Assembly: GCA_016844925.1 (NCBI GenBank)
Contig: JAERTI010000043.1
Span: 133,110-197,109 of the forward strand
DNA: 64,000 nucleotides
Direction of reading: 5' to 3'
DNA from: Candidatus Uhrbacteria bacterium
GTDB lineage: Bacteria > Patescibacteriota > Patescibacteriia > UBA9934 > GWF2-40-263
Under the pieces are notes generated by a model. It did no database searches. It was given only the letters and a program-made list of their open reading frames with translations, and had not been told where the DNA came from. Positions 1 to 64,000 of the stretch are shown here, piece after piece. How positions within the stretch are numbered: the stretch's first letter is position 1; every line of letters begins with the position of its first letter. Both the position numbers and the translations under genes were made by a program.

Positions 1-16
1 GTCCATCGCGAGCTTC

Positions 17-502
17 GTGATTGGGTTCATTGTTCTGCTGCTTATGGCCTGCACGTTTGGGCCACTGCTCTTGGCCGTATGGGTAGTGGAAACCGTTCGC
101 GAGTTCTCGTACGAGAGGAAGCAGAAGCGCCTAGAGAAGATTGCTGGACAGAGCGTGACGTACGTCGGGTACGTAGGTGAGGGTTCCTCCGTCAGCGGAC
201 CGATCGGTTTCGTTGAATTGAACCCACTCGATGGAGTCTGTCGTCGCGATAACGTGCGGCTCGTCCTTCTGGATGACGGCTCCGTGCTCACAGAGGTCTA
301 TGACAAGGCGAGTAACACGACGTACTCCGAGACCATTCACCCCGACTTTCCGGAGGCGGAGATTTGTGGACAGGGGGCGTTGCTCTTCCAGTTCATCTTG
401 TTTCCGGACAAGGAGAAGGGGAAGGCTTGGCAGAAACGGCTTCTGCATCAACGGCGACGCAAGCAAGAGAAGCGTCGAGCAAAGATGATGATACGGTGGT
501 AG
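17..502 (+). CDS. hypothetical membrane-anchored protein (N-terminal TM); N-terminus paralogous to 1628..2143
   Basis: ORF with hydrophobic N-terminus followed by ERKQKRLEKI; similar to the ETDYRQKRLDWDRL segment of the third gene. Confidence 0.45.
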   Translation: MIGFIVLLLMACTFGPLLLAVWVVETVREFSYERKQKRLEKIAGQSVTYVGYVGEGSSVSGPIGFVELNPLDGVCRRDNVRLVLLDDGSVLTEVYDKASNTTYSETIHPDFPEAEICGQGALLFQFILFPDKEKGKAWQKRLLHQRRRKQEKRRAKMMIRW

Positions 503-509
503 GGGAAAC

Positions 510-573
510 AATACGTAAGTACCGATGAGCTTACGGCTCGATTGGGAAACGGGGCAGCAACGACGCGCTGCCC
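510..573 (+). repeat. 64-bp 3'-intergenic repeat, copy 1 (two hairpins: CGTAAG..CTTACG / GAGC..GCTC and GGGCAGC-N8-GCTGCCC)
   Basis: Near-identical to 1491..1554; lies immediately after a stop codon; second hairpin fully conserved, first hairpin carries compensatory changes. Confidence 0.7.
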
Positions 574-700
574 TCCGGTTCTCTGGATAGGACTTTGGTC
601 CTGCACAGAGCGGCGGAGCTGCGCCGGTAACTCACCGCAGGTGGGGCCGCGCGCAGAACGTCATAAGGATCCCGTGTCCCGTAAGGGGCTAAAGGGTGTC

Positions 701-1492
701 ATGCTAGAGGTTTTTCCAAGCGCCTACCTCGAGGTGGTGGCCCGCGCGTCACAGAGCCATTGGTACATGCGACGTTCAAGAAACTACATCGAGTCACGGA
801 CTGGGTGTTTTCAGGTGACGGTACTCAGCGAGACCGGCAACCGGCGACAGTTTCTTGTTTCTGAGTTGCGCTCGGTGTTACTGGGATTCCCCGGCCGCAA
901 GGAGATGCAGATCACCTGGGCCGGAGACGCACGTCACGTGAATGTCTTCTGGGAACATCGCACGCATCAGCTTTGTCTCGGCGAGCACGAGATTAGCTGG
1001 AGTGAGCGAGTGCTCGTGGAGGAGGAGCCAGAAGGTCTCCCTGAGCGAGTGCTCGAAAGACCGCCGTTTCTCAGATACAACCTCCGTTCGCTGGAGGGCG
1101 CTCGTCGAGAGTACGCTGAGGCACTTGAAAGCAGGTGGCGGATGGAGCGAATGAAGGTGGCTGCCAGTACGATGGGCCTGATGACACCGTCGACGCTCGG
1201 CATGGCGGGCATGACCCTGCCGATTTGCCTTCACTGGCAAGAGAGTTCGGAGTACATCTGGGGAAAGGTTCGCGCACGCTACAGCCTGGCACTGAACGCT
1301 GCTCAGGTGCAGCTCGTCCGCGGCGATGGTTCATTGGAGGAGTGGGTCATCACCAAGAGTGGAGAGTGCGAGATTGGGCCGACGTTGGTTTCCATCAATC
1401 TCTTTCCTCGTTCCGTGAGGGCCTTCAAGAAGATGCTCCTTCAGAGTGAGCTGGGGCCAGACCTCAGGAAGATGCAAGACGAAGAAAAATAA
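701..1492 (+). CDS. hypothetical protein
   Basis: Long ORF 542..1492; the first ATG lies inside the repeat, so ATG 701 with upstream AAGGG is the likelier start. Confidence 0.4.
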   Translation: MLEVFPSAYLEVVARASQSHWYMRRSRNYIESRTGCFQVTVLSETGNRRQFLVSELRSVLLGFPGRKEMQITWAGDARHVNVFWEHRTHQLCLGEHEISWSERVLVEEEPEGLPERVLERPPFLRYNLRSLEGARREYAEALESRWRMERMKVAASTMGLMTPSTLGMAGMTLPICLHWQESSEYIWGKVRARYSLALNAAQVQLVRGDGSLEEWVITKSGECEIGPTLVSINLFPRSVRAFKKMLLQSELGPDLRKMQDEEK

Positions 1493-1554
1493 TACGTAAG
1501 TACCGACGTGCTCTCGGCACGATTGGGAAACGGGGCAGTAATGACGCGCTGCCC
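1491..1554 (+). repeat. 64-bp 3'-intergenic repeat, copy 2
   Basis: AATACGTAAGTACCGACGTGCTCTCGGCACGATTGGGAAACGGGGCAGTAATGACGCGCTGCCC versus copy 1; 981 bp period. Confidence 0.7.
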
Positions 1555-1627
1555 TTCAATTGCTTGCTTTCGACTCGGGTCGAGGGTGAACTATTGAATC
1601 ACGCGAGGTGATCTAAAGGAGAGGAGC

Positions 1628-2143
1628 GTGGGAGAGGTATTTGTCCTCGTGATGCTTGGTGTCCTTGCGGTGTTCGGCTTGGTGCTGTTTGACGAGACGG
1701 ACTACAGGCAGAAGAGGCTGGACTGGGATCGCCTCTGGAAAGAACATTGGCTGCTGCGGCGCGTGGACAGGTTGTCTGTACGTTATCACGCCTGGGAACA
1801 TCGTCGGATGATCGAATCTACAGGAGCCTTTGTTGGCTACTGGTTCGAGGAGAGGCCATGGCCTTTTCCCGATGGCATCGCTCAGTTCAGCAGGAATCAG
1901 TCAACGTACCGGGTCGAAGGAATGCACATGGTGCGGACAGATTCCGGTGAGGTGCTGATTAGGCTCTCCGCCTGGAACAGGACACTTCATGGGGCACTGC
2001 ACCCGGCGCAGCCTGAAGAGGTCATCAGTTACCAGGGGAGGGATCTGTGCACCCTTGTCCTCTTTGACAGGAAGGAACAGGCACAGCAGTGGCTCAAGGC
2101 GCGAGAGTTGCTGGAGCAAGAGAGGCTTGAAGGGGAAGAGTGA
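1628..2143 (+). CDS. hypothetical membrane-anchored protein (N-terminal TM)
   Basis: ORF with N-terminal TM and RQKRL motif shared with gene 17..502. Confidence 0.45.
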   Translation: MGEVFVLVMLGVLAVFGLVLFDETDYRQKRLDWDRLWKEHWLLRRVDRLSVRYHAWEHRRMIESTGAFVGYWFEERPWPFPDGIAQFSRNQSTYRVEGMHMVRTDSGEVLIRLSAWNRTLHGALHPAQPEEVISYQGRDLCTLVLFDRKEQAQQWLKARELLEQERLEGEE

Positions 2144-2312
2144 GCATGTCGCATGCTTGCCGCCCACCTAAGTCGTATCAGGAATGTGACGACTAGCGCG
2201 ACGAAATCAAAACGACCCAGCCGTACGTGGCCAGGTCGATTTTTTATTTGAGGTGATTACTTGGATGGAGTTTTGTTTTCCCAAAAAGTAAGATCTTTTT
2301 CACGAACAACTC

Positions 2313-2341
2313 TTGACAAAAGCCCTAAAATAAGCTATTGT
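2313..2341 (+). promoter_or_regulatory. sigma70-like promoter (TTGACA-17-TATTGT)
   Basis: TTGACA at 2313, 17-bp spacer, TATTGT at 2336. Confidence 0.5.
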
Positions 2342-2429
2342 TTCGCGTGGCATGATTACAACACTGGCGAGCAAAATTCTCTTAAAATGGAATTGCCAGC
2401 GGGTACTTGAGTCCCCGAAAAGCACTCAG

Positions 2430-2494
2430 AAACACGCGCAAGCGGTTCTCCTTCTCAGAAGGATTTAGGGCCATTTGCGCGTGTTTTATTTTCT
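2430..2494 (+). promoter_or_regulatory. structured 5' leader with terminator-like hairpin (AAACACGCGCAA...TTGCGCGTGTTT + U-run) upstream of gene 2596
   Basis: 12-bp stem enclosing an inner TCCTTCT/AGAAGGA hairpin, followed by TTTTATTTTCT; sits between the promoter and the RBS. Confidence 0.4.
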
Positions 2495-2595
2495 CGCAGC
2501 ACGTATTGGTCACCCAACGCGCTTGGGACTTATGTGAGTCTCGGGCGCGTTGGGGGACGCACTCGAAAAAGGTCGCTTCAAAAGGAGTGATCAAT

Positions 2596-3336
2596 ATGTG
2601 GCTTGATGATCCGGTTTACAGACTTCGCTCCATCGTGAGGATGGAGATGTATCGTGTGGCGGAGCTCGGAGAGTGGCCATCCTACATCGACGTGGAGAAG
2701 TCCTTGCTCGGCCGCGTGCCGACGGACGAAGGCACGGCTCCTGGCTTCGACGCCGGGATTGCCTGCTGCCTGGACCTCATCCCGGAGGACAAGCAGAAGC
2801 TGTCGGCCACGCTCCATGCAGCGTACACGCAAGAGGCGGTCGAGCAGGTGCGAGAGGAGATCAAGACGTTCGACCCGTATTCGGAGACAACCTGGTGGCT
2901 CGCCATGTCGTCGGTCTGTCGTCCTGGTGAGGTCACTGAGGAGCAGTTCCTCGATCAGGTGAAGCTCGCGGCATTCTACGCCGCGCACCCCGGTCTGCTG
3001 CCGGTGAACGCCGAGCGCATGCTCAAGGCCATGAAGGAGCGCTTCGTGGTCCGTCCAGATGGCGTCGCGTACGGCACGGAGATGGGAGCGGCTCAGGCTG
3101 CCTACATCGCCGGTCACGATCTCACGGTCGAATACAACAAGACCTACGGCATCTACTTCATCGCAACGTTCCGCGAGTCTCTCGGGCTCGAGGAGTTCCA
3201 GTGGGCTGACGGAGTGGACGAGAAGGGGCTGCCTACGAGCGGACCGGTTCACGGGAGCCGGCAGTTTGTGAAGGCAGCCACGGTCAAGGAGCTGAAGGCA
3301 GCGCTCGAGATCGCAAAGAAGCACTTGGGCCTCTGA
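2596..3336 (+). CDS. hypothetical protein
   Basis: ATG 2596 preceded by AAAGGAG RBS; in frame with the longer ORF 2407..3336. Confidence 0.5.
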   Translation: MWLDDPVYRLRSIVRMEMYRVAELGEWPSYIDVEKSLLGRVPTDEGTAPGFDAGIACCLDLIPEDKQKLSATLHAAYTQEAVEQVREEIKTFDPYSETTWWLAMSSVCRPGEVTEEQFLDQVKLAAFYAAHPGLLPVNAERMLKAMKERFVVRPDGVAYGTEMGAAQAAYIAGHDLTVEYNKTYGIYFIATFRESLGLEEFQWADGVDEKGLPTSGPVHGSRQFVKAATVKELKAALEIAKKHLGL

Positions 3337-3423
3337 GGTCCGCACCGGTTGAGTGATCCGGTAAAACACTCACGACTTGTTCACATGCGTGTGAACACGG
3401 CGACGAGCACCACGCGCTCGTCC

Positions 3424-3463
3424 CCTGATATCTGTGATCAAGATGTTGTTCATAGATATCAGG
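3424..3463. repeat. perfect 10-bp inverted repeat CCTGATATCT-N20-AGATATCAGG
   Basis: Read directly; lies in the convergent intergenic region. Confidence 0.6.
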
Positions 3464-3508
3464 CACTTGATGGCGCCCAGGACCTTCTTGTTTTGCAAAT
3501 ACAGAATC

Positions 3509-3544
3509 AAAAACAAGCTCTTGCGGAGCTTGTTTTTGTTTTAG
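3509..3544. terminator. bidirectional rho-independent terminator
   Basis: AAAAACAAGCTC-TTGCGG-AGCTTGTTTTTGTTTT. Confidence 0.7.
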
Positions 3545-5799
3545 CGTCGCGCTGTTCCCCCTTGGGTCACATCTTCCAGGTGTACAGACAGGAGGTTTGA
3601 GATTCCCTCCGTTCCCATGGTTACACCGTAGAGCACGTCAGCTTGCTCCATTGTCGCGCGGTTGTGCGTGATGATGACGAACTGGGAGTTCTTGGAGAGC
3701 TCGGAGAGAATACCGGCGAAGCGAATGGTATTGGCTTCGTCGAGTGCTGCATCTACCTCATCGAGCACGACAAACGGCGATGGGTTCACGGCCATGATGG
3801 CGCTGATCAGGGCAATGGATGTCAGGGCACGCTCACCACCAGAAAGCAGGTTCAGGGCCTTCAGGCGCTTGCCCGGCGGAGTGGCCTGAATGTCCACGCC
3901 AATGACAGGGTCCTTGTGCTTCTTGATTTTTGTTTCAATGGTCTCGTCTTTTTCACGTTGCTCCTCGCCGGTATCAGCGAACGCACGATCTGGCGTGACC
4001 CCTTCGGATTCTTCTTCTGTGTCTTCGCGCGTGAGCTTCACAAGGCGACAGCTTCCGCCGCCAAAGAGCATCTTGAAGTACTTCTCAAATTCTTTGTTGA
4101 TCTTGTTGAAGACCTTCTTTGATTGCTTCTCGATCTGCTCATCTAATTCTTCGATGACTTTTTCTGTGGACTTGATGGCCTTATGGAGGTCACCCACCTG
4201 TCCATCCAGGAAGTCGAAGCGCTCACGGGTCTGCTCGTACTCCTGAATGATTTCAGGATCGATTCCACCGATAAGTTCAAGCTTGTAGCGCAGGCGCTGG
4301 ATCTCTGGATAGACATCTTCTGCCGGTGTAGATGCTGGACGCTGTGCTCGGACATTCACCGCACGATCCTTCATGAACTCATCCATTTCTCGGATGAGGG
4401 CCCCTTGGCGCTCCTCATAGCGGGCAAGGTCGATTTTCAGGCCATTGCGACGGTTCTCAAGGAGGTGAATCTGTCGCTGCTTCTCGCGAAGAACCTTCTG
4501 TGTCTGGATGAGTTCTGTGCGATCGGTTTTCTCCTTGCTTACATATCCATCAATCTCTTTCTCTACAGCGCCAAGTTCCTTGGTAACGCCTTCTGCCTGT
4601 TTTTTGAGATCAGCAAGTCTTGCCACGAGCTTTGGATCCGGCTTGATGTCTTCCGGATTTGGGCGCTGGAGTTTCTTGTGGAGATCTGACGACTGTTTAA
4701 AAATCGCATCTACTTCTGCATGGAGCTCGGCTGCTTCTGAAATGTTCTTCAGTCCCTTGATACCCTTTACGATTGCGCCAACGACTTCGACGATACGGAT
4801 GAGGGGAAGGGGAGCCCAGTTGCTCTGGGCACGCACACGCGTGAGTTCGATTTCTTTTTCTGTCTGAAACTGTTGGTCGCGCAGGGTGCGTCGTTTCTTT
4901 TGCACTTCTCGGTACTTTGCTTGCAGGGCCACAAGACCGGTGTCTGGTTCATCTTCGACCTTCTCGATCTTTTCCATCTCAGCTTCTAGGGCCTTGAGGG
5001 TGGTGCGCTCAGCGGCGATTTCTTGATCTGCCGTTTCAAAGTTCTTCTTTACGGCCTCTAAGCTATCGACAAGATCCCACCACTGCTTTCCGTAGTGCTG
5101 CTGCTCGAGCATGTGGAGACTCTCCTCGATGGCTCCGCGCTTTTCCAGTCGATTGGCCTGACGCTTAAGGGAGCGCAGGCGCGGTTCGATCTCGCGTAGG
5201 AGCATCTCAACGTCCGCGAGATTCTGGTGAGTCTTTTTCAGTTTCAAAATGGCGTTGTGACGTTTGATCTGAAATGGTTTGACCCCCGTGGCGTCATCAA
5301 AGAAGGCTTTTCGCTCCTCTGGAGTAGAAACCAGAATGTGATCGATCATTCCCTGACCAACGACGGAGTACGACCGCTGCCCAACGTTCGCCTGGGCGAG
5401 CAGGAGCTGGATGTCATTAAGACGCACCTTTGAATCGTTCAGAAGATACTCGGAGCTTCCATCTCGGAACAGGCGTCGGGTGATGGTGACCTCACTATAT
5501 TCGATGGGCATGGCGCCATCTTCGTTATTCAACGAAAGGCTCACTTCAGCAAAGCCAGCACGACCCTTTCCTTCTGATCCAGAAAAAATAACATCCTGCG
5601 ATTGTTTTCCGCGCAGGAGCTTTAAACTTTGCTCGCCGAGCACCCATCGAATGGCGTCAGCGAGGTTTGATTTTCCAGAGCCGTTTGGCCCCACAACAGC
5701 CGTAATAGGGGAGCGATCTGGCTTTGGGGGTAAGAAACTAAGGCTGGTTTTTTTGGCAAAGGTTTTGAATCCCTGTATCTCAAGCTTGGTCAAGTGCAT
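3541..5799 (-). CDS. smc: SMC-family chromosome condensation ATPase, unusually short (752 aa)
   Basis: N-terminal MHLTKLEIQGFKTF...GPNGSGKSN Walker A; C-terminal LSGGERALTSIAL...VLDEVDAALD signature and Walker B; long charged coiled-coil middle. Confidence 0.75.
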   Translation of the reverse strand: MHLTKLEIQGFKTFAKKTSLSFLPPKPDRSPITAVVGPNGSGKSNLADAIRWVLGEQSLKLLRGKQSQDVIFSGSEGKGRAGFAEVSLSLNNEDGAMPIEYSEVTITRRLFRDGSSEYLLNDSKVRLNDIQLLLAQANVGQRSYSVVGQGMIDHILVSTPEERKAFFDDATGVKPFQIKRHNAILKLKKTHQNLADVEMLLREIEPRLRSLKRQANRLEKRGAIEESLHMLEQQHYGKQWWDLVDSLEAVKKNFETADQEIAAERTTLKALEAEMEKIEKVEDEPDTGLVALQAKYREVQKKRRTLRDQQFQTEKEIELTRVRAQSNWAPLPLIRIVEVVGAIVKGIKGLKNISEAAELHAEVDAIFKQSSDLHKKLQRPNPEDIKPDPKLVARLADLKKQAEGVTKELGAVEKEIDGYVSKEKTDRTELIQTQKVLREKQRQIHLLENRRNGLKIDLARYEERQGALIREMDEFMKDRAVNVRAQRPASTPAEDVYPEIQRLRYKLELIGGIDPEIIQEYEQTRERFDFLDGQVGDLHKAIKSTEKVIEELDEQIEKQSKKVFNKINKEFEKYFKMLFGGGSCRLVKLTREDTEEESEGVTPDRAFADTGEEQREKDETIETKIKKHKDPVIGVDIQATPPGKRLKALNLLSGGERALTSIALISAIMAVNPSPFVVLDEVDAALDEANTIRFAGILSELSKNSQFVIITHNRATMEQADVLYGVTMGTEGISNLLSVHLEDVTQGGTARR

Positions 5800-5863
5800 A
5801 CCTGGCGATTATAGCACGGTTGACGCTCTTCAAAAGGTGCGGTAGTCTCAGTCGCTATTACCT

Positions 5864-6859
5864 ATGGAAACTTACATTCACAAACAAATTTTCGACCAAC
5901 TCATCAGCGCCAAGCGTCCAGTCTTTATCTCAGACGAGCGGATCGATGGTGACAGTCTTGGGGCGTCCCTTGCACTGGTTGATTATATGACCCAGCGGGG
6001 CGTGAAGGTGCCAGTGTATGTGCCAGGTCCTGTTCCTGAGCAATACCAGCGTCTGCCTCATGTGGGGCAATGCACGTACGATAAAGGGATTTTTGATGAT
6101 TCAGAGATTGATTTGATTGTCGTCTTCGACTGCTCTGACGATCAGTACGTGAAGGGGCTTCTAGATCTGATTCCAGGGAATCCTACGGTCATCAACATCG
6201 ATCACCACGCGACGAATAATCGGTTTGGAGATATTAATCAGGTTGTGGTGGAGGCACCGGCGACGGCCTATGTTATCTATCAGTTCTTTCAGGTGAATAA
6301 CATTCTTCCGTCCCGAGACGCATCGACGTGTTTGTTGACCGGTATTTGTTTCGACACATCGGCGCTTTCTAATGGGGCGACAAATGAGTCCGCGTTTGAG
6401 GTGTCTTCAAAGTTGGTGCTTCATGGGGCTCGTATTCAAGATGTGATCCGTACGATGTTTCTAAATCGGTCCATCTCTGCGTTGCGTGTGTGGGGGTCAG
6501 CACTAGAGCGGTTGACGGTTCACGGGGAGACGAAGGTGGTGACGACGTATCTGACCCGTAAGGACATGGAAGAGAACGATGTGACAGATGATGAGATCGA
6601 CGGCCTCTCAAACTTTTTGAACCTTGTGACAGATACGGACATGCTCTGCGTTTTACGTGAGACGACCGAGGGGGGTGTGAAGGCCTCCATGCGTTCGCTG
6701 ACACAAGACGTTGGAAGTATTGCTAAGCGCTATGGCGGGGGAGGGCATGCACGCGCGGCTGGTTTTTCCGTACCAGAAGCTCGTGTGCATTGTGATGAGG
6801 GTGGACGTTGGTGTGTGCTTGGAACGGATGGAAAGGAAATAGAAATTGAGCTATCCTAA
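5864..6859 (+). CDS. nrnA: DHH/DHHA1 phosphoesterase (NrnA-like nanoRNase/pAp phosphatase)
   Basis: DHH motif INIDHHATN and DHHA1 GGGHARAAG motif. Confidence 0.75.
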
Positions 6860-7481
6860 TTGTCGTATGAATACTATTCAATCTAGTTATAGCGATCCAA
6901 CAGATCAGATCCTCATCCCAACGGTGATCGAGAAGACACACATGGGGGAGCGGGCTTACGACATTTATTCCCGGCTGCTCAAAGATCGAATCATCTTTCT
7001 TGGAACAGCGATTGATGACACGGTAGCGAACCTCATTATTGCCCAGATGCTGTTTCTTGAAAGTCAGGACAAGAGCAAGGACATTAAGTTGTACGTGAAT
7101 TCACCAGGAGGTTCTGTAACAGCAGGGCTCGCGATTTACGATGCTATGCAGTATGTGAAGCCAGACGTTTCCACGATTTGTGTAGGTATGGCGGCATCAA
7201 TGGGAGCTGTTTTGCTCACGGCAGGTGCGAAAGGAAAACGATTCGTCCTTCCAAACTCCGAGGTGATGATTCACCAGGTGCTCGGTGGCGTGCAGGGTCA
7301 GGCAACAGACATCAAGATCCATGCCGAGCGAATCTTGAAGATGAAGGATCGTTTGAACACCATTTTGGCCAAACATTCAGGGAAAAAGAAGGCTCTCGTT
7401 GAAGAAGATGCCGAGCGTGACTACTTTTTGAGTGCTGCAGAAGCTGTTAAATACGGTCTGGTCGATAAGGTGATTAAATAG
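6846..7481 (+). CDS. clpP: ATP-dependent Clp protease proteolytic subunit
   Basis: [34 protein letters not shown]...IHQVLGG ClpP signatures; start TTG 6846 or ATG 6867. Confidence 0.9.
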
Positions 7482-7534
7482 CCTACACAGACTTGGGCCT
7501 GGATATATAGGGGAAAAACAGTGGATGTATCAGG

Positions 7535-7566
7535 GATTATCAACAAAAAACCGGGCAAAAAGCCCG
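7535..7566 (+). terminator. rho-independent terminator after clpP
   Basis: AAAAACCGGGC-AAAA-AGCCCGGTTTTT. Confidence 0.8.
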
Positions 7567-7934
7567 GTTTTTAAGTACTTTTCTTTTATTGCTCAAATAC
7601 CTTGCCCAGATCAAAAATATGCGCTATTATGGGAGTTGTTCAGACACTTGACAACTTTCTCGTATCTGTGTAGACTTGCTTCTTGTCTCAAGTCTCCTCT
7701 TTTTGACTCGGGACAGAAACCATTGCAGCCAGTGATCTGCAGGCACGACAAGCATGGGATTTCATATCGTGGATACATCAGGCTTCCGGGCTCGATCTCT
7801 CCTCGACTGAAATTTCTTGCCTGCAGGTCATTGACCGCAATGAGAGAAAACGATTCGCAACCGCGGGTCGTTTTTTCGTTAACAAGATCTTACGTCTGTT
7901 CGAATTTCCCGCGCAAGTTTTTTTGTGGATAAGC

Positions 7935-9863
7935 CTACTCATCAGAGCTCTCCTCGGCCTCCTCCTCTTCTGCGCCACTGGCCTCTTCCTCAGAAGAACC
8001 CTCGACTGATTCCTCGTTCTCTTCTTCGGCATCTGGGTCAATGCCCACTAGGCAGATTTTTGCGAGCGGTCGGTAATGTGAGTCAAAGGTTGTTTCTTCT
8101 AGCTCGCCATCTGGATGTGCCACAGAGTACGTAAACGAGGTGTCAGCTCCAATGTGAGCCTCCTGACACTCTTCTTCTCCAGGTTCCAGGTCCTCTGTTT
8201 CAATGTACTGCGTTTCTCCAACAGGAATCCAGCGGTGAACGACGGGTGCGGTGTACGAACCCTGTCGACCATCGGACGTTCCCCAGAAGGTGAAACGGAG
8301 TTCTTGTGTCTCGGTAAGGTTCTCGGCTTGGAAGAGGACGTACGAGTCCGTGTTGTTGGTGAACTTATAATCCGGAGCAGGTTCGTAGATAGTAGCGTCT
8401 GTTCCAGGGAGTCCGTTGGATGGATCGTTGTAGTAGGAGACAACAAGGGAGTGATTACGTCTTTCTGCTACCGAGAGACCGGCATTCATGGTTGCGCGGA
8501 AGGTGGTGGTTCCAATCTGACAGAGCCCTCCACCGATCTCTGGTTCGATTTTGTCACCTTTAATAACAAGTTCTGGGAGGTAGCCATTTTCGAAGGTGAA
8601 AGGAGAGAGGGATTCAACAAGAGAAAAGGTTTCTTCTGGAGCGATCAGGATACCGTTGAGAAGATCAACGCCGTTTTGAATGTTTTGTTGGCGATTCCAT
8701 GGGCTGCCTCGGTAGCTGGATGTGCCGGTGCCGAGGATTTCCGTAATACCGAGATCATTAATATCAGCAACGGTCACCGATGGCTCCTCCGTAACGATGG
8801 TGAGTTCAATGGTCTTTTCTTCTGGGGAGCGGACGAGCGTAAGAAGTTCCTCTGTAAGAAGGTTGATGGCAACAGATTGTCCATTCTCGCTTTCGACAAA
8901 ATCCGTAACGCGTCCGTCTGTAAGTTCCAGACGCGCATCTTGCGCTGGGCTGTCCACGCTGGTTGTGATGGTTTCGGTCCACGTGGTGAGGAGTTCCTCA
9001 TCCAGGGCAAGTTGACCATCTTCGCCAGGGAGAAGCATCTCACTGAGCTGCTCAGCGGTAAGTTCCCAGGTGAGTCCTTCGTCGGTTAGCGCAATTTTGT
9101 ACGGGGCGGCTGCGAGTGCTGCTGTCGCGGCCTCAGATTGACTCTTAGCGCTCGCAACAGATACACGGGGTTCCTGGTCCAAGAGCCCGATCTCAATCGT
9201 TGAGGTATCTAGCAGAGTTAGCTGACCAGAAAGTGTCTCAAAGAATGGTTCCCACTGGAACTCTCGCCCGGCCTCGCCGGTTTTTACGTTGACTAGCCAT
9301 CCTTCTGAGGTGAGTGCTGGCTGAAAACTTGCGCTTACCGAGAGGGATTCTGTTTCTGGGAACAGCTCGAGTACACGGGCCTTTACCAGATCTTCTTGTG
9401 CGCTTACCAATACGCCTGTGTGAACTGGCTCAAAGAGACGTTCAAGCATGCGAAGCGTATCGCCATGAGGGGTTGTCCCATGAAATGCCATGAGGTTCTC
9501 AATCGTGTCATCGAGGTAAAAGGCCACGTCCTCAATAAGGTCTGTTGAAACGAGCGTGACCAGTGAGAGAGGCTTCTCCTCTCCATCTACACGGACCACA
9601 AGTCCGCCAGTCACAATCTCGTCGATCTTTTCTTGGAGGAGTACTTGTGCCTGCTCTGGGTCGAGACCACCTAAGGCAAGCTCTCCAATGTAAACGTTTG
9701 GCGGAATGCGCCCCTCATACTCTTGGGCCCAAACATAGGCGCCAGCTACAAATAGAACGAGCATCATGCCAAGGCTGATGCCGAGGAATGTGAGTGCCTT
9801 CCAAAAACCTCTCGGCTTGTCTGCCGAGAGGAGGTTGTGGTCTTTGTGAAGATTGTCAGTCAT
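7935..9863 (-). CDS. VanW-family protein with N-terminal TM and acidic C-terminal tail
   Basis: VanW-like core (YRGSPWNRQQNIQNGVDLLNG..., GGGLCQIGTTTFRA); E/S-rich tail. Confidence 0.65.
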   Translation of the reverse strand: MTDNLHKDHNLLSADKPRGFWKALTFLGISLGMMLVLFVAGAYVWAQEYEGRIPPNVYIGELALGGLDPEQAQVLLQEKIDEIVTGGLVVRVDGEEKPLSLVTLVSTDLIEDVAFYLDDTIENLMAFHGTTPHGDTLRMLERLFEPVHTGVLVSAQEDLVKARVLELFPETESLSVSASFQPALTSEGWLVNVKTGEAGREFQWEPFFETLSGQLTLLDTSTIEIGLLDQEPRVSVASAKSQSEAATAALAAAPYKIALTDEGLTWELTAEQLSEMLLPGEDGQLALDEELLTTWTETITTSVDSPAQDARLELTDGRVTDFVESENGQSVAINLLTEELLTLVRSPEEKTIELTIVTEEPSVTVADINDLGITEILGTGTSSYRGSPWNRQQNIQNGVDLLNGILIAPEETFSLVESLSPFTFENGYLPELVIKGDKIEPEIGGGLCQIGTTTFRATMNAGLSVAERRNHSLVVSYYNDPSNGLPGTDATIYEPAPDYKFTNNTDSYVLFQAENLTETQELRFTFWGTSDGRQGSYTAPVVHRWIPVGETQYIETEDLEPGEEECQEAHIGADTSFTYSVAHPDGELEETTFDSHYRPLAKICLVGIDPDAEEENEESVEGSSEEEASGAEEEEAEESSDE

Positions 9864-9887
9864 AGGGCGGGGTCTTGCGGAGGTCTC

Positions 9888-10292
9888 CTAGTCTATCTCG
9901 ATGACCGGGACCGTTTTTTCCATTTCATCCTTGTTCATCGTTATCGTCAAGATACCTCGCTTAAGTGTGGCATCGACGCTATCGCCGTCAACGTGGCAGG
10001 GGAGGATAATCGTGCGAGAAAAGGCGCCCCAATGACACTCCTGCACATGGAGCCGTTCATCTGATCTTGATTCACAGCCATGATTCCGACTACCTCGGAT
10101 TGTGAGGGTGTCGTCTGAGAGGGTGATTTCCAGGTCTTCAGCGCGTACGCCTGCTATGGCCGTACGGATGGTGATTTGCCTTGGGCTCTCAAGAACATCA
10201 ACAGAAAGCTTTCCCTCGTTGAGAGAGAGCCATTCGTGTCCGGATGCATCGATGAGATCCTGGGGTTTCATAACGGCTTTATTGTACCTCAT
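9888..10292 (-). CDS. Hsp20/alpha-crystallin small heat-shock protein
   Basis: ACD fold pattern, GILTITMNK C-terminal motif. Confidence 0.75.
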   Translation of the reverse strand: MRYNKAVMKPQDLIDASGHEWLSLNEGKLSVDVLESPRQITIRTAIAGVRAEDLEITLSDDTLTIRGSRNHGCESRSDERLHVQECHWGAFSRTIILPCHVDGDSVDATLKRGILTITMNKDEMEKTVPVIEID

Positions 10293-11061
10293 CCACCTTT
10301 AATGTTTCCATCTTTCCCGAGACGCTCCAGAGGAGGTTGAATAATTGCTCCATCATTTCCCGGAGAGAGCGGCTTTCAACCATCCAGTGAACCCCCTCGG
10401 ACTTTGTCGTGAAAAAGGCGACGGTATCGTCCCAGAATGAGATGTTTGCTCGAAATGTTAACTCACGGGGGAGGAAGCGTGCTTCGCGAAGTTCTTTTTG
10501 ATGGATGCCTGCGTTGTACTTTTTGATTTCGTGTTCACGCACACGCAGGCTCTTGAGCTCTACGCCCGCTTTCGTGCGCCGGCGTGTGTAATGGTACTTC
10601 TCACCAATCACATCCTGGAAGTCTTTTGCGGAGACGATTTCATAGACCACGCCGCTTTTGCAGGCGAGGGAGGCGTTGAAGATCTCGGTCACGCGTTCGC
10701 GAGTGAAGACGGTGAGGCGAGGGGTGGTGAGAGGCTCCTCCTTAACCTTCTCTAGCAACGGAAGGATGCCGGCGATCCCTCTGGCTTGCTCGGTGAGGAT
10801 TTGTTTGAACACTAATGGATCGCTCGCTCTGAACACAGAGCGGCTTTTTTGTTTGCTGACATCGATCACACCGCGATTTACGAGCCTGCCGATCGTCGAT
10901 TGCACTGTGCTTACGGGCATGCCGAGAGATTTTGCTAGGGGAGTGAGGGTGGTTTGCCCCATGGCCAAGAGGCCTAGATACACCTCTTGATCCTTAGTGT
11001 TAAAGCCAAAACCAGAAAGAACTTCGGTAATTTCTTTTTGGTTCGCTGGAGTGAGAGACAT
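10279..11061 (-). CDS. TrmB-family winged-HTH transcriptional regulator
   Basis: N-terminal HTH (EVYLGLLAMGQTTLTPLAKSLGMPVSTVQSTIGRLVNRGVI) typical of TrmB/ArsR-like sugar regulators. Confidence 0.6.
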   Translation of the reverse strand: MSLTPANQKEITEVLSGFGFNTKDQEVYLGLLAMGQTTLTPLAKSLGMPVSTVQSTIGRLVNRGVIDVSKQKSRSVFRASDPLVFKQILTEQARGIAGILPLLEKVKEEPLTTPRLTVFTRERVTEIFNASLACKSGVVYEIVSAKDFQDVIGEKYHYTRRRTKAGVELKSLRVREHEIKKYNAGIHQKELREARFLPRELTFRANISFWDDTVAFFTTKSEGVHWMVESRSLREMMEQLFNLLWSVSGKMETLKVDEVQ

Positions 11062-11083
11062 ATTTACGACGATTTTCGTAGAA

Positions 11084-11095
11084 ATCGATATCGAT
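11084..11095. promoter_or_regulatory. perfect palindrome ATCGATATCGAT, 23 bp upstream of the trmB-like gene start; candidate operator
   Basis: Read directly. Confidence 0.4.
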
Positions 11096-11228
11096 GATTT
11101 ACCTAAATTGTAGGCTTTTTTCTTCTTTTGTCAATCTAGCAACGATTTTTTAAGGCAAAAAAGTCGATCAGCTGCGATGATGCCTGTGCGTCGAGGGGAC
11201 GCAAACGTTCATTCCAATGGAGGTCATC

Positions 11229-11504
11229 ATGGCCAAGATCGTTCAAGGCGAGCAGAAGTGGTCTGCCGTGATTCGCTGTGCCCACCCCGTGTGTGGCATC
11301 GGCCTGAATCGCGTAGATGGGTGTTTCTCCCTAATCCGGATCGAGCTGAAAGACATTCAGCACTCGACGGACTGGGAGGGGGACACGACCTTCTGGGTCG
11401 ATTGCCCCGCTTGCGGACAGAAGCTGTATCCCGAGTGGCAGATCGGTAATGGGCCGCTCAACGTCATTCTGAGTAAGGAAAACAACGCACGGAGGACGGC
11501 ATGA
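11229..11504 (+). CDS. small Zn-ribbon protein (4 Cys)
   Basis: CAHPVCG ... DCPACG; GGAGG RBS; starts a GC-rich island. Confidence 0.5.
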   Translation: MAKIVQGEQKWSAVIRCAHPVCGIGLNRVDGCFSLIRIELKDIQHSTDWEGDTTFWVDCPACGQKLYPEWQIGNGPLNVILSKENNARRTA

Positions 11505-11779
11505 AGGTTCTCAGTCCCGGTCGCGCCCAGAAGGGCTGGGCGCAGGAGTTCGACTGCACGGGTAAGGGTAACGGTGGCGGCGGCTGTGGAGCTCGGCTTC
11601 TGGTCGAGTACGGGGATCTGTACAAGACGCACAGCTACGACTACGGCGGCGGTCACGACGTCTACATCACGTTCCGGTGCGGCGCCTGCGGCGTCGAGAC
11701 GGACATCAAGTACACCGGTCCCAATCGCAGTGGGATCCGCGACAAGACTCGTTCGAGCGGTGGAGGTTGGCGTGACTGA
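11501..11779 (+). CDS. small Zn-ribbon protein, paralog of the preceding gene
   Basis: DCTGKGNGGGGCGA ... RCGACG; ATGA start/stop overlap. Confidence 0.5.
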   Translation: MKVLSPGRAQKGWAQEFDCTGKGNGGGGCGARLLVEYGDLYKTHSYDYGGGHDVYITFRCGACGVETDIKYTGPNRSGIRDKTRSSGGGWRD

Positions 11780-12191
11780 ACGACTCACGGTTGATGCCGT
11801 TCTCACTGACGGCACGCACATCCTGCTCATTGAGCGCGCGAAGGATCCCTACAAGGGGTGCCTGGCGTTCCCTGGTGGCCGCGTGGACCCTGGAGAGGAT
11901 TTGTTCACGGCCGCTGTGCGTGAGCTTGATGAAGAAGTGGGGCTCGTGCTCGACAAGGCGCTCTTGCTCCCGCTCACGGTGCTCGACATTCCCGGTCGCG
12001 ATCCGCGGCCTGGTCATGTCGCCGCGCATGTCTTCTGGGCGCACGTGGATCGCACGGTGATCGAGTCTGCTCGCGCAGCTTCGGATGCCAAGAGTGTGCA
12101 CATCACACGCCTTAACGAGATCGATCCTGCCGTCATGGCCTTCGATCACTACCTCGCCATCAAGGCTCTTCGCGAGCGCCTCGATGCCTAA
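11772..12191 (+). CDS. NUDIX hydrolase
   Basis: Nudix box GGRVDPGEDLFTAAVRELDEEVGL; GTG start with GGAGG RBS, overlapping the upstream stop. Confidence 0.75.
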   Translation: MTERLTVDAVLTDGTHILLIERAKDPYKGCLAFPGGRVDPGEDLFTAAVRELDEEVGLVLDKALLLPLTVLDIPGRDPRPGHVAAHVFWAHVDRTVIESARAASDAKSVHITRLNEIDPAVMAFDHYLAIKALRERLDA

Positions 12192-12192
12192 C

Positions 12193-12218
12193 CCCCCGGT
12201 ATACGACCGGGGCTTTTT
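12193..12218 (+). terminator. rho-independent terminator
   Basis: CCCCGGTATACGACCGGGG + CTTTTT. Confidence 0.7.
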
Positions 12219-12268
12219 CTTTACAGGCGGGTCTATGGGGACTATGCTCCAGGCCGAGGAGGTGAGCT

Positions 12269-12805
12269 ATGCTTGCTCGATTGGAACGTGCTCTGGCGGC
12301 CCTGCCGCAGTGGCTCCATGATCCTGATCTTTGGTACAGCATGGACGTGAATTACCACCCCCCGAGGGTGGAGCGTTTGTACCGCAAGTTCGAAGATGGT
12401 CGAATCTTCCTGCACTGCATCTACCCCTGTGGGAGGGATGAGGCTCTCATACATCCGCATCCATGGCCCAGCGCCATGCTGGTGCTGAGTGGCCGCTACC
12501 GGACCATCGTGGGTGCTGGTGCGCAGCGGAAGCGTCCCGTCATGGTCATGGAATCGATGGTGAGCGCCACGCCGGAGGCAGACTATCGCTACACGATGGA
12601 TAACCCTGCGGGCTGGCATTCCGTGATTCCCGAGGGAGGTCCGGTGTACAGCATCATGGTGGCGGGTCCAAGGTGGTCTCGCTGGATTCCGGAGGAGACT
12701 CTCGCAATCGCCGGGCGCCTCACGACGTTGACCCCCAATCGTGTCAGTGAACTTCTCGAGACCGTTGCTGGTCTGTACGCACAACATCAGCGTGCCAACG
12801 CTTGA
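12269..12805 (+). CDS. hypothetical protein
   Basis: ORF with GGAGG RBS; GC-rich. Confidence 0.5.
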   Translation: MLARLERALAALPQWLHDPDLWYSMDVNYHPPRVERLYRKFEDGRIFLHCIYPCGRDEALIHPHPWPSAMLVLSGRYRTIVGAGAQRKRPVMVMESMVSATPEADYRYTMDNPAGWHSVIPEGGPVYSIMVAGPRWSRWIPEETLAIAGRLTTLTPNRVSELLETVAGLYAQHQRANA

Positions 12806-12808
12806 GCC

Positions 12809-12835
12809 AGACCCTTACGACAGGGTCTTTTTTCT
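12809..12835 (+). terminator. rho-independent terminator
   Basis: AGACCC-TTACGACAG-GGTCTTTTTTC. Confidence 0.7.
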
Positions 12836-12842
12836 TTGCATT

Positions 12843-12872
12843 AAAAAAACAGCCCGGAGGCTGTTTTTTTAT
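12843..12872. terminator. bidirectional terminator
   Basis: AAAAAAACAGCC-CGGA-GGCTGTTTTTTT. Confidence 0.7.
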
Positions 12873-12875
12873 CTG

Positions 12876-13565
12876 TTATTTCAACTCGTATTGCCTGAGC
12901 CATTCATAGAGCGGCCCGATCGTGAACCCCACGACGGCTGCCCACATGAGCTCCTGCAGAGGCACGCCCCCAATGAGGAACGTGGCCGCTGCATCGAGTT
13001 GCCAGAAGCCGGCGGCGTCGACGGGGAAGAGCCGGACAAAGAAGATTTGCTCGACGATGAAAACCAGACCGGCGAGGAAGAGTCCTGAGAGCAGGGCATT
13101 CATGAGTAGGTCGTGCCGGTCGGCAATGACGTACATTCCTATAAGGAGTCCTCCAGCAATCAGTGATTGAATGCTTGAGAGGTCAAAGACGTGAATGAGC
13201 AGGAGTGAGGAAAACGCCCAGAGGCCCATGACTAGGGTCAGGTGCGCCATCCAGTGTCCTGCGTGCTCTACGTGGTAGTGGCCTTTGCGGAGTTTATGCG
13301 CGTGTTTGCCAATGAGTACCTGGTAGATCACCGCAGCAATACCAAAGATGGAGAAGGCAAAGATGAGGTCTTCGATACCGATGGCCGTAGCGGTGGTGGA
13401 GACGAGCTGTCGGTAGTCCTCGGCAACGATGATGAGCACACCTGGTGCAAGAACAAGTCCCACAACAGACATAATGATCTGTTCACGACGTGTCTCGTTG
13501 GAGAAAAGGAACATCGCAAGCCAGACGATGAAAAAAATAATCGAGGCTAAAAGAAACGCTGTCAT
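12876..13565 (-). CDS. integral membrane protein (about 7 TM), hypothetical
   Basis: Multiple hydrophobic spans. Confidence 0.55.
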   Translation of the reverse strand: MTAFLLASIIFFIVWLAMFLFSNETRREQIIMSVVGLVLAPGVLIIVAEDYRQLVSTTATAIGIEDLIFAFSIFGIAAVIYQVLIGKHAHKLRKGHYHVEHAGHWMAHLTLVMGLWAFSSLLLIHVFDLSSIQSLIAGGLLIGMYVIADRHDLLMNALLSGLFLAGLVFIVEQIFFVRLFPVDAAGFWQLDAAATFLIGGVPLQELMWAAVVGFTIGPLYEWLRQYELK

Positions 13566-13588
13566 ATGCCCATAGTGTACCGTATCTC

Positions 13589-13617
13589 TTGACAGGCTGC
13601 TATCTGCTCGGTAGTGT
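13589..13617 (+). promoter_or_regulatory. promoter-like TTGACA-17-TAGTGT
   Basis: Read directly; about 28 nt shared with the site at 13967. Confidence 0.4.
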
Positions 13618-13623
13618 CAGTCC

Positions 13624-13964
13624 ATCGCTCTTTGTGTCCCTGCAGGGCCAGCCACCCTGAACCCTCCACCTCTTGGACTCTTGGTCCTGTGGGGGCACCC
13701 ATCTTCCTCTCGGAGTCGTGCGTTGGCATGTGGTGTCCGCGTCTCCTCCTACTTGGCCCCTTCACGTGCGGCCCCGAGAGGAACCTTCTGTGCTCCTCCA
13801 GCTCTGCCGGTACATCTCCCTGCCTCGATGAGACCGAATGAGCTGGGGGAGCCACCATCTCACGCTCCCGTGTTCCCTGTTTGCTTGTCCCATCCCCCCC
13901 CAGGCTCTGGACAGGTTGTAGCCGGGAGTGTCTTTCCCCCGTCGCATACGTGCGGCGGTTTTTA
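13624..13964 (+). ncRNA. candidate about 340-nt pyrimidine-rich non-coding transcript; alternatively a low-complexity minus-strand ORF 13562..14065
   Basis: Promoter at 13589, no convincing ORF, terminator-like hairpin CCCCCGTCGCATACGTGCGGCGGTTTTT at 13937..13964. Confidence 0.25.
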
Positions 13965-13966
13965 TA

Positions 13967-13995
13967 TTGACAGAGGGCTATCTCAGCGGTACGCT
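13967..13995 (+). promoter_or_regulatory. promoter-like TTGACA-17-TACGCT upstream of gene 14026
   Basis: Read directly. Confidence 0.4.
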
Positions 13996-14025
13996 CGCAG
14001 CCCCTCAAACGTTTAGGGAGGTCCT

Positions 14026-14967
14026 TTGCCCATTCAATTCCACATGGAGCCCAAGCGGCGGCCAATGAGCTGGGAGGCGTTCTGCAAGGAAATGCCCCCG
14101 CGTTCCATTGCTGTCGATGGGTTCGTGCACGGTCCGCCGCGCAACGACTACCAGAAGCTCTACTTCAACTTCGACCACCACGACGGTCCGCCGCGCGGGG
14201 CCATGCTCTGCTCTGGCCGTCAGGTGCGCGAGGCCATCCACGACGGTCTGCTGGACCTGCTCATGCCCACCGGCACGGAGGTGGTTCACATCTGGATGAA
14301 CGACTGCGACCCGGATGTGGCCCTGTGCTACTTCTGCCTCATGCAGCCGTGGAGTGTGGAGAACCTGGTGAACCCGGCGCTCAACCGTCTGTTCGGTCAC
14401 ATCGACCTGATGGACAAGCGCAGTGGCCTGGTGGACATGCATCGCGGTATCCCGATCGTCGGGCAAGCCGCCTGGGTGATGCAGCCCTACTGGGAGGCTC
14501 GATTCTCTGGTGCGCTGGATCAGAAGGATCCAGGGCTGCACATGAGCGTTCTTGAGAGCATCCGTGCTCGCATCAACGACTTCAGCGCCGCACGCCCACA
14601 GTCACTCCCCATCGACGAGCGGTACGACTCTCTCCACGAAGGTGCGCGCTGGGCGGTGGTGAGAGAACATGGGCCGCACGCCCGCATGGCCATGGCTAGG
14701 CGCGGTTTGCGCGGCTTCGTCAGCGTGCGCCCGCTCGCCGGTGGCAAGTTCTACTACACGCTCTGCCGCTACAGCGCGAGCATCTACTGGTTCCCACTCC
14801 CTGAGATCGCGGCACACCTGAACAAGGGTGAGCCTGCCGATGGTCAGTTCGGTGGCGGCGACATCGTCATGGGTAACGCCCGCGGCCCCGGCTCCCCGAG
14901 AGGCCCCAAGGAGATCTTCGAGGCCATCAGTGCCTTCCTGGCACAGAAGAACCTCACGCCCCCGTAA
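14026..14967 (+). CDS. hypothetical protein (GC-rich)
   Basis: TTG start 4 nt after AGGGAGG; no recognisable domain. Confidence 0.5.
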   Translation: MPIQFHMEPKRRPMSWEAFCKEMPPRSIAVDGFVHGPPRNDYQKLYFNFDHHDGPPRGAMLCSGRQVREAIHDGLLDLLMPTGTEVVHIWMNDCDPDVALCYFCLMQPWSVENLVNPALNRLFGHIDLMDKRSGLVDMHRGIPIVGQAAWVMQPYWEARFSGALDQKDPGLHMSVLESIRARINDFSAARPQSLPIDERYDSLHEGARWAVVREHGPHARMAMARRGLRGFVSVRPLAGGKFYYTLCRYSASIYWFPLPEIAAHLNKGEPADGQFGGGDIVMGNARGPGSPRGPKEIFEAISAFLAQKNLTPP

Positions 14968-14986
14968 CCCTTACGGGGATTTTTAA
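14960..14986 (+). terminator. rho-independent terminator
   Basis: CCCCGTAA-CCC-TTACGGGG-ATTTTTA. Confidence 0.7.
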
Positions 14987-15050
14987 TTGAAGGAAAAAGA
15001 AAAACCCCGACGGTGGTCGGAGTGAGATCGCCCGTATGGCGACGTGAAGT

Positions 15051-15914
15051 TTAGAACAAGGCGATGATGTCCTTGATGGTCACCCAGGCGAAGAGGCCGA
15101 TCATGGCCAGCCCCCCGGTGATCACCGTGATGTTCTGGAGAATCTGTGTTCGCTTTCTCCCGAAGATGGCTTCGGGGATCATCAGCAGGATCCGTCCTCC
15201 GTCCAGTGGAGGGAAGGGGATCAGGTTGAAGATGACCAGCGAGATGGAGAGACTGAAGGCTCTGAAGAGGAGTTCGTGGAATCCTTCCTTCGTGGCCTTG
15301 CTGGTTTCGGCGATGATGCCCACCGGTCCTGTCATCTTCGCGTCCGGCATCTGCTCGTCGAGCTTGTCGGTGAAGATGAGGGTGTAGACGACGTATCCCA
15401 TGTACGGCACGGCCTTGACCGAGAGCTCGGTGGCCAGCGGAACGGACTGCAGCGGCGCCACGCGCATGTGGTGCGTCACCGCGCCCGTGGTGTCGAGGGC
15501 CGGGTCCGTGAGGACGAGGGCGTCTTCGGGGATGGGGTACCGGTCCGTCAGGTACTCGGCGTTCCCACGGTAGCCGATGTTCATCAGCGCAGTCAGGATG
15601 ACGATGGCGCCGAGGAGGTTCATCGCCGGACCTGCCAGGTAGATGATGAAGCGCTTGAAGAAGCTCTGCGCCTCCAGGCAGTCGTCCGTCAGCTCACCGG
15701 TCTCGAGCTCGCTCTTGATCGAGACAAACCCTCCGAAGGGGATGAGTCGCAGGGACCACGTGTGGCCCAACCAGGTTCGCTGGACCAGTGCCCGACCGAA
15801 CCCGATGCTGAAGTCGTTCACGGTCGCGCCCGCCCAGCGGGCCGCCAGGTAGTGGCCCATCTCGTGGATGAACACGAGTAGGGACAGCATCCCAAGGGCA
15901 ATGAGTACAGACAT
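15051..15914 (-). CDS. M50-family site-2 protease (RseP-like, no PDZ)
   Basis: HEMGHYLAAR HExxH motif and NLIPFPPLDGG. Confidence 0.8.
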   Translation of the reverse strand: MSVLIALGMLSLLVFIHEMGHYLAARWAGATVNDFSIGFGRALVQRTWLGHTWSLRLIPFGGFVSIKSELETGELTDDCLEAQSFFKRFIIYLAGPAMNLLGAIVILTALMNIGYRGNAEYLTDRYPIPEDALVLTDPALDTTGAVTHHMRVAPLQSVPLATELSVKAVPYMGYVVYTLIFTDKLDEQMPDAKMTGPVGIIAETSKATKEGFHELLFRAFSLSISLVIFNLIPFPPLDGGRILLMIPEAIFGRKRTQILQNITVITGGLAMIGLFAWVTIKDIIALF

Positions 15915-16052
15915 TCGATCTCCTTATGCCGGCCGATGAGTATGTGGCATGAGGTGGAAGTTGTCAATGTATTGTACAAATAAGAAGAGAGTTTTTTGAA
16001 GTTTCATTGATCATTCTGTATATTGAAGTATATTTCTTAAAAGAAACAAGAT

Positions 16053-16292
16053 ATGTTTAAAGAAGGTGGTAGGGGTGATCGAGAGCCGTCTCCGGAAGAA
16101 CGAAGAGAAGAATTGTTTGCTGAACTACAAGACTTCATGGAGGAGTTTGGGAAGGAGTTTGACACCCCAAGCAAACGAAGTGATTTATCGGGCATTGATA
16201 TAGTTCGATTTGCGAGGGGGATGAAACTTTTTGAGGAGGTAAAACGATTGATCGTGGCGGATGTTGAAAAAAATGTTCCAACGAATGGGTGA
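16053..16292 (+). CDS. small hypothetical protein
   Basis: ORF after an AT-rich promoter region. Confidence 0.35.
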   Translation: MFKEGGRGDREPSPEERREELFAELQDFMEEFGKEFDTPSKRSDLSGIDIVRFARGMKLFEEVKRLIVADVEKNVPTNG

Positions 16293-16347
16293 AGTAAGAG
16301 ATGTTGACCAGGTTGTCTGAGGGTAAACGAAATGGAAGATATTATTT

Positions 16348-16962
16348 ATGTACACAGGAATTATCCAAGCGCTCTGCCCGGTGGTGGAGTTGCAAGACAA
16401 ACCAGGACTCAAGAGCTTTGTCGTTGAGCTCCCAGAAAATCTTCTCGCCGGTCTTAAGCTCGGGGCCAGCGTGTCTATCGACGGCACATGTTTTACCGTC
16501 ACGTCCATTGATGGTCAGCGCGTAAGTTTTGATGCCATGCAGGAGACCCTCGATAAGACTACGATAGGCTCTCTTAAGCAGGGAGACTCGGTGAATATCG
16601 AGCGCTCTGCCAAGATGGGGGATGAGATCGGTGGGCACCCTATGAGTGGTCACGTTTCCACCATGGCGGAGATTATTGATATGCAAGAGAGTGAGAACAA
16701 TCGCTCCATGACGTTTAAGGTGCATCCTGATTGGATGCGTTTTGTTTTTTCAAAAGGGTTTGTTGGCCTAGATGGCGCATCACTAACGGTCGTCGATGCG
16801 GACAAAGATGCAGGGACATTCGTCGTCCACTTCATTCCCGAGACGCTCCGACTCACACGGTTCGGGACAAAGCAGGTGGGGGATAGGGTGAACGTGGAGA
16901 TCGATCCACAAACACAGGTAATCGTGGAGACAGTAGAGAGAGTTTTAAGTGAACAGAAATAA
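16348..16962 (+). CDS. ribE: riboflavin synthase alpha subunit
   Basis: MYTGIIQ... start and two lumazine-binding repeats. Confidence 0.8.
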   Translation: MYTGIIQALCPVVELQDKPGLKSFVVELPENLLAGLKLGASVSIDGTCFTVTSIDGQRVSFDAMQETLDKTTIGSLKQGDSVNIERSAKMGDEIGGHPMSGHVSTMAEIIDMQESENNRSMTFKVHPDWMRFVFSKGFVGLDGASLTVVDADKDAGTFVVHFIPETLRLTRFGTKQVGDRVNVEIDPQTQVIVETVERVLSEQK

Positions 16963-16970
16963 TCAAATCT

Positions 16971-17375
16971 ATGTCCAAGAACATCGCACTCATTCTAGGC
17001 TCCTTTCACAAAAAAGAAGTCACCACCATGCTTGAGTCCGCTCGTGCCGTTGCAGCGGAGCGGGGCCTTGAGGTTGTTGAAGAAGTGTGGGTTCATGGCT
17101 CTATTGAAAAGCCTCTCGCGCTCAAGCGACTGCTTATGCGAGATGATGTTGATGGCGCAGCAGTCCTGGGAATCATTGAACGAGGGGAGACCAAGCACGG
17201 CTTTGTCATGGGGCAGGTTGTCTACGATGCGATCATTCGTCTGCAGCTGGAGTTCATGAAGCCTGTGGGGCTGGGGATCTTGGGTCCTGGAATCCTTCCA
17301 GAGCAGATCGAACCACGCTTGAAGAAGTACGCCGCCAAGGCTGTAGAGGCCATGGCCGACATGATGGAGAACTAA
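16971..17375 (+). CDS. ribH: 6,7-dimethyl-8-ribityllumazine synthase
   Basis: Aligns by eye to RibH motifs (VHGSIEKPL, GAAVLGIIERGETKHGFV). Confidence 0.65.
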   Translation: MSKNIALILGSFHKKEVTTMLESARAVAAERGLEVVEEVWVHGSIEKPLALKRLLMRDDVDGAAVLGIIERGETKHGFVMGQVVYDAIIRLQLEFMKPVGLGILGPGILPEQIEPRLKKYAAKAVEAMADMMEN

Positions 17376-17480
17376 CACCTCACACTTACACGAACACGCG
17401 CCTTGAGCGCGTGTTTTTGGTTTTTCTAGGAGACTTCGTGTCACACAAAGCCTCTAAACGCTTGACAAGAATATTATTAA

Positions 17481-17520
17481 GTGTGAGTCTAACACTATCG
17501 TAAGTGTCAAACCAACACTT
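17481..17520. promoter_or_regulatory. two adjacent operator-like palindromes GTGT-N7-ACAC (17481..17495) and AAGTGT-N7-ACACTT (17502..17520) upstream of the phosphatase-kinase operon
   Basis: Read directly; TTGACA at 17462 just upstream. Confidence 0.45.
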
Positions 17521-17565
17521 TCGTACGCCCCTTACAACTTGCACTCACATGTTTGGGAGGAACAC

Positions 17566-18420
17566 ATGTTCCAACTCGCCCATGCCTCCCTTGTGGGGGC
17601 GGATCATCGAAAGGACCTGCACGCCACCAATGGCCAGGACGCCCTGTGCGTCTTGCCACTTCTCGACTCTCCCTTTGGTGCTGGGTACATCGCGCTCGTG
17701 GCTGATGGCTGCGGGTCGGGTAGTCACACCGAGGTTGGGGCCAAGATCGGCGTGCGTTTGCTGGCGCAGGCGCTTGTCACGCACATGGAGAAGCTTCGGC
17801 CTCGCCATGAGGGTGGCCGGCTGAACTTCAAGGACGTGCTCGAACGCGCCCGTCAGGACGTGCTCGCCCGTCTGCGCATTCTCGCGCTGGACCTGGGCGG
17901 CTCTCTGACGGCCACGGTGAACGACTACTTCCTGTTCACCATCGTCGGCGCCATCGTGACCGAGCAGTACAGCTGCTTCTTCTCACGTGGTGACGGCCTG
18001 GTGGTCGTGGGCGGCGAAGAGATCTGGATTGAGCCGGACGAAGGCAACGCGCCTGTGTACCTGGGCTATGCCCTGGTGGACAGCTCGCTCCACAAGCACC
18101 GGCCGGACGCACTGCGTTTCGACATCCAGCGCTGCATGGCCACAGAACGTCTCGATCACTTCCTGGTCGGCACCGACGGCCTAGCTTACCTCAAGAATGC
18201 GGCGCACTTGCCGCTTCCTGGGAAGCAAACCCTCGTCGGTCCGCTCAGCCAATTCTGGAGCCAGGACAAGTACTTCACCAACCCCGACGCCCTCCGCAGG
18301 CGCCTGGCGCTCATCAATCGATCGCCTGTTCGTCCCGATTGGGAAGGACGGCGACTGATCAAGAGCGCAGGACATCTCAAGGATGACGTCGCATTGATCA
18401 TCGGACGGAGGATTCCATGA
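17566..18420 (+). CDS. PP2C-family Ser/Thr protein phosphatase
   Basis: VADGCGSGSHTEVGA metal-binding motif; GGGAGG RBS. Confidence 0.65.
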   Translation: MFQLAHASLVGADHRKDLHATNGQDALCVLPLLDSPFGAGYIALVADGCGSGSHTEVGAKIGVRLLAQALVTHMEKLRPRHEGGRLNFKDVLERARQDVLARLRILALDLGGSLTATVNDYFLFTIVGAIVTEQYSCFFSRGDGLVVVGGEEIWIEPDEGNAPVYLGYALVDSSLHKHRPDALRFDIQRCMATERLDHFLVGTDGLAYLKNAAHLPLPGKQTLVGPLSQFWSQDKYFTNPDALRRRLALINRSPVRPDWEGRRLIKSAGHLKDDVALIIGRRIP

Positions 18421-20348
18421 AAGAACTCATTGTCTCTGGCAAGCGTGTTCGTCTGGATCCATCAAGCATGGTTGGCAAGGGGGGTGAGGCGGATGTGTAC
18501 CGAGTCGGAAAGGACACGGCCCTCAAGGTCTTCAAGAGCCCAAGCCATCCAGACATCAAGGGTCTGCCCAAAGGAGCTGAGCGTGATGCTCTGGCTCGGC
18601 AGGCTCGCGAGCGGATTGCTGAACATCAGCACAAGCTCCCGGCGTTTCCCAAGGGACTTCCCTCGGGGATCATCGCGCCGACGTCGCTCGCACGCGACAA
18701 GAAGGGTCTCATCCGCGGCTACACCATGCCGCTGGTTCCCAACGCGCGTGAGCTCATGGCGGTTCATGGGGACAAGGATCTGCGCAAGCAGATCGCCCCC
18801 GCGGACGTCGTGGCGCTCTTCACTCGTCTGCATGAGCTGGTCGCGGGAGCACACAAGGCCGGCGTCGTCATTGGCGACTTCAACGACCTGAACGTGCTCG
18901 CACGCAAGGTACTTACTCCTGAGGCCAAGCCCTATCTCATCGACGCGGACTCCATGCAGTACGGCGGGTTTCCCTGCCGAATGTTCACGGCACGATTCGT
19001 GGATCCACTGCTGTGTGACCCTTCGCTCAGCTCGCCGATGCTCAGCGCTCCTCATCAGGAAACCTCGGATTGGTTCGCCTTCGCGGCGATGCTCTTTGAG
19101 AGTTTGCTCTGGGTGGGGCCCTTCGGCGGCGTGCACAAGCCCAAGGATCGATCCGCAAAGGTCGGTCACGATGGGCGTTCGCTCGCGCGCATCAGTGTGC
19201 TGCACGACGATGTGCGCTACCCCAAGCCGGCGCGGCCCTACGGCACGCTCCCCGATGACCTGCTGCAGTACTTCCTGCGCGTGTTCGAGGGAGATCATCG
19301 AGAGGTGTTCCCTCGCGCGCTCATTGACGGACTGCGTTGGACCGCGTGCACGGACTGCGGCTACACGCACGCACGGGCCATGTGCCCGATGTGCGGCGTG
19401 GCGGGTCCAGCGATCTCTCAGAAGATCACGGTGCGCGGCACGGTCACGGCACGAAGAATCTTTCCAACGCCTCGGCTGCGTGGAGATATTCTGCAGGTCA
19501 CCCTCCAGGAGGGGGATCTGCACTACCTCGTGCACGATGCGGGCAAGATCAAGCGCGAAGACGGTTCGGTGGTGCTGACACAGCCCCCCGCGCCGGACAT
19601 GCGTTTCCGCCTCAGCGGCCCCAGGACCTTTGTTGGTCAGGGGAGTCGTCTGGTGGTGGTCGATCCTGCGCGTTCGCCCGAGCTGCTCAGCGTGGACACC
19701 CTTGGTCATCGACCCATGTTCGATGCTACACGTCACCACCTCTACCGGGTGGCCGGCGGAAGGCTCGTGCGGGAAGGGGCCCTTGGGGTTAGCTACGACG
19801 AGCACATCGGCGATGTGCTTGCAGGACAGACGATGATCTTCTGCGGAGAGACCTTCGGCCTCGGGTTCTACCGGGCCGGTGCGATCTTCCAGGCGTTCAC
19901 GTTCACCTCCGCCAAGCGGTCGCTCAACGATTCGTTCAACCTGCCGCCCATTCCCGGGCAGTTGGTCGATGCGTTCGCGCTCTTCTCAAGCTCGCGCTGT
20001 TGGTTCTTCACCACCAGTCAGAGCGGCGGAAAGTTGATCAATCGGTGCACCGTCCTCAAGCAGGACGGAACGATCATTGCCACGCACGAGGCCACGGTCG
20101 GAGACGGCAGTTGGCTCTCGAGCATTCGCGGCGGCTGCGCGGCAACCCTTCCGGGTCCCACGCACTGCCTCTTTGTCCCCACGGACGACGGCATCGTCCG
20201 CATTGATGCCACTTCTGGCGGTCTCACTGAGGCACGGGTCTTCACCGACACCGAGCCGTTCGTCCATGCTGGTGCGCGACTGTTCCTGGCGCGTAAGGGC
20301 ATCGTGGTCGTAAAGGATCATGAAATTGTACTTCTGGAAATGAAGTGA
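18417..20348 (+). CDS. Ser/Thr protein kinase-like with about 380-aa C-terminal extension containing a Zn-ribbon
   Basis: Gly-rich loop GKGGEADVY, ALKVF lysine, HKAGVVIGDFNDLNVL catalytic loop; CTDCGY...CPMCG; ATGA overlap with the phosphatase. Confidence 0.65.
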   Translation: MKELIVSGKRVRLDPSSMVGKGGEADVYRVGKDTALKVFKSPSHPDIKGLPKGAERDALARQARERIAEHQHKLPAFPKGLPSGIIAPTSLARDKKGLIRGYTMPLVPNARELMAVHGDKDLRKQIAPADVVALFTRLHELVAGAHKAGVVIGDFNDLNVLARKVLTPEAKPYLIDADSMQYGGFPCRMFTARFVDPLLCDPSLSSPMLSAPHQETSDWFAFAAMLFESLLWVGPFGGVHKPKDRSAKVGHDGRSLARISVLHDDVRYPKPARPYGTLPDDLLQYFLRVFEGDHREVFPRALIDGLRWTACTDCGYTHARAMCPMCGVAGPAISQKITVRGTVTARRIFPTPRLRGDILQVTLQEGDLHYLVHDAGKIKREDGSVVLTQPPAPDMRFRLSGPRTFVGQGSRLVVVDPARSPELLSVDTLGHRPMFDATRHHLYRVAGGRLVREGALGVSYDEHIGDVLAGQTMIFCGETFGLGFYRAGAIFQAFTFTSAKRSLNDSFNLPPIPGQLVDAFALFSSSRCWFFTTSQSGGKLINRCTVLKQDGTIIATHEATVGDGSWLSSIRGGCAATLPGPTHCLFVPTDDGIVRIDATSGGLTEARVFTDTEPFVHAGARLFLARKGIVVVKDHEIVLLEMK

Positions 20349-20536
20349 ATCGAGAACGCTTGAAACTGGATGAGATCTTGGTGCACGACGAGGACCGGAG
20401 CGAAACGTACAGAGATGTACGTTGAGTGAGGACCGAAGGAGTAAGCCAAGAGATCGCCAGTTTCAAGTGTTCGAGTAGGAACCGTGACGCGACGGCACGT
20501 ACCCCGTCGCACCCCACACAGACACTGGAGACTCAC

Positions 20537-21643
20537 ATGTCTACTCTCCCTCTCCCGGGTCACTTCGACCCCAAGCACGCCGAGATCTTCGGCTACCGAC
20601 CGGACCTGGCGCAGGTCGCCATGGACGCCTTCGACTTCAAGAAGCTCCACAGCATCAAGGCTGCCGGGGCCGATGCGGTCAAGATGGCCGTGGTGCCCAT
20701 CGATGCGCAGGAGGACTTCTCCCATCCGGAGGGCACGCTCTTCGTGGCGGGTCGGTCCGGCCGTGGCGCCATCGACGACGCCGTGCGGCTGACCGAGTTC
20801 CTCTACCGGCACATCCACCTGATCACCGGCATCTACCCGACCTTCGACACGCACTTCGCTCTGCAGGTCTTCTCCGCCCCGTTCTGGGTGGGACCCGCGG
20901 GTGAGCCGCTCTCGCCGCACACGCTCATCGTGGCGGACGCCGGCGGCGTGCTGAACAACATCGGCCTGGATGGCACGGTGCTGATCCGCAACGTGAAGCC
21001 GCGGCCCGAGATGGCCTGGTGGCTCTGCGGTGCCAACTACGGTTGGCTGGTGGGGCAGATGCTGCACTACGTCGAGGAGCTGGCGCGCGGTGGCAAGTAC
21101 ACCCTGTACCTGTGGCCGCCGCATACTCTGCTGGGCACGCCCGGCCACGCCATGACCGGCGTGCTCACCGAGGCGCGGATGTTCCACAGCTACGTGCGTG
21201 GCGTCCAGAGTCACGGCGAGATCAAGGGTGGGCACCCGCTGAGCGAGTGCTACAGCGTCTTCGGCGAGGAGGTCCGGACCCGGTTCGACGGGCAGGCCCT
21301 CGCGTCCAAGAACACCCGGTTCATCGACGTGCTGCTCTCCCACGACGTGGTCGTGTTCGCCGGTCAGGCGGCCAGCCACTGCGTGAAGAGCTCCATCGAC
21401 GACTTCCTGACCGAGCTGGCCCTGCGCGATCCCGCGCTCGCCAGCAAGATCTACATCCTCGAGGACTGCATGAGCTCGGTCACGGTGCCCGACGGCGCCG
21501 GTGGCTTCGCCGCGGACTTCACGGATGACGCGCTGGCCGCCCTGGACAAGTTCCGGGACGCGGGCATGCACGTGGTCAAGTCGACCGATCCGCTCGAGAC
21601 GTGGCCGGATCTGCCCTCGGCGCTGGCTCGTCTGGCGGCGTAG
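20537..21643 (+). CDS. isochorismatase-family cysteine hydrolase-like (nicotinamidase-like) with large insertion
   Basis: VVPIDAQEDF and VVFAGQAASHCVKSS matching the D...K...C triad regions. Confidence 0.45.
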   Translation: MSTLPLPGHFDPKHAEIFGYRPDLAQVAMDAFDFKKLHSIKAAGADAVKMAVVPIDAQEDFSHPEGTLFVAGRSGRGAIDDAVRLTEFLYRHIHLITGIYPTFDTHFALQVFSAPFWVGPAGEPLSPHTLIVADAGGVLNNIGLDGTVLIRNVKPRPEMAWWLCGANYGWLVGQMLHYVEELARGGKYTLYLWPPHTLLGTPGHAMTGVLTEARMFHSYVRGVQSHGEIKGGHPLSECYSVFGEEVRTRFDGQALASKNTRFIDVLLSHDVVVFAGQAASHCVKSSIDDFLTELALRDPALASKIYILEDCMSSVTVPDGAGGFAADFTDDALAALDKFRDAGMHVVKSTDPLETWPDLPSALARLAA

Positions 21644-21735
21644 ATTCCCTTCAACAATCAACAGAATGCCGCTCTCAGGGTTTACGAGATTCCTTCGGGA
21701 TGATCGTGGCCCTGGGACCGGCCAGGAGATGAACG

Positions 21736-22530
21736 ATGAGTTCCAAGAGTGCAACCTCCCTTCTCCAGGGCGCAGCGGCCGATGGGCTGCTGGGTGCTGG
21801 TTCCATGATGGCGTTCCAGGTCCCCAACCTGGGCGCGCAGATCCAGGCGGGTCTGGGTATCAGCGTCGACGACGTGGAGGCCTCCGAGGTCTTCCTGCTC
21901 GCGCAGTTGGTGGACGATTCCGGTTCCATCCGGTTCGGCGCGAACGCCCAGGGCATCCGTGACGGCGTGAACCTGGTCTACGAGTCCCTCGAGGATTCCA
22001 AGACCTCCGGTGACGTGCTGACGTCCTGTCGGTACCTCAACGGCACCGTGCTGGACGCCTACACCCCGCTGGCGAGCGCCACGCGCCTGGACACCAAGAA
22101 CTACGATCCCTACGGCGGCACCCCGCTCTACGACGAGTCGGTGGTCACCCTCGGGACTGTGGTCGCCAAGGCCCAGGAGTTCGAGGACGCCGGTGTGCCC
22201 GTTCGCACGGTCACGGTGATCCTCACCGACGGCGCCGACGCGGGCTCGCGCTCGCAGACGCCCGACTCGGTCAAGGCGATCGTGGAGGACATGATCCGCG
22301 CGGAGAACCACCTGGTCTTCTTCGTGGGCGTGGACGACGGTTACACGGACTTCCGTGCGGTCGCTGCCTCCATGGGCATCCCGCCCGAGTTCGTCCTGAC
22401 CCCCGGCAACAGCCCGAGCGAGATCCGCGCTGCCATGCGCGTTGTCTCCCGCTCGGTCGTCCGGGCCAGCCAGGGCGGCACCGGCTTCTCGCAGACCGCC
22501 ACGAGCGGGCTGGGAGGCTTCGGCGGCTGA
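21736..22530 (+). CDS. von Willebrand factor A domain protein (TerY-like)
   Basis: MIDAS DDSGS at LVDDSGSI, plus TPLYDES and LTDGAD motifs. Confidence 0.7.
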   Translation: MSSKSATSLLQGAAADGLLGAGSMMAFQVPNLGAQIQAGLGISVDDVEASEVFLLAQLVDDSGSIRFGANAQGIRDGVNLVYESLEDSKTSGDVLTSCRYLNGTVLDAYTPLASATRLDTKNYDPYGGTPLYDESVVTLGTVVAKAQEFEDAGVPVRTVTVILTDGADAGSRSQTPDSVKAIVEDMIRAENHLVFFVGVDDGYTDFRAVAASMGIPPEFVLTPGNSPSEIRAAMRVVSRSVVRASQGGTGFSQTATSGLGGFGG

Positions 22531-22587
22531 TCGCCAGCGGCAACACAGACACAGAGACGAGTACGTCGTTTCTGTCACGAAAACGTG

Positions 22588-22615
22588 CAGGGTTCTACCG
22601 GAACCCTGCTTTTCC
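22588..22615 (+). terminator. rho-independent terminator closing the island
   Basis: GCAGGGTTC-TACC-GGAACCCTGC-TTTTCC. Confidence 0.7.
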
Positions 22616-22703
22616 CGTTGGTATGTTCTTGACAGCGAATCCATTGCTCACGTACGTTTTCCTTGCTCCTGCAACATGATCGTCCAGATCAACGAGGTGA
22701 ACA

Positions 22704-23129
22704 ATGTTGCTGTGCCAGCTCCTTGCGCTCGTTCTGGCGCAAGATGAACCTTCTTCCTCGCAAGCAAGCCAGACACGATCGTCCGTGTCTGAGGAGGTTT
22801 CAGCCAACGCGGCGCCCCGTCCTCCGGTCGAGCGCAGCTGTCAGATTGAAGGGGACAATTTCGGCTTGTGCGAGTACTTGTCGAATCCACTGTCTTTTAA
22901 CCCCGTCTGTGGGTATGAGATTCGCGGTCGCATCGAGTCAGGTGACTCGTTGATGATTACGGACCTTCATTTCCTTGTGCAGGGTTGGGACTGTCGGGCA
23001 CGGCTCGACCACGAGGGTGTACGACGCTGGGATCTTTTGACGAAAGATCCTCGAGACCAGAGCTCCGCAGAGTGGCTCGCGCGGTGGTGCGTTTCACTGT
23101 GCGGTCAGACTCCCTCAGCTCACGAGTGA
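22704..23129 (+). CDS. small secreted Cys-containing protein
   Basis: Signal peptide MLLCQLLALVLAQ. Confidence 0.45.
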   Translation: MLLCQLLALVLAQDEPSSSQASQTRSSVSEEVSANAAPRPPVERSCQIEGDNFGLCEYLSNPLSFNPVCGYEIRGRIESGDSLMITDLHFLVQGWDCRARLDHEGVRRWDLLTKDPRDQSSAEWLARWCVSLCGQTPSAHE

Positions 23130-23176
23130 CACGCTTCACGCCACGTAGCTCAACGCTGCGTGTTTTTTGTTAAACA

Positions 23177-23203
23177 GAAAACAGGGCCGAAGCCCTGTTT
23201 TGA
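23177..23203. terminator. bidirectional terminator
   Basis: AAAACAGGGC-CGAA-GCCCTGTTTT. Confidence 0.7.
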
Positions 23204-24253
23204 TTACGCGGTTATTTTCCCTGTTGTCAGTATTCCACTTTTGTACAGTTCGATCAGTGCCAGAAGGGCTGCCAGGATCGTTGGTCCAGCAATACCCCCA
23301 ACAGGCCCGAATGCGGTGAGACCTCCAAGTACAGCCAGGAGCACGAGGAACGAGTGCATGTGCGTCGTGCCTGAGATGAGATATGGACCGATGAAGTTAT
23401 CTGCTAGTGAGACAAAGATCAGTGACCAGATAAGGAGTCCTAACGCACCGGCCGTTGATCCTGTGAAGAACAAGTAGAGAATCGCTGGGATAAGTACGAG
23501 ACCGGTCCCCACAAGTGGGACGAGGGCAGCCACAATCGTGAGGGCTCCCCAGATTAAACTTCCCGGGACACCGAAGATCGTCATGCCGATGCCCGCGAGT
23601 GTCCCTTGGATGATGGCCAGGATCAGTACGCCGAACACCACAGAGCGGACCGTGCCAATGACGCGTTTGAGAATCTTCGCATCGATGGAGTCGCGCAGGG
23701 GAGAGAGAGCGAGAACTTCTGCGTAGAGTTTATCGCGCTCAGCAATCAGGTAGAACAGTGAGATAAAGAACAGGACGGTGTTGAGAAAGAGTTTTGTCGA
23801 AGAAGAAAAGACTTGTCCAACATTTTCAAAGGCCCAGGCGGCAATCGCTTTTCCAAGTGAGCCCAAGTCGATTGACTTGATTTCTTCTTGGAGAGAAGAG
23901 GGGAGCGCCTGGAGAACAGGAGACGCGGTCGCCTCGATCTGTTCGAACCAGTTGTTCTCAATCGATGCCCTGACCAGGTCAGATGCCTGTCCAGCGGTCA
24001 GGACGAGGACCATGAGCAATGGAAGAAAAATCAGGACGAATACCCCTAAAGAAAGGAGGGCCGCTGAGGCTTTGTTGTGTTTTAAGTGCTTCACCAACAG
24101 TCGATCCAGTGGCGAAAGGATAATCGCCGCGACGGCTGCTGTGAGGATAACAAAAGAAAACGGTTGGATGACTTGCCAGAACAACCAGATCACCACGCCG
24201 GTGACTAGCAAGAAAAACCACTTTTCAATCGTCATGTGTTGTGAGTGTGCCAT
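23204..24253 (-). CDS. AI-2E family transporter (PerM/YhhT-like)
   Basis: 8-TM topology and family-typical glycine-rich C-terminal half. Confidence 0.65.
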   Translation of the reverse strand: MAHSQHMTIEKWFFLLVTGVVIWLFWQVIQPFSFVILTAAVAAIILSPLDRLLVKHLKHNKASAALLSLGVFVLIFLPLLMVLVLTAGQASDLVRASIENNWFEQIEATASPVLQALPSSLQEEIKSIDLGSLGKAIAAWAFENVGQVFSSSTKLFLNTVLFFISLFYLIAERDKLYAEVLALSPLRDSIDAKILKRVIGTVRSVVFGVLILAIIQGTLAGIGMTIFGVPGSLIWGALTIVAALVPLVGTGLVLIPAILYLFFTGSTAGALGLLIWSLIFVSLADNFIGPYLISGTTHMHSFLVLLAVLGGLTAFGPVGGIAGPTILAALLALIELYKSGILTTGKITA

Positions 24254-24302
24254 ACACAGGCATTGTAGATGGTCCCAGGCAGATACGCTAGACTAGAGGC
24301 AT

Positions 24303-24527
24303 ATGAAATACATCATCATCGCAGTGGTGGCACTGCTCGTACTTGGTGGGGTGTGGGCACTATTCTTCCGTGGGGGAGAGGAGGTGGTTCTGACAACCGA
24401 CCAGTATCAGGAGGTTATTGAGGAAACATTTACGGATCCAGTCGACGCCGCGCTGGAAAATCCCGTGGAGGACATTGGGTATGAGAATCCCGTTTCCGCT
24501 GAGGCGCTTAATCCATTTAATCAATAG
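24303..24527 (+). CDS. small membrane-anchored protein
   Basis: ORF with N-terminal TM. Confidence 0.35.
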   Translation: MKYIIIAVVALLVLGGVWALFFRGGEEVVLTTDQYQEVIEETFTDPVDAALENPVEDIGYENPVSAEALNPFNQ

Positions 24528-24530
24528 AGT

Positions 24531-26180
24531 ATGAAGAAGTTACTTTTCGCCCTCATGCTCTTTGTCCCGGCTGTGGTCTTAGCGCAGGTGGGCAGTGCGC
24601 AGACAACGGCGCAGATCCAGTACCCCGTTGAGTGGCTTGGAAACTGTGACAGTGAGCAGCTCTGTCAGGATTACTGCGCGGACGTGACGTTTGTTGATCT
24701 TTGTTACGAAGCAGAGCAGACGTTCGGTGTGAGCTTTTTGACGCAGTCGGCAAGAGAGGCATTTGAGCAGTCACTGGGGATTACGACCACGACTCAGAGC
24801 CCCTACCCGATTCCTATGCTCGACGGCTGTCCTACGCAGCAGGATTGTCAGAACTATTGTTCCAATCCTTCTGAACACATCCTGTGTTACGAGGTTGAGC
24901 TTCAGTATGGGATTGAGTTATTGACCCAGGAGGCTCGAGACATTGTTATTCAAACGGTTACGGGCGGAGCGACGACAACTTCTGCGCAGATCCAGTACCC
25001 CGTTGAGTGGCTTGGAAACTGTGACAGTGAGCAGCTCTGTCAGGATTACTGTGCGGACGTGACGTTCGTTGATCTTTGTTACGAAGCAGAGCAGACGTTC
25101 GGTGTGAGCTTTCTGACGCAGTCGGCAAGAGAGGCGTTTGAGCAGAGTTTGTTAGGCTCGACGGAATCAGAAGAACAAGAACAGGAGCAGGAAGCACAAG
25201 CGACGACAGGCATGAGTCAGATTGACTATCCTATTGAGGAGCTTGGGTTCTGTGACTCTGCGCAGGATTGTCAGAACTATTGTGATGACGCTGCCAACTA
25301 TGAAGATTGTCTCGCCTTTGGGGTTGCAAACGGCATGTATCCCCCTGGACCACAGCAGATGGCAGAAGCTGTGCTTGGAGGTGAGGGACCAGAGGGCTGT
25401 GAAGGATCGACCTGTGCGCAGGTCTGTGACAGTACGACCAATGGTCAGGCTTGTGCCGAGTTTGCCCACGAGAGCGGAGCGATGGATGAGGAAGAGCTCG
25501 AGGCAACTGAGGCTGTACTAGAGCAAGGAGGGCCAGGAGGTTGTGTGACAGAGACTCAGTGCAATACGTACTGTGCAGCGCCAGAGAACGCGCAAGAGTG
25601 TCTCGATTTTGCCGTAGAGCATGGGCTCGTGAGCGAGCAGGAGCGTGAGCGCGTTGAAGCTCTTCAGCAAGGAGGCCCTGGTGGATGTGTAGGAGAGAAA
25701 GAGTGTCACGCGTATTGTTCTCAGGATCAGAACATCAAAGAATGCATGTTGTTCGCTCAGGAGCACGGTCTTATGAGCGAGGAAGATCAGCAGCACGTCC
25801 AAGATCTTCACTTGGAAACACTCAATGGCCCCGGTGGGTGTCAGAGCGATATCGAGTGCTATAACTACTGTTCAGAGCCACAGCATGAACAGGAGTGCCT
25901 GCAATTTGCCTTGGATAATGAGATCGAGGTTGTGACACAGATGTTAACAACAGAGAGCGTTCAGTCTGATGATGCCGACACCCAGACCACAGACGTGAGT
26001 GATGTGATTACCGTGGTTGATCCGGAAACAGGAAAGTCCATGCAGGTTCGTTTGGAGGATTTGCTCGATGAAGATATGGAGCTCTCTGACCATCCTGCAG
26101 GGTGTAGTACTCGAGAGGAGTGTCGGGAGTACTGCGAGTTACCAGAGAACAGAGACGATTGTTTACCTTTTTCAGGTTAG
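24531..26180 (+). CDS. secreted cysteine-rich repeat protein (about 38-aa C-x-C-x-YC modules)
   Basis: Signal peptide; repeated GPGGC...C..YC....EC..FA..HG modules; internal near-identical DNA duplication. Confidence 0.6.
   Translation: MKKLLFALMLFVPAVVLAQVGSAQTTAQIQYPVEWLGNCDSEQLCQDYCADVTFVDLCYEAEQTFGVSFLTQSAREAFEQSLGITTTTQSPYPIPMLDGCPTQQDCQNYCSNPSEHILCYEVELQYGIELLTQEARDIVIQTVTGGATTTSAQIQYPVEWLGNCDSEQLCQDYCADVTFVDLCYEAEQTFGVSFLTQSAREAFEQSLLGSTESEEQEQEQEAQATTGMSQIDYPIEELGFCDSAQDCQNYCDDAANYEDCLAFGVANGMYPPGPQQMAEAVLGGEGPEGCEGSTCAQVCDSTTNGQACAEFAHESGAMDEEELEATEAVLEQGGPGGCVTETQCNTYCAAPENAQECLDFAVEHGLVSEQERERVEALQQGGPGGCVGEKECHAYCSQDQNIKECMLFAQEHGLMSEEDQQHVQDLHLETLNGPGGCQSDIECYNYCSEPQHEQECLQFALDNEIEVVTQMLTTESVQSDDADTQTTDVSDVITVVDPETGKSMQVRLEDLLDEDMELSDHPAGCSTREECREYCELPENRDDCLPFSG
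24611..25143 (+). repeat. intragenic duplication: 24611..24769 and 24985..25143 about 97% identical
   Basis: GCAGATCCAGTACCCCGTTGAGTGGCTTGGAAACTGTGACAGTGAGCAGCTCTGTCAGGATTACTG... repeated 374 bp apart. Confidence 0.8.
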
Positions 26181-26183
26181 GGT

Positions 26184-26936
26184 ATGAGATATCTATTTAC
26201 GATGATGGTCGTCTTGATACTGATTGGAGCAGGTTGTGCAGGGGGAGGCGAATCGGTGATGGATAGCGCGACTGACGGTGTTCTGCCAAATACGTTTTAC
26301 GGGTACATGCATTGGACACACGAAGACCCGGGTCAGAATAATCTTCAGTGGACGGTGGGGCATGAGTCTGATGTCGTGCTCGAGTTTACGGGTTCTGGGA
26401 ATGGACGTTGGGATATCAGTGGTAGTGTTGTGGGAAACCCAGCGACCTACATCTGCTCCACCTCATCTCCTGAGGTTGGATGTGATCTAACCGACATCTC
26501 AGGAGGTCTGATAGAAGGAGAGGCGTTTGAGACGGGTGGTGCTCTTGCCGTGGAGCTCGGTTGGAAAAATGGCACCTACCCGATTGAGACCGGAACGTTG
26601 ATTATTCCAGCGCCACTTACAGAGATTGTTTCTGAGACTGAGCTTGCTGTCTTGAATACAGATCTCGTTAGTGAGTTCGTTGGGACACAATGGAGCTTGC
26701 CTCTTATGGGAGCGGTCTTTCTCGATGACGCCGCGATACTTGCTTCCGACCTCGAATCTGGCACCTACGCAGACGTCGAGCTCACCTACGGACTCCCGCC
26801 GACAGACCCGATCGTACGCGACTGGCAGGCGGAGGTAGCGGCAAAAACGTTTGCGGCACAGACGCCGCTGTATGGTGAAGGCTACGGGACGTTCTATCTC
26901 TTCGGTGGGCATCCAGATCTGACAGTTCTTCGGTAA
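26184..26936 (+). CDS. lipoprotein, hypothetical
   Basis: Signal peptide plus lipobox LIGAGC. Confidence 0.55.
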   Translation: MRYLFTMMVVLILIGAGCAGGGESVMDSATDGVLPNTFYGYMHWTHEDPGQNNLQWTVGHESDVVLEFTGSGNGRWDISGSVVGNPATYICSTSSPEVGCDLTDISGGLIEGEAFETGGALAVELGWKNGTYPIETGTLIIPAPLTEIVSETELAVLNTDLVSEFVGTQWSLPLMGAVFLDDAAILASDLESGTYADVELTYGLPPTDPIVRDWQAEVAAKTFAAQTPLYGEGYGTFYLFGGHPDLTVLR

Positions 26937-26974
26937 ATGGAGTGATTTTATCTGTAACAACAGAGGTGGAACAT

Positions 26975-28261
26975 ATGGTTAAGAAAAGACGAGGGCCCGA
27001 TCGGTCCGAGAGGATGAGGGCTCGGGTTGAGGTGTTCAAACCAGAAAGCACGCGGTTTGATCTTGAGGGTCAGCGTGTTGATCTCAAAACATTTCGTGTG
27101 ACCAATCTTGAGAATCCAACGCCTACGACACCGGGTTTGATGGAGACGGGAAAGGCCTCAGAGGTCATGGAGCAGCATCGGGATCGAAAAGATTTTGTGC
27201 ACCAGTTATTCGGAAAAGATCTCGTAAAGATTCCGTACACGCTGTTGCATGCTGATCAGAAGGGGTTGTTTGGTGATTTTTCTTCTCCAGAAGGGCAGGA
27301 TCTGTTTGCTGACGCAGATATGGTGATCGAGGATGGTGAGAATAGCTTGCCAGAATGGGCAACGGCCTTACATCGATTTGCCGAACTGAAACTTGGAAGA
27401 CGTTTCACCCTTGATGAGGAACTCACGGCCCTACGTGGTTTAGAACGCCGAGGAAAGTCCATGCGGTTTACGGTTGGAATGAGTCGTTATTCGCAAGCGT
27501 TTTTCAGCATGGGCTCAGAGGGGGTCCGGCTTGAGCTTACAGATGAAGATCGTCAGCGTCTCAAGGAGTCAGGATTTGATTCCAGTCATCTTGATGAGCT
27601 CGAAGGTCTTACAGACCTCCTGCAGGGAACCCATGGCGCCCGGACGATCCGAGAAGTGATCCAGAAGGAAACCGGTGGCCTTCCGGATTTTAATCAGCGT
27701 GTGCATCACTACTTATTAGGTGTTGCTGGGACGGTCCTGACACGTGATGGCGATGTGGTATTCGTGAATCGGGGTGCAGGTGTGTCTGTGAACCGTGGGA
27801 TTAACGTGACGGCCTCAGGGGGAGTGAAGTTTAAGAAAGACTATTTAGCGCGGCATGGACTACAGCGTCACCTGGGCAGGCAGATGCATGAAGAGGCACG
27901 AGAGGAAATTGGGTTGAAGTCTGGTGACTTGTTGCTTGGAGCCATGCAGGAACGTATTGCTCTTGAACTTGGCGTAGGGGAGTCGGAATACGATTTGGTG
28001 CCGGTGGGGATGGCGAGAGAACTCCCTCGTGGTGGGAGCCCAGAGGTGATGTTCATGATTCAGTTCCGTGGTGATACGCAGGATTTGGTGAATCGAATCG
28101 CTGGGAACACCCATGAGGATCGTTCTGAGATTGATAGTTTGGTGTATGCGTATCCCATGGAAGAAGTACGGAAGCTGTTGAAACAATCTGATGCCGAGCG
28201 GGTTGTGCAACACAAAGGGCTGCTTAACCTTATGATGATGGATCGGTACTTGTCTCAGTAG
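26975..28261 (+). CDS. hypothetical protein (possible degenerate Nudix-like C-terminal region)
   Basis: GAGGTGG RBS; ASGGVKF...EEAREEIGL. Confidence 0.4.
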   Translation: MVKKRRGPDRSERMRARVEVFKPESTRFDLEGQRVDLKTFRVTNLENPTPTTPGLMETGKASEVMEQHRDRKDFVHQLFGKDLVKIPYTLLHADQKGLFGDFSSPEGQDLFADADMVIEDGENSLPEWATALHRFAELKLGRRFTLDEELTALRGLERRGKSMRFTVGMSRYSQAFFSMGSEGVRLELTDEDRQRLKESGFDSSHLDELEGLTDLLQGTHGARTIREVIQKETGGLPDFNQRVHHYLLGVAGTVLTRDGDVVFVNRGAGVSVNRGINVTASGGVKFKKDYLARHGLQRHLGRQMHEEAREEIGLKSGDLLLGAMQERIALELGVGESEYDLVPVGMARELPRGGSPEVMFMIQFRGDTQDLVNRIAGNTHEDRSEIDSLVYAYPMEEVRKLLKQSDAERVVQHKGLLNLMMMDRYLSQ

Positions 28262-28287
28262 GTGAAGCGAAACAAGGTACGTATCTT

Positions 28288-28312
28288 AAAAAGATCCGTT
28301 TGGATCTTTTTT
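28288..28312. terminator. bidirectional terminator
   Basis: AAAAAGATCC-GTTT-GGATCTTTTTT. Confidence 0.7.
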
Positions 28313-28357
28313 GGTTGGAAAAGAAAAAACGCTGCGTGCCAGCGTCGAGGGTTCGTT

Positions 28358-29269
28358 CTAAGTCTGGGGCGAGAGCCTCTTTCCTAGGAGGTATCCAAGG
28401 AGCGCTCCTGGAAGAAGGGTCATGAGTGCCGGGACCGGCTGAGACGAAAGAAGCAGGATGGCCTCTGTGGCGACCCAGCCAAGGCTGATGCCGGCAAGGG
28501 TCGCTCCGACCACGTAGGTTCGTCTGGTTCCGCTCGGTGTCTGAAAGGCGAGGAGCATCCAGAAGCCGGGGAAGATGATGTCACCTAGCCCGATCATGGC
28601 AGAGGGTTCTGCCGTCAGGTTGAGTGAGCTTGGGACGGTGATGATCATGCTGTTGGTCGTGGGCTGTGCGGTCAGTTGTTCCGCGAGGTCGACCATGTAC
28701 CCCGTGCCGTAGACGTTGATCACGTCGTAGAAGAAGAAGCCAACAGAGAGGAAGAGCAGAACCCGGAAGGGGATCTTGCTGTACTGAATCAGGACAGAGC
28801 TCAGCATGAGGGTGGCCGCCAGTGCGCTGATGGGCCAGACCTCTGGAAGTAGCACGTGCAAAGCAGTAATGACCGTTGCTGCAGCGGTGCCCGCAACAGC
28901 TTGTGCGATAGACCCTTTGCTATTGAGCACATAGGCGAGGAGGTAGGTGATCAAGAACCATTCCAACGTGACCATGAAGGCCGTGATGAGTCCTTGCCAT
29001 CTAACCAAGAGGAAGGTGAGTCCTGCGAGCACGGCCGTCATGGCTATGGCTACGCATACAGCTCCGAGTGTCACCTGTGCGGACGGAGATGTTGTGGCGA
29101 TCTGGCGTGCTACGCGGTTTCCCCGGGGATGGATTAGTGCCCTCCAGAGGTGCACCCAGTCAACACGGGTTGCTGGATGAACGAGATTTGACTGTGCCAG
29201 GGTGCCCAGGCACAGGTAGTAGATGGGTACGAGAACCAGGGTCAGTAGCAAGCTGGGGACAATCGACAC
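28358..29269 (-). CDS. presenilin/signal-peptide-peptidase family (A22, GxGD) intramembrane aspartyl protease homolog
   Basis: YD (FFFYDV), GLGD (MIGLGDIIFPG) and PAL (QPVPALMTLLPGAL) motifs in successive TMs. Confidence 0.6.
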   Translation of the reverse strand: MSIVPSLLLTLVLVPIYYLCLGTLAQSNLVHPATRVDWVHLWRALIHPRGNRVARQIATTSPSAQVTLGAVCVAIAMTAVLAGLTFLLVRWQGLITAFMVTLEWFLITYLLAYVLNSKGSIAQAVAGTAAATVITALHVLLPEVWPISALAATLMLSSVLIQYSKIPFRVLLFLSVGFFFYDVINVYGTGYMVDLAEQLTAQPTTNSMIITVPSSLNLTAEPSAMIGLGDIIFPGFWMLLAFQTPSGTRRTYVVGATLAGISLGWVATEAILLLSSQPVPALMTLLPGALLGYLLGKRLSPQT

Positions 29270-29388
29270 GGCTCACCTCCTTCGAAGCGCAGCCTGACCG
29301 TAGTGTGTTGGAGGAGAGTTGTCAAAAAGCGGCTTGTTTTGTGGGTGATCGATGGTTGTGCTACGGTCGCCTTCCAGGAGGAACGGCC

Positions 29389-30180
29389 ATGATGCTTGTT
29401 CAAGGATTGCGCGTGTATCCCATCAAGGGGTGCCGTGGCGTCAATGTGACGCAGTTGCAGATCGGGCCCAGTGGCCCCGCGCTTGACCGGCAGTGGATGT
29501 TGGTTGAGCCAAACGGTCGACGTGTGAGTCAGCGGCGCTTTCCGCAGCTGACGCAGGTGCATGTACGGATCGAGGATCCCAGACGCATCCTGATTCATCG
29601 CGCGGGTTCGCGCGGAAGGGTGCGGATTCATACGAACGCCCGTGGTCCGAGCTGTGAGGCTCGGATGCCGGGGGTGAGCGTGGATGCAGAAGACCTTGGC
29701 GATGATGTGGCGAACTGGTTCTCGGACATCGTTGGTCGCCCTGTGCGGCTCGTTCGCAAGGGGAAGCGAGCGCGCTACTCGCCTGGTGGTGAGGTGCACG
29801 GTGGACTCACGGAGCTTCGGTTCGCTGATGTGTACCCACTGCTAGTGGCAGCGCTGGAGTCGCTCGCATGGCTGAACACCTTTCTGGTCATGCCGGCGTT
29901 CATGGATCAGTTCCGTCCCAACATCATCCTCACGGGCGGCATGCCGTTTGATGAGGATCGACTGAAGCAGTTCCAGATCGGTGGGGTGCGCCTTGCTGGC
30001 GGGAGCCTGTGTCACCGCTGCGGGGTCGTGAATGTTGATCAGCTGACGGGTCAGAAGAATCCGGAAGTGCTGGAGCTGCTTTGCCAGGTCCGCATGATCG
30101 GAGGGAAGCCCCGGTTCGGTCTCAACGTTGACCATCTTTCTACCGGCACCATCGCCGTGGGCCAGGAGCTGCAGACATGA
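29389..30180 (+). CDS. MOSC domain-containing protein (YcbX-like)
   Basis: LRVYPIKGCRG beta-barrel start and FRPNIIL MOSC motif. Confidence 0.65.
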   Translation: MMLVQGLRVYPIKGCRGVNVTQLQIGPSGPALDRQWMLVEPNGRRVSQRRFPQLTQVHVRIEDPRRILIHRAGSRGRVRIHTNARGPSCEARMPGVSVDAEDLGDDVANWFSDIVGRPVRLVRKGKRARYSPGGEVHGGLTELRFADVYPLLVAALESLAWLNTFLVMPAFMDQFRPNIILTGGMPFDEDRLKQFQIGGVRLAGGSLCHRCGVVNVDQLTGQKNPEVLELLCQVRMIGGKPRFGLNVDHLSTGTIAVGQELQT

Positions 30181-30488
30181 AAGAGGCATTCAAGGAGATC
30201 CTCGAGCAGATTGCCAAGCGGTGCGCTCGTCATGAGACGCTGACGGGTAGGCTCACGCTGGGTCTCTCGCTCCTCATCGGCGTCATCGGCTTCCCGCTCC
30301 AGATCTACAAGAACTGGGTGGAGCAATCCTGCGGCATCGACGTCTGGATCATCGTCTTCGCCGTGCTGATGTACATCGTCCGCATTCCGTACCTTAGCGG
30401 CAAGCGCGCCTGGTACCTGATCCCCACGGAGTTCATCGGACTCCTCTCAACATCCATCCTGCTGTGGCAGTGGTGGAACTACACGTGA
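30177..30488 (+). CDS. small 3-TM PQ-loop/SemiSWEET-like membrane protein
   Basis: GFPLQIYKNW PQ-loop-like motif in TM1; ATGA overlap. Confidence 0.4.
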   Translation: MKEAFKEILEQIAKRCARHETLTGRLTLGLSLLIGVIGFPLQIYKNWVEQSCGIDVWIIVFAVLMYIVRIPYLSGKRAWYLIPTEFIGLLSTSILLWQWWNYT

Positions 30489-30552
30489 TCACACCTTCGA
30501 GTGTGATTTTTCTTTTGCCTTCAAATAAAAATCCCTGTCGTGAGTGACAGGG

Positions 30553-31376
30553 TTACGCGAGCCTGCGGAGCATCGCGATGCGTTCGTTGACCGAGGGGTG
30601 CGTTCGCAGTGGGCCGTTGCGGTCGCGAGCGAACGGCTTGCGGCCGTGTGCTTCGTCGATGTACGTGTGTTCACGCAGCAGGGAGGTGAGCAGGGCGCAG
30701 AAGGCATCGACATCTCCATTCAATGCCACGATGAACGCGTCGGCGCAGCGTTCGTTCTCCCGCTGGCTCATGACGAAGAGCCATTCGAAGGGGAGGAACA
30801 GACCCCTGAGGACACCCGCCACCAGACGACCAGCTCGCCCGTACTTGTGCGGGAGCGCGAGGATCTTCAGAAAGAATTTGGTGGGCATCATGACCCACTG
30901 CAGGGACCAGTTGTTTGGGCAGTAGTGGTGCCCGAGCTCGTGGGCGATGACCGTAGCGGCCTGCGCCTCGTCCACCAGCGACAGCAGGGATTCTGAGACG
31001 AGGATCTGAATGCCGTTGCCGTTGCTGTTGATGATTGCGGCCGTGGGCCGCGGTCTGCTGAAGACTTCGAAGCGGATGTCTTCCGGGGCGTGTGTCAGAT
31101 CCAAACGCGTGAGGACGTCTTGGAATCGCTCAGCTTCTTCTTCTGTTGGTTCGCGAGTGCGGACCAGCTTGAGTGCCTGCCGCTGAATCAGGGCGAGGGC
31201 TCCTTGCGGGATCACGATCAGGAGCATGATTCCGAGGATCATCCCCGGGAGACCCAGAAGGATGCTGGCCAGACCAATGAGGGTCAGGTAGCTCAGCCCC
31301 AGCATCAACGAAAGGACAATGGAGTTCCGTCCATGGCGTCGCCAGGCACGAAAGGCCCGGTGTTGTCTGTTATTCA
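30553..31376 (-). CDS. M48-family Zn metalloprotease (HtpX-like)
   Basis: HELGHH and HPSVNERI motifs; TTG start after GGAGG. Confidence 0.7.
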
Positions 31377-31512
31377 AAGCGTACCTCCAGATTTCGATCC
31401 TATGAGGTTGAGAGTTTTCCGTCAATGAAACAGAGGGTGGTTTTGTTTGACAGAAGACGTGAGATCCCGTTAACTCCCAGCGCCTTGATTGCTTACCGGA
31501 GGTACAGGCAAG

Positions 31513-32969
31513 TGAATACCAGGACCTTGACATTCGACGCCGAGGGCGTCCCAATCCACCCACGGGCCTATCGGTTCAGGCGGTTCCTCAACTGGTTCCC
31601 GTTGGGGCTCGGCTACGCCAGCCTCATGTTCATGCGCTACAGCCTGAACCCAGCCAAGAGTGCGTTGGGTGACCAGCTGATGGACATCAAGGAGTTCGGC
31701 TTCATCTTCGGGATGGGCGCGTTCTTCTACTTCATCGGCTTCATGGTCAACGGCCCGCTGGTCGACCGCAAGGGCGGCCGCTGGGGCATGATCACCGGCG
31801 TCGGTGGGGCCATGACGGCCAACCTGCTGATGGCGCTGTGCATCTACGGCGTGATGGTCCTAGGCTGGACCCTGCCGCTGTTCTGGGCGCTGCTGATCCT
31901 CTACTCGATCAACATGTTCTTCCAGTCGCTGGGGGCCATGTCCATCGTGACTACCAAGATGCCGTGGTTCCACGTGCGAGAGCGCGGGACCTTCGGCACC
32001 ATCTTCGGCATCATGATCTCGCTGGGCATCTACTTCGCCTTCGATTGGGGCTACGCGATCCGGTCGGCCACCCGTGCGGTGGTCGATGTCGGTGAGCTCT
32101 CCATGACCGAGCGTGTTTTCCAGTGGCTGCTGCAGTCGGGCAACACGGGTGTCGACCAGAACTGGTGGATGTTCCTGTTCCCTGCGCTGTTCGCCGTCCC
32201 CTGGCTGGTGCTGATGATCGCGTTCCTGCGCAACAGGCCCAGTGACACGCTGAAGTTCAAGGACTTCGAGACCGGTGACCAGCAGGTCGCTGAGCGCACG
32301 CTCACGCTCCGCGAGATGTTCGACAAGATCTTCAATGATCCCCAGCATCGCGTGCTGTTGATCATCTGCGCGATCGAGTTCTGCTCGGGCGTGGTGCGCA
32401 ACGGCGTGTTCCAGTACTACCCGCAGTTCGCGCAGTCCGTGGGTTTCTACAAGGACTTCTTCCTGACGGCCAACTGGGGCCTGTGCCTGATGATCTGCGG
32501 CATCACCGGTGGCTTGCTCACCGGCTGGATCTCGGACAAGTTCTTCGGCTCCCGCCGCGGACCCATGGTGATGTTCCTCTACGGGTTCATGACCGTGGCC
32601 ATGATCATGATCCTGATCTCGCTCACGTCCAACGCGCCGGGCGCGGGAGCGATGATGACCGGCATCGGCGTGCTGATCATCGCCACGAGCATCATCGGTG
32701 TTCACGGGATCCTCTCGGGAACCGCCGCTGGCGACTTCTCCGGCACGAAGAACACGGGCAAGGCCGTGGGCATCGTCGACGGAGCCGTCTACGTCGGCAC
32801 CGGCATCCACTCCGTCGTCATGGGCTTCTTCCTGAGCACGGGAGAGGCGGCCTCGGATCCGGCAGCCTGGTACGCCTGGCCGGTGGTCATCATTCCCTTC
32901 GTGGTGATCGGCGCGGTGCTCTCGCTCAAGATCTACCACGCCTTCCCCAAGTCAGGAGGCGGCCACTGA
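31513..32969 (+). CDS. MFS transporter
   Basis: 12 TM pattern, GC-rich; start uncertain (ORF opens at 31425). Confidence 0.65.
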
Positions 32970-33157
32970 GGGAGTGGCACACGGCAGGGTTACACCCCTG
33001 CGGAGTCTCAAGCGAGACTCCTTTTTTGTTGTCATTAAGGGGATTGGGTGCGTTGAATCCCTTGACAAACAGGCTCAATTGCGTACACTCGCGGCGCATG
33101 CGAGCGGGAATCCAGCAGTGAGGTTGGCCTGTAGAGTATGTGCAAAAAGGAAGAGAA

Positions 33158-35113
33158 ATGCGTGCGCGCATGAGTGTTGTGTCTCTGGTGCTTCTTGGTG
33201 CCTGCAGTGGGAAGGGAGACTGCCCCGCTGGCTTGGGTCACTGTGACACCGGAGCGGTCGTGAATCCGCCTACGGATGTCGATGGAGATGGCTACACCTT
33301 CGTCGATGACTGCGACGACAACAACCCGGATGTGAACCCCGGGGCGACCGAAGTCGAGTGCAACGACATCGACGACGACTGCTTCGAGGGAACGCCCGAC
33401 CACCTCGATGCTGATCGAGACGGGTACAACACCTGTGAGGATCTCGACATGTTCCCCAAGGGGGGTGACTGCGACGACGGTGACGATAGCGTCTACCTCG
33501 GCGCCGAAGAGCTCTGTGACGGTGTCGACAACAACTGTGACGGCGATGTGGACGAAGGAGGTCCCTGGTACCCCGATGCCGACGGTGATCGCTACGGCGA
33601 TGGCACGCAGGCTTCGGCCAGTACTTGCGACAGCTCGACGGCCAGCTACGCCTCCGGTGGGACCGACTGCGATGACAGCGACCCGGACACCTATCCGGGT
33701 GCGGCCAAGCAGGACAGCACCACCGCGTGCATGACCGATATCGATGGAGACGACTACGGCAGCGATGCGCCCGCCAGTGGGGTGACTGCCGGCACGGACT
33801 GCAACGACGACAACGAGAACACGAACATCGCCAGCGGCTACAACGAGTCGGACCCCGGTGCCTGCATGAAGGACACGGACTTCGATGGCTACGGCGACTC
33901 GGGCTCGGGAGAGGGTGTCACCGCCGGCACCGACTGTCAGGACTACGACGAAGACATCCACCCGGGTGCCTACGACGAGTGCTTCGACGGTGTCGACAGC
34001 GACTGCGACGGCATGGACGAGGAGGACTGCGAGTGTCCCGGCGAGCTCATTGGCTCCTGGAACACGGACAGTGAAACCGAGGGCATCGAGTGGTGGATCT
34101 CAGACAACGGCGTGTGCGCCTGGATGGTGGACCGCTGGGACTACTGGGGCAACTATCACGACACCGATGAGATCGACTACGACCGCAACGTCGAGGACCT
34201 GAGCTTCCAGCTCTCCTTGGTGGGCTTCCTCTCCGAGGATCTGACCATCGCGGTCGGGAGCTGGGATGTCGATGGCGTGGCGTTCACCGAAGGTGGCACC
34301 ATGTACATCGCCAACACGGTCGATGAGTCCGTGACCCCCACGCCCGACCATGACGTCCGCGGCGGCGCGGCCGTTGCCTACCACGACTCCAGTACGGGCG
34401 TGGTCGAGGTGCTCCTCTACGCCGAGTACGAGTCCTACGACCCCACGGCCTACCTGGTGGGAACCTTCGTGGATGCCGCGACGCTCTCGCTCGCGGTCGC
34501 CGATGGGGACCTGCTCTACGGGGCGGGCAACAGCGGCTTCGATGGCAACTGCGGGACCTGGACGGATCTGAGTGGCTCCATGAACTGGACGCTCTCGGGT
34601 TCCTACAGCGAGTCCAACTGGTGTCCGGCAACCACCTACTGGTGTGAGACGGCTGCTGGCTACGAAGGCGACGTACTCGGTCTGGGTACTGGTCAGTGGG
34701 AATGTCCCGAGGGCGCAGCCCAGGGCAAGGCCTACGTGAGTGAGCACGGGTCGCGCTACGTGCGCGGCACCACCCCCGGCTACCAGTGGATGGATCCGGC
34801 GGTGCTGCAGGTGCTCTTCGAGACCTTCGAGCAGGTGCGCGACATGACGCCCGAGCAGCAACGTGCCTGGGCGCGGCTCATGGCCAAGAACATCGACGAT
34901 CCGGCTTCGCGCGAGCTGGCCGTGCTCCAGATGGATGTCGGTGTCCTGCTCTACGACACCAACGAGGACTTCCGCGCGGAGATCGACGCGCTCTACCTCG
35001 ATGGCGTGAGCAGTGACTACACGGACGAGAGTCTCTACTTCCGTCTGCTCCGCACGCTCTTCAAGTACAACCTCCCCCGCAAGAAGGTGGCAGGCCCCCC
35101 GCCCGCCAACTAG
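33158..35113 (+). CDS. lipoprotein with repeated Cys/Asp-rich 'putative metal-binding motif' modules (myxobacterial type)
   Basis: Lipobox LLGAC; more than 8 repeats of DxDGDGY...DCDDxDxxxxPGAxExCDGxDNxCDG. Confidence 0.65.
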   Translation: MRARMSVVSLVLLGACSGKGDCPAGLGHCDTGAVVNPPTDVDGDGYTFVDDCDDNNPDVNPGATEVECNDIDDDCFEGTPDHLDADRDGYNTCEDLDMFPKGGDCDDGDDSVYLGAEELCDGVDNNCDGDVDEGGPWYPDADGDRYGDGTQASASTCDSSTASYASGGTDCDDSDPDTYPGAAKQDSTTACMTDIDGDDYGSDAPASGVTAGTDCNDDNENTNIASGYNESDPGACMKDTDFDGYGDSGSGEGVTAGTDCQDYDEDIHPGAYDECFDGVDSDCDGMDEEDCECPGELIGSWNTDSETEGIEWWISDNGVCAWMVDRWDYWGNYHDTDEIDYDRNVEDLSFQLSLVGFLSEDLTIAVGSWDVDGVAFTEGGTMYIANTVDESVTPTPDHDVRGGAAVAYHDSSTGVVEVLLYAEYESYDPTAYLVGTFVDAATLSLAVADGDLLYGAGNSGFDGNCGTWTDLSGSMNWTLSGSYSESNWCPATTYWCETAAGYEGDVLGLGTGQWECPEGAAQGKAYVSEHGSRYVRGTTPGYQWMDPAVLQVLFETFEQVRDMTPEQQRAWARLMAKNIDDPASRELAVLQMDVGVLLYDTNEDFRAEIDALYLDGVSSDYTDESLYFRLLRTLFKYNLPRKKVAGPPPAN

Positions 35114-35133
35114 CGGAACGAGCGCTCCGGCGC

Positions 35134-35159
35134 TGCCGTGCATACGTGCACGGCTTTTT
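35134..35159 (+). terminator. rho-independent terminator
   Basis: GCCGTGCATACGTGCACGGC-TTTTT. Confidence 0.75.
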
Positions 35160-35293
35160 GATAGACAAAGAAAAAATCCCTCAAGGGCAGCAGGGGTCAG
35201 AGTTTGCCTTGAGCATGGAGTTGTTTCAGGGTTCAGCATTGGGGATAAGCCCGGTCTGTTATCATGGCTCTACAATTCTTAACCTTTGAGTGT

Positions 35294-37168
35294 ATGAACA
35301 CGACGTTTCAATTAAGAGTCACGTTTTTACTTGCCGTATTAGCGGCGTTTTCCGTATTTCTCCCGTCAGTAGTAAATGCGGCATCGATCTCCGTGACCAC
35401 AACCCAAGATGAATTTGTTGTAGACGGAGATTGTTCTTTGCGTGAAGCTATTTACGCAGCAAACACCGATCAAGCCTATGATCAGTGTGCCGCCGGGTCT
35501 GGGGCAGATACGATTCAAGTTCCTGCAGGAACCTACGTCTTGAATCTCGCTCCGCAGGGGCAGGATGATGATATTGGTCAGATTGGGGATTTAGATATTT
35601 ACTCCGACATCGAGATTATTGGTGCAGGTATTGGTGCCACCATCATTGATTCTCAGTTGACCTCCTTTGGTATCGAGACTATTCCCTCGACATCAGCCCG
35701 CCTGCGACTACATAATCTTGAGGCACGTTATGTGAAGAGTCGAGTTCAGGCAGATTATTCTGGGACGACATTCGGAACAATGGAGCTCGACACGGTACAT
35801 TGGAAAGAAGCTGATATTTATTCGCTCGAGCATGCTCAGGTGATGGCGGTGGCAACGTTATTTGAGGGGACTGGTGCAGAAGGAATGTACGTTTCTGGAG
35901 CTCAGGTTCTTTTTGATACGGTGACGGTCCATAACTTTGATCTTGATATGGGTGTGGGTACCGATTCGGCGGGGCTATTAACCATTGATAGTTATCTGGA
36001 TATTTCAGATTCGCTTATTGAAGCAAATGGTGATAGTGGAATTAAGCTGGCACACCAAAATCCGTACAGCTTCTCAGCACGTGCATATCTCCGAGTTCGC
36101 ACGTCAACTATTACAAATAATCAGCACTCTGGAATCTGGAATACGGCCGGTGAGATCATGATAGAAGATACGATATTGAGTTTTAATGGTGACCCTGCAG
36201 GTTGGGGTGGGGGAATTGAGAACCGTGCAGGAGGAAAGGTTCATCTTGTTCGCACACAGGTGATGAATAACATTGCTCGAGAAGGTGGTGGTATCTACAA
36301 CGGTGAGTCACACATGGTGAACGGAGTGTTGGTTACGCCGGAGGTGACTATTGAGGATGGTTCGATTATCGCTTCCAATATCGTGACGAGTAACTCCTTT
36401 GGAGGGGGTCATGGTGGAGGTATTTACAATGAAGGTATGGTGTCCCTGATGGAGTCAACGGTTGCAGATAACATGGCTGAATATTTTGGTGGAGGTATCT
36501 ATAACCGAGTTCCTGACGACATTACTCACTACACTTACTCAGAAGAAAGCCCGTGGGAGATTACTGTGACGACGGTGCTTGATCCGGACATTGATTCTTT
36601 TGTGACGGTCGATCAGTCTACAATCTCAGGAAATGATGCCCTTCGTGGTGGAGCGCTCTATAACTGGAGCCGGGCTTCGTTTGTGAATAGTACGGTGAGT
36701 GGAAACTCAGCGGTTTCCAATAGTGGAGGTATCTATAACTACACTGCTGATGCCCTGACAGACATTGATTTCAGTACGATTACCAGCAACACCGGAGGGC
36801 TCTACAACATGGGATCTGCGTTCAATATTCAAAATAGTATTGTTGCCATGAATAGTGGTGCTGACTGTGCAGGGACACAATCTGGGTGGCAGTCTATGGG
36901 ATCGAATCTTGAGAGTGGAACAAGTTGTAACTTTACGCAGTTTGGTGACTTGCAGAATACAAACCCACAGCTTGGTGCCTTGCAGATGAACGGCGGAAAG
37001 ACCGAGACCCACGCTTTAACGTTTGGTAGTCCGGCGATCGATGCTGTGCAGAACCCCACGATGATTACGTGGGATCAGCGCGGAGAGGTTCGTCCAAAGG
37101 ATGGTAATTACGACGGGTCGCTTGATGAAGATATCGGGGCCTATGAGTATTGGTCTTGGCACGAGTAA
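35294..37168 (+). CDS. secreted CSLREA-domain protein with parallel beta-helix repeats
   Basis: Signal peptide; DGDCSLREAIYAANTD motif; repeated GGGIYN beta-helix turns. Confidence 0.65.
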   Translation: MNTTFQLRVTFLLAVLAAFSVFLPSVVNAASISVTTTQDEFVVDGDCSLREAIYAANTDQAYDQCAAGSGADTIQVPAGTYVLNLAPQGQDDDIGQIGDLDIYSDIEIIGAGIGATIIDSQLTSFGIETIPSTSARLRLHNLEARYVKSRVQADYSGTTFGTMELDTVHWKEADIYSLEHAQVMAVATLFEGTGAEGMYVSGAQVLFDTVTVHNFDLDMGVGTDSAGLLTIDSYLDISDSLIEANGDSGIKLAHQNPYSFSARAYLRVRTSTITNNQHSGIWNTAGEIMIEDTILSFNGDPAGWGGGIENRAGGKVHLVRTQVMNNIAREGGGIYNGESHMVNGVLVTPEVTIEDGSIIASNIVTSNSFGGGHGGGIYNEGMVSLMESTVADNMAEYFGGGIYNRVPDDITHYTYSEESPWEITVTTVLDPDIDSFVTVDQSTISGNDALRGGALYNWSRASFVNSTVSGNSAVSNSGGIYNYTADALTDIDFSTITSNTGGLYNMGSAFNIQNSIVAMNSGADCAGTQSGWQSMGSNLESGTSCNFTQFGDLQNTNPQLGALQMNGGKTETHALTFGSPAIDAVQNPTMITWDQRGEVRPKDGNYDGSLDEDIGAYEYWSWHE

Positions 37169-37177
37169 CTGATCGAG

Positions 37178-37210
37178 CAAAAAAGAAGGTCACAAGACCT
37201 TCTTTTTTCG
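37178..37210. terminator. bidirectional terminator
   Basis: AAAAAGAAGGTC-ACAA-GACCTTCTTTTTT. Confidence 0.75.
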
Positions 37211-37257
37211 TAAGAAAAATCCCGAGCAAGAAGCTCGGGGGAGGGGTGGCCGTGAGG

Positions 37258-37890
37258 CTACTGCGTCGGGTACAGGCGGTCGCCGGCGTCGCCCAGGCCC
37301 GGGACGATGTAGGCGTCCTCGTTGAGCACTTCGTCCACGGCGCCGATGACGATGTCGACGTCCGGGTGCTCGCGCTCCATGCGGGCGATGCCCTGGGTGC
37401 AGCCGAGAACACCCACGAAGACGATGCGACCCGCGCCGCGGTCCTTGAGGTGCTGCACGGCGAAGCTGGCGCTGCCGGCGGTGGCCAGCATGGGATCGAG
37501 CACGAAGCAGGTGCCGATGGGGAACATGATCGGGGTGGGGACCTTGGAGTCCGTGAAGATCGGTCCAAAGGGTGGCTCGTGGGAGCGGCTCATGGACAGG
37601 TGCCAGATCAGTGCCTCGGGCAGGTAGGCCAGGAACGCATCGAGCATGCCGTGGCCAGCGCGCATGACGGGGACCAGGGCGTGCTGCTCGTTGATGATCG
37701 GGCAGTCGGTCTGAGCCAGTGGCGTGGTGACGAGTCTGCTGGTCGTCGGGAGGCCGGCGGTGGCCTCCGTGGCCAGCACCAGGCTCAGGCGGTGGAGCTG
37801 CGCGCGGAATTCGGCAACACCGGTACGCTTGTCGCGCAGACGCGCAACAGCATCCTGTGCGATGGCGTGAGAGAGGATGGTGACAGACAT
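37258..37890 (-). CDS. upp: uracil phosphoribosyltransferase
   Basis: VLDPMLATAGS and YIVPGLGDAGDR motifs; GC-rich. Confidence 0.8.
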   Translation of the reverse strand: MSVTILSHAIAQDAVARLRDKRTGVAEFRAQLHRLSLVLATEATAGLPTTSRLVTTPLAQTDCPIINEQHALVPVMRAGHGMLDAFLAYLPEALIWHLSMSRSHEPPFGPIFTDSKVPTPIMFPIGTCFVLDPMLATAGSASFAVQHLKDRGAGRIVFVGVLGCTQGIARMEREHPDVDIVIGAVDEVLNEDAYIVPGLGDAGDRLYPTQ

Positions 37891-38005
37891 GGTTCTTACC
37901 TCCGTGTGAAACCGTGGCAACTCTAGGGGCCATCGTGCTGGCTGTCAACCAGAAGACAGGAGAGTCTCGTGGTAAACTACCGCCGTTAATCTGTGATTGA
38001 TTGGT

Positions 38006-39487
38006 ATGAAAGAGCGTTATCTTATTGTCATTATCGTCCTTCTTGGCCTCCTGGTCGGTGGGTTATATTGGAAACTTACAAGCCAAGATGAATCACAAGG
38101 CCATGCGCTGCCACCGCTTCCTGAACCAGCCCTGCAAGAGCTTCTTCCACTTGATGAGGGGGAGCCTCTCGAGGAATCAACAACAGATCTTTTGCAACTT
38201 GGCACGAACTTTATTCGATTCTTTTGGACGCCAGAGGATAACAAGGGGCCACTAACCGTTCTTTCCGATGATCCTGTGACGCGTGCGCGTGAGGAACTTG
38301 AGTGGGCTGATGCCGAAAGCATCTTCTCGGAACTTGAGTCCATTGGGGCACAGGCATACCGACAGTTAGCAAAAGCAGATCTCATGTGGGCGGTGATCGA
38401 GCCGGAGGATGATCAGTGGAATTTTGCCGCCGCAGACGAAGTCTTTCTCTCCAGCGATGGTCAATCTGAACCGATTGTCACCCTTTTTGCGATGCAGTAT
38501 GCCAGCGGCACCCCACCATGGATAACGGACCCAGCGAAGTTCGACAAAACCCTGGGGCTTGAGGCGCAGGAGTACCTCGAGGTACTCATTGATCGTTATG
38601 GGGAGGAGGTGACCTACTGGGAGATTGGAAATGAGATGGATCACTGGAGCGTGCTTGATGACAGTAGTGCGAAGAGCAATGTGCCAAGTGGTCGCATTCC
38701 AGAGGTGGCGACAGGGCATTCATTCACTCCGGTCGAGCAGGGCAAGTTTTACGCACAGGTTGCCGCGTTTATTCGGGAACGAGACGAGGATGCCGTAATT
38801 GTGATGCCAGGTCTTGGCGGGTTGCATGACTATGCCCTTGAGCAGTGGATCCCAGGCGTGATTGAAGGGGGGGGAACGGATTGGTTCGATGTCGTGAACT
38901 ACCATCACTATGGGGCATGGGATGAATACCTAGAGGAGCGTGAAGCTCTTGCGGCTCTTCTGCAGTCGTACGGCATCGAGGATAAGCCTGTTTGGCTGAC
39001 GGAAACAGGATCGACAGCTGATCCAACGCTCACCAATCGCACGCGCTACCCAAACTCTGAGCGCACACAGGCGGCGGACGTCTTCCGTCGTATTGTGCAG
39101 GCCTGGGGAGCGGGGGATGAGCTGGTGCTCTGGCATTCGTTTATTGGCGCGCTCGACTCACCGACAAACACGTGGCGTGGATATGCGCTGATTGATTATC
39201 ACGGTGAGTCACGCATGGCCCATGAGGCCTTTACGCTTTTAAGTGAGGAGCTTGTACCATTTAAATCCGTCGAGCGCATCGAGGACGTTTCTGCGGGGCA
39301 GCATGTGTATCGCGTGACTGTGGCTGACGGGGCCGAGAAGTACGTTGCCTGGGGAGAGGGGCGTTGGCGCGCACCGATTGGAATGAGTGAGTATGCATCG
39401 GTGGTGATGGAGGTTGGATCGCCGGTGCTGTGGAATACCGTTCATGAATCGATTGAGCTGACAGAGGAACCCGTGTTGGTTCGATAA
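38006..39487 (+). CDS. membrane-anchored glycoside hydrolase (clan GH-A-like)
   Basis: N-terminal TM; WEIGNEMD catalytic NE motif. Confidence 0.5.
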   Translation: MKERYLIVIIVLLGLLVGGLYWKLTSQDESQGHALPPLPEPALQELLPLDEGEPLEESTTDLLQLGTNFIRFFWTPEDNKGPLTVLSDDPVTRAREELEWADAESIFSELESIGAQAYRQLAKADLMWAVIEPEDDQWNFAAADEVFLSSDGQSEPIVTLFAMQYASGTPPWITDPAKFDKTLGLEAQEYLEVLIDRYGEEVTYWEIGNEMDHWSVLDDSSAKSNVPSGRIPEVATGHSFTPVEQGKFYAQVAAFIRERDEDAVIVMPGLGGLHDYALEQWIPGVIEGGGTDWFDVVNYHHYGAWDEYLEEREALAALLQSYGIEDKPVWLTETGSTADPTLTNRTRYPNSERTQAADVFRRIVQAWGAGDELVLWHSFIGALDSPTNTWRGYALIDYHGESRMAHEAFTLLSEELVPFKSVERIEDVSAGQHVYRVTVADGAEKYVAWGEGRWRAPIGMSEYASVVMEVGSPVLWNTVHESIELTEEPVLVR

Positions 39488-39619
39488 GATCATGAAGACA
39501 CCCTTGAGGTAAAGAGGGTGTTTTCTTTTTGACAAAACGCAAAAAAATGACTACACTCAATTCAGAAATTGCGTGCGAAGGACGCGGCCACGGGCCGTTT
39601 TTTGTTTTGCTCACTCTCC

Positions 39620-41782
39620 ATGCTTATGCTCGACCTTTTGAAAACACATTTTGGTTACGATGCGTTCCGTCCATTGCAAAAGGACATCATCGATACCATT
39701 GTTTCTGGAAAAGACACACTCGTTTTGATGCCTACGGGAGGAGGGAAGTCTTTGTGTTACCAGCTTCCAGCGCTCGCTCTCCCCGGAATGACACTCGTGG
39801 TCTCACCGCTTATTGCGCTGATGAAAGATCAGGTGGATGCGCTGTGTGCGAACGGGATCTCTGCGGCGTTTATCAATAGCTCGCTTACACCAAGTGAGCG
39901 GGAGGCGGTGATGGAGCGTGCGCGCTCTGGTGAGTTGAAGATTTTGTACATCGCTCCGGAACGAGTCGACTCGTATGGTTTTTCAAGTCTCCTTGATGCG
40001 GTCGAGATCAGCCTCTTAGCTATCGACGAGGCGCACTGTATCTCGCAGTGGGGGCATGACTTCCGTCCGGACTATCGGAATCTGGGGATGCTGCGCAGGA
40101 AGCTTGTGGGAACACCGGTGGTCGCACTAACGGCTACGGCGACGCCCAGAGTGCGTAAAGACATCCTTGAGCAGCTCATCATGCCCAAGGCGGAAGTGTT
40201 TGTTTCGAGTTTTAACCGAGAGAATCTTTTTTACAGCGTCCGTCCAAAGTACAACGCGATGTCTCAGCTCGTGGAGTTGTTGCAGGCCCATGAGGGGGAA
40301 TCGACGATCATCTATTGTTTTTCACGCAAGAATACAGAGGAAATTGCCCAAGCCCTGACGCGTGCCGGGCTCCCGGCGGAAGCGTATCACGCGGGGCTTC
40401 CTAAGCGTCAGCGTATGCAGGTGCAGGAAGAGTTTATCCGTGACGAGACGCCGATCATTGTGGCGACCATTGCCTTTGGGATGGGGATCGACAAGCCGGA
40501 CGTGCGGCTCGTGGTGCACATGGATTTGCCAAAGACCATCGAGGGGTACTACCAAGAGACGGGGCGCGCGGGCCGCGACAGTTTGCCGAGTGAGTGTGTG
40601 CTGTTTTATTCGTACGCGGATAAACGAAAGCAAGAATATTTTATTAATCAACTTGGCGACCGCCAGGAGCATGCGCTCGCGACCAGGAAGCTCGAGGACG
40701 TGATTGTCTACTGTCAGAGCGATGTGTGCCGGCGGTTTATCCTGCTCGCCTACTTTGGGGAGATCGACGCGGCGACCTCTTGTGAGGCTTGTGATAATTG
40801 TACGGAGCCTGCAGCAGAGCCCGTAGAAGCCACGGAAATTTCACAAAAGATTCTCTCAGCTGTGCTGCGCACGGGAGAGCGGTTTGGTGCCGCGCATGTC
40901 TGTGACGTGCTGCGTGGCTCAAGAAAGAAACGGATCCTCGAGCTGCGGCATGATGACTTGTCTGTGCATGGGATCGCGCGTGATGTGTCGGCTGGGGCGT
41001 TGCGTGAGTATACGCATGCGCTGAAAAAATGTGGCTACTTGCAGCAGAGTGAAGGGGAGTACCCGACGCTGCAGGTGAGTAGCAAGGGAAAGCAGGCGCT
41101 TGTGAATAAAGAGGAGATCATGTTGCCCGTGGTTGTCATGGAAGAAAAGAAGAAGGCACGCAAGCGGCGGTCGGGAACAGACTTGGCATACGACGTTGAG
41201 CTGTTTGAAAAACTCAGAGCACTGCGTAAAGAGATTGCCGATGAGCAGAACGTCCCACCGTTCGTAATCTTTGGAGACAAGACCCTCTATGAGATGGCGT
41301 TCTATTTCCCATCGAACTTAGATGCGTTTTCTGGATTGTTTGGTGTTGGAAGGAAGAAGCTCGAGGCGTTCGGGGAAGCGTTCTTGGCGTGCATCGCCGA
41401 GGAGGTCGCCGCACGCGGGCTCGAGGAACGGTCGGTCCCAGTAAAAGCATCGAAGCGTCCTAGCACCAGAGCGGCGCGCACGAGTGGGACTCTCGAGGAG
41501 ACAAGGGGGCTCTTAGGTGAGGGGTGCTCGATCGAAGAGATTGCCGCACGCCGAGGGCTGGGTTCAAGGACGATCGTGCATCACATTGAGAAGCTGGTGC
41601 TTGAGGGGGACGATATAACGATCGATCACCTCAGGCCGAGTAAAGAGGTGTTCGATGAGATCGAGGAGGCGTTCCGTGCAACAGGTGGAGTGACGCTCAC
41701 GGCCGTGTTTAAGCGGTTGGGGGAGAAGTATAGCTACGATGATTTGAGGCTGGTGAGGTTGTTTTTGTCTGATCAGGAGTAG
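39620..41782 (+). CDS. recQ: ATP-dependent DNA helicase RecQ
   Basis: FGYDAFRPLQ, PTGGGKSLCYQLPA, DEAHCISQWGHDFRPDY; RQC and HRDC regions. Confidence 0.9.
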   Translation: MLMLDLLKTHFGYDAFRPLQKDIIDTIVSGKDTLVLMPTGGGKSLCYQLPALALPGMTLVVSPLIALMKDQVDALCANGISAAFINSSLTPSEREAVMERARSGELKILYIAPERVDSYGFSSLLDAVEISLLAIDEAHCISQWGHDFRPDYRNLGMLRRKLVGTPVVALTATATPRVRKDILEQLIMPKAEVFVSSFNRENLFYSVRPKYNAMSQLVELLQAHEGESTIIYCFSRKNTEEIAQALTRAGLPAEAYHAGLPKRQRMQVQEEFIRDETPIIVATIAFGMGIDKPDVRLVVHMDLPKTIEGYYQETGRAGRDSLPSECVLFYSYADKRKQEYFINQLGDRQEHALATRKLEDVIVYCQSDVCRRFILLAYFGEIDAATSCEACDNCTEPAAEPVEATEISQKILSAVLRTGERFGAAHVCDVLRGSRKKRILELRHDDLSVHGIARDVSAGALREYTHALKKCGYLQQSEGEYPTLQVSSKGKQALVNKEEIMLPVVVMEEKKKARKRRSGTDLAYDVELFEKLRALRKEIADEQNVPPFVIFGDKTLYEMAFYFPSNLDAFSGLFGVGRKKLEAFGEAFLACIAEEVAARGLEERSVPVKASKRPSTRAARTSGTLEETRGLLGEGCSIEEIAARRGLGSRTIVHHIEKLVLEGDDITIDHLRPSKEVFDEIEEAFRATGGVTLTAVFKRLGEKYSYDDLRLVRLFLSDQE

Positions 41783-41796
41783 GTGAGGGGTAGGCG

Positions 41797-41832
41797 AAAA
41801 ATAACACTCCATCGTGATGATGGAGTTTTGTT
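41797..41832. terminator. bidirectional terminator
   Basis: ACTCCATC-GTGA-TGATGGAGTTTTG. Confidence 0.65.
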
Positions 41833-41874
41833 CGTAATGTCAGCTGAAATTAGGTTGTTCTTGGAAGTCGATTA

Positions 41875-42684
41875 TCAGGTGCGGCTGTAATGAATGCCCA
41901 TGGCCAGAAAGAAACCGATGGTTCCAACGAGAACAATGGCAGCGCCTGAGGGGATGTCTAGCCAGTAGGAGCTTAGGAGCCCGCCGATGATGGCTAGCTC
42001 TGATACGATAACTGATCCGATCATGTAGGTGCGGAACGTATTTGTCAGGAGGCGACTTGTTGCCGGTGGGATGATGAGTAAGGCACTGACGAGAATGATT
42101 CCGAGAATTTTCACTCCTAAGACCGTTGCGACAGATAGGCTCATGTACAACATGAGCGTTTTTGTTTCCACGCGAATGCCACTCACGCGGGCGCTTTCTT
42201 CGTTGAGGGAAAGGTAGGTTAGCTCGCGTAGTGAGTGCAGTAGCCAAGACAGGATAATGATTGTGGCAACAGCAATGATCAGCAGGTCGGTGGGGCGAAC
42301 GCCTAGGATGTTTCCAAAGAGGAATGACAGGAGTTCTGGTTGATAGCCGCTAGTAAAACTCATGAGCACGACTCCTAGTGCCATTGAGCTCGTGAACAGG
42401 ATGCCAATGAGCGTGTCTGAAGAAAGGCGTGTACGACGTTCAAGTAAAAAGATCAGGAGCCCGATGAACATCGACCAGGCAATAGCGATGGGCAGTGGGC
42501 TGAGTCCAGCCAGGATGGCGATGGAAATTCCAGCAAGCGAAGCGTGGGCGATTCCTTCCCCAAAGAAAGCCATCTTTCTAAGAGTGGCAAACACCCCAAG
42601 GAACGCAAGAAGTGCCCCAAGGAAGATTCCTGCAATAAACGCCCTTTGCATGAATGGAAGTTGGAATAGGTCAAAAAATTCCAT
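41875..42684 (-). CDS. znuB: metal ABC transporter permease
   Basis: ZnuB/MntB-like TM pattern. Confidence 0.8.
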   Translation of the reverse strand: MEFFDLFQLPFMQRAFIAGIFLGALLAFLGVFATLRKMAFFGEGIAHASLAGISIAILAGLSPLPIAIAWSMFIGLLIFLLERRTRLSSDTLIGILFTSSMALGVVLMSFTSGYQPELLSFLFGNILGVRPTDLLIIAVATIIILSWLLHSLRELTYLSLNEESARVSGIRVETKTLMLYMSLSVATVLGVKILGIILVSALLIIPPATSRLLTNTFRTYMIGSVIVSELAIIGGLLSSYWLDIPSGAAIVLVGTIGFFLAMGIHYSRT

Positions 42685-42686
42685 AG

Positions 42687-43409
42687 CTAGTGTTTGTGTT
42701 TCTGCTGATTATGCACCGCTGCATGTTTTCCATACAGTTCGGTGAGCTTCTGCTGTGTCAGCATGGTTTGAGGGGGGCCTGCGCAGAGAAGGCATTTGTT
42801 GATACAAATAACTTGATCAACCAGTTTTGACACCATGGAGACATCATGTGAAACCAGAAGGATGGTTGTCCCTCGTTGTTTATTTAGGTTTTTCAAGATG
42901 TTGTAAAACTCCGCTTCACCAACGATGTCGATGCCTGTTGATGGTTCATCGAGCAGTAGCAGCTCTGGTTCATTCAGAAGCGCTTGGGCAATCAGTACAC
43001 GTTGAAGCTGACCACCTGAGAGGGTGCCAAGCAAGCTGCTTGTCGCTGAAGCGGGGAGTCCAACCTCATCAAGTTTTCCTACGATGGCTTTTTCATCGAG
43101 TTGTTGTGCGACAGCCAAATTCATGAATTCCGTGACAGTAATAGGAAAATCATCTTGAAATTCAAACCGTTGGGGGACATACCCAATCTTTTCCCGGAAT
43201 GCATTAAGTGGACGGTCGAAAAATAACACCTCACCCGTGTGCATGGGTACAAGCCCCAACAGTGTTTTAAGTAGGGTGGTTTTTCCTGATCCGTTTGGTC
43301 CAATAAGTGCGGCAATCTGACCTTGATCTACACAGAATGAAATGTCATCGAGAACCTGTTTGCTTCCGAAACGAACGGAAAGATCCTCGACATGAATAGC
43401 GCTCGACAT
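42687..43409 (-). CDS. znuC: metal ABC transporter ATP-binding protein
   Basis: GPNGSGKTT, LSGGQLQR, LLLDEP. Confidence 0.85.
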   Translation of the reverse strand: MSSAIHVEDLSVRFGSKQVLDDISFCVDQGQIAALIGPNGSGKTTLLKTLLGLVPMHTGEVLFFDRPLNAFREKIGYVPQRFEFQDDFPITVTEFMNLAVAQQLDEKAIVGKLDEVGLPASATSSLLGTLSGGQLQRVLIAQALLNEPELLLLDEPSTGIDIVGEAEFYNILKNLNKQRGTTILLVSHDVSMVSKLVDQVICINKCLLCAGPPQTMLTQQKLTELYGKHAAVHNQQKHKH

Positions 43410-43412
43410 AGA

Positions 43413-44417
43413 TTAGTTGTTCTCAACGATGGTTCGTGCATTAAACAACATTAGGTCAATGTAGGATTCACGTCCCTCCACGCCTCCGATAGGATCAAGT
43501 TCAACGATATTGAGCTGATTGTCAGCAGCGAATGCTTCGAGGTTAGCAGTGCCGAATTGTGGCTCTGAAAAAATGGTTGAGGTCTGCGCGGTCTCAAGGG
43601 CGTGTGTGAGCTCCGCCAGATATCTTGGCGTAGGCTCTCTGCCGGCGGAAGGTTCAAAGGTTCCAACAATAGTGAGGTCAAACTCATTGGCAAAGTAAAA
43701 CCATGCGTCGTGGAAATTGACCATGTTCTTGTTTTCAAGATCTGCGAACAAGTTTTCTATCTCCGTGTGTGTTTGTGAGAGTGCTTCAAGATACTCCGTC
43801 AGGTTTGCTTCAAACTCCGTACGCATTTCTGGGTAGCGTTCAGAGAGGTCCGCAGAAATATTTTTTGCGATTTGCTCGGCGTTGGAAATTGACAACCAAT
43901 AGTGAGGATCTGTTTCGCCATGTTCATGACCATGTTCATCTTCCTCCTCCTCATGATCACCTTCTTCCTCGTGATCATCGTCGTGCTCTTCTTCATGATC
44001 GTCCTCTTCTTCGTGTCCGTCCTCCTCTTCTTCAGCTTCTGATTTGAGAGCGACATTCTTGTCCACGATGACAACATCTGTCCCCTGAGAAGCAGCTAGG
44101 TCGGATGCCCAGTCATCGAGTCCATACCCAATGGAATAAATAACATCTACTCCTTGCATTTCGCGAAGCACGCTGGGAGTTATCTCAAACGTATGAGGAC
44201 TTGCTCCAGGGGGGAGGACTACATTCACAGCAATGTTCTCGCCGGCAATGTGTGCGGCAATATCTTGGAGTGGGGAAATGGTGGTAGAAACCGTTATCTG
44301 GTCATTGGTTTGAGTGGTGGTGTCTGTGGGGCTGGAGGAGGAACTCGTGTTCCATAGTACAAACAATGCCAGAGGGGCAATGACAAGTGCGGCGAGAAGG
44401 TGTTTTGTTTTTTTCAT
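43413..44417 (-). CDS. znuA: metal (Zn) ABC transporter substrate-binding protein with His/Asp/Glu-rich loop
   Basis: Signal peptide; ZnuA fold motifs; HEEEDDHEEEHDDDHEEEGDHEEEEDEHGHEHG loop. Confidence 0.8.
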   Translation of the reverse strand: MKKTKHLLAALVIAPLALFVLWNTSSSSSPTDTTTQTNDQITVSTTISPLQDIAAHIAGENIAVNVVLPPGASPHTFEITPSVLREMQGVDVIYSIGYGLDDWASDLAASQGTDVVIVDKNVALKSEAEEEEDGHEEEDDHEEEHDDDHEEEGDHEEEEDEHGHEHGETDPHYWLSISNAEQIAKNISADLSERYPEMRTEFEANLTEYLEALSQTHTEIENLFADLENKNMVNFHDAWFYFANEFDLTIVGTFEPSAGREPTPRYLAELTHALETAQTSTIFSEPQFGTANLEAFAADNQLNIVELDPIGGVEGRESYIDLMLFNARTIVENN

Positions 44418-44420
44418 ACG

Positions 44421-44810
44421 CTATGTACAGGTTTTACAGGTACCGGTTAATTCCAGGATGTGGGTTGGTTGTTTAGGAATAGGACAGGGGACACATTCAA
44501 CGATGTCACAGGAGGCACATAAGAAGTGATCATGATGTGTTTTCTGCTGCTTCTCAAAATGCTGTTCCCCATGGTGAGAGTGAACTTCAGTAACAATCCC
44601 TACCTCTGTAAGTTTCTGGATGTTGCGATAGACAGTAGTTAAGTTGAGTGTACGAAGTTCCTGGTGAATCTGTTTTGCGGTCCAAGTGCGCTTCTCCTCA
44701 AATAGCTCAAGGATGCGGTGTCGGTCTTTGGTTTTATGGAGAGCGTGGCGCTCAAGTGTTTCTTCAATGTTGCAATGACTCATAGAAAGAATGATGGTTG
44801 CTGGAAACAA
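44421..44810 (-). CDS. zur: Fur-family regulator (Zur)
   Basis: Fur-family HTH region, HHDH and CxxC motifs. Confidence 0.7.
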   Translation of the reverse strand: MFPATIILSMSHCNIEETLERHALHKTKDRHRILELFEEKRTWTAKQIHQELRTLNLTTVYRNIQKLTEVGIVTEVHSHHGEQHFEKQQKTHHDHFLCASCDIVECVPCPIPKQPTHILELTGTCKTCT

Positions 44811-44812
44811 AT

Positions 44813-44830
44813 ATGCAAATAAGTTTGCAT
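44813..44830. promoter_or_regulatory. Zur/Fur-box-like palindrome ATGCAAA-N4-TTTGCAT in the zur/SRPBCC divergent region
   Basis: Read directly. Confidence 0.45.
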
Positions 44831-44905
44831 TTTGTCAAATCCGGTTTGATGGTCGCGGTAAGGATGGTGTCTTCTTCTTCGGAATTCCAGTAGGATGTAA
44901 GGCAT

Positions 44906-45352
44906 ATGCAAGTGAAAACAACGATCACCATTAACGCGCCCATAGACGATGTCTTTAAGGCGTTTTCAGATTTATCAAGAGCCGCAGATCTGATTGAGGG
45001 GATACAGGAGATTGAGGTGCTTGAGGGACCTGCCTGCATGGCTGTTGGAACAAAGTGGCGTGAGACGCGTGAAATGTTTGGAAAGACAGCGACGGAAGTG
45101 ATGTGGGTGACAGAGCTTGAGGCCAATAAGCGCTATGCTGTTGAGGCCCAGTCACATGGGACAAAGTATTGGTCCGAATATCTATTCGAAGAAGAGGATG
45201 GGAAAACACACGTAAGGCTAACATTCAAAGGGACGCCCATAACGTTGCTGTCAAAGATTCTAGGCACCCTCATGTTCCCACTGTTTGCAGCAGCAACGAA
45301 GAAAGCTTTACACCAAGACATGATGGATTTGAAAAAGCACCTCGAGAAATAG
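44906..45352 (+). CDS. SRPBCC (polyketide cyclase/START-like) family protein
   Basis: ITINAPIDDVFKAFSDL start typical of SRPBCC. Confidence 0.55.
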   Translation: MQVKTTITINAPIDDVFKAFSDLSRAADLIEGIQEIEVLEGPACMAVGTKWRETREMFGKTATEVMWVTELEANKRYAVEAQSHGTKYWSEYLFEEEDGKTHVRLTFKGTPITLLSKILGTLMFPLFAAATKKALHQDMMDLKKHLEK

Positions 45353-45545
45353 TTCGAGAGGTTAAGAGGGATAGCGCTTTATAAGAACTCGCCGCTTGGT
45401 GAGTTTTTAGATTTTTTTGTTATGAGCCATGATTCATTGACAAAGCGCTTATTTTGTGTCATTCTAACGCCTCCCATTTTTAGGGGAGAAGCACTTTTCA
45501 AGACGTGGTCGGTATAACGGTTACGCACCTGGAGGCATGTAAGAA

Positions 45546-45962
45546 ATGCCCAGAGGAATGTTTCCCACCTTCAATATGCCTCAGAAGCCCTGCACCGCTG
45601 AGGAGATTCGAGAGCTTTGCCGCGAGGCTGGCATGGAGCCCAAGCAACTCAAGGAGTTGCAACTGCCAGGTTCCTGCTGCCACGGTCAGCTTGGCTTGAT
45701 CGTTGTGCTCGCAGACCCGCGGGTTTGGACACTGACCTACGAGAAGTTCGATGAGGTGCCCGAAGAGCCATTCTTCTGGTACTACCAGAGCAAGAAGGTG
45801 AAGCAGGTGCACTGGAACACCAAGCGCTCCCTTCCGTTCCTGGGTGGTCCTCCGGCCACATTCAAGTGGTACGTTCAGTACTCCACAGTGGCTACTCCTC
45901 GAGAATTGTCCGTGTTCGTTTTGGATACGAACGTGAACGATATGGGAGACCGGAAGCACTAG
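45546..45962 (+). CDS. hypothetical protein
   Basis: GC-rich ORF followed by a terminator. Confidence 0.4.
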   Translation: MPRGMFPTFNMPQKPCTAEEIRELCREAGMEPKQLKELQLPGSCCHGQLGLIVVLADPRVWTLTYEKFDEVPEEPFFWYYQSKKVKQVHWNTKRSLPFLGGPPATFKWYVQYSTVATPRELSVFVLDTNVNDMGDRKH

Positions 45963-46072
45963 CGAAGTAGCTCTGGCGATCCCATCATCAACACCTGCAA
46001 CGTTCTGGCTGCCGTCTTCACGGGGCTGCGATTGCAGGAAACGACCCAAGTGACACGCACTTGGGAACTAAA

Positions 46073-46102
46073 CAAAAAACCCGAGCACGGCTCGGGTTTT
46101 TT
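46073..46102. terminator. bidirectional terminator
   Basis: AAAAAACCCGAGC-ACG-GCTCGGGTTTTTT. Confidence 0.8.
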
Positions 46103-46197
46103 GTTGGTGACCCTACAGGGACTTCGTTGGAACCAATGGGTGGAGGAGTTGATAGGTTGGGTGCGTTTTCAACAATCAATTCCTTTTTGATTCGTGT

Positions 46198-46800
46198 CTA
46201 TTTAATCCTCAACGAATCCACTGCCTGTTGCCATGTCGCTTCAATCACCTGTTCATCTGTTACACCGGTCTTTACTGCGGTGAGAGTTGCGATCAGAGCC
46301 TTGTCTTCGATCAGGATAACAATTTGTTTTACAATTTCGCCCGACGCTGGTGCTCCATGCCATTCTGAGGATAACGCCGTGTACCCACCTACCATCGACT
46401 CAGTCCATTCGGAATAATCTGTGTCAATACAAGGTGGGCCGAATTCCAGACCAGACTTTTCAAAATCTGCGAGGCAGGATTCGTAGTCTGCATCGTTTCG
46501 ATCTTGAAGTTCTTCTATTGACGTCGGTGCACCCTCTGACACGGAATAAATGAAGGTTCCTTCTTTTTCCGTGCTCGTTGAAGATTCTGCGAGGCCATCT
46601 AGGTAATCAAAATTGGAAGCAAACAATGTGCGGTCCTCGGACTCTCGCGTCTCCCAATGTAGCGGATATTCAAATGAAACACCGATTTGAGCATCCTTAA
46701 AAACATTCACATCTGTTGTCGAGTTCGTGAGATAATAACTGATAAGCAAGGCCAGTACGATGCTGATCAACACTAACGGCCATAGTAATTTCTTTTTCAT
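46198..46800 (-). CDS. hypothetical exported or membrane-anchored protein
   Basis: MKKKLLWPLVLISIVLALL signal/anchor. Confidence 0.45.
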   Translation of the reverse strand: MKKKLLWPLVLISIVLALLISYYLTNSTTDVNVFKDAQIGVSFEYPLHWETRESEDRTLFASNFDYLDGLAESSTSTEKEGTFIYSVSEGAPTSIEELQDRNDADYESCLADFEKSGLEFGPPCIDTDYSEWTESMVGGYTALSSEWHGAPASGEIVKQIVILIEDKALIATLTAVKTGVTDEQVIEATWQQAVDSLRIK

Positions 46801-46921
46801 AAATGTGCTTACACGTTTAAAATAATTGATGTTAAAATAACTGTACAAGTTTTAGAAAATAAACGCGACCATAAAAGTTCTGTAAATAAAGACAAAACGG
46901 TCTATTTTGGATAGTAGAAAG

Positions 46922-46960
46922 TTTTAAAAAATAAACACTCAGCGTCATGCTGAGTGTTTA
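46922..46960 (-). terminator. terminator downstream of tRNA-Glu
   Basis: AAACACTCAGC-GTCAT-GCTGAGTGTTT followed by a U-run on the minus strand. Confidence 0.7.
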
Positions 46961-46961
46961 T

Positions 46962-47036
46962 TGGTGACCCCACGGGGAATCGAACCCCGCTTTCCAGGAT
47001 GAAAACCTGGCGTCCTAACCGATAGACGATGGGGCC
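46962..47036 (-). tRNA. tRNA-Glu (anticodon UUC)
   Basis: Minus-strand GGCCCCATCGTCTATCGGTTAGGACGCCAGGTTTTCATCCTGGAAAGCGGGGTTCGATTCCCCGTGGGGTCACCA; cloverleaf with anticodon loop TTTTCAT and encoded CCA. Confidence 0.85.
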
Positions 47037-47095
47037 GTCTTATCGATGGGCAGCGCAATAATAGCAAATAGAGACAAGGAGTCAAGGAATAGGTG

Positions 47096-47557
47096 TTACT
47101 GGTGTCGCCGCATTTGTGCGGCGTCATCGGCACTGAGGTAATCGGCGCGAGACATGGCGGCTTGTAGGGCGTTTTCGATCTCGCTGCCACGAAAGTTCTC
47201 AAGGCCATCTTGTGCCTCTTGCCATGCTTCGAGCAGACGATCCGCCTCTCCTTCACGGCCCTTACCACTGCGCTCATTGAGCCGGGCTTGTTCAAATTTT
47301 GCTTGAGCGAGCTGAACATCCAGGACAGCCAGTCGTTCCCTGCTTGCACCAGATTGTCTTGCTGCCTGAATCTTTTGCTCTACCCCCATGATTTTTTTCA
47401 CCGCCTCCACAGCGGGGTTGGGGGCCTCTTCTTTGTAAGTAAAGTCAGCGACACGTTCTTTCTCTGGTTTGTCATTGACAACCTCAAAGACAATGTCGGC
47501 ATCTTTGCCACCTTCACCTTTTGGTGGCTTTCGGCCTTTTTTTAGAAATGAGAACAT
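47096..47557 (-). CDS. hypothetical protein
   Basis: ORF. Confidence 0.4.
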   Translation of the reverse strand: MFSFLKKGRKPPKGEGGKDADIVFEVVNDKPEKERVADFTYKEEAPNPAVEAVKKIMGVEQKIQAARQSGASRERLAVLDVQLAQAKFEQARLNERSGKGREGEADRLLEAWQEAQDGLENFRGSEIENALQAAMSRADYLSADDAAQMRRHQ

Positions 47558-47562
47558 AGAGT

Positions 47563-48579
47563 TTAGATTTTAGGGAAGAGTTTTTCGGCGAGTGAATCGA
47601 AGTTGAGCAGGAGGTGATTAAGTCGTTCATGTGAACTATAGATGAATTGTTCGTGACGTTTTGATTTGTAGAGAATGACTTTTTTCTCAAGCCATGACAT
47701 GTGCATGAAGTGCGTTACGTAGATTTTGAATCCGTGATGGAATTCTTCAAAGGTCATAGGACATACCTTTAAGTATCCACGTAAAAACCCATCAGCAAGC
47801 TTGAAGCTTTTTTCATCCCATCCATGATCAAAACAGGTGATCAGTGTACTGCGCGCTACTTCGTATCCCCGCGGGGCAATACAGGCCTTGTCTAAATCGA
47901 ACGTTGCCTGCACACGACCGTCCTGTGTGAAAAAGACATTGTTATGTGTGAAGTCGCCGTGAATGAGGCAATCGATCTCTGGTCGAAGTTCGGCGACAGT
48001 TAGGGGATTCGCGTTTATGAACGCCTCTTGGAGGCGGAGGTTTTTGATGGCCACGGTTTCTACTTCTCGCTTAGATGATTCGTGCTGATACATGTATTCA
48101 AGCGCGAGTTTGTCTGAGGTGAAAACATCTTTGTTCCAAAGGGTGATGGGCTGAACATCTTCACGATTGCAGGTCAGACCAATCTGATGGATGCGGCCAA
48201 GCATTTCCCCAAGCTGGGTTGTGAGGGCTGTTGTGAGCTGCTCTGAGGACCGCGTCTCGCCATCGACAAAAGGGAAGACTCCCCACCAGGCATCGTCAAA
48301 ATAAAACGCTGCTTCTCCATGTTTATCGCGAACGGGTGTGATGACAGGAATCCCGCCCTTAGCAAAACGTTCCTGTGCCACGGTAATGTCGTGGATGCGT
48401 TGTGTGTCCAGTGTGTTGTAGCGTTTGAGAAAGTAACGTTTGTTGCCACTGGAAAAGGTGAAGTTCTCGGTTGTGAACCCGCCAGATATTGGCGTGAAGT
48501 TATCAACTGAAGCAAGGCCATACAGCTCTTTGAGCATGATGGAGAGTGTAGTGAAGGCTTGTAGGCTCAAGCTCGGCAT
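47563..48579 (-). CDS. aminoglycoside phosphotransferase (APH)/CotS-like kinase-fold protein
   Basis: Brenner motif LIHGDFTHNNVFF; start uncertain (ORF opens at 48654). Confidence 0.6.
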   Translation of the reverse strand: MPSLSLQAFTTLSIMLKELYGLASVDNFTPISGGFTTENFTFSSGNKRYFLKRYNTLDTQRIHDITVAQERFAKGGIPVITPVRDKHGEAAFYFDDAWWGVFPFVDGETRSSEQLTTALTTQLGEMLGRIHQIGLTCNREDVQPITLWNKDVFTSDKLALEYMYQHESSKREVETVAIKNLRLQEAFINANPLTVAELRPEIDCLIHGDFTHNNVFFTQDGRVQATFDLDKACIAPRGYEVARSTLITCFDHGWDEKSFKLADGFLRGYLKVCPMTFEEFHHGFKIYVTHFMHMSWLEKKVILYKSKRHEQFIYSSHERLNHLLLNFDSLAEKLFPKI

Positions 48580-48718
48580 AGTGATTTGATTGTACCAAAT
48601 TTTCCTATTATTACTTGACGAAGCCACTTTTATCCCGTACATTCGCCCTGTCAAGCTGTAGCACCCTTACAAGTTCCAAACGCTGAAGATGGAGGTGTGA
48701 ATCGAGTAAACCCAAACC

Positions 48719-49615
48719 GTGAAGGAGCCCGAGATGGGTATGATCCTCCCCTGGCGAGATGTTCGCCTGGACCGAGTTCCTTCGGTCCAAGACTTCGAAG
48801 ACACAGCAACTGAGATCCTCGAGATCGTCGGTGCCAACAGTCGCGTGTTCAAGGGGGCCGCGTTCAGCGGTTCTGTCGCACGTGGCGACCTCTCTCCTCG
48901 AAGCGACTTGGACCTGACCCTTGTAGGGTATGACGGTTCGTACACGCTCGCCAAGAGCTTGGCTCGAGACTTCGATGCACTGGCTGCTCGCCGGGGCATC
49001 CCGCTCGACTACCATCTCTGGCCAGCCTCTCTTGCCCGGCTTGGGCGCCATGGGTATGGCCCCTCCTATCTGGAGACCTTCCCGCGGCACCCCGACGCTT
49101 ACGCTGTCGGCCGTCCTCTTGCTGAATGCTTCCGGGTTCGTCCGGGTTGCATCGACAAGGAGATGCGCACCAAGATGACACACAAGCTTCGCTCGACGAG
49201 GACGCGCGCCTGGATCTTCGAGACCAGGCATGCAAGCGACCTCGACATGGTGGAGCAGTGGCTGGTGGGATCTTGGTCTCGTGTGGTTCGCCCCATGCGT
49301 GTTCACGTGACTCTCGGTCGCCGACTCCTCTGGTGGCATCACGCTGCTCTCCCTCACGATGGGAAGGCTGATGTGATCGATCAGTTCCTGCGGGAACGCG
49401 CGTTCGAGCCATTCCACGAGAGGTACTCGACCCTTTGCGACTTGGATCGGGACTACGACAGACTCCTTGTTCGCGCGTGCGCAGGCAAGGAACGGCGAAG
49501 CCGCTACCTGAAGAAGGTGAAGGACATGCTCCTGAGAAACTTCCGGGTCAGTCTGGGGCTTCTTTCTGAGGTGTCGCGCTTCATGCGCGAAGAGCCGCTC
49601 GGACAAGCGGCTTGA
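48719..49615 (+). CDS. Pol-beta-superfamily nucleotidyltransferase domain protein
   Basis: FSGSVARGDLSPRSDLDLTLV (GS...[DE]h[DE]h) motif; GC-rich. Confidence 0.55.
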   Translation: MKEPEMGMILPWRDVRLDRVPSVQDFEDTATEILEIVGANSRVFKGAAFSGSVARGDLSPRSDLDLTLVGYDGSYTLAKSLARDFDALAARRGIPLDYHLWPASLARLGRHGYGPSYLETFPRHPDAYAVGRPLAECFRVRPGCIDKEMRTKMTHKLRSTRTRAWIFETRHASDLDMVEQWLVGSWSRVVRPMRVHVTLGRRLLWWHHAALPHDGKADVIDQFLRERAFEPFHERYSTLCDLDRDYDRLLVRACAGKERRSRYLKKVKDMLLRNFRVSLGLLSEVSRFMREEPLGQAA

Positions 49616-49686
49616 TACCTCTGCTCCGTCTACGACGGGGCTTTTTTGTTGAGATTTTTTGCTTTAACTGTTAGCCTTACGGCGAT

Positions 49687-50691
49687 ATGCGAATCTTAGG
49701 AATTGAAACAAGTTGTGATGAAACGTCCGTGGCTATTGTGTCTGAACAGGACGGACAGTTTGTCATGGAAAAAAATGAACTCGCTAGCCAGGTGAAGATT
49801 CATGCGCAGTATGGTGGGGTTGTTCCGGAGGTGGCAGCGCGTGAGCATGCGTCGATCGTCTTTGCGCTTATGGAGCAGGGGCAGATTCCTCATGATGGGG
49901 AGGGGATTGATGCAGTGGCTGTGACGGCGGGACCTGGACTGGTGCCTGCGCTTCGGATCGGTGTCGAGCTGGGGAAATCTCTAGCTTGGGCATGGAAGAA
50001 GCCACTCGTCGCGGTGAATCATTTGGAAGGGCACATCTACTCGGTTTGGTTCGAGCAGCTCGCTCCGTTATTCCCAGCGGTCTGTCTTCTCGTGTCAGGT
50101 GGTCATACTGAACTTATTGTGATGCGTGGTCATGGGCAGTATGAACTTTTGGGTATGACACGTGATGACGCAGCGGGGGAGGCTTTCGATAAAGTGGCTA
50201 AGCTCCTGGGACTTCCGTATCCAGGTGGACCGGAGATTTCACGCGCAGCCCTTAAGGGGAATCCTGCAGCCATCGATTTTCCTCGGCCTATGATGCATTC
50301 AGGAGATTATGACTTTTCATTCTCTGGTTTGAAGACAGCGGTGCGCGTGCGTCGAGCTGAGCATCCAGACGATACGGTTGAGGATGTGGCAGCTTCGTTC
50401 CAGCAGGCAGCGATCGATACGTTAGTTGCCAAGACCATGAAGGCTGTTCACCAGGTGCAACCTGCGTCCGTGATTCTTTCAGGTGGAGTGAGTGCGAATC
50501 GATTATTACGAGAGACACTGCACGGTCAGCTCACAGACAAGGCTCCTGAGGTGAGCTTCCATGCGCCGCAACTTTCACTGACAGGCGATAACGCTGCCAT
50601 GATTGCGTTGGCTGGCCTCATGAAGGCCAAACGTGGCGAGTTCGTCGATCCACTGACACTCGTCGCGGATCCTAATATGCGACTTGCGTAG
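49687..50691 (+). CDS. tsaD: tRNA N6-adenosine threonylcarbamoyltransferase
   Basis: MRILGIETSCDETSVAIV and Kae1/TsaD motifs. Confidence 0.9.
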   Translation: MRILGIETSCDETSVAIVSEQDGQFVMEKNELASQVKIHAQYGGVVPEVAAREHASIVFALMEQGQIPHDGEGIDAVAVTAGPGLVPALRIGVELGKSLAWAWKKPLVAVNHLEGHIYSVWFEQLAPLFPAVCLLVSGGHTELIVMRGHGQYELLGMTRDDAAGEAFDKVAKLLGLPYPGGPEISRAALKGNPAAIDFPRPMMHSGDYDFSFSGLKTAVRVRRAEHPDDTVEDVAASFQQAAIDTLVAKTMKAVHQVQPASVILSGGVSANRLLRETLHGQLTDKAPEVSFHAPQLSLTGDNAAMIALAGLMKAKRGEFVDPLTLVADPNMRLA

Positions 50692-51115
50692 CTTTATGAC
50701 ACACACAACACATTCAGAAGAAGAGACCCAGGCGATTGCGGCAGAGCTCGCTACGACCCTTAAGGGGGGTGAGGTGGTGTATCTGCAGGGGGATTTGGGA
50801 GCAGGGAAGACGACGTTTGTCAGAGGAGTGGCTCGCGCGCTGGGGTTCACTGAGCCGGTTCGCAGCCCAACGTTCACAATCATGAATCGGTATCCAGTTG
50901 ACCATCCAACCATCAAACAGATACTCCACGTTGATTTGTATCGCATTGAAGATACGTCAGAGCTCATCCCCTTGGCGCTCGAAGAAGAACTAGGTCGACC
51001 CAAAACAGTTGCGTTTATCGAATGGCCGGAGCGGGGTGGGGACCAGCTTCAAGATCCAGATAAGACGATTATCTTTCAGGTCGACGGCGATACTCACACA
51101 ATCGAGATAAACTAA
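50684..51115 (+). CDS. tsaE: tRNA threonylcarbamoyladenosine biosynthesis ATPase TsaE
   Basis: GDLGAGKTTFVRG Walker A. Confidence 0.8.
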   Translation: MRSFMTHTTHSEEETQAIAAELATTLKGGEVVYLQGDLGAGKTTFVRGVARALGFTEPVRSPTFTIMNRYPVDHPTIKQILHVDLYRIEDTSELIPLALEEELGRPKTVAFIEWPERGGDQLQDPDKTIIFQVDGDTHTIEIN

Positions 51116-51144
51116 AACAGACCCCTGTGGGTCTGTTTTTTTTA
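51114..51144. terminator. bidirectional terminator
   Basis: AAAACAGACCC-CTGT-GGGTCTGTTTTTTTT. Confidence 0.8.
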
Positions 51145-52875
51145 TTCTCCTGCTACGCGCGTAATTTCTTCTATGGTTGTGAGGCCGTCGAGAACCTTGA
51201 GCACACCATCTTGTTGCATGGTGGTCATACCTTGCTGCTTTGCCAGCTCTCGTACCTCGTATTCGGAGATCTTTTCTGAGAGAGCTGCTTTGATTTCGTC
51301 ACTCATTGTCAGAATCTCGTAGATACCGAGACGGCCCTTGTAGCCGGTGTGGTTGCACTTCTCACACCCGGCACCTTTGTAGAACTTCCATTCAGATTCT
51401 GGGGCAACGGTTTCTCCTGAGGCTTCTGGGATAGCAGCGGTGACTTTTTTTACAAAGGCCAGCTGCTCCTCATCGATCTGCGTTTCTTGTTTGCAGTCTT
51501 GGTGAATGCGCCGAGCAAGTCGCTGTCCGATAATCGCATTCAGGGCTGGGGCAAGAAGGAACGGCTTTACTCCCATGGAGATGAAGCGAGGGATGGCACC
51601 AGCGGCATCGTTGGTGTGAAGCGTGGAGAGCATCATGTGACCTGTGAGCGAGGCGTTGATGGCAACCTCGGCCGTTTCCAAGTCGCGGATCTCACCGACC
51701 ATCACAATGTCTGGGTCCTGACGCAAGATCGATCGGAGTCCACCCGCGAAGGTATATTTCTTTGATTGGTCGATTTGCGACTGGTTGATGCCTTCGAGTT
51801 TGTATTCAATTGGATCCTCAAGGGTAATGATCTTAACGTCTTCCGTATTGAGTTTACGCAAGATGGCGTACAGCGTCGTGGTTTTACCGGACCCTGTAGG
51901 ACCAGTGGTGATCACCATGCCATGGGGTTTCTCGATTTCTTTGCGGAGTTTCTTTTCTGCCAACGGTCGGTAGCCAAGCTGGGCAAATTCAACGTTGATG
52001 GCGCTCGGTTTGAGCAGACGCATGACCACGGATTCACCCCAGGTCGTCGGGATGGTGGAAACACGAACATCGGTATCGCCTTCTTTAAGGAAGATGGTGA
52101 AACGGCCGTCCTGTGGTCGGTCTGTGACGTTGATCTTCAGTCCTGAGATCAGCTTGATGCGCGCGACGATTTTTTTCCAGAATTCGTGCGGAAGCTTGGC
52201 GACCTCTTCGAGCACACCATCAACGCGGAAGCGCACGGCGATCTTTTCCTCTTCTGCCTCAATATGAACGTCACTGGTATTAAACTGAAGCGCCGCTGCC
52301 ATGACGATGGTAATGATGTCTGTGACCGATGCATCATCCATGACCTTTTGTACATCTGAGTATTGCTTGAGTTGTGTTTTGAACTGTTCCAGCTCATCGT
52401 CTGACACCTTCACACCCTTCACGACCGTCTTAAGTTTCGGGAGCGTCTCATAAGCCTTAAGGGCCACACGCAAACTCTCTTCTGAGATTTTGTAGATGCC
52501 GCCATTGGCCTTATGCCTTTCTTGAAGTTCAAAGAGTAGATCTTTCACTTCTTGTTTCTCAGGTTGCGTTGAGGCGAGGCGGATCTCAGGTCCGGTGTAG
52601 AGAAAACAAACAACACTCAATTGTGTTGCACGTTGCTCAGGAAGTAAGCGAAGAGCTTCTGGGGAGATAGGGAACCCCTTGAGGTTCACGTACTTTAATC
52701 CAGACTGTGCGGCGAGTGTTTCGGCCTCTACTTCTTTTTCCTTCAGGCGCACGCTGGCCATCTTTTCTTCGAACTTTTCTACCACCGTACGTTCACCAGA
52801 TACTTTCGGTCGCGAAGCTGTATCGGCACCGGTGTACTTGAGGAGGTCTTCTATACTTTGGATGTCATTGCCCAT
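51142..52875 (-). CDS. type II secretion/type IV pilus assembly ATPase (GspE/PilB family)
   Basis: GPTGSGKTT Walker A, Asp and His boxes, tetracysteine GAGCEKCNHTGYKGR. Confidence 0.85.
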   Translation of the reverse strand: MGNDIQSIEDLLKYTGADTASRPKVSGERTVVEKFEEKMASVRLKEKEVEAETLAAQSGLKYVNLKGFPISPEALRLLPEQRATQLSVVCFLYTGPEIRLASTQPEKQEVKDLLFELQERHKANGGIYKISEESLRVALKAYETLPKLKTVVKGVKVSDDELEQFKTQLKQYSDVQKVMDDASVTDIITIVMAAALQFNTSDVHIEAEEEKIAVRFRVDGVLEEVAKLPHEFWKKIVARIKLISGLKINVTDRPQDGRFTIFLKEGDTDVRVSTIPTTWGESVVMRLLKPSAINVEFAQLGYRPLAEKKLRKEIEKPHGMVITTGPTGSGKTTTLYAILRKLNTEDVKIITLEDPIEYKLEGINQSQIDQSKKYTFAGGLRSILRQDPDIVMVGEIRDLETAEVAINASLTGHMMLSTLHTNDAAGAIPRFISMGVKPFLLAPALNAIIGQRLARRIHQDCKQETQIDEEQLAFVKKVTAAIPEASGETVAPESEWKFYKGAGCEKCNHTGYKGRLGIYEILTMSDEIKAALSEKISEYEVRELAKQQGMTTMQQDGVLKVLDGLTTIEEITRVAGE

Positions 52876-52930
52876 ATCAAAAACTAGGAGGATTCCCTCC
52901 TAGTTTACTTCCTTTTTCTTTCCGGTGCCA

Positions 52931-53920
52931 CTACCTTCCGTGGACAAGACGGTGGAGCTTCGAGAACAGCTTTTTCCCGTGGGTTTTATGCACGCCACGC
53001 TTGAAAAAGAGGTACCAGGCTGCATATTGATACGTGACACTTGCTCCACCAAAGGCCATGAACAATGCCACGAGCGCGAGGGCAAAGATGGTGTTTACCG
53101 TTAAGAAGACGGAAAGTGAACCCGTGAGCAGTGTGGCTGTGAAGATGATGGCGTACGGAACGGCGAAAAGCACGATAAGTGCGGTGAGCAAGAGTCCTGC
53201 GGCAAAGACCAAGAAGAACAGCATGACGCCGTACTCGAACGCAGCAACCCACTGTCTTGCAAAGAGCTGTGCACCGAGGATGATGGAATCAATGAACGTC
53301 TTCTTTCGCAGAACCAGTTCCATCAGGGCAAACATGTAAATGGTATTGATGACGATGACGGCAGGGATGAATACGAGCATCAGCCCAAAGAAGAGAATGG
53401 CACTGTAAGCGGACGTAGAGAGATAGAACAGAAGTAGGGGTAGTGTCATCAGAACGATCAACAGAGACGTCAGGATTTTGTTAAGGAGCCCCAGGCCCAA
53501 GAGGGGCCAGAAATGTTCGCGTGCCTCACGTTTGAGTTCGTGCGAGTCTGGTGTGTGCTTTTTTTTCAGTCCAAGCAGGAGGGCTGCCTGAGAGATGGTT
53601 GCCATGACGATCAGGAGCGTGGCTGTAGCGGAAGCAAAGATGATAATGGCCCCTGTGCGATCTGGGCCAAGCACTTGAAGCTGAGTCATGTACTGAGCCG
53701 CCACATCGTAGCCGATGAATGTGCTATCCATGAGCTGTTCAAGGAAAGACCCACTTGCCTTTACTTTCTTTACTGAGGCGAGGCCGACATCAACCACACC
53801 GCCGGTTGAGAGTAGTGCGGCGAAGATACCAAAAATCCACAGGCCACGTCGCGTCCAGGTGAGGTTCCAGGCCTCACGAAAAAACGGACGGTATAGGGCT
53901 GTGGATTTTTTTGTTGCCAT
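52931..53920 (-). CDS. integral membrane protein, hypothetical
   Basis: About 8 hydrophobic spans. Confidence 0.45.
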   Translation of the reverse strand: MATKKSTALYRPFFREAWNLTWTRRGLWIFGIFAALLSTGGVVDVGLASVKKVKASGSFLEQLMDSTFIGYDVAAQYMTQLQVLGPDRTGAIIIFASATATLLIVMATISQAALLLGLKKKHTPDSHELKREAREHFWPLLGLGLLNKILTSLLIVLMTLPLLLFYLSTSAYSAILFFGLMLVFIPAVIVINTIYMFALMELVLRKKTFIDSIILGAQLFARQWVAAFEYGVMLFFLVFAAGLLLTALIVLFAVPYAIIFTATLLTGSLSVFLTVNTIFALALVALFMAFGGASVTYQYAAWYLFFKRGVHKTHGKKLFSKLHRLVHGR

Positions 53921-53937
53921 ATCCTCCTATGGAAAGT

Positions 53938-55758
53938 TTACTTGGCGGCTGGTGAGAACAGAGCCTCAAAGGCTTCTTTCTCGATGGTCTCCTTTTCAAG
54001 GAGTTCTTTTGCGATGCGATCCAGCTGCGCTTTTTCTTTCCGCATTATATCACGGGCAGTCTCCATGGCGCCACGTACGAGCTTGTCGACTTCGGCATCA
54101 ATCGCCTCAGCCGTCTTCTCTGAGTAGTTGCGTTGCTCATGGATTTCTTTCCCGAGGAAGACCATTTCTTGGCTCTCACCGAAGACGCGTGGGCCGAGCG
54201 CTTCGCTCATGCCGTAGCGTGTGACGAGCTCGCGTGCTAGGCGCGTGCATTTGCGTAGGTCGTCGCTGGCACCAGTGGTGACATCACCAAAGGTTTCTTT
54301 CTCAGCAACGAATCCTCCGAGCATGACAGCCATATCATCGATGAACTCTGCACGTTTGTGGAGACGTCGATCTTCAGATGGAAGCTTGAGGGTGTATCCT
54401 CCAGCGCTTCCACGAGAGATGATCGAGACTTTGTGAACAGGGTCTGAGTTTGGAAGCAGGTGAGCCACGATGGCGTGACCTGCCTCGTGATAGGCCGTGA
54501 CCTTTTTCTCTTCTTTGCTCATGACAAAGCTCTTTCGTTCTGGTCCAAGAAGGACTTTCTCAATGGAATCCAGGACGTCTTCTTGGGTGATTTTTTTGTC
54601 ATCACGTCGTGCGGCGCGGATGGCAGACTCGTTCAACAGGTTCATGAGGTCTGCACCGGAGAATCCAGGTGTGCGCTCAGCAACACGACGAAGTTTCACG
54701 TCCTCAGCAAGTGGCTTGTTCTTGGCGTGAATCGTGAGGATGGCCTCACGGTCGTTGATATCTGGGAGGTCGATCATGACACGGCGGTCAAAACGACCGG
54801 GACGCAGCAAGGCTGGGTCCAGGACGTCTGGGCGGTTGGTTGCCGCCACAACGATGACACCAATGTTTGGATCAAAGCCGTCCATTTCAACGAGGATTTG
54901 GTTCAGGGTTTGCTCACGCTCGTCATGACTTCCTCCCATACCCGTACCACGCTGTCGTCCCACGGCGTCGATTTCATCAATAAAGATGATGCACGGAGCC
55001 GCTTTCTTGGCGCGGTTAAAGAGGTCACGGACACGGCTAGCACCGACTCCCACGAACATTTCCACAAACTCAGATCCGCTGAGGTGGAAGAAGGGGACAC
55101 CGGCCTCACCAGCGATGGCACGTGCCAAGAGGGTCTTTCCTGTTCCTGGACGTCCCATCAAGAGCGCGCCTTTTGGAAGGTTGGCTCCCAGGTCGGAGAA
55201 TTTCTTTGGGTGCTTGAGGAACTCAACAAGTTCCTGCAATTCTTCCTTTGCTTCTTTGGCACCTGCCACGTCTTCAAAGGTCACTTTCTGCTTCGTGTCC
55301 TTCATCTCTCGGGCATTACTCATACCAAACGAGAGTGCCTTGTTGTTGGCTCCGCCCATCTGCTTGATCATGAACCAGAAGATGGCCATGAGGAGTAGGA
55401 GGGGGAGAAGTGATGGCAGGATGACTCCCAGGATGTAGGAGCGTGTGGAGCGGTCTTTGACAGTGATGTCGGCAGCCTTTAGCTCCTCGGCGGTAATGCC
55501 GTAGTCGATCAGAGTTTCAGAGAGAGAAACGGCAGACTCCTTTCGGGTGGTCTGTTCCGTATCGTCTTGCAACAGGATCGTGATTTCAGCCCCTTCTATT
55601 TCAATGCTTTTGACAGCACCCTCTTGGATCTCGCTGACCAAGGTGGCCATGGAGATGTCTTCAGGTGCCTCGCTGCTCAGGTTGACCCCCGAGAAGATGG
55701 CGGAGATCACCAGCACGGCAACGAGGGCAATGATGATGTTTTTTGAAAGTGGCTTCAT
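53938..55758 (-). CDS. ftsH: ATP-dependent zinc metalloprotease FtsH
   Basis: AAA+ [17 protein letters not shown], second region of homology, HEAGHAIV. Confidence 0.95.
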
Positions 55759-55766
55759 AGGCGTTA

Positions 55767-57026
55767 TTACGCTGTTGGTTGTTCTTCAGTAGAGGTCTCC
55801 TCTGCAGGTGCTTCAGTCTCTTCCTTTGCAGGCTCTTCAGCTGGAGCTTCTTCTGTCGCTGGAGTTTCTGTCTCTTCTGCGGCAGGTGCTTCAGCTTCAG
55901 CCTCAGTTGTTTCTTCCTTCGCAGGTGCTTCAGCAGCTGTCTGTGTGCCTAATCCCTTAAGGGAGAGGCCGAGACGGTGGTCCTTTGGTTCGATGGAAAC
56001 GATCTTGAAGTCCATGACTTGTCCTTCCTTTCCGATCTGTCCGACATCCGTCACAGGACCATTGGCGAGCTCGCTTACGTGAGCGAGACCGTGGATTTCT
56101 GCGTCCAGTTCAACAAAGAAGCCGAATGGGTTCACCTTGAGGATGGTTCCCTTTACAACGTCGCCAACCTTGTAGCGCTCACCGACGTTGTCCCAAGGGT
56201 CTGTGATGAGTTTCTTCATGGAGAGGAAGATCTTGCTTCCCTCGATGCCGATCACGGAAGCCTTTACGGTCTCCCCGATTTTAAGTAGATCGCGTGGGTG
56301 GTCAATTCGTTGCCAAGCAATTTCACTGATGTGCACGAGACCCTCAAGAGAGTCGAACTTCACGAAGGCACCGAAGTCTGCGAGCGCAGTTACTTCTCCT
56401 TCAATAACGGATCCGACAGCATAAGAGGAGAGCACGTTCTTCTGCTTATCTTCCCAGATAGCTTTTTCTGAAACGATGAGTTTCTCGTCGTTCTCGTTTG
56501 CATCAAGAACACGAACGGTCATGGTCATGCCGATGTAGCTCTTGAGCTTCTCCAAGATCTTGGTCTTGTCGCCACCGCTTACGCGTGGGTAGTGGTCTGG
56601 AGAAAGCTGAGAGACAGGAAGGAACCCTGTGATGTGCTGGATGCGCACAATGAGTCCACCTTTGTTTGCCTCGATGATCTTTGTGTCGACAGCTTCGCCA
56701 GTGGTGAAGAGGCGTCGGATTTCTTCCCAGGCTTTGGCCTGACCAGCAAAACGGAAGGAGAGCTCGAGCTCACCGTTCTCGTTTTCAAGGTCCATGACGG
56801 TTGCCTCGATTTTTTCTCCCGGCTTAAGACCAGCGTACTCACTGGACTCAGCAAAGAGCTCGCGTCCGCGAACAACACCTGTGGCAATGCCACCAATGTC
56901 CAGACGGATTTCACGACGTCCTGAACCAATGACGGTTCCCTCAACGACGTCGCCGATCTGAGGAAGATTTAGGTAGTCTCCTTCTGCAAGGAGCTTTTCG
57001 AACTCGGAAGTGGTCTGTGTTGTCAT
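55767..57026 (-). CDS. rpsA: 30S ribosomal protein S1 with Ala/Glu/Pro-rich acidic C-terminal tail
   Basis: Four S1 repeats; C-terminal AEAPAKEETTEAEAEAPAAEE... tail. Confidence 0.8.
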   Translation of the reverse strand: MTTQTTSEFEKLLAEGDYLNLPQIGDVVEGTVIGSGRREIRLDIGGIATGVVRGRELFAESSEYAGLKPGEKIEATVMDLENENGELELSFRFAGQAKAWEEIRRLFTTGEAVDTKIIEANKGGLIVRIQHITGFLPVSQLSPDHYPRVSGGDKTKILEKLKSYIGMTMTVRVLDANENDEKLIVSEKAIWEDKQKNVLSSYAVGSVIEGEVTALADFGAFVKFDSLEGLVHISEIAWQRIDHPRDLLKIGETVKASVIGIEGSKIFLSMKKLITDPWDNVGERYKVGDVVKGTILKVNPFGFFVELDAEIHGLAHVSELANGPVTDVGQIGKEGQVMDFKIVSIEPKDHRLGLSLKGLGTQTAAEAPAKEETTEAEAEAPAAEETETPATEEAPAEEPAKEETEAPAEETSTEEQPTA

Positions 57027-57178
57027 ATGAAAAAAGGCCGGCAGACGGCCACTAGGCACATGCCCAGGGGGGTCCACGCGGGGTTAGGGTTAATTAACAA
57101 CGTCACGAGTGTAGCGGCAGAGGGGTTTTTCGTCAAGGTATTAAAGAAAAAACCGACCCGGGGTGGGTCGGGGTGTCG

Positions 57179-58405
57179 TCAGCCAGTTGCGGCTGCGCGA
57201 CGGAGCTTGCGACGGCCCGTGCGTCGGGCCGCGAGCGAGCTCAGCAGAGGGGGCGTGGCCATGGTGGTGATGAGCACCATGATCATGCAGGCACCGAACA
57301 TCTCCTGGCTCAAGATCCCGCTGGTCAGGCCGATGGTGGCGAAGATGATGCCGACCTCCCCACGCGGGGACATGCCGACACCGACCAGCAGCCGGTCCTT
57401 CTTGACCATCAGGCCACAGGCCAGCTTGCCAGCCATGGCGATGGCCGTCAGGATCATGCCGTCGATGAACACCTCCGTGTTCAGGAAGACGGCCGGGTTT
57501 ACGATGGCGCCCGCGTAGACGAAGAACACGGGGCCGAAGCCAGTGATCAGGTCGTCGACGAAGTGCTCCACCGGGTGAGAGGATTCGTTCTCGCGCTTGG
57601 GCTTGAAGTAGATTTCCTCCAGGGCAACGCCGGCGAAGTAGGCGCCGACGATGCCCGCCAGCCCCACCTTCAGCGCCGCGGCTCCGTACAGGATCATGGC
57701 CGAGAGCACGATGGCTTCACGAGCCTTCTCGTCCATCTTGGAGAGCAGGCCCACGATCTTGCCGGCATAGCGGTGCCCCAGCAGGGGAACCACGATGACG
57801 AACAGGACCGATCCACCCAGCTTGAGCGCGAGCTGGCTCATGGGGATGGCCTCGGTGGCGTTGAGGTTGGTGCAGAGCGTCAGGGCGAAGAGGGCCAGGA
57901 CGTCGTCGATCACCGCGGCGTTGATGATGATGCGAGAGAACTCCTCATCGATCACGCCCAGCTCTCCCAGGACCGCGGCGGTGATGCCCACAGACGTGGC
58001 CGAGAGGACACCTCCGAGGAACACGGCGACGGGCCAGGACAGTCCCTTGGCGAAGTAGGCGAAGACGAATCCGCCGATGATGGGCACGACCACGCCGACA
58101 ACAGCGACCTTCCAGCCGGTCTTGGCGTCTTCGAGCAGGCTGTGCAGGTTGGCCTCCAGGCCGACCTTGAACAGCAGGAGCATGGCAGCGATCTCAGCCA
58201 GTCCCGTGATGAGCGGGATGCCGTGCTCGCTGCGCAGCTCGTGCATGAGATGCGTCTGGGTGAACACGATGCCGATCAGCAGGCCAGCGATCAGGCCTCC
58301 GAGGACACGTGGCTGCTTCAGGAACTTGGCAAGGGATCCCAGCAGAGTGGCCAGCAGCATGGCCCCTCCGATCCACAGCAGGTGGTCAGCAAATTCTCCG
58401 TGCAC
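57179..58405 (-). CDS. cation:proton antiporter (CPA1/CPA2 family)
   Basis: About 12 TM Na+/H+ exchanger pattern; GC-rich. Confidence 0.7.
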   Translation of the reverse strand: MHGEFADHLLWIGGAMLLATLLGSLAKFLKQPRVLGGLIAGLLIGIVFTQTHLMHELRSEHGIPLITGLAEIAAMLLLFKVGLEANLHSLLEDAKTGWKVAVVGVVVPIIGGFVFAYFAKGLSWPVAVFLGGVLSATSVGITAAVLGELGVIDEEFSRIIINAAVIDDVLALFALTLCTNLNATEAIPMSQLALKLGGSVLFVIVVPLLGHRYAGKIVGLLSKMDEKAREAIVLSAMILYGAAALKVGLAGIVGAYFAGVALEEIYFKPKRENESSHPVEHFVDDLITGFGPVFFVYAGAIVNPAVFLNTEVFIDGMILTAIAMAGKLACGLMVKKDRLLVGVGMSPRGEVGIIFATIGLTSGILSQEMFGACMIMVLITTMATPPLLSSLAARRTGRRKLRRAAATG

Positions 58406-58491
58406 GATGACTCCATTGTATGTGTGCGGTTACGAAGCACGGGCGAGAGACTAAACAATTTTACAAACAATAGCAAGGGATCTGTTTGTGG

Positions 58492-58524
58492 AAAAAAGAA
58501 AACGACCGCTGTCGTGGCGGTCGG
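58492..58524 (-). terminator. terminator (minus strand)
   Basis: CGACCGC-TGTCGTG-GCGGTCG with a U-run on the minus strand. Confidence 0.6.
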
Positions 58525-58534
58525 GGATGGCGGT

Positions 58535-59275
58535 CTAAGCCGCGTGGGCGATCGGGTTGTCCTCAAGCAACTCGCGCTGCTGCCAGGTGGGGAGCGTGTT
58601 GAAGTGCTCGATCTCCTGCTGCGTGAGCGGGAGGTCCTGGCGCCAGCCAGTGTGCATGTGGACGTAGAACGCCGGGCGCTGGTACGTGCCGCCGTGGCAC
58701 GAGACGTCCTCCAGGATCGGCGTGGGGGCCGACACCGGGGTGAACCAGTAGAGCACCTTGCCGATCTTGCCGATCTGGCGGTGGTTCATCCAGCTCTCGA
58801 CGTTCACGCCGGGCGCGGGGTTCTGCCAGCGCGGGTACGACTTCTCGTCTCCGCGGCGCAGGATGCCGCGCTCGTCCACGAACAGGTCGTCGCGTCCGTA
58901 GTCGTAGTCGCGCCCCCACAGAGGCGTCGGCGGGTACGTCTTGGCGTCGCGGTCCACCTGGTCGCGGAGGTGCTCGTCGAGCAGGCGCGCTCCCAGGAGC
59001 GTGTCCTGGTTGAACAACCGGCACGCCTTGGCGTGCACCTGGTTCCAGGGCTGGTTCACGTGCGCGTGCATCCAGCGCTTGATGACGCCGGACCAGCCGT
59101 AGGTCCTGCGCCACTGCCTGGGCTCGCGGGCGATCTGGATCTCCTCGGGGTCCTGCATGCGCAGGGCCAAGCGAGTCCTCTGGCGCTCGCGGCGGTTCGC
59201 CCATCGGGCGTAGGCCTTGCGCCTCTTGGGAGCGCCGTCCTCGGTCAGGGTGCGCTTGAGCTTCTTGGTCGCCAT
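58535..59275 (-). CDS. hypothetical protein with basic N-terminus (GC-rich)
   Basis: MATKKLKRTL...KRRKAYARWANRRERQRTRL. Confidence 0.45.
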   Translation of the reverse strand: MATKKLKRTLTEDGAPKRRKAYARWANRRERQRTRLALRMQDPEEIQIAREPRQWRRTYGWSGVIKRWMHAHVNQPWNQVHAKACRLFNQDTLLGARLLDEHLRDQVDRDAKTYPPTPLWGRDYDYGRDDLFVDERGILRRGDEKSYPRWQNPAPGVNVESWMNHRQIGKIGKVLYWFTPVSAPTPILEDVSCHGGTYQRPAFYVHMHTGWRQDLPLTQQEIEHFNTLPTWQQRELLEDNPIAHAA

Positions 59276-59390
59276 GTGTTCTCCGTTGGTTAGGTTATAC
59301 ACATGGAGCACCTCCTTTATCTGGTTGTGTTCGCGGGATGCAAACGACTGCAGAGAATAGGGAATTTTCCCCGAATTGTCAATCTATCTG

Positions 59391-60096
59391 CATGTCTGTA
59401 CCATTGGGCCATATGACCCATCCACACCAATCGATGCTTGATGAGCTTTCTTACGCGATTAAGCATTTTGTCCCCACACTCCCAGAGGAAGTGGTGACTC
59501 AAGCCAAAGCAAAACTCGAAGAGCTTTCTGCAAATGAGGAGGCGAATGAAGAGGTGATCAAGAATGCGTTTCATGACATTGGTTTGCAGGAGTATCCACA
59601 CCGGCATGCCTATGAGGAACTTACGAGCACGAGTGCTGAGCAGAAGTTGAAGGAGATGGTGCTTGAGCATGTTGATGAAGATGTTCGTTCGGTGATCAAG
59701 CCGCACTTGGACGCAGGTGTTTCATTGCCTGAGCTGGTGAGTAGTAAGCTGTTTGCCGAGCAGCTCGACGGAAAGCAGCGTTATCAAGTTGAGGATGGCA
59801 TTCTTGTTGCCAAGGACAAACTCGCTGAGTCTCTAAAGGATGACTTGGGGGGCAATGGTGCAGATTACAAAGCGTTGCTTGAGAAATGGACTAAACATGC
59901 TCAAGACATCCAGACACAGATCGATAAGTTGGAGGCTCTGTCGCCAGGTGGAACCCCTGAGCAAGGGGAGGAGATTTCTGGAAAGGTCCGTCGATTCCGA
60001 GAAGGCTTCCTTCTCACGGAGCGCGATCCACAGCTTGAAGAAGTAAAAAAGGAGGTAGAATATTGGACAGATACGTTCGCAGAGGAAGAGGAATAA
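59391..60096 (+). CDS. hypothetical protein (acidic, helical)
   Basis: ORF. Confidence 0.4.
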
Positions 60097-60173
60097 AGAT
60101 GTGTAAAAATATCCCCCTCAGCAGGGGATATTTTGATTGAACTTCTCTATCTGTCGTGCTACTATCTTGCCGT

Positions 60174-60809
60174 ATGCAAATATTGTGGCACGGACTTTCT
60201 TCCTTTGAAATCAAGGCAAAAACCCCAAACGGTGACATTACGATTGTCACAGACCCTTATCAAAACACCACGGGCCTTCGGTTCCCCCGAACCCTCTCGG
60301 CCGAACTCCTTCTTCGCACTCACGATGCGGACGATGCCAATAATGTAGGCGCCATTACAGGTGAGCCCTACCTCATTGACCTCGCCGGCGAGTTTGAGGT
60401 GAAGAATATTTTTGTTTTCGGCGTGAGTGCCCCACTAAAGAGCAAAGAGCAGAACCTTATATTCGTGATCGAGGCTGAAGGGATGCGTATTGCTCACCTC
60501 GGCGCGCTTGATCGTGCGCTCACAGACGAAGAGCTTCAGCGCATGAATAACGTTGATATTTTGATGGTTCCCGTCGGTGGCGGGCGAGTGATGGATGCGA
60601 AGGTGGCTTCTGAAGTGATTTCACAGGTCGAGCCACGCGTGGTGATTCCAATGACACATGGCCTTCCAACAATGAAAGAGAAGCTCGCATCTGTTGATGA
60701 CTTCTGTAAGTCTCTCGGCGCCTGCCGACGTGAAGATTTGGGTAAGTACAAGGTGAAACGAAAAGACTTGCCGGAAGAAGATATGCTGATTGTTACGTTG
60801 AATAAGTAG
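60174..60809 (+). CDS. MBL-fold metal-dependent hydrolase (UPF0173-like)
   Basis: MQILWHGLSSFEI...; HxHxDH-like region and metallo-beta-lactamase fold pattern. Confidence 0.6.
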   Translation: MQILWHGLSSFEIKAKTPNGDITIVTDPYQNTTGLRFPRTLSAELLLRTHDADDANNVGAITGEPYLIDLAGEFEVKNIFVFGVSAPLKSKEQNLIFVIEAEGMRIAHLGALDRALTDEELQRMNNVDILMVPVGGGRVMDAKVASEVISQVEPRVVIPMTHGLPTMKEKLASVDDFCKSLGACRREDLGKYKVKRKDLPEEDMLIVTLNK

Positions 60810-60811
60810 CT

Positions 60812-61150
60812 ATGCCTAAGGGGCACGTGCATCTCAATCCACTGTCACCGCAGCAGAAACGATTGCTCTGGATCAGTGTGAGCATTTCCGTGATCCTTAT
60901 CGCGGCGGCTTGGATCCTGGTGACGCGAGCATCTGTTCTCCATACGTTTAATCAGGTCCGTTACCAGTTTGGCGATTCCATTGAACAAGCAGCAGACCAT
61001 CTCGAGACGGTCGAGGGGGCTGCTGTCGAGGCCACTGGCGCGGTAGATGAAGAAGTGCGTACGTTTTCTGAGGCCCTTGAAGAGGCAACGGCGGCGTACG
61101 AAGAGATTAAAGAACAGCAGCAACAAGAGAAACAACAAGAGAATTTATAG
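60812..61150 (+). CDS. small membrane-anchored hypothetical protein
   Basis: ORF with a single TM. Confidence 0.4.
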
Positions 61151-61152
61151 GT

Positions 61153-63654
61153 ATGCCAAGCAAGAAAACACCAAAGGAAACACCTGAGACTCCAGAGCCA
61201 GTTGAGCTGACGCGGAATGTTGTTCCACAGTCTCTTGTGGAGGAGATGCAAACGTCGTACTTGGATTACGCCATGAGTGTGATCGTTGGGCGTGCTCTTC
61301 CAGATATTCGAGACGGGCTCAAACCAGTGCACCGACGTATTTTGTACTCCATGTGGCAGACAGGGCTCCGCTCAAGTGCCAAGTTCAAGAAGTGTGCGGC
61401 TGTAGTCGGAGACGTGCTTGGTAAGTATCACCCGCACGGTGATAGTGCGGTGTACGATTCTCTTGTGCGTATGGCGCAGGACTTTTCGATGCGTTACCCG
61501 TTGGTGCGTGGACAGGGAAACTTTGGTTCACTTGATGGTGACGGAGCGGCTGCGTATCGATATACAGAGGCCAAGCTTCAGCGTGTGTCTGAGGAGCTTC
61601 TTGTTGATATCGAGAAAGACACCGTGGACTTCATGCCGAACTTTGACGGCACGCACAAGGAGCCAAAGGTGCTCCCAGCAAAACTTCCGAACTTGTTGAT
61701 CAACGGAACGCTCGGTATTGCTGTGGGTATGGCGTCTAACATTCCGCCGCACAACCTCACAGAGGTGTGTGATGCGGCATTGCATTTGATTAAAGACAAG
61801 AACGCGACCATTGATGACTTGGCTCAGATCGTAAAAGGTCCTGATTTCCCAACAGGGGCAATTGCTTACAGTGTTGCTGACATGAAGCAGGCCTTTGCTA
61901 CGGGTAAGGGGGGTGTTGTCGTGCGAGCAAAAACGGAGATTGTGGAAGGGAAGAAGGGCAGCTTCAGAATTATCGTGAGCGAAATCCCTTATCAGGTGAA
62001 CAAGTCCACGCTCTTGCAGCGTATTGCCCAGAATGTTCGTGATAAGAAAATCGAAGGAATTCGAGATCTGCGTGACGAGTCCTCTAATAAGGATGGCGTA
62101 CGTATCGTGATTGATTTGAAAAAAGACGCTTACCCGCGGAAGGTTCTTAACCGTCTGTACCAAACCACACAGCTTCAGGAGACCATGCATTACAACATGC
62201 TGGCACTTGTTGATGGTGGTAGGCAGCCGCGTGTCTTGAACTTGAAGATGATTCTGGAGGAGTACATTAAGCACCGTCAGGAGGTGGTGAAGCGACGCAC
62301 AGAGTATGACTTGAATAAGGCCAAGGATCGCGCACACATTCTTGAGGGGTTGCGGATTGCTATTTTGAAGATTGATGCGGTCATCAAGGAAATTAAGAAG
62401 TCCAAAGATAAAGATGCTGCGCGAGAGAACTTGATGAAGAAATTTAAGCTCTCTGAAAGGCAGGCTTCCGCTATTTTGGAGATGCGCCTGCAGCAGCTGG
62501 CGAACCTTGAGACATTGAAGGTGGAGCAGGAGTACAAAGACAAGCTTGCCATCATCAAGGAACTTGAGTCGATTCTCAAGTCACAGAAGAAGATGCTGAC
62601 CGTGATTGCTGGTGAGATTACCGAGTTGCGTGACAAGTACGGTGAGGATCGCCGTACAGAGATCATCAAGCATGGCGTGAAGGAGTTCTCTATTGAAGAC
62701 GTTGTGCCAGATAGTCCAACGGTGGTGATGATCACACGTGCTGGATACATTAAGCGTATTGCTCCTGATACCTTCAAGACGCAGAAGCGTGGTGGAAAGG
62801 GTGTCTCTGGCCTCACGACAAAGGAAGATGATGTGGTGGAACAGGTATTCAGCACGACAACTCACAAGGACCTGATGTTCTTCACAACCCGTGGACGTGT
62901 CTTCCGATTGAAGGCCTACGACGTTCCTGAGGCTTCTCGAACGGCTAAGGGACAGGCGATTGTGAACTTCTTGCAATTGGCTCCAGGTGAACAGGTGTCT
63001 GCCACATTCTCCCTCGACCAGATGGAAGACATGAAGTACTTGCTCATGGCGACCACCAAGGGAACCACGAAGAAGGTGAAGCTCGATCAGTTTGAAAACA
63101 TTCGACGCTCTGGACTCATTGCGATTAAGTTGAAGGACGGAGAGAACCTCATGTGGGTTCGCCCAACGTCTGGAAAGGATGAAGTGATGCTTGTCAGTAA
63201 GCTGGGGCAGGGGATTCGATTTAGCGAGGAAGATATTCGACCAATGGGACGTACGGCTGCCGGTGTCCGTGGCATGAAGCTCAAGGCCAATGATGAGATT
63301 GTGGGCATGGGGGTTCTCCGCGCATCAAACAAGAAGACCAAAGAAGACAAGCAGCTCTTGGTGGTTATGAAAAATGGCTACGGAAAGCGATCTGCTGTGA
63401 AGGAGTACAAACTCCAGCGTCGTGGTGGATCAGGAGTAAAGACGGCGAACATCACCAAGAAGACCGGACAGATTGTTTCAGCACGTATTGTGGCTGAAGA
63501 TGACGCACGAGACCTGTTTGTGATCACTGAGGCAGGGCAGGTGCTCCGCTCACCATTGAAGTCTGTTTCTGTGCTTGGCCGTGCTACGCAAGGAGTCCGC
63601 ATTATGCGCTTTAAAAAGAGCGAGGATACCGTGGCGAGCGTTGCGCTTATCTAG
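61153..63654 (+). CDS. gyrA: DNA gyrase subunit A
   Basis: [44 protein letters not shown]-terminal beta-pinwheel repeats. Confidence 0.95.
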
Positions 63655-63655
63655 G

Positions 63656-63684
63656 ATTGACAGTCTTGAGCGCTCCTGTTAGAG
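63656..63684 (+). promoter_or_regulatory. promoter TTGACA-17-TAGAGT upstream of rpmF
   Basis: Read directly. Confidence 0.45.
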
Positions 63685-63708
63685 TTCCCGCGCTAGAAAA
63701 CAACCATT

Positions 63709-64000
63709 ATGTCTGTACCAAAGTCACGAAAAAGCCGTTCGGCCGTGCGCCGACGCCGCTCACACCATCACATGACCGCCATGAATATTGGCACTTGTGA
63801 GAAGTGTAAGGCGGATGTGCTGAGCCATCAGGCCTGCACCGAGTGTGGATTCTACAAAGGTCGTCAGGCCGTAGATCATACACGAGACGCACAGCGAGCC
63901 ATTGCAAAGCAGCAGAATGACCATGCGCATCATGAGCATGAGAAGCCTGCAGCTGAGGCTCCAGCCGACAAAAAAGAAGATTCAAAGGAACAAAAGGCAG
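63709..64000 (+). CDS. rpmF: 50S ribosomal protein L32 with C-terminal extension (partial; runs off the window end)
   Basis: MSVPKSRKSRSAVRRRRSHHHMT...CEKCKADVLSHQACTECGFYKGRQA Zn-ribbon L32; the ORF track missed it because there is no in-window stop. Confidence 0.75.
   Translation, partial: MSVPKSRKSRSAVRRRRSHHHMTAMNIGTCEKCKADVLSHQACTECGFYKGRQAVDHTRDAQRAIAKQQNDHAHHEHEKPAAEAPADKKEDSKEQKA

Follow-up and report, generated by a model that had tools for sequence, protein, structure and literature searches.

Four codirectional open reading frames (ORFs) on the forward strand occupy positions 17566 to 22530 of the window, that is, of the whole 64,000-nucleotide stretch of "Candidatus Uhrbacteria" DNA that was analyzed. 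In order, they encode a PP2C-family, PphC-like Ser/Thr phosphatase (gene A, 17566 to 18420, 284 amino acids [aa]), a YegI-like eukaryotic-type Ser/Thr kinase with a Zn ribbon and a seven-bladed beta-propeller (gene B, 18417 to 20348), a predicted long-form, PncA-like nicotinamidase of the isochorismatase superfamily (gene C, 20537 to 21643, 368 aa), and a vWA protein with a complete MIDAS and a Ser-Gln-rich C-terminal tail (gene D, 21736 to 22530, 264 aa). The ATG of gene A lies nine bases 3' of GGGAGG in an ORF open from 17539, and the ORF of gene C is open from 20426, with homologues beginning at MSTLPLP. The tight coupling attributed to all four genes in a preliminary description holds for A and B, which overlap by ATGA (the start of B over the stop codon of A), but not for the B-C and C-D gaps of 188 and 92 bp. 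The B-C spacer contains a lineage-specific hairpin of about 125 nucleotides (20349 to 20476, forward strand; inverted repeat arms at 20354 to 20369 and 20457 to 20472), and the RNA of the spacer has a minimum free energy of −80 kcal/mol (z = −7.2). This hairpin is missing in close relatives, has no further copy within the window, and has no Rfam match.

A terminator scan delimited the unit on both sides. The intrinsic terminator hairpin of the upstream ribH-like gene (17392 to 17416, forward strand; 10-bp stem followed by a T-run), which is kept in relatives, marks the 5' boundary. The 3' boundary is marked by the closing hairpin that had been noted before, a GC-rich, terminator-like structure with a 9-bp stem (22587 to 22609) followed by TTTT (22587 to 22613 in all); the scan assigns it to the reverse strand, and its tail on the forward strand is TTTTCCCGTT. 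The cassette has a GC content of 63.9%, versus 53.8% in the remaining window, and its genes have GC3 values of 0.74 to 0.92, versus 0.52 to 0.62 in ribE, ribH, the AI-2E gene, and the VanW gene. A GC-rich block is therefore real, but the flanks (47 to 54% GC) are merely lower than the cassette and not AT-rich as first described, and because further GC-rich blocks occur, the window is a GC mosaic. Across related loci, the GC content of the cassette exceeded that of the flanks in 50 of 59.

All four domain assignments made previously were upheld. Protein A matched PP2C_2 in Pfam (E = 1.7e-12) and E. coli PphC by BLASTP (E = 2e-5), and its metal-binding Asp residues D25, D47, D143, D204, and D273/274 are conserved among 77 sequences. 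Protein B did not match Pkinase in Pfam, and neither did E. coli YegI; C and D had no Pfam match. The kinase family profile instead aligned with YegI over the kinase domain and the Zn ribbon (hhalign 98.3%, E = 1e-14). In B, the kinase domain (residues 1 to 305) is followed by the Zn ribbon (CxxC..CPxC, 311 to 326), as was anticipated, and by a family-specific seven-bladed beta-propeller (337 to 643), which was not. YegI and PphC have both been characterized in vitro (bioRxiv 10.1101/819920 and 10.1101/303594), contrary to the earlier statement that TerY-P-type components lack biochemical characterization; YegI is an active eSTK, and pphC and yegI likewise overlap by ATGA (bioRxiv 10.1101/819920). 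The proposed resemblance to TerY-P systems was thus borne out by both enzymes and, judged from sequence, A, B, and D are distantly related to the TerY-P, or E. coli YegL-PphC-YegI, triad.

Protein C is predicted to be a long-form nicotinamidase. Its family profile aligned with E. coli PncA (hhalign 96.2%, E = 2e-9), 23 of 30 relatives matched PF00857, and the nicotinamidase structures 3r2j and 3pl1 in the PDB gave weak matches. Residues D56, D104-x-H106, H196, K230, and C282 are invariant, and the catalytic Asp-Lys-Cys and the D-x-H...H metal-site motifs, WPxH included, are conserved with E. coli PncA, Mycobacterium tuberculosis PncA (3pl1), and Leishmania PNC1 (3r2j). Unlike these enzymes, C is about 150 aa longer and has both a large insertion and a segment at its N terminus, and this long form occurs almost solely inside the cassette; some family members carry an extra N-terminal extension of about 240 aa. 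The AF2 model of D (pLDDT 90) has a vWA fold, for which Foldseek returned CMG2, TEM8, and integrin I domains (E = 1e-7). The MIDAS, reported earlier as intact, is an invariant DxSxS..T..D (D60/D61, S62, S64, T129, and D165), and the Ser-Gln-rich tail (..FSQSAVRASQG..FSQTA.GGFG) is conserved. Sequence similarity between D and YegL is weak (hhalign 19.5%).

Upstream of gene A lie the two palindromic operators of the preliminary description, both perfect AGTGT-N7-ACACT sequences (17480 to 17496 and 17503 to 17519) arranged in tandem 23 bp apart, with the GT-N7-AC core of NrtR sites. A −35-like TTGACA (17462 to 17467, forward strand) precedes both and is invariant in two relatives (L082 and L084), although a sigma-70 scan gave no full promoter, and no convincing −10 element was found. 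Both operators are kept in close relatives. More broadly, an exact GTGT-N7-ACAC was present between −300 and +30 of the PP2C start in 58 of 76 related loci, 37 of which had at least two sites, with a modal spacing of 22 to 26 bp. The density of this motif was 3.9 per kb before the PP2C gene versus 0.033 per kb elsewhere, a 117-fold enrichment, and of the 37 matches outside that region, 20 precede nrtR. For NrtR, a GT-N7-AC core, functional tandem sites documented by experiment, and ADP-ribose as the antirepressor have been published (PMC2330246). By motif and position, the palindromes in the window are conserved NrtR-type sites. The window contains no nrtR gene, with just a Nudix-only ORF about 5 kb upstream, and the putative NrtR control at this locus is therefore read from the operators alone.

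We collected 400 kinase relatives from GTDB genomes, one per species, and analyzed the loci of the best 80. Genes A-B-C-D occurred in identical order and on the same strand in 66 of these 80 species-level loci, from many phyla, and contig ends cut most of the remaining 14. In a reciprocal test that started from the nicotinamidase in metagenomes and counted only contigs with room, the kinase gene was present at 34 of 35 loci, the vWA gene at 52 of 55, and the PP2C gene at 24 of 26; the sizes of three of the cassette families are also alike (1,361, 1,656, and 1,815 matches). The four genes are thus genetically inseparable across phyla, and the hydrolase gene, previously regarded as a noncanonical insertion, belongs to their obligate core. 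In cyanobacteria, four loci (L029, L036, L053, and L065) keep A-B and the operators with C-D not nearby, and a fifth locus, L030, has the same arrangement with its upstream end cut; the cyanobacterial loci suggest that A-B may have targets besides C and D.

An NrtR gene (Pfam NUDIX plus NrtR_WHD) lies directly upstream in 54 of the 80 loci, and other neighbors, which often follow, encode PncB (20 loci), an NMNAT-NAD kinase fusion (16), Nudix proteins (8), Prs (7), and NadE (6); at one locus, L102, NadE and PncB genes sit between A and B. An ADP-ribosylglycohydrolase (ARH) gene, present in 9 of the 80 loci, is placed between A and B in cyanobacteria. Within the window we found none of pncB, nadD, nadE, and prs. 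Together with the NrtR-type operators, these neighbors indicate that the setting is NAD-salvage regulation rather than a defense island. The NAD link that had been guessed from the hydrolase is thereby supported, and of the suggested signaling or defense system, defense is reduced to a minority explanation.

We found no paper describing this cassette, and it differs from each known system that it resembles. Like the TerY-P triad (Anantharaman, Iyer, and Aravind 2012) and YegL-PphC-YegI, it combines a MIDAS-vWA protein and a PP2C_2 phosphatase with a divergent kinase of the Hanks type that carries a Zn ribbon after the kinase domain. However, the order there is vWA-PP2C-kinase rather than PP2C-kinase-[nicotinamidase]-vWA, only here is a dedicated nicotinamidase gene a constant fourth component, YegI has a membrane-spanning region where the cassette kinase has a soluble propeller, the vWA protein is too divergent for Pfam VWA, and the surroundings are those of an NrtR/NAD-salvage regulon instead of Ter, restriction, or CoCoNuT genes. 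Published NrtR regulons (Rodionov et al. 2008, PMC2330246; e.g., nrtR-pncA-pncB and pncB-nadD-nrtR-nadE) share the adjoining NrtR gene, the often tandem operators, and clustered pncA-type, pncB, nadD-like, nadE, prs, and Nudix genes, but kinase, PP2C, and vWA genes are not among their members, and the cassette nicotinamidase is a form of about 360 aa that Pfam barely recognizes. The predicted ARG-centric, NrtR/WYL-regulated systems (Iyer et al. 2022, PMC9503650) likewise pair a vWA component (termed "chaperones" there) with a Nudix-HTH (NrtR-like) repressor that presumably senses ADP-ribose, and they occasionally include an ADP-ribosylglycohydrolase, but they are built on ARG, rhodanese-type phosphatases, and nuclease effectors. 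The TerY-P-like antiphage modules of Gao et al. 2020, as far as they are summarized in PMC11090510, combine vWA, PP2C, and kinase, but with an OB fold at the kinase C terminus in place of the Zn ribbon and propeller; they also lack a nicotinamidase and any NrtR or NAD setting.

The best-supported reading, which we consider probable, is that the cassette is an NrtR-controlled nicotinamide-salvage module whose nicotinamidase is gated by a TerY-P-type phospho-switch. A stand-alone antiphage system, in which infection would be detected by the triad and answered by the nicotinamidase as effector, seems unlikely; it could act, for example, by removing nicotinamide and so starving phage NAD+-reconstitution enzymes (NadV-type) or by rewiring the NAD pool. 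That A and B are homologous to the YegI/PphC pair would fit it, as would the antiphage modules cited in PMC11090510, the GC-rich island signature, and a patchy phyletic distribution like that often seen for mobile or defense genes. The cassette also occurs on about 10 large IMG/VR contigs, one with HNH-rich, phage-like flanks, and conflicts between phages and their hosts are known to turn on NAD/ADP-ribose (PMC9503650). Against this stand the NAD-salvage neighbors in place of defense genes, slow protein evolution (45 to 60% identity across phyla) unlike that of typical defense genes, and a syntenic site unchanged in relatives at 75 to 84% kinase identity, with riboflavin genes on one side and transporter genes on the other. 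A PADLOC search for known defense systems gave no match, which is weak evidence because E. coli YegI, PphC, and YegL also lack a TerY-P match in it.

Coregulation without mechanistic coupling, in which C is a plain NAD-salvage nicotinamidase and the triad rides in the NrtR regulon while acting elsewhere, for instance on enzymes that consume NAD or on general stress proteins, is to our minds quite unlikely. The Spirulina-type loci with A-B and operators but C-D not nearby, the restriction of translational coupling to A-B, and the lack of recorded in vivo substrates for YegI (bioRxiv 10.1101/819920) speak for it; the near absence of the long-form nicotinamidase without kinase and vWA genes, the similar family sizes, and the B-C-D order across phyla, with C sandwiched between triad members, speak against it. 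We regard as distinctly improbable a role of the cassette in counteracting or undoing protein ADP-ribosylation, with the vWA protein binding modified proteins and the nicotinamidase clearing the by-product: the NrtR-type regulator and vWA component common to the ARG-centric systems (PMC9503650, section 3.8) and the cyanobacterial ARH genes would suit it, but ARH is confined to those few loci and missing from the window, and the published ARG systems have neither the Ser/Thr kinase nor the PP2C and nicotinamidase, all of them invariant in this cassette. Finally, the abrupt GC shift and the long antisense ORFs over the block could raise suspicion of an assembly chimera, as the preliminary description allowed, or of chance open frames. 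The ribE-ribH-A-B-C-D-AI-2E junctions, however, are identical in at least three independent assemblies of relatives (84% kinase identity), thousands of homologues conserve the catalytic residues, and the structure models are confident; with the gene order conserved in 66 of 80 loci, this explanation is refuted.

Beyond membership in the NrtR regulon, the mechanism that we infer for the nicotinamide-salvage module is as follows. Cleavage of NAD+ under stress or by ADP-ribosyltransferases, sirtuins, or NADases, also in the course of a phage attack, would raise ADP-ribose, which would release NrtR from both operators and allow transcription of the operon. The nicotinamidase would convert nicotinamide, a product of NAD+ cleavage, to nicotinate for resynthesis through PncB, NadD, and NadE, and removal of nicotinamide would also lift its inhibition of NAD-consuming enzymes. 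The kinase may sense a signal via its private beta-propeller and, together with the phosphatase, control how far either the vWA protein (most plausibly in its conserved SQ-rich tail) or the nicotinamidase is phosphorylated. Through MIDAS-dependent binding, the vWA protein might then switch the activity, assembly, or metallation of the nicotinamidase on or off. The fixed gene order, shared by hundreds of species, and the adjoining NAD-recycling genes suggest that NAD salvage is under a kind of phosphorylation control not described before. On the best reading, a TerY-P-type phospho-switch would have been recruited to gate the initial step of nicotinamide salvage at the posttranslational level.

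Four plus-strand genes, here called the cassette, occupy a GC-rich block of the window: gene A, for a PP2C phosphatase (17566-18420), whose ATG lies nine bases 3' of GGGAGG, and the open reading frames B for a kinase (18417-20348), C for a nicotinamidase (20537-21643), and D for a vWA protein (21736-22530). A ends and B begins within a shared ATGA, and the B-C and C-D spacers, of 188 bp and 92 bp, each contain a GGAG-type ribosome-binding site. Upstream, the terminator hairpin of a ribH-like gene (17392-17416) is followed by TTGACA (17462-17467) and then by two perfect AGTGT-N7-ACACT palindromes, operator 1 at 17480-17496 and operator 2 at 17503-17519; because a sigma-70 scan found no complete promoter 5' of the cassette, no -10 element is claimed. 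A GC-rich hairpin with a 9-bp stem and then TTTT (22587-22609) lies at the downstream end of the unit. The preliminary description of the locus, with four plus-strand genes in a GC-rich block, two palindromes, and a 3' hairpin, was correct overall. Its "tight coupling" holds for A-B but not for B-C and C-D, and the flanks that it called AT-rich have a GC content of 47-54%.

The GC content of the cassette block is 63.9%, compared with 53.8% in the rest of the window, and its GC3 is 0.74-0.92, compared with 0.52-0.62 in the neighboring riboflavin, transporter, and VanW genes. The window as a whole is a GC mosaic, with blocks of 60-66% at about 11-16, 17.5-22.6, 29-35, and 57-59 kb within DNA of 47-54%, and GC3 exceeds 0.8 outside the cassette too, in an rseP-like gene and in the open reading frame (ORF) at 14026-14967; the mosaic suggests repeated acquisition from GC-rich donors. 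Very long antisense ORFs run across the cassette (18462-19805, minus strand, 447 aa; 20318-21754, minus strand, 478 aa), and gene calling chose the wrong strand for the nicotinamidase region in two publicly available assemblies from relatives (11911-13023 in the close relative L082). Downstream of the cassette, 24531-26180 encodes a secreted, acidic, Cys-rich protein of 549 aa built of repeated Cx..C..YC modules, in which about 56 residues, QIQYPVEWLGNCDSEQLCQDYCADVTFVDLCYEAEQTFGVSFLTQSAREAFEQSL, occur twice in identical form.

Two hairpins lie in the B-C spacer. An imperfect long hairpin of about 125 nt at 20349-20476 (spacer RNA MFE, -80 kcal/mol; z = -7.2) has no second copy in the window and no Rfam or phage match. 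It is absent from close relatives, whose B-C spacers measure 60-70 bp, and is therefore a lineage-specific insertion, possibly a MITE/REP-like element or a signal for mRNA processing or stability; a riboswitch in this spacer was rejected, given the empty Rfam search and the lack of conservation of the insertion. A small hairpin (GCGACGG-N8-CCGTCGC, 20492-20513), just 5' of the nicotinamidase ribosome-binding site, is kept in the related loci L082, L084, and L087, in which the surrounding spacer varies, and may have a regulatory or processing role before gene C.

Direct searches with the four window proteins against Pfam, NCBIfam, PADLOC, and PDB sequences returned only a PP2C match and a weak LanL-kinase match, so that B, C, and D had to be identified from family profiles and structure models. 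Of the four Pfam families named in the preliminary description, PP2C was matched directly (PP2C_2 in A, E = 1.7e-12), whereas the Pkinase model did not match B, the Isochorismatase model did not match C, and the VWA model did not match D. Protein A also aligns with E. coli PphC (BLASTP E = 2e-5), and its PP2C metal-binding aspartates are kept among 77 homologues. Protein B matched the LanL kinase region in NCBIfam (E = 1.7e-9) and has the bilobal fold of a Hanks-type kinase, with Gly-loop, beta3 Lys, catalytic-loop Asp/Asn, and metal-binding Asp (the DFG equivalent). Its invariant motifs include the Gly-loop GKGGEAD, K37/K40, GDFNDLN, DADS, Thr191 in the activation segment, and the Zn-ribbon cysteines C311, C314, C323, and C326, in agreement with the ribbon proposed earlier. 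The B family profile aligns with E. coli YegI at 98.3% (hhalign, E = 1e-14) over both the kinase domain and the CPxC Zn ribbon, and a propeller, always at residues ~325-640 in 555 representative clusters, is confined to the B kinase family.

Protein C itself falls below detection by PF00857, which matched 23/30 of its relatives. Its family profile aligns with E. coli PncA (hhalign 96.2%, E = 2e-9), including the Lys and Cys regions; matches to the nicotinamidase structures of Leishmania (3r2j) and M. tuberculosis are weak, and the WPPHC segment aligns to 3r2j and E. coli PncA. The Asp-Lys-Cys triad (D56, K230, C282) is invariant in 30 sequences, as is the D-x-H...H metal site (D104, H106, and H196 of WPPH). 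We therefore regard C as a nicotinamidase-like enzyme predicted to convert nicotinamide to nicotinate. Some cassette nicotinamidases carry an additional N-terminal domain of about 240 aa without a Pfam match (9885-11663 in L088, an IMG/VR contig, and proteins P0012 and P0054), and this extension accounts for the apparent B-C gaps of 650-780 bp in several loci. Protein D had no match in PDB sequence searches either. Its AF2 model (pLDDT 90) has the vWA/I-domain fold (Foldseek E = 1e-7, prob 1.0) with a complete MIDAS (D60/61-x-S62-x-S64, T129, D165), all five residues of which are invariant; its C-terminal tail is strongly conserved and Ser-Gln-rich (FSQSAVRASQG..FSQTA.GGFG).

The same contigs recur in the homologue lists of B, C, and D. 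A scan of GTDB with one genome per species gave 400 kinase relatives, and the best 80 loci were examined. The order A-B-C-D on one strand was found in 66 of these best 80 of 400, and most of the others are cut by contig ends; the best 80 of 400 come from Patescibacteria, Cyanobacteria, Myxococcota, Gammaproteobacteria, Acidobacteriota, Planctomycetota, Gemmatimonadota, and an Aenigmatarchaeote. When the long-form nicotinamidase in metagenomes was taken as the start and contigs without space for the partner were left out of the count, the kinase was present in 34/35, the vWA protein in 52/55, and PP2C in 24/26. The fixed order and this reverse test make the nicotinamidase a core member of the cassette. 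Thus, the co-occurrence on which the preliminary description had staked its reading is real, but the hydrolase that it had set apart as a noncanonical insertion is an integral component. The vWA and kinase families comprise about 1,400-1,800 clusters each and are "hypothetical" in databases; the cassette is a real, widespread, and unannotated module. Cultured cyanobacteria that carry it include Nodosilinea nodulosa PCC 7104, Pseudanabaena minima, and Leptolyngbya spp. Five Spirulina-type cyanobacterial loci are without C and D nearby: L029, L036, L053, and L065 keep A-B, and in L030, cut at its upstream end, only B is visible. Operator-like GT-N7-AC palindromes precede PP2C in L029, L036, and L065, and L053 has two single-mismatch sites; a conserved divergent gene of about 300 aa lies upstream in L029, L036, and L065.

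The GC content of the cassette exceeds that of its flanks in 50/59 loci, by a mean of 3.9 points, which is compatible with horizontal spread. A chimera with an unrelated GC-rich organism, the possibility that the preliminary description had held against itself, is excluded by the complete arrangement ribE-ribH-A-B-C-D-AI-2E(-) in three independent assemblies from relatives with 84% kinase identity; these shared junctions also show long residence in the lineage. In a relative with 75% kinase identity, the cassette again follows the riboflavin genes on a 7-kb contig that differs downstream. An artefact is thus close to inconceivable. The cassette also occurs on about ten large IMG/VR contigs classed as viral (42-545 kb); these are mostly host-like, and the evidence is insufficient for a phage-borne cassette. 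One of them, L091, has the order vWA-PP2C-x-kinase-nicotinamidase among HNH-endonuclease-like genes and small uncharacterized genes.

To define the genomic context, all ORFs of the 80 loci were clustered and the cluster representatives annotated with Pfam. A gene encoding NUDIX and NrtR winged-helix domains lies directly 5' of A in 54 of these best 80 of 400 loci, and the nearby or downstream genes in the same set include PncB (20 loci), an NMN/NaMN adenylyltransferase-NAD kinase fusion (16), a Nudix hydrolase (8), Prs (7), and NadE (6); in L102, an IMG/VR contig, NadE and PncB lie between PP2C and the kinase. In cyanobacteria, an ADP-ribosylglycohydrolase gene (PF03747) is found between PP2C and the kinase in L081 (8824-9916), L049, L052, L054, L060, L061, L067, L069, L071, and L073, joined in L081 by an 86-aa ORF, and genes for Uma2-family nucleases are scattered in or beside the cyanobacterial cassettes.

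In 58/76 loci, exact GTGT-N7-ACAC sites occur between -300 and +30 relative to the start of PP2C, with at least two sites in 37, mostly 22-26 bp apart. Their density in the 76 loci is 3.9 per kb 5' of PP2C versus 0.033 per kb elsewhere, a 117-fold difference, and 20/37 of the hits elsewhere lie upstream of nrtR. From this conservation, the window palindrome is a predicted operator of the cassette family. NrtR sites are 21-bp palindromes with a GT-N7-AC core, tandem sites are functional, and ADP-ribose is the NrtR anti-repressor (Rodionov et al., PMC2330246); the regulon tables of that study list pncA, pncB, nadD, nadE, prs, and the uncharacterized nrtX/nrtY, and contain no kinase, PP2C, or vWA gene. 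The cassette combines a GT-N7-AC operator with an NAD function, provided by gene C and by the NAD genes clustered with it in relatives, and control by NrtR is predicted at the window operators.

A search of the 64-kb window and of the contigs of close relatives found no nrtR, and no pncB, nadD, nadE, prs, or other NAD gene was found in the window. A stand-alone Nudix ORF about 5 kb upstream (11778-12191), in another GC-rich patch, has as its best match the ADP-ribose-pyrophosphatase half of NadM (NCBIfam E = 4e-19) and was rejected as NrtR since it has no winged-helix domain. Inside its 3' end is a third exact GTGT-N7-ACAC (12094-12108), 160 bp 5' of an uncharacterized 178-aa ORF (12269-12805), which may mark a second NrtR-regulon target or be due to chance (0.65 sites expected per window). 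The NrtR regulator for the window must be encoded elsewhere in the genome, or else control has been lost; we favor the former because the window sites are perfect and conserved.

TerY-P, as outlined in PMC11090510, unites TerY-like vWA and PP2C proteins with a Ser/Thr kinase that has a fused C-terminal zinc ribbon, and is hypothesized to be a metal-sensing phospho-switch. The E. coli locus yegL-pphC-(yegJ)-yegI has this composition; YegI is an active kinase and PphC a PP2C phosphatase, and pphC/yegI overlap by ATGA in some strains (bioRxiv 10.1101/819920). The match to TerY-P drawn in the preliminary description stands for the three component types, with MIDAS-vWA, PP2C, and a kinase-zinc ribbon all present and with A homologous to PphC and B to YegI. 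It fails in other respects. D shares fold and MIDAS with YegL, but their sequence similarity is marginal (hhalign 19.5%), and its membership in the TerY clade is putative, as judged from the modeled vWA fold and motif. The usual cassette order is PP2C-kinase-nicotinamidase-vWA, unlike vWA-PP2C-kinase in E. coli, an order taken from one locus only. Further, the nicotinamidase is obligatory, the kinase C terminus is a propeller rather than the membrane-spanning region of YegI, and the neighbors belong to NrtR and NAD salvage rather than to the Ter, restriction, DNA-processing, or defense genes associated with TerY-P. PADLOC returned no match for the window proteins, and a control with E. coli YegI, PphC, and YegL likewise gave no TerY-P match, so this negative is uninformative and was dropped as evidence against TerY-P. 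Among predicted systems of the NAD field, the nearest analogue is an ARG-centric NrtR/WYL-regulated system with vWA "chaperones" (PMC9503650), which lacks the kinase, PP2C, and nicotinamidase.

The observations are components that keep their active sites and are inseparable, operators of the NrtR type, and neighbors from NAD salvage; the explanation that covers these best, and that we consider probable, is that a TerY-P-type phospho-switch was recruited to, and genetically fused with, NrtR-controlled nicotinamide salvage. The Preiss-Handler salvage of nicotinamide begins with nicotinamidase; nicotinamide and ADP-ribose are the two products of NAD+ glycohydrolysis, and MIDAS-vWA domains bind an acidic ligand residue via a divalent cation. 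We hypothesize that NAD+ breakdown would raise ADP-ribose and derepress the operon, whereupon the nicotinamidase would channel nicotinamide to nicotinate; the kinase, with the propeller as its input, and PP2C may toggle phosphorylation of the SQ-rich tail of the vWA protein or of the nicotinamidase, which would be gated by MIDAS-dependent binding of the vWA protein. A more speculative step, to which we give somewhat less than even weight, is a direct action of the switch on the nicotinamidase by way of the vWA protein.

Other readings are less probable. TerY-P variants with OB-fold-fused kinases are anti-phage (PMC11090510), and the cassette could be a related anti-phage system with the nicotinamidase as effector. 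We consider this unlikely, as the conserved neighbors are NrtR and NAD-salvage genes; the favored reading is less exotic than the "undescribed defense system" of the preliminary description. The four genes could instead be co-regulated and mechanistically independent; given how constantly the nicotinamidase keeps its partners, this ranks marginally lower. A counter-ADP-ribosylation system, to which the glycohydrolase genes in cyanobacterial loci could be related, is the least probable of these three, with roughly one chance in ten.

In the literature searched in full text, no description was found of a cassette of nicotinamidase/PncA or NrtR with PP2C, kinase, and vWA; Anantharaman 2012, which may mention it, lies outside that coverage. 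Transcriptional control of bacterial NAD+ homeostasis is known (NadR, NiaR, NrtR), and to our knowledge no control of an NAD-salvage enzyme by Ser/Thr phosphorylation has been described so far. The proposed recruitment of a phospho-switch to nicotinamide salvage suggests such phosphorylation control in bacteria. Tentatively, the cassette may represent an unrecognized posttranslational layer on NAD+ salvage in bacteria, CPR/Patescibacteria, and some archaea, in which the kinase/PP2C/vWA switch, with the propeller as the kinase's private sensor and the vWA protein as adaptor, would directly gate the dedicated long-form, NrtR-controlled nicotinamidase as an NAD+-depletion alarm/recovery module, possibly protecting the cell when NAD is depleted by phage attack, by toxins, or by abortive-infection NADases of its own. 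TerY-P-type triads are widespread, and we know of no established substrates or outputs for them; since the triad is here welded to one easily assayed enzyme and the regulon inducer, ADP-ribose, is known, the function of a TerY-P switch becomes directly testable, and the cultured cyanobacterial hosts are tractable for such work. The cassette is also relevant to phage-host conflict over NAD+. Small-genome Patescibacteria are expected to depend on NAD salvage, and the retention of the cassette in their MAGs suggests that it is important for organisms with this dependence.

Follow-up and report, generated by a model that had tools for sequence, protein, structure and literature searches.

The gene located at positions 28358-29269 (minus strand) of the 64-kb stretch of DNA that was analyzed, referred to here as the window, encodes a genuine, very divergent bacterial relative of presenilin and signal peptide peptidase (SPP). 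Presenilin/SPP-type proteases have been studied mostly in eukaryotes. The reading that we prefer, to which we assign a probability of about 75%, is that this protein would be a stand-alone SPP-type protease of family A22 with nine transmembrane (TM) helices that clears type II-oriented helices as part of membrane housekeeping. It is best described as SPP-like (A22B), and as neither presenilin-like nor an equivalog of the archaeal homolog PSH. A useful refinement over the earlier reading is, then, that the protein appears to be SPP-type and predicted to have its N-terminus outside, rather than being a PSH orthologue. The SPP-type label derives from the profile affinity, the motif found in the PAL region, and the predicted orientation.

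The gene and its catalytic motifs

The open reading frame of 303 amino acids that had been claimed in the original prediction was recovered exactly by translation of the minus strand. Its start codon is GTG (29267-29269) and its stop codon is TAG (28358-28360). The features identified in the gene and its immediate flanks are as follows.

28358..29269, minus strand: coding sequence, 303 amino acids, predicted GxGD-type intramembrane aspartyl protease of family A22, SPP-like (open reading frame, PF04258 match, AlphaFold2 model and Foldseek)
28724..28729, minus strand: YD motif (Y181-D182) with the first putative catalytic aspartate, in helix 6 (residues 168-189) (translation, alignment and model)
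28580..28591, minus strand: GLGD motif (G227-D230) with the second putative catalytic aspartate, at the N-terminal end of helix 7 (translation, alignment and model)
28424..28432, minus strand: PAL motif (P280-A281-L282), just before helix 9 and within PALxxLxP (P280 to P287) (translation and alignment)
28589..28645, minus strand: beta-hairpin of the loop between helices 6 and 7 (residues 209-213 and 222-227), including P213 (DSSP strands in the model)
29276..29282, minus strand: Shine-Dalgarno sequence AAGGAGG, 6 nucleotides before the GTG start codon (sequence)
28318..28346, minus strand: intrinsic-terminator-like hairpin and T-tract, 11 nucleotides past the stop codon (sequence scan)

The Shine-Dalgarno sequence was graded as strong. 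The GTG start is backed by the N-terminal helix, which is kept in the four closest relatives of the protein, where P15, Y18, L24 and S27 are invariant. The GC content of the open reading frame at the three codon positions (0.59, 0.46 and 0.70) is in keeping with genuine coding sequence. An identical A22 gene, together with 14 kb of identical DNA, is carried by L001, an independently produced assembly (Logan SRR13374099). The 90%-identity cluster to which the protein belongs has four further members, drawn from ENA, Logan and JGI, and near-identical copies (at least 90%) are present in several metagenomes. A search for a second A22 copy within the window found none.

The A22 gene is a single transcription unit. 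This conclusion follows from its convergent and divergent neighbors, its own Shine-Dalgarno sequence and the terminator-like hairpin. A 439-amino acid open reading frame on the opposite strand, ending at 28261, is convergent with the gene, and the MOSC gene that starts at 29389 on the plus strand is divergent from it. The identification of the hairpin as a terminator is suggestive only: one terminator-like site was found in the 1.4 kb scanned when 0.9 were expected in shuffled sequences, which is weak alone, and it is the position directly after the stop codon that makes it plausible.

The YD, GLGD and PAL motifs were present in the order that had been proposed, at residues 181-182, 227-230 and 280-282 of the translation, within the surroundings FFFYDVINV, MIGLGDIIFPG and QPVPALMTLLPGAL, respectively. 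The YD motif aligned to those of PSH and SPPL2a, and the two strands of the beta-hairpin were matched in the alignment with VIRVP and ILGFGD in SPPL2a. In an alignment of 40 family sequences with a mean column identity of 27%, D182, P213, G227, D230, P234, P280, A281 and P287 were invariant and G229 was kept in at least 90% of the sequences. GxGD was found in all 154 relatives recovered in the exhaustive search described below, and PA[LTMIV] in 145 of them; the third PAL position in the relatives is L, T or M. Invariant catalytic and PAL residues amid an identity of about 27% are a signature of selection on catalysis, and the protein is likely to be catalytically active.

Family profiles, structure model and position within family A22

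The single Pfam family matched by the window protein was PF04258 (Peptidase_A22B), which scored 46.4 bits where 23.3 is the gathering score (match over residues 80-292, E = 5.4e-12). The original prediction had pointed to both the Peptidase_A22B and the Presenilin profiles; the former was matched and the latter (PF01080) was not, since neither it nor PF06550 nor Peptidase_A24 matched the protein in the Pfam scan even at E ≤ 0.1. The PF04258 tag is already assigned by public pipelines, and the family assignment itself is already known. Among 40 aligned relatives, all matched PF04258, 21 also matched PF06550, and one matched Presenilin. NF041679, the NCBIfam equivalog for archaeal PSH, scored 35 bits with the window protein versus a cut-off of 125, and none of the 40 closest relatives came near that cut-off (best E-value, 8.9e-17).

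When 1.84 billion representatives were scanned exhaustively with HMMER, 154 relatives emerged at E ≤ 1e-3, of which only four were below 1e-30; these four were 35-36% identical to the window protein over the matched stretch and 32-34% globally. The statement that homologs of this kind are sparse in bacteria is consistent with 154 representatives in a set of this size, which carries no taxonomic labels. A word-indexed search of 5.8 billion clusters with the single sequence returned only the window protein, and the same kind of search with the 40-sequence profile returned only 4 proteins; hydrophobic words saturated the list of candidates in both cases. No relative with an identity between about 35% and 90% was found in the 5.8 billion clusters, and the best match in a scan of GTDB species representatives was 35% identical.

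When the PDB was searched by phmmer with the single sequence, PSH (4HYC) was the sole significant match (E = 5.2e-5), with the YD and GxGD motifs aligned. The family profile ranked SPPL2a first (1.5e-34), followed by PSH (1e-20), presenilin-2 (1.7e-6) and presenilin-1 (2.8e-5). A bacterial-only profile, composed of the window protein and the four closest relatives whose bacterial context had been verified, also scored SPPL2a (2.2e-10) ahead of PSH (6.4e-6). In these PDB searches, archaeal PSH was the only solved prokaryotic presenilin/SPP structure found.

An AlphaFold2 model was built from the 40-sequence alignment (mean pLDDT 91.6, pTM 0.89). It contains nine long helices (residues 3-25, 62-90, 92-114, 121-140, 145-162, 168-189, 229-242, 248-275 and 282-299), a number with which the hydropathy profile agrees. 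In the model, D182 is inside helix 6, GLGD starts helix 7 directly after strand 222-227, which pairs with strand 209-213 within a loop of about 39 residues, and PAL is located immediately before helix 9. Both aspartates are in TM helices, a result on which the A22 reading depended. A Foldseek search of the PDB with this model produced SPPL2a, presenilin-1 (PS1), presenilin-2 (PS2) or PSH in every one of its top 20 matches. The first 17 had TM-scores of 0.51-0.71 and a probability of 1.00; the probability was at least 0.94 through the twentieth match and 0.13 or lower after it. The proposed comparison of an AlphaFold model with PSH thus placed PSH among the matches, and all matches with a probability of at least 0.94 were A22 proteins. 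No FlaK or prepilin-peptidase structure appeared among the Foldseek matches. With a significant A22 profile match and a nine-helix model that matches A22 structures only, the presenilin/SPP homology proposed from the sequence held, and the window protein is almost certainly a member of A22 with the A22 fold.

Loops rich in K and R face the cytoplasm, according to the positive-inside rule. The window protein has 12 K/R residues on loops 1, 3, 5 and 7 plus the C-terminus, versus 1 on the opposite side, and the family means on the same sides are 11.7 versus 2.9. Under the positive-inside rule, this skew predicts an N-out/C-in orientation. The charge count on the predicted model therefore suggests that the N-terminus and the loop between helices 6 and 7 are probably outside and the C-terminus is probably cytoplasmic.

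The protein was compared with the known systems that it resembles. Its likeness to eukaryotic SPP/SPPL (A22B; PF04258; SPPL2a, PDB 9K92/9K93) includes the sole Pfam match, the top PDB profile score, nine helices with TM-scores of 0.60-0.66, and a short loop between helices 6 and 7 with two strands before GxGD. The succession YD, GxGD and PALxxLxP is found at identical spacing in SPPL2a, which reads PALLYLVP (QPALLYLVP), and the predicted N-out/C-in orientation, with no partner subunits implied, is also shared. It differs from SPPL2a in its bacterial host, in its length of only 303 amino acids without a luminal PA domain or an ER-retrieval tail, in its identity of about 15-16% in the structural alignment, and in the PAL region, which is QPVPAL here and GQPAL in SPPL2a.

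Archaeal PSH (MCMJR1; 4HYC/4HYG/4Y6K; PF06550; NF041679) is, like the window protein, prokaryotic, about 300 amino acids long, stand-alone and composed of nine helices, and it is the best single-sequence PDB match (22% identity). However, PSH lacks PAL at the aligned position, where it reads QAGLPPL, whereas the window protein has PAL-x4-P, falls far short of the PSH equivalog cut-off and lacks the PF06550 match. When PSH was used to root a rough neighbor-joining (NJ) tree, two proteins grouped by the root, outside the clade of the window protein: P0163, which is PF06550-type, and P0164, which NCBI names as a protein of a Halobacteriales archaeon. The resemblance to presenilin (A22A; PF01080) lies in the fold (TM-scores of 0.60-0.71 to PS1 in 8K8E, 8OQZ, 6IYC and others), the PAL motif and the catalytic logic. 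In contrast, the profile E-values are only 1e-5 to 1e-6 and cover helices 7-8 only, there is no match to the presenilin Pfam family, the predicted orientation is opposite, and the protein has neither the long cytosolic loop for endoproteolysis nor the partners nicastrin, APH-1 and PEN-2. Type IV prepilin peptidases and FlaK (A24), which are common in bacteria, are also GxGD aspartyl membrane proteases, but they lack PAL, have another helix count and fold, and gave no sequence or structure match here. PSH and FlaK themselves have little structural similarity (PMC4985597).

Host, genomic context and rate of divergence

The original prediction had described the homolog as bacterial, and the other genes in the window bear this out. 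They code for FtsH, GyrA, a multi-S1-domain ribosomal protein S1, SMC, RecQ, a VanW protein that carries a peptidoglycan-binding domain, and a T2SS/T4P ATPase (T2SSE/PilB-type, 51142-52875). This set of genes identifies the host as a bacterium. The closest genome locus, L002, belongs to a metagenome-assembled genome (MAG) titled 'Parcubacteria group bacterium bin.251' and shares with the window the AI-2E transporter, the MFS transporter, upp and RecQ at 73-82% amino acid identity, which places the window organism in the lineage of L002. The contexts of the homologs in the nearest clade are bacterial: hrcA-grpE-dnaK (L009 and L010, and L003 by tblastn), ftsZ-nrdR-pyk (L011) and MacB/FtsX-YknX (L074). 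A further Parcubacteria MAG (L004) has a homolog with 26% identity. The more distant matches include MAGs titled Methanobacteriota, Thermoplasmatota and Aenigmatarchaeota, and Pfam scans of the neighbors in the more distant loci were mostly uninformative on the domain of life. The literature that was searched contained no paper on a bacterial A22 member.

The named neighbors of the gene were real: a MOSC_N plus MOSC protein is encoded from 29389 (plus strand) and an M48/HtpX-like protease is encoded in the open reading frame at 30553-31563 (minus strand). The description of exported and lipoprotein surroundings was also accurate, with signal-peptide or lipobox-like N-termini on the products of 24531-26180, 26184-26936, 33140-35113 and 35264-37168. 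The MOSC protein, the M48 protease, the exported Cys-rich protein and the lipoproteins were unlinked to the homolog in L002, L003, L009, L011, L074, L075 and L077. Instead, the homolog is flanked in L002 by upp, directly upstream, and by the MFS gene. It adjoins a Kef-type Na_H_Exchanger/TrkA_N gene in L003, L009 and L077, and it follows the pyruvate kinase gene in L011. An assignment of function from gene context was rejected because the neighborhood is not conserved among relatives, the gene is monocistronic and upp is unrelated. The context of this gene holds no functional information.

The comparison of loci exposed a marked difference in the rates at which the genes diverged. While the genes that flank the A22 gene in the window and L002 have the high identities mentioned above, the A22 proteins themselves (P0006 in L002) are 32-34% identical. 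Across genome pairs, the A22 protein is about 33-43% identical and the syntenic neighbors are 73-90% identical. Between L009 and L003, the identities are 90% for DnaK, 81% for HrcA, 73% for Kef and 59% for GrpE, versus 43% over the best 197 residues for the A22 protein; between L009 and L077 they are 76% for Kef and 37% for A22. No such rate gap is seen for MFS, AI-2E and Kef, which are also polytopic membrane proteins encoded at these loci.

A low identity between the window protein and the L002 protein (33%) could also be the product of a xenologous replacement or a replacement by a paralogue. The gene order near the A22 gene is indeed not the same in the window as in L002, with about 10 kb of extra genes in the window and the MFS gene on the other side, and paralogues do exist: L077 has two A22 copies, which belong to different subclades and lie one on each side of the Kef-type gene. 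Nonetheless, a replacement is less likely. The window protein and P0006 were sisters in the rough NJ tree, and the rate gap recurs in L009, L003 and L077 at a conserved position beside the Kef-type gene. Both observations favor a fast divergence of orthologues. The clade thus keeps its catalytic residues unchanged, and the remainder of the protein diverges several-fold faster than its neighbors (five-fold with respect to the neighboring membrane transporters). Such a fast divergence could reflect weak constraint, which would fit a dispensable function, or adaptive change.

Proposed mechanism, competing explanations and significance

Homology to PSH, SPP and presenilin points to D182 in helix 6 and D230 in helix 7 as the catalytic pair. 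They would face each other across a water-accessible intramembrane cavity and activate a water molecule, so that a peptide bond in the TM helix of the substrate is hydrolyzed. The PAL turn before helix 9 would shape this cavity, which would be closed by the turn together with helix 9. Docking of substrates as a beta-strand is known from the structures of gamma-secretase (presenilin) with substrates, two of which, 6IYC and 6IDF, are among the fold matches. In the window protein, the two strands that precede GLGD may dock the unwound substrate in the same manner, as an extra beta-strand. Orientation correlates with substrate type in these proteases: type II substrates are cleaved by SPP/SPPL, which are oriented N-out, and type I substrates by presenilins, which are oriented N-in (PMC7768045). 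With the predicted SPP orientation, the substrates of the window protein would be type II-oriented (N-in/C-out) helices. The likeliest ones may be signal peptides that are left in the membrane after cleavage by signal peptidase, and similar stubs, and the protease would work without partner subunits, from a gene that is transcribed alone. Even for archaeal PSH, the physiological substrates are listed as unknown (PMC9263693). The clearance of signal peptides or type II stubs is proposed here as a tentative physiological role, one with somewhat less than even odds of being correct.

The main rival explanation is a regulatory function with specific type II proteins as targets. An active A22 protease would then participate in regulated intramembrane proteolysis, cutting one or a few type II regulators after a site-1 cut (such as anti-sigma factors or transcription factors tethered to the membrane), and it would be a functional analogue of the site-2 proteases RseP and RasP. 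The evidence from the fold, the motifs and the orientation fits this explanation equally well, and eukaryotic SPPLs are known to cut specific type II substrates after shedding (PMC7768045). The side-by-side divergent paralogues of L077 fit a specialization for substrates, and the fast divergence could reflect co-evolution with lineage-specific substrates. However, no sigma or anti-sigma gene or gene for a membrane-tethered regulator was linked to the A22 gene in the window or in the relatives examined, and the gene is monocistronic, so we regard a dedicated regulatory protease as unlikely.

A main function other than proteolysis, or a weakly constrained gene in decay, was also considered. Ion-leak and scaffold functions have been proposed for presenilins, and a protein with the A22 fold could have one of them. 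The unusually fast divergence with respect to syntenic neighbors, which was seen in two independent genome pairs, and the gap between about 35% and 90% identity among the 5.8 billion clusters are in line with this explanation. Against it, both aspartates, the GxGD glycines, PAL and P287 are conserved in the 40 sequences, and GxGD in the whole set of 154. Moreover, the open reading frame is intact and identical in independent assemblies, copies with at least 90% identity exist in several metagenomes, and the AlphaFold2 model is confidently folded. A non-proteolytic or decaying A22 protein is therefore quite improbable. Lastly, a type IV prepilin or preflagellin peptidase (A24) serving the pilus system of the ATPase at 51142-52875, which the GxGD motif, the polytopic membrane nature of the protein and the presence of this T2SSE/PilB-type ATPase in the same window might have suggested, can be dismissed, because Peptidase_A24 did not match at E ≤ 0.1, PAL and the nine-helix A22 fold are present, and the ATPase gene is 22 kb away.

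A stand-alone SPP-type protease in membrane housekeeping remains the preferred reading, and the practical gain from it is modest, as Pfam already assigns the family and no new mechanism is evidenced. What is most original here is the rate anomaly, with catalytic motifs that are frozen amid fast change. A broader and rather doubtful reading is that the window protein represents a compact, fast-evolving clade of SPP-type proteases in uncultivated bacteria, nearer to SPP/SPPL than to PSH by profile, that replaces SppA or RseP. The members of such a clade, some of them labelled Parcubacteria/CPR, would belong to organisms with reduced genomes and might have a signal-peptide-clearing or a site-2-like role; these details are just as speculative. 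So is the evolutionary part of this reading, by which the evolution of the clade would be accelerated and possibly driven by substrates or antagonists. If true, SPP-type proteolysis would extend to the third domain of life, and a small, partner-free bacterial model for SPP orientation would be at hand. A bacterial enzyme of 303 amino acids that needs no partners and has the predicted SPP orientation would be a convenient model for the recognition of type II helices by SPP-type enzymes, and it would add a fourth bacterial route for the removal of signal peptides or stubs to those of SppA, RseP/S2P and the rhomboids.

Divergence of the A22 homologues

Between related genomes, the signal peptide peptidase-like A22 homologues share only 33-43% identity, whereas the flanking genes in the same genome comparisons (AI-2E, MFS, RecQ, upp; DnaK, HrcA, Kef) show 73-90%. 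Despite this low identity, the catalytic motifs of the compared homologues are invariant. The difference in rate between the A22 genes and their neighbors was seen in two independent genome sets. In the first, the protease gene of the window (28358-29269) was paired with its counterpart in L002, a syntenic metagenome-assembled genome (4982-5917). In the second, the homologue of locus L009 (8001-8906) was compared with those of loci L003 (6001-6897) and L077 (1886-2782).

A single contig, L077, carries two divergent A22B paralogues, which share 29% identity and are located on either side of one Kef-type Na_H_Exchanger/TrkA_N gene:

L077 1886-2782 and 5065-5934: A22B paralogues P0008 and P0015

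This same Kef-type gene also adjoins the A22 homologue in L003, L009, L010 and L014. L003 (CAYRYG010000018.1) is a metagenome-assembled genome titled 'uncultured Gammaproteobacteria bacterium'. It shares the A22-Kef neighborhood with L009, and its hrcA-grpE-dnaK arrangement is 59-90% identical to that of L009 (tblastn). Gammaproteobacteria do not usually have dnaK operons under HrcA control and, therefore, the taxonomic label of L003 may be wrong.

Neighboring genes in the window

The window includes the following features in addition to the protease gene:

24531-26180, plus strand: exported, signal peptide-bearing protein of 549 aa containing 36 cysteines
33140-35113, plus strand: protein of 657 aa with a lipobox-like N-terminus (LLGAC)
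37150-37926, plus strand: open reading frame overlapping upp on the opposite strand
18417-20348, 26942-28261, 35264-37168 and 57173-59293, plus strand, and 20318-21754, minus strand: long open reading frames (439-706 aa) with no Pfam or NCBIfam match

The cysteine-rich exported protein has no Pfam family. An internal module of about 55 aa (AQIQYPVEWLGNCDSEQLCQDYCADV...) is present in two copies and is followed by repeated 'GGPGGC...C..YC' units. This protein and its L002 orthologue are only 44% identical and, therefore, it is fast-evolving too, like the protease. The 657-aa protein carries three repeats of the MopE type that putatively bind metal (PF11617, E=5.7e-23) and is encoded within about 10 kb of window genes missing from the syntenic L002 stretch. 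One of the long reading frames without a family, 26942-28261, is the convergent neighbor of the protease gene.

Of the two overlapping reading frames, the real gene is upp (37261-37944, minus strand) and not 37150-37926: it matches UPRTase with E=2.7e-53 and is 73% identical to its L002 orthologue. In L001, a Logan contig with identical DNA, the automatic gene call at 1344-2018 lies on the strand opposite to upp and has no family match; thus, this call appears to be spurious and antisense to the real gene.

GC content varies between 0.46 and 0.64 along the window. GC skew is positive in nearly all 2-kb bins (1-64000), and its cumulative curve climbs steadily over the entire window.

Distant A22 loci

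Some distant A22 loci from metagenomes are extremely GC-poor, with 15-16% in L056 and L057 and 22-23% in L025, L031, L061 and L062. In L062, a eukaryote-type topoisomerase IB gene adjoins the A22 homologue, which indicates that the A22 'family' found by pattern search probably includes some non-bacterial members.
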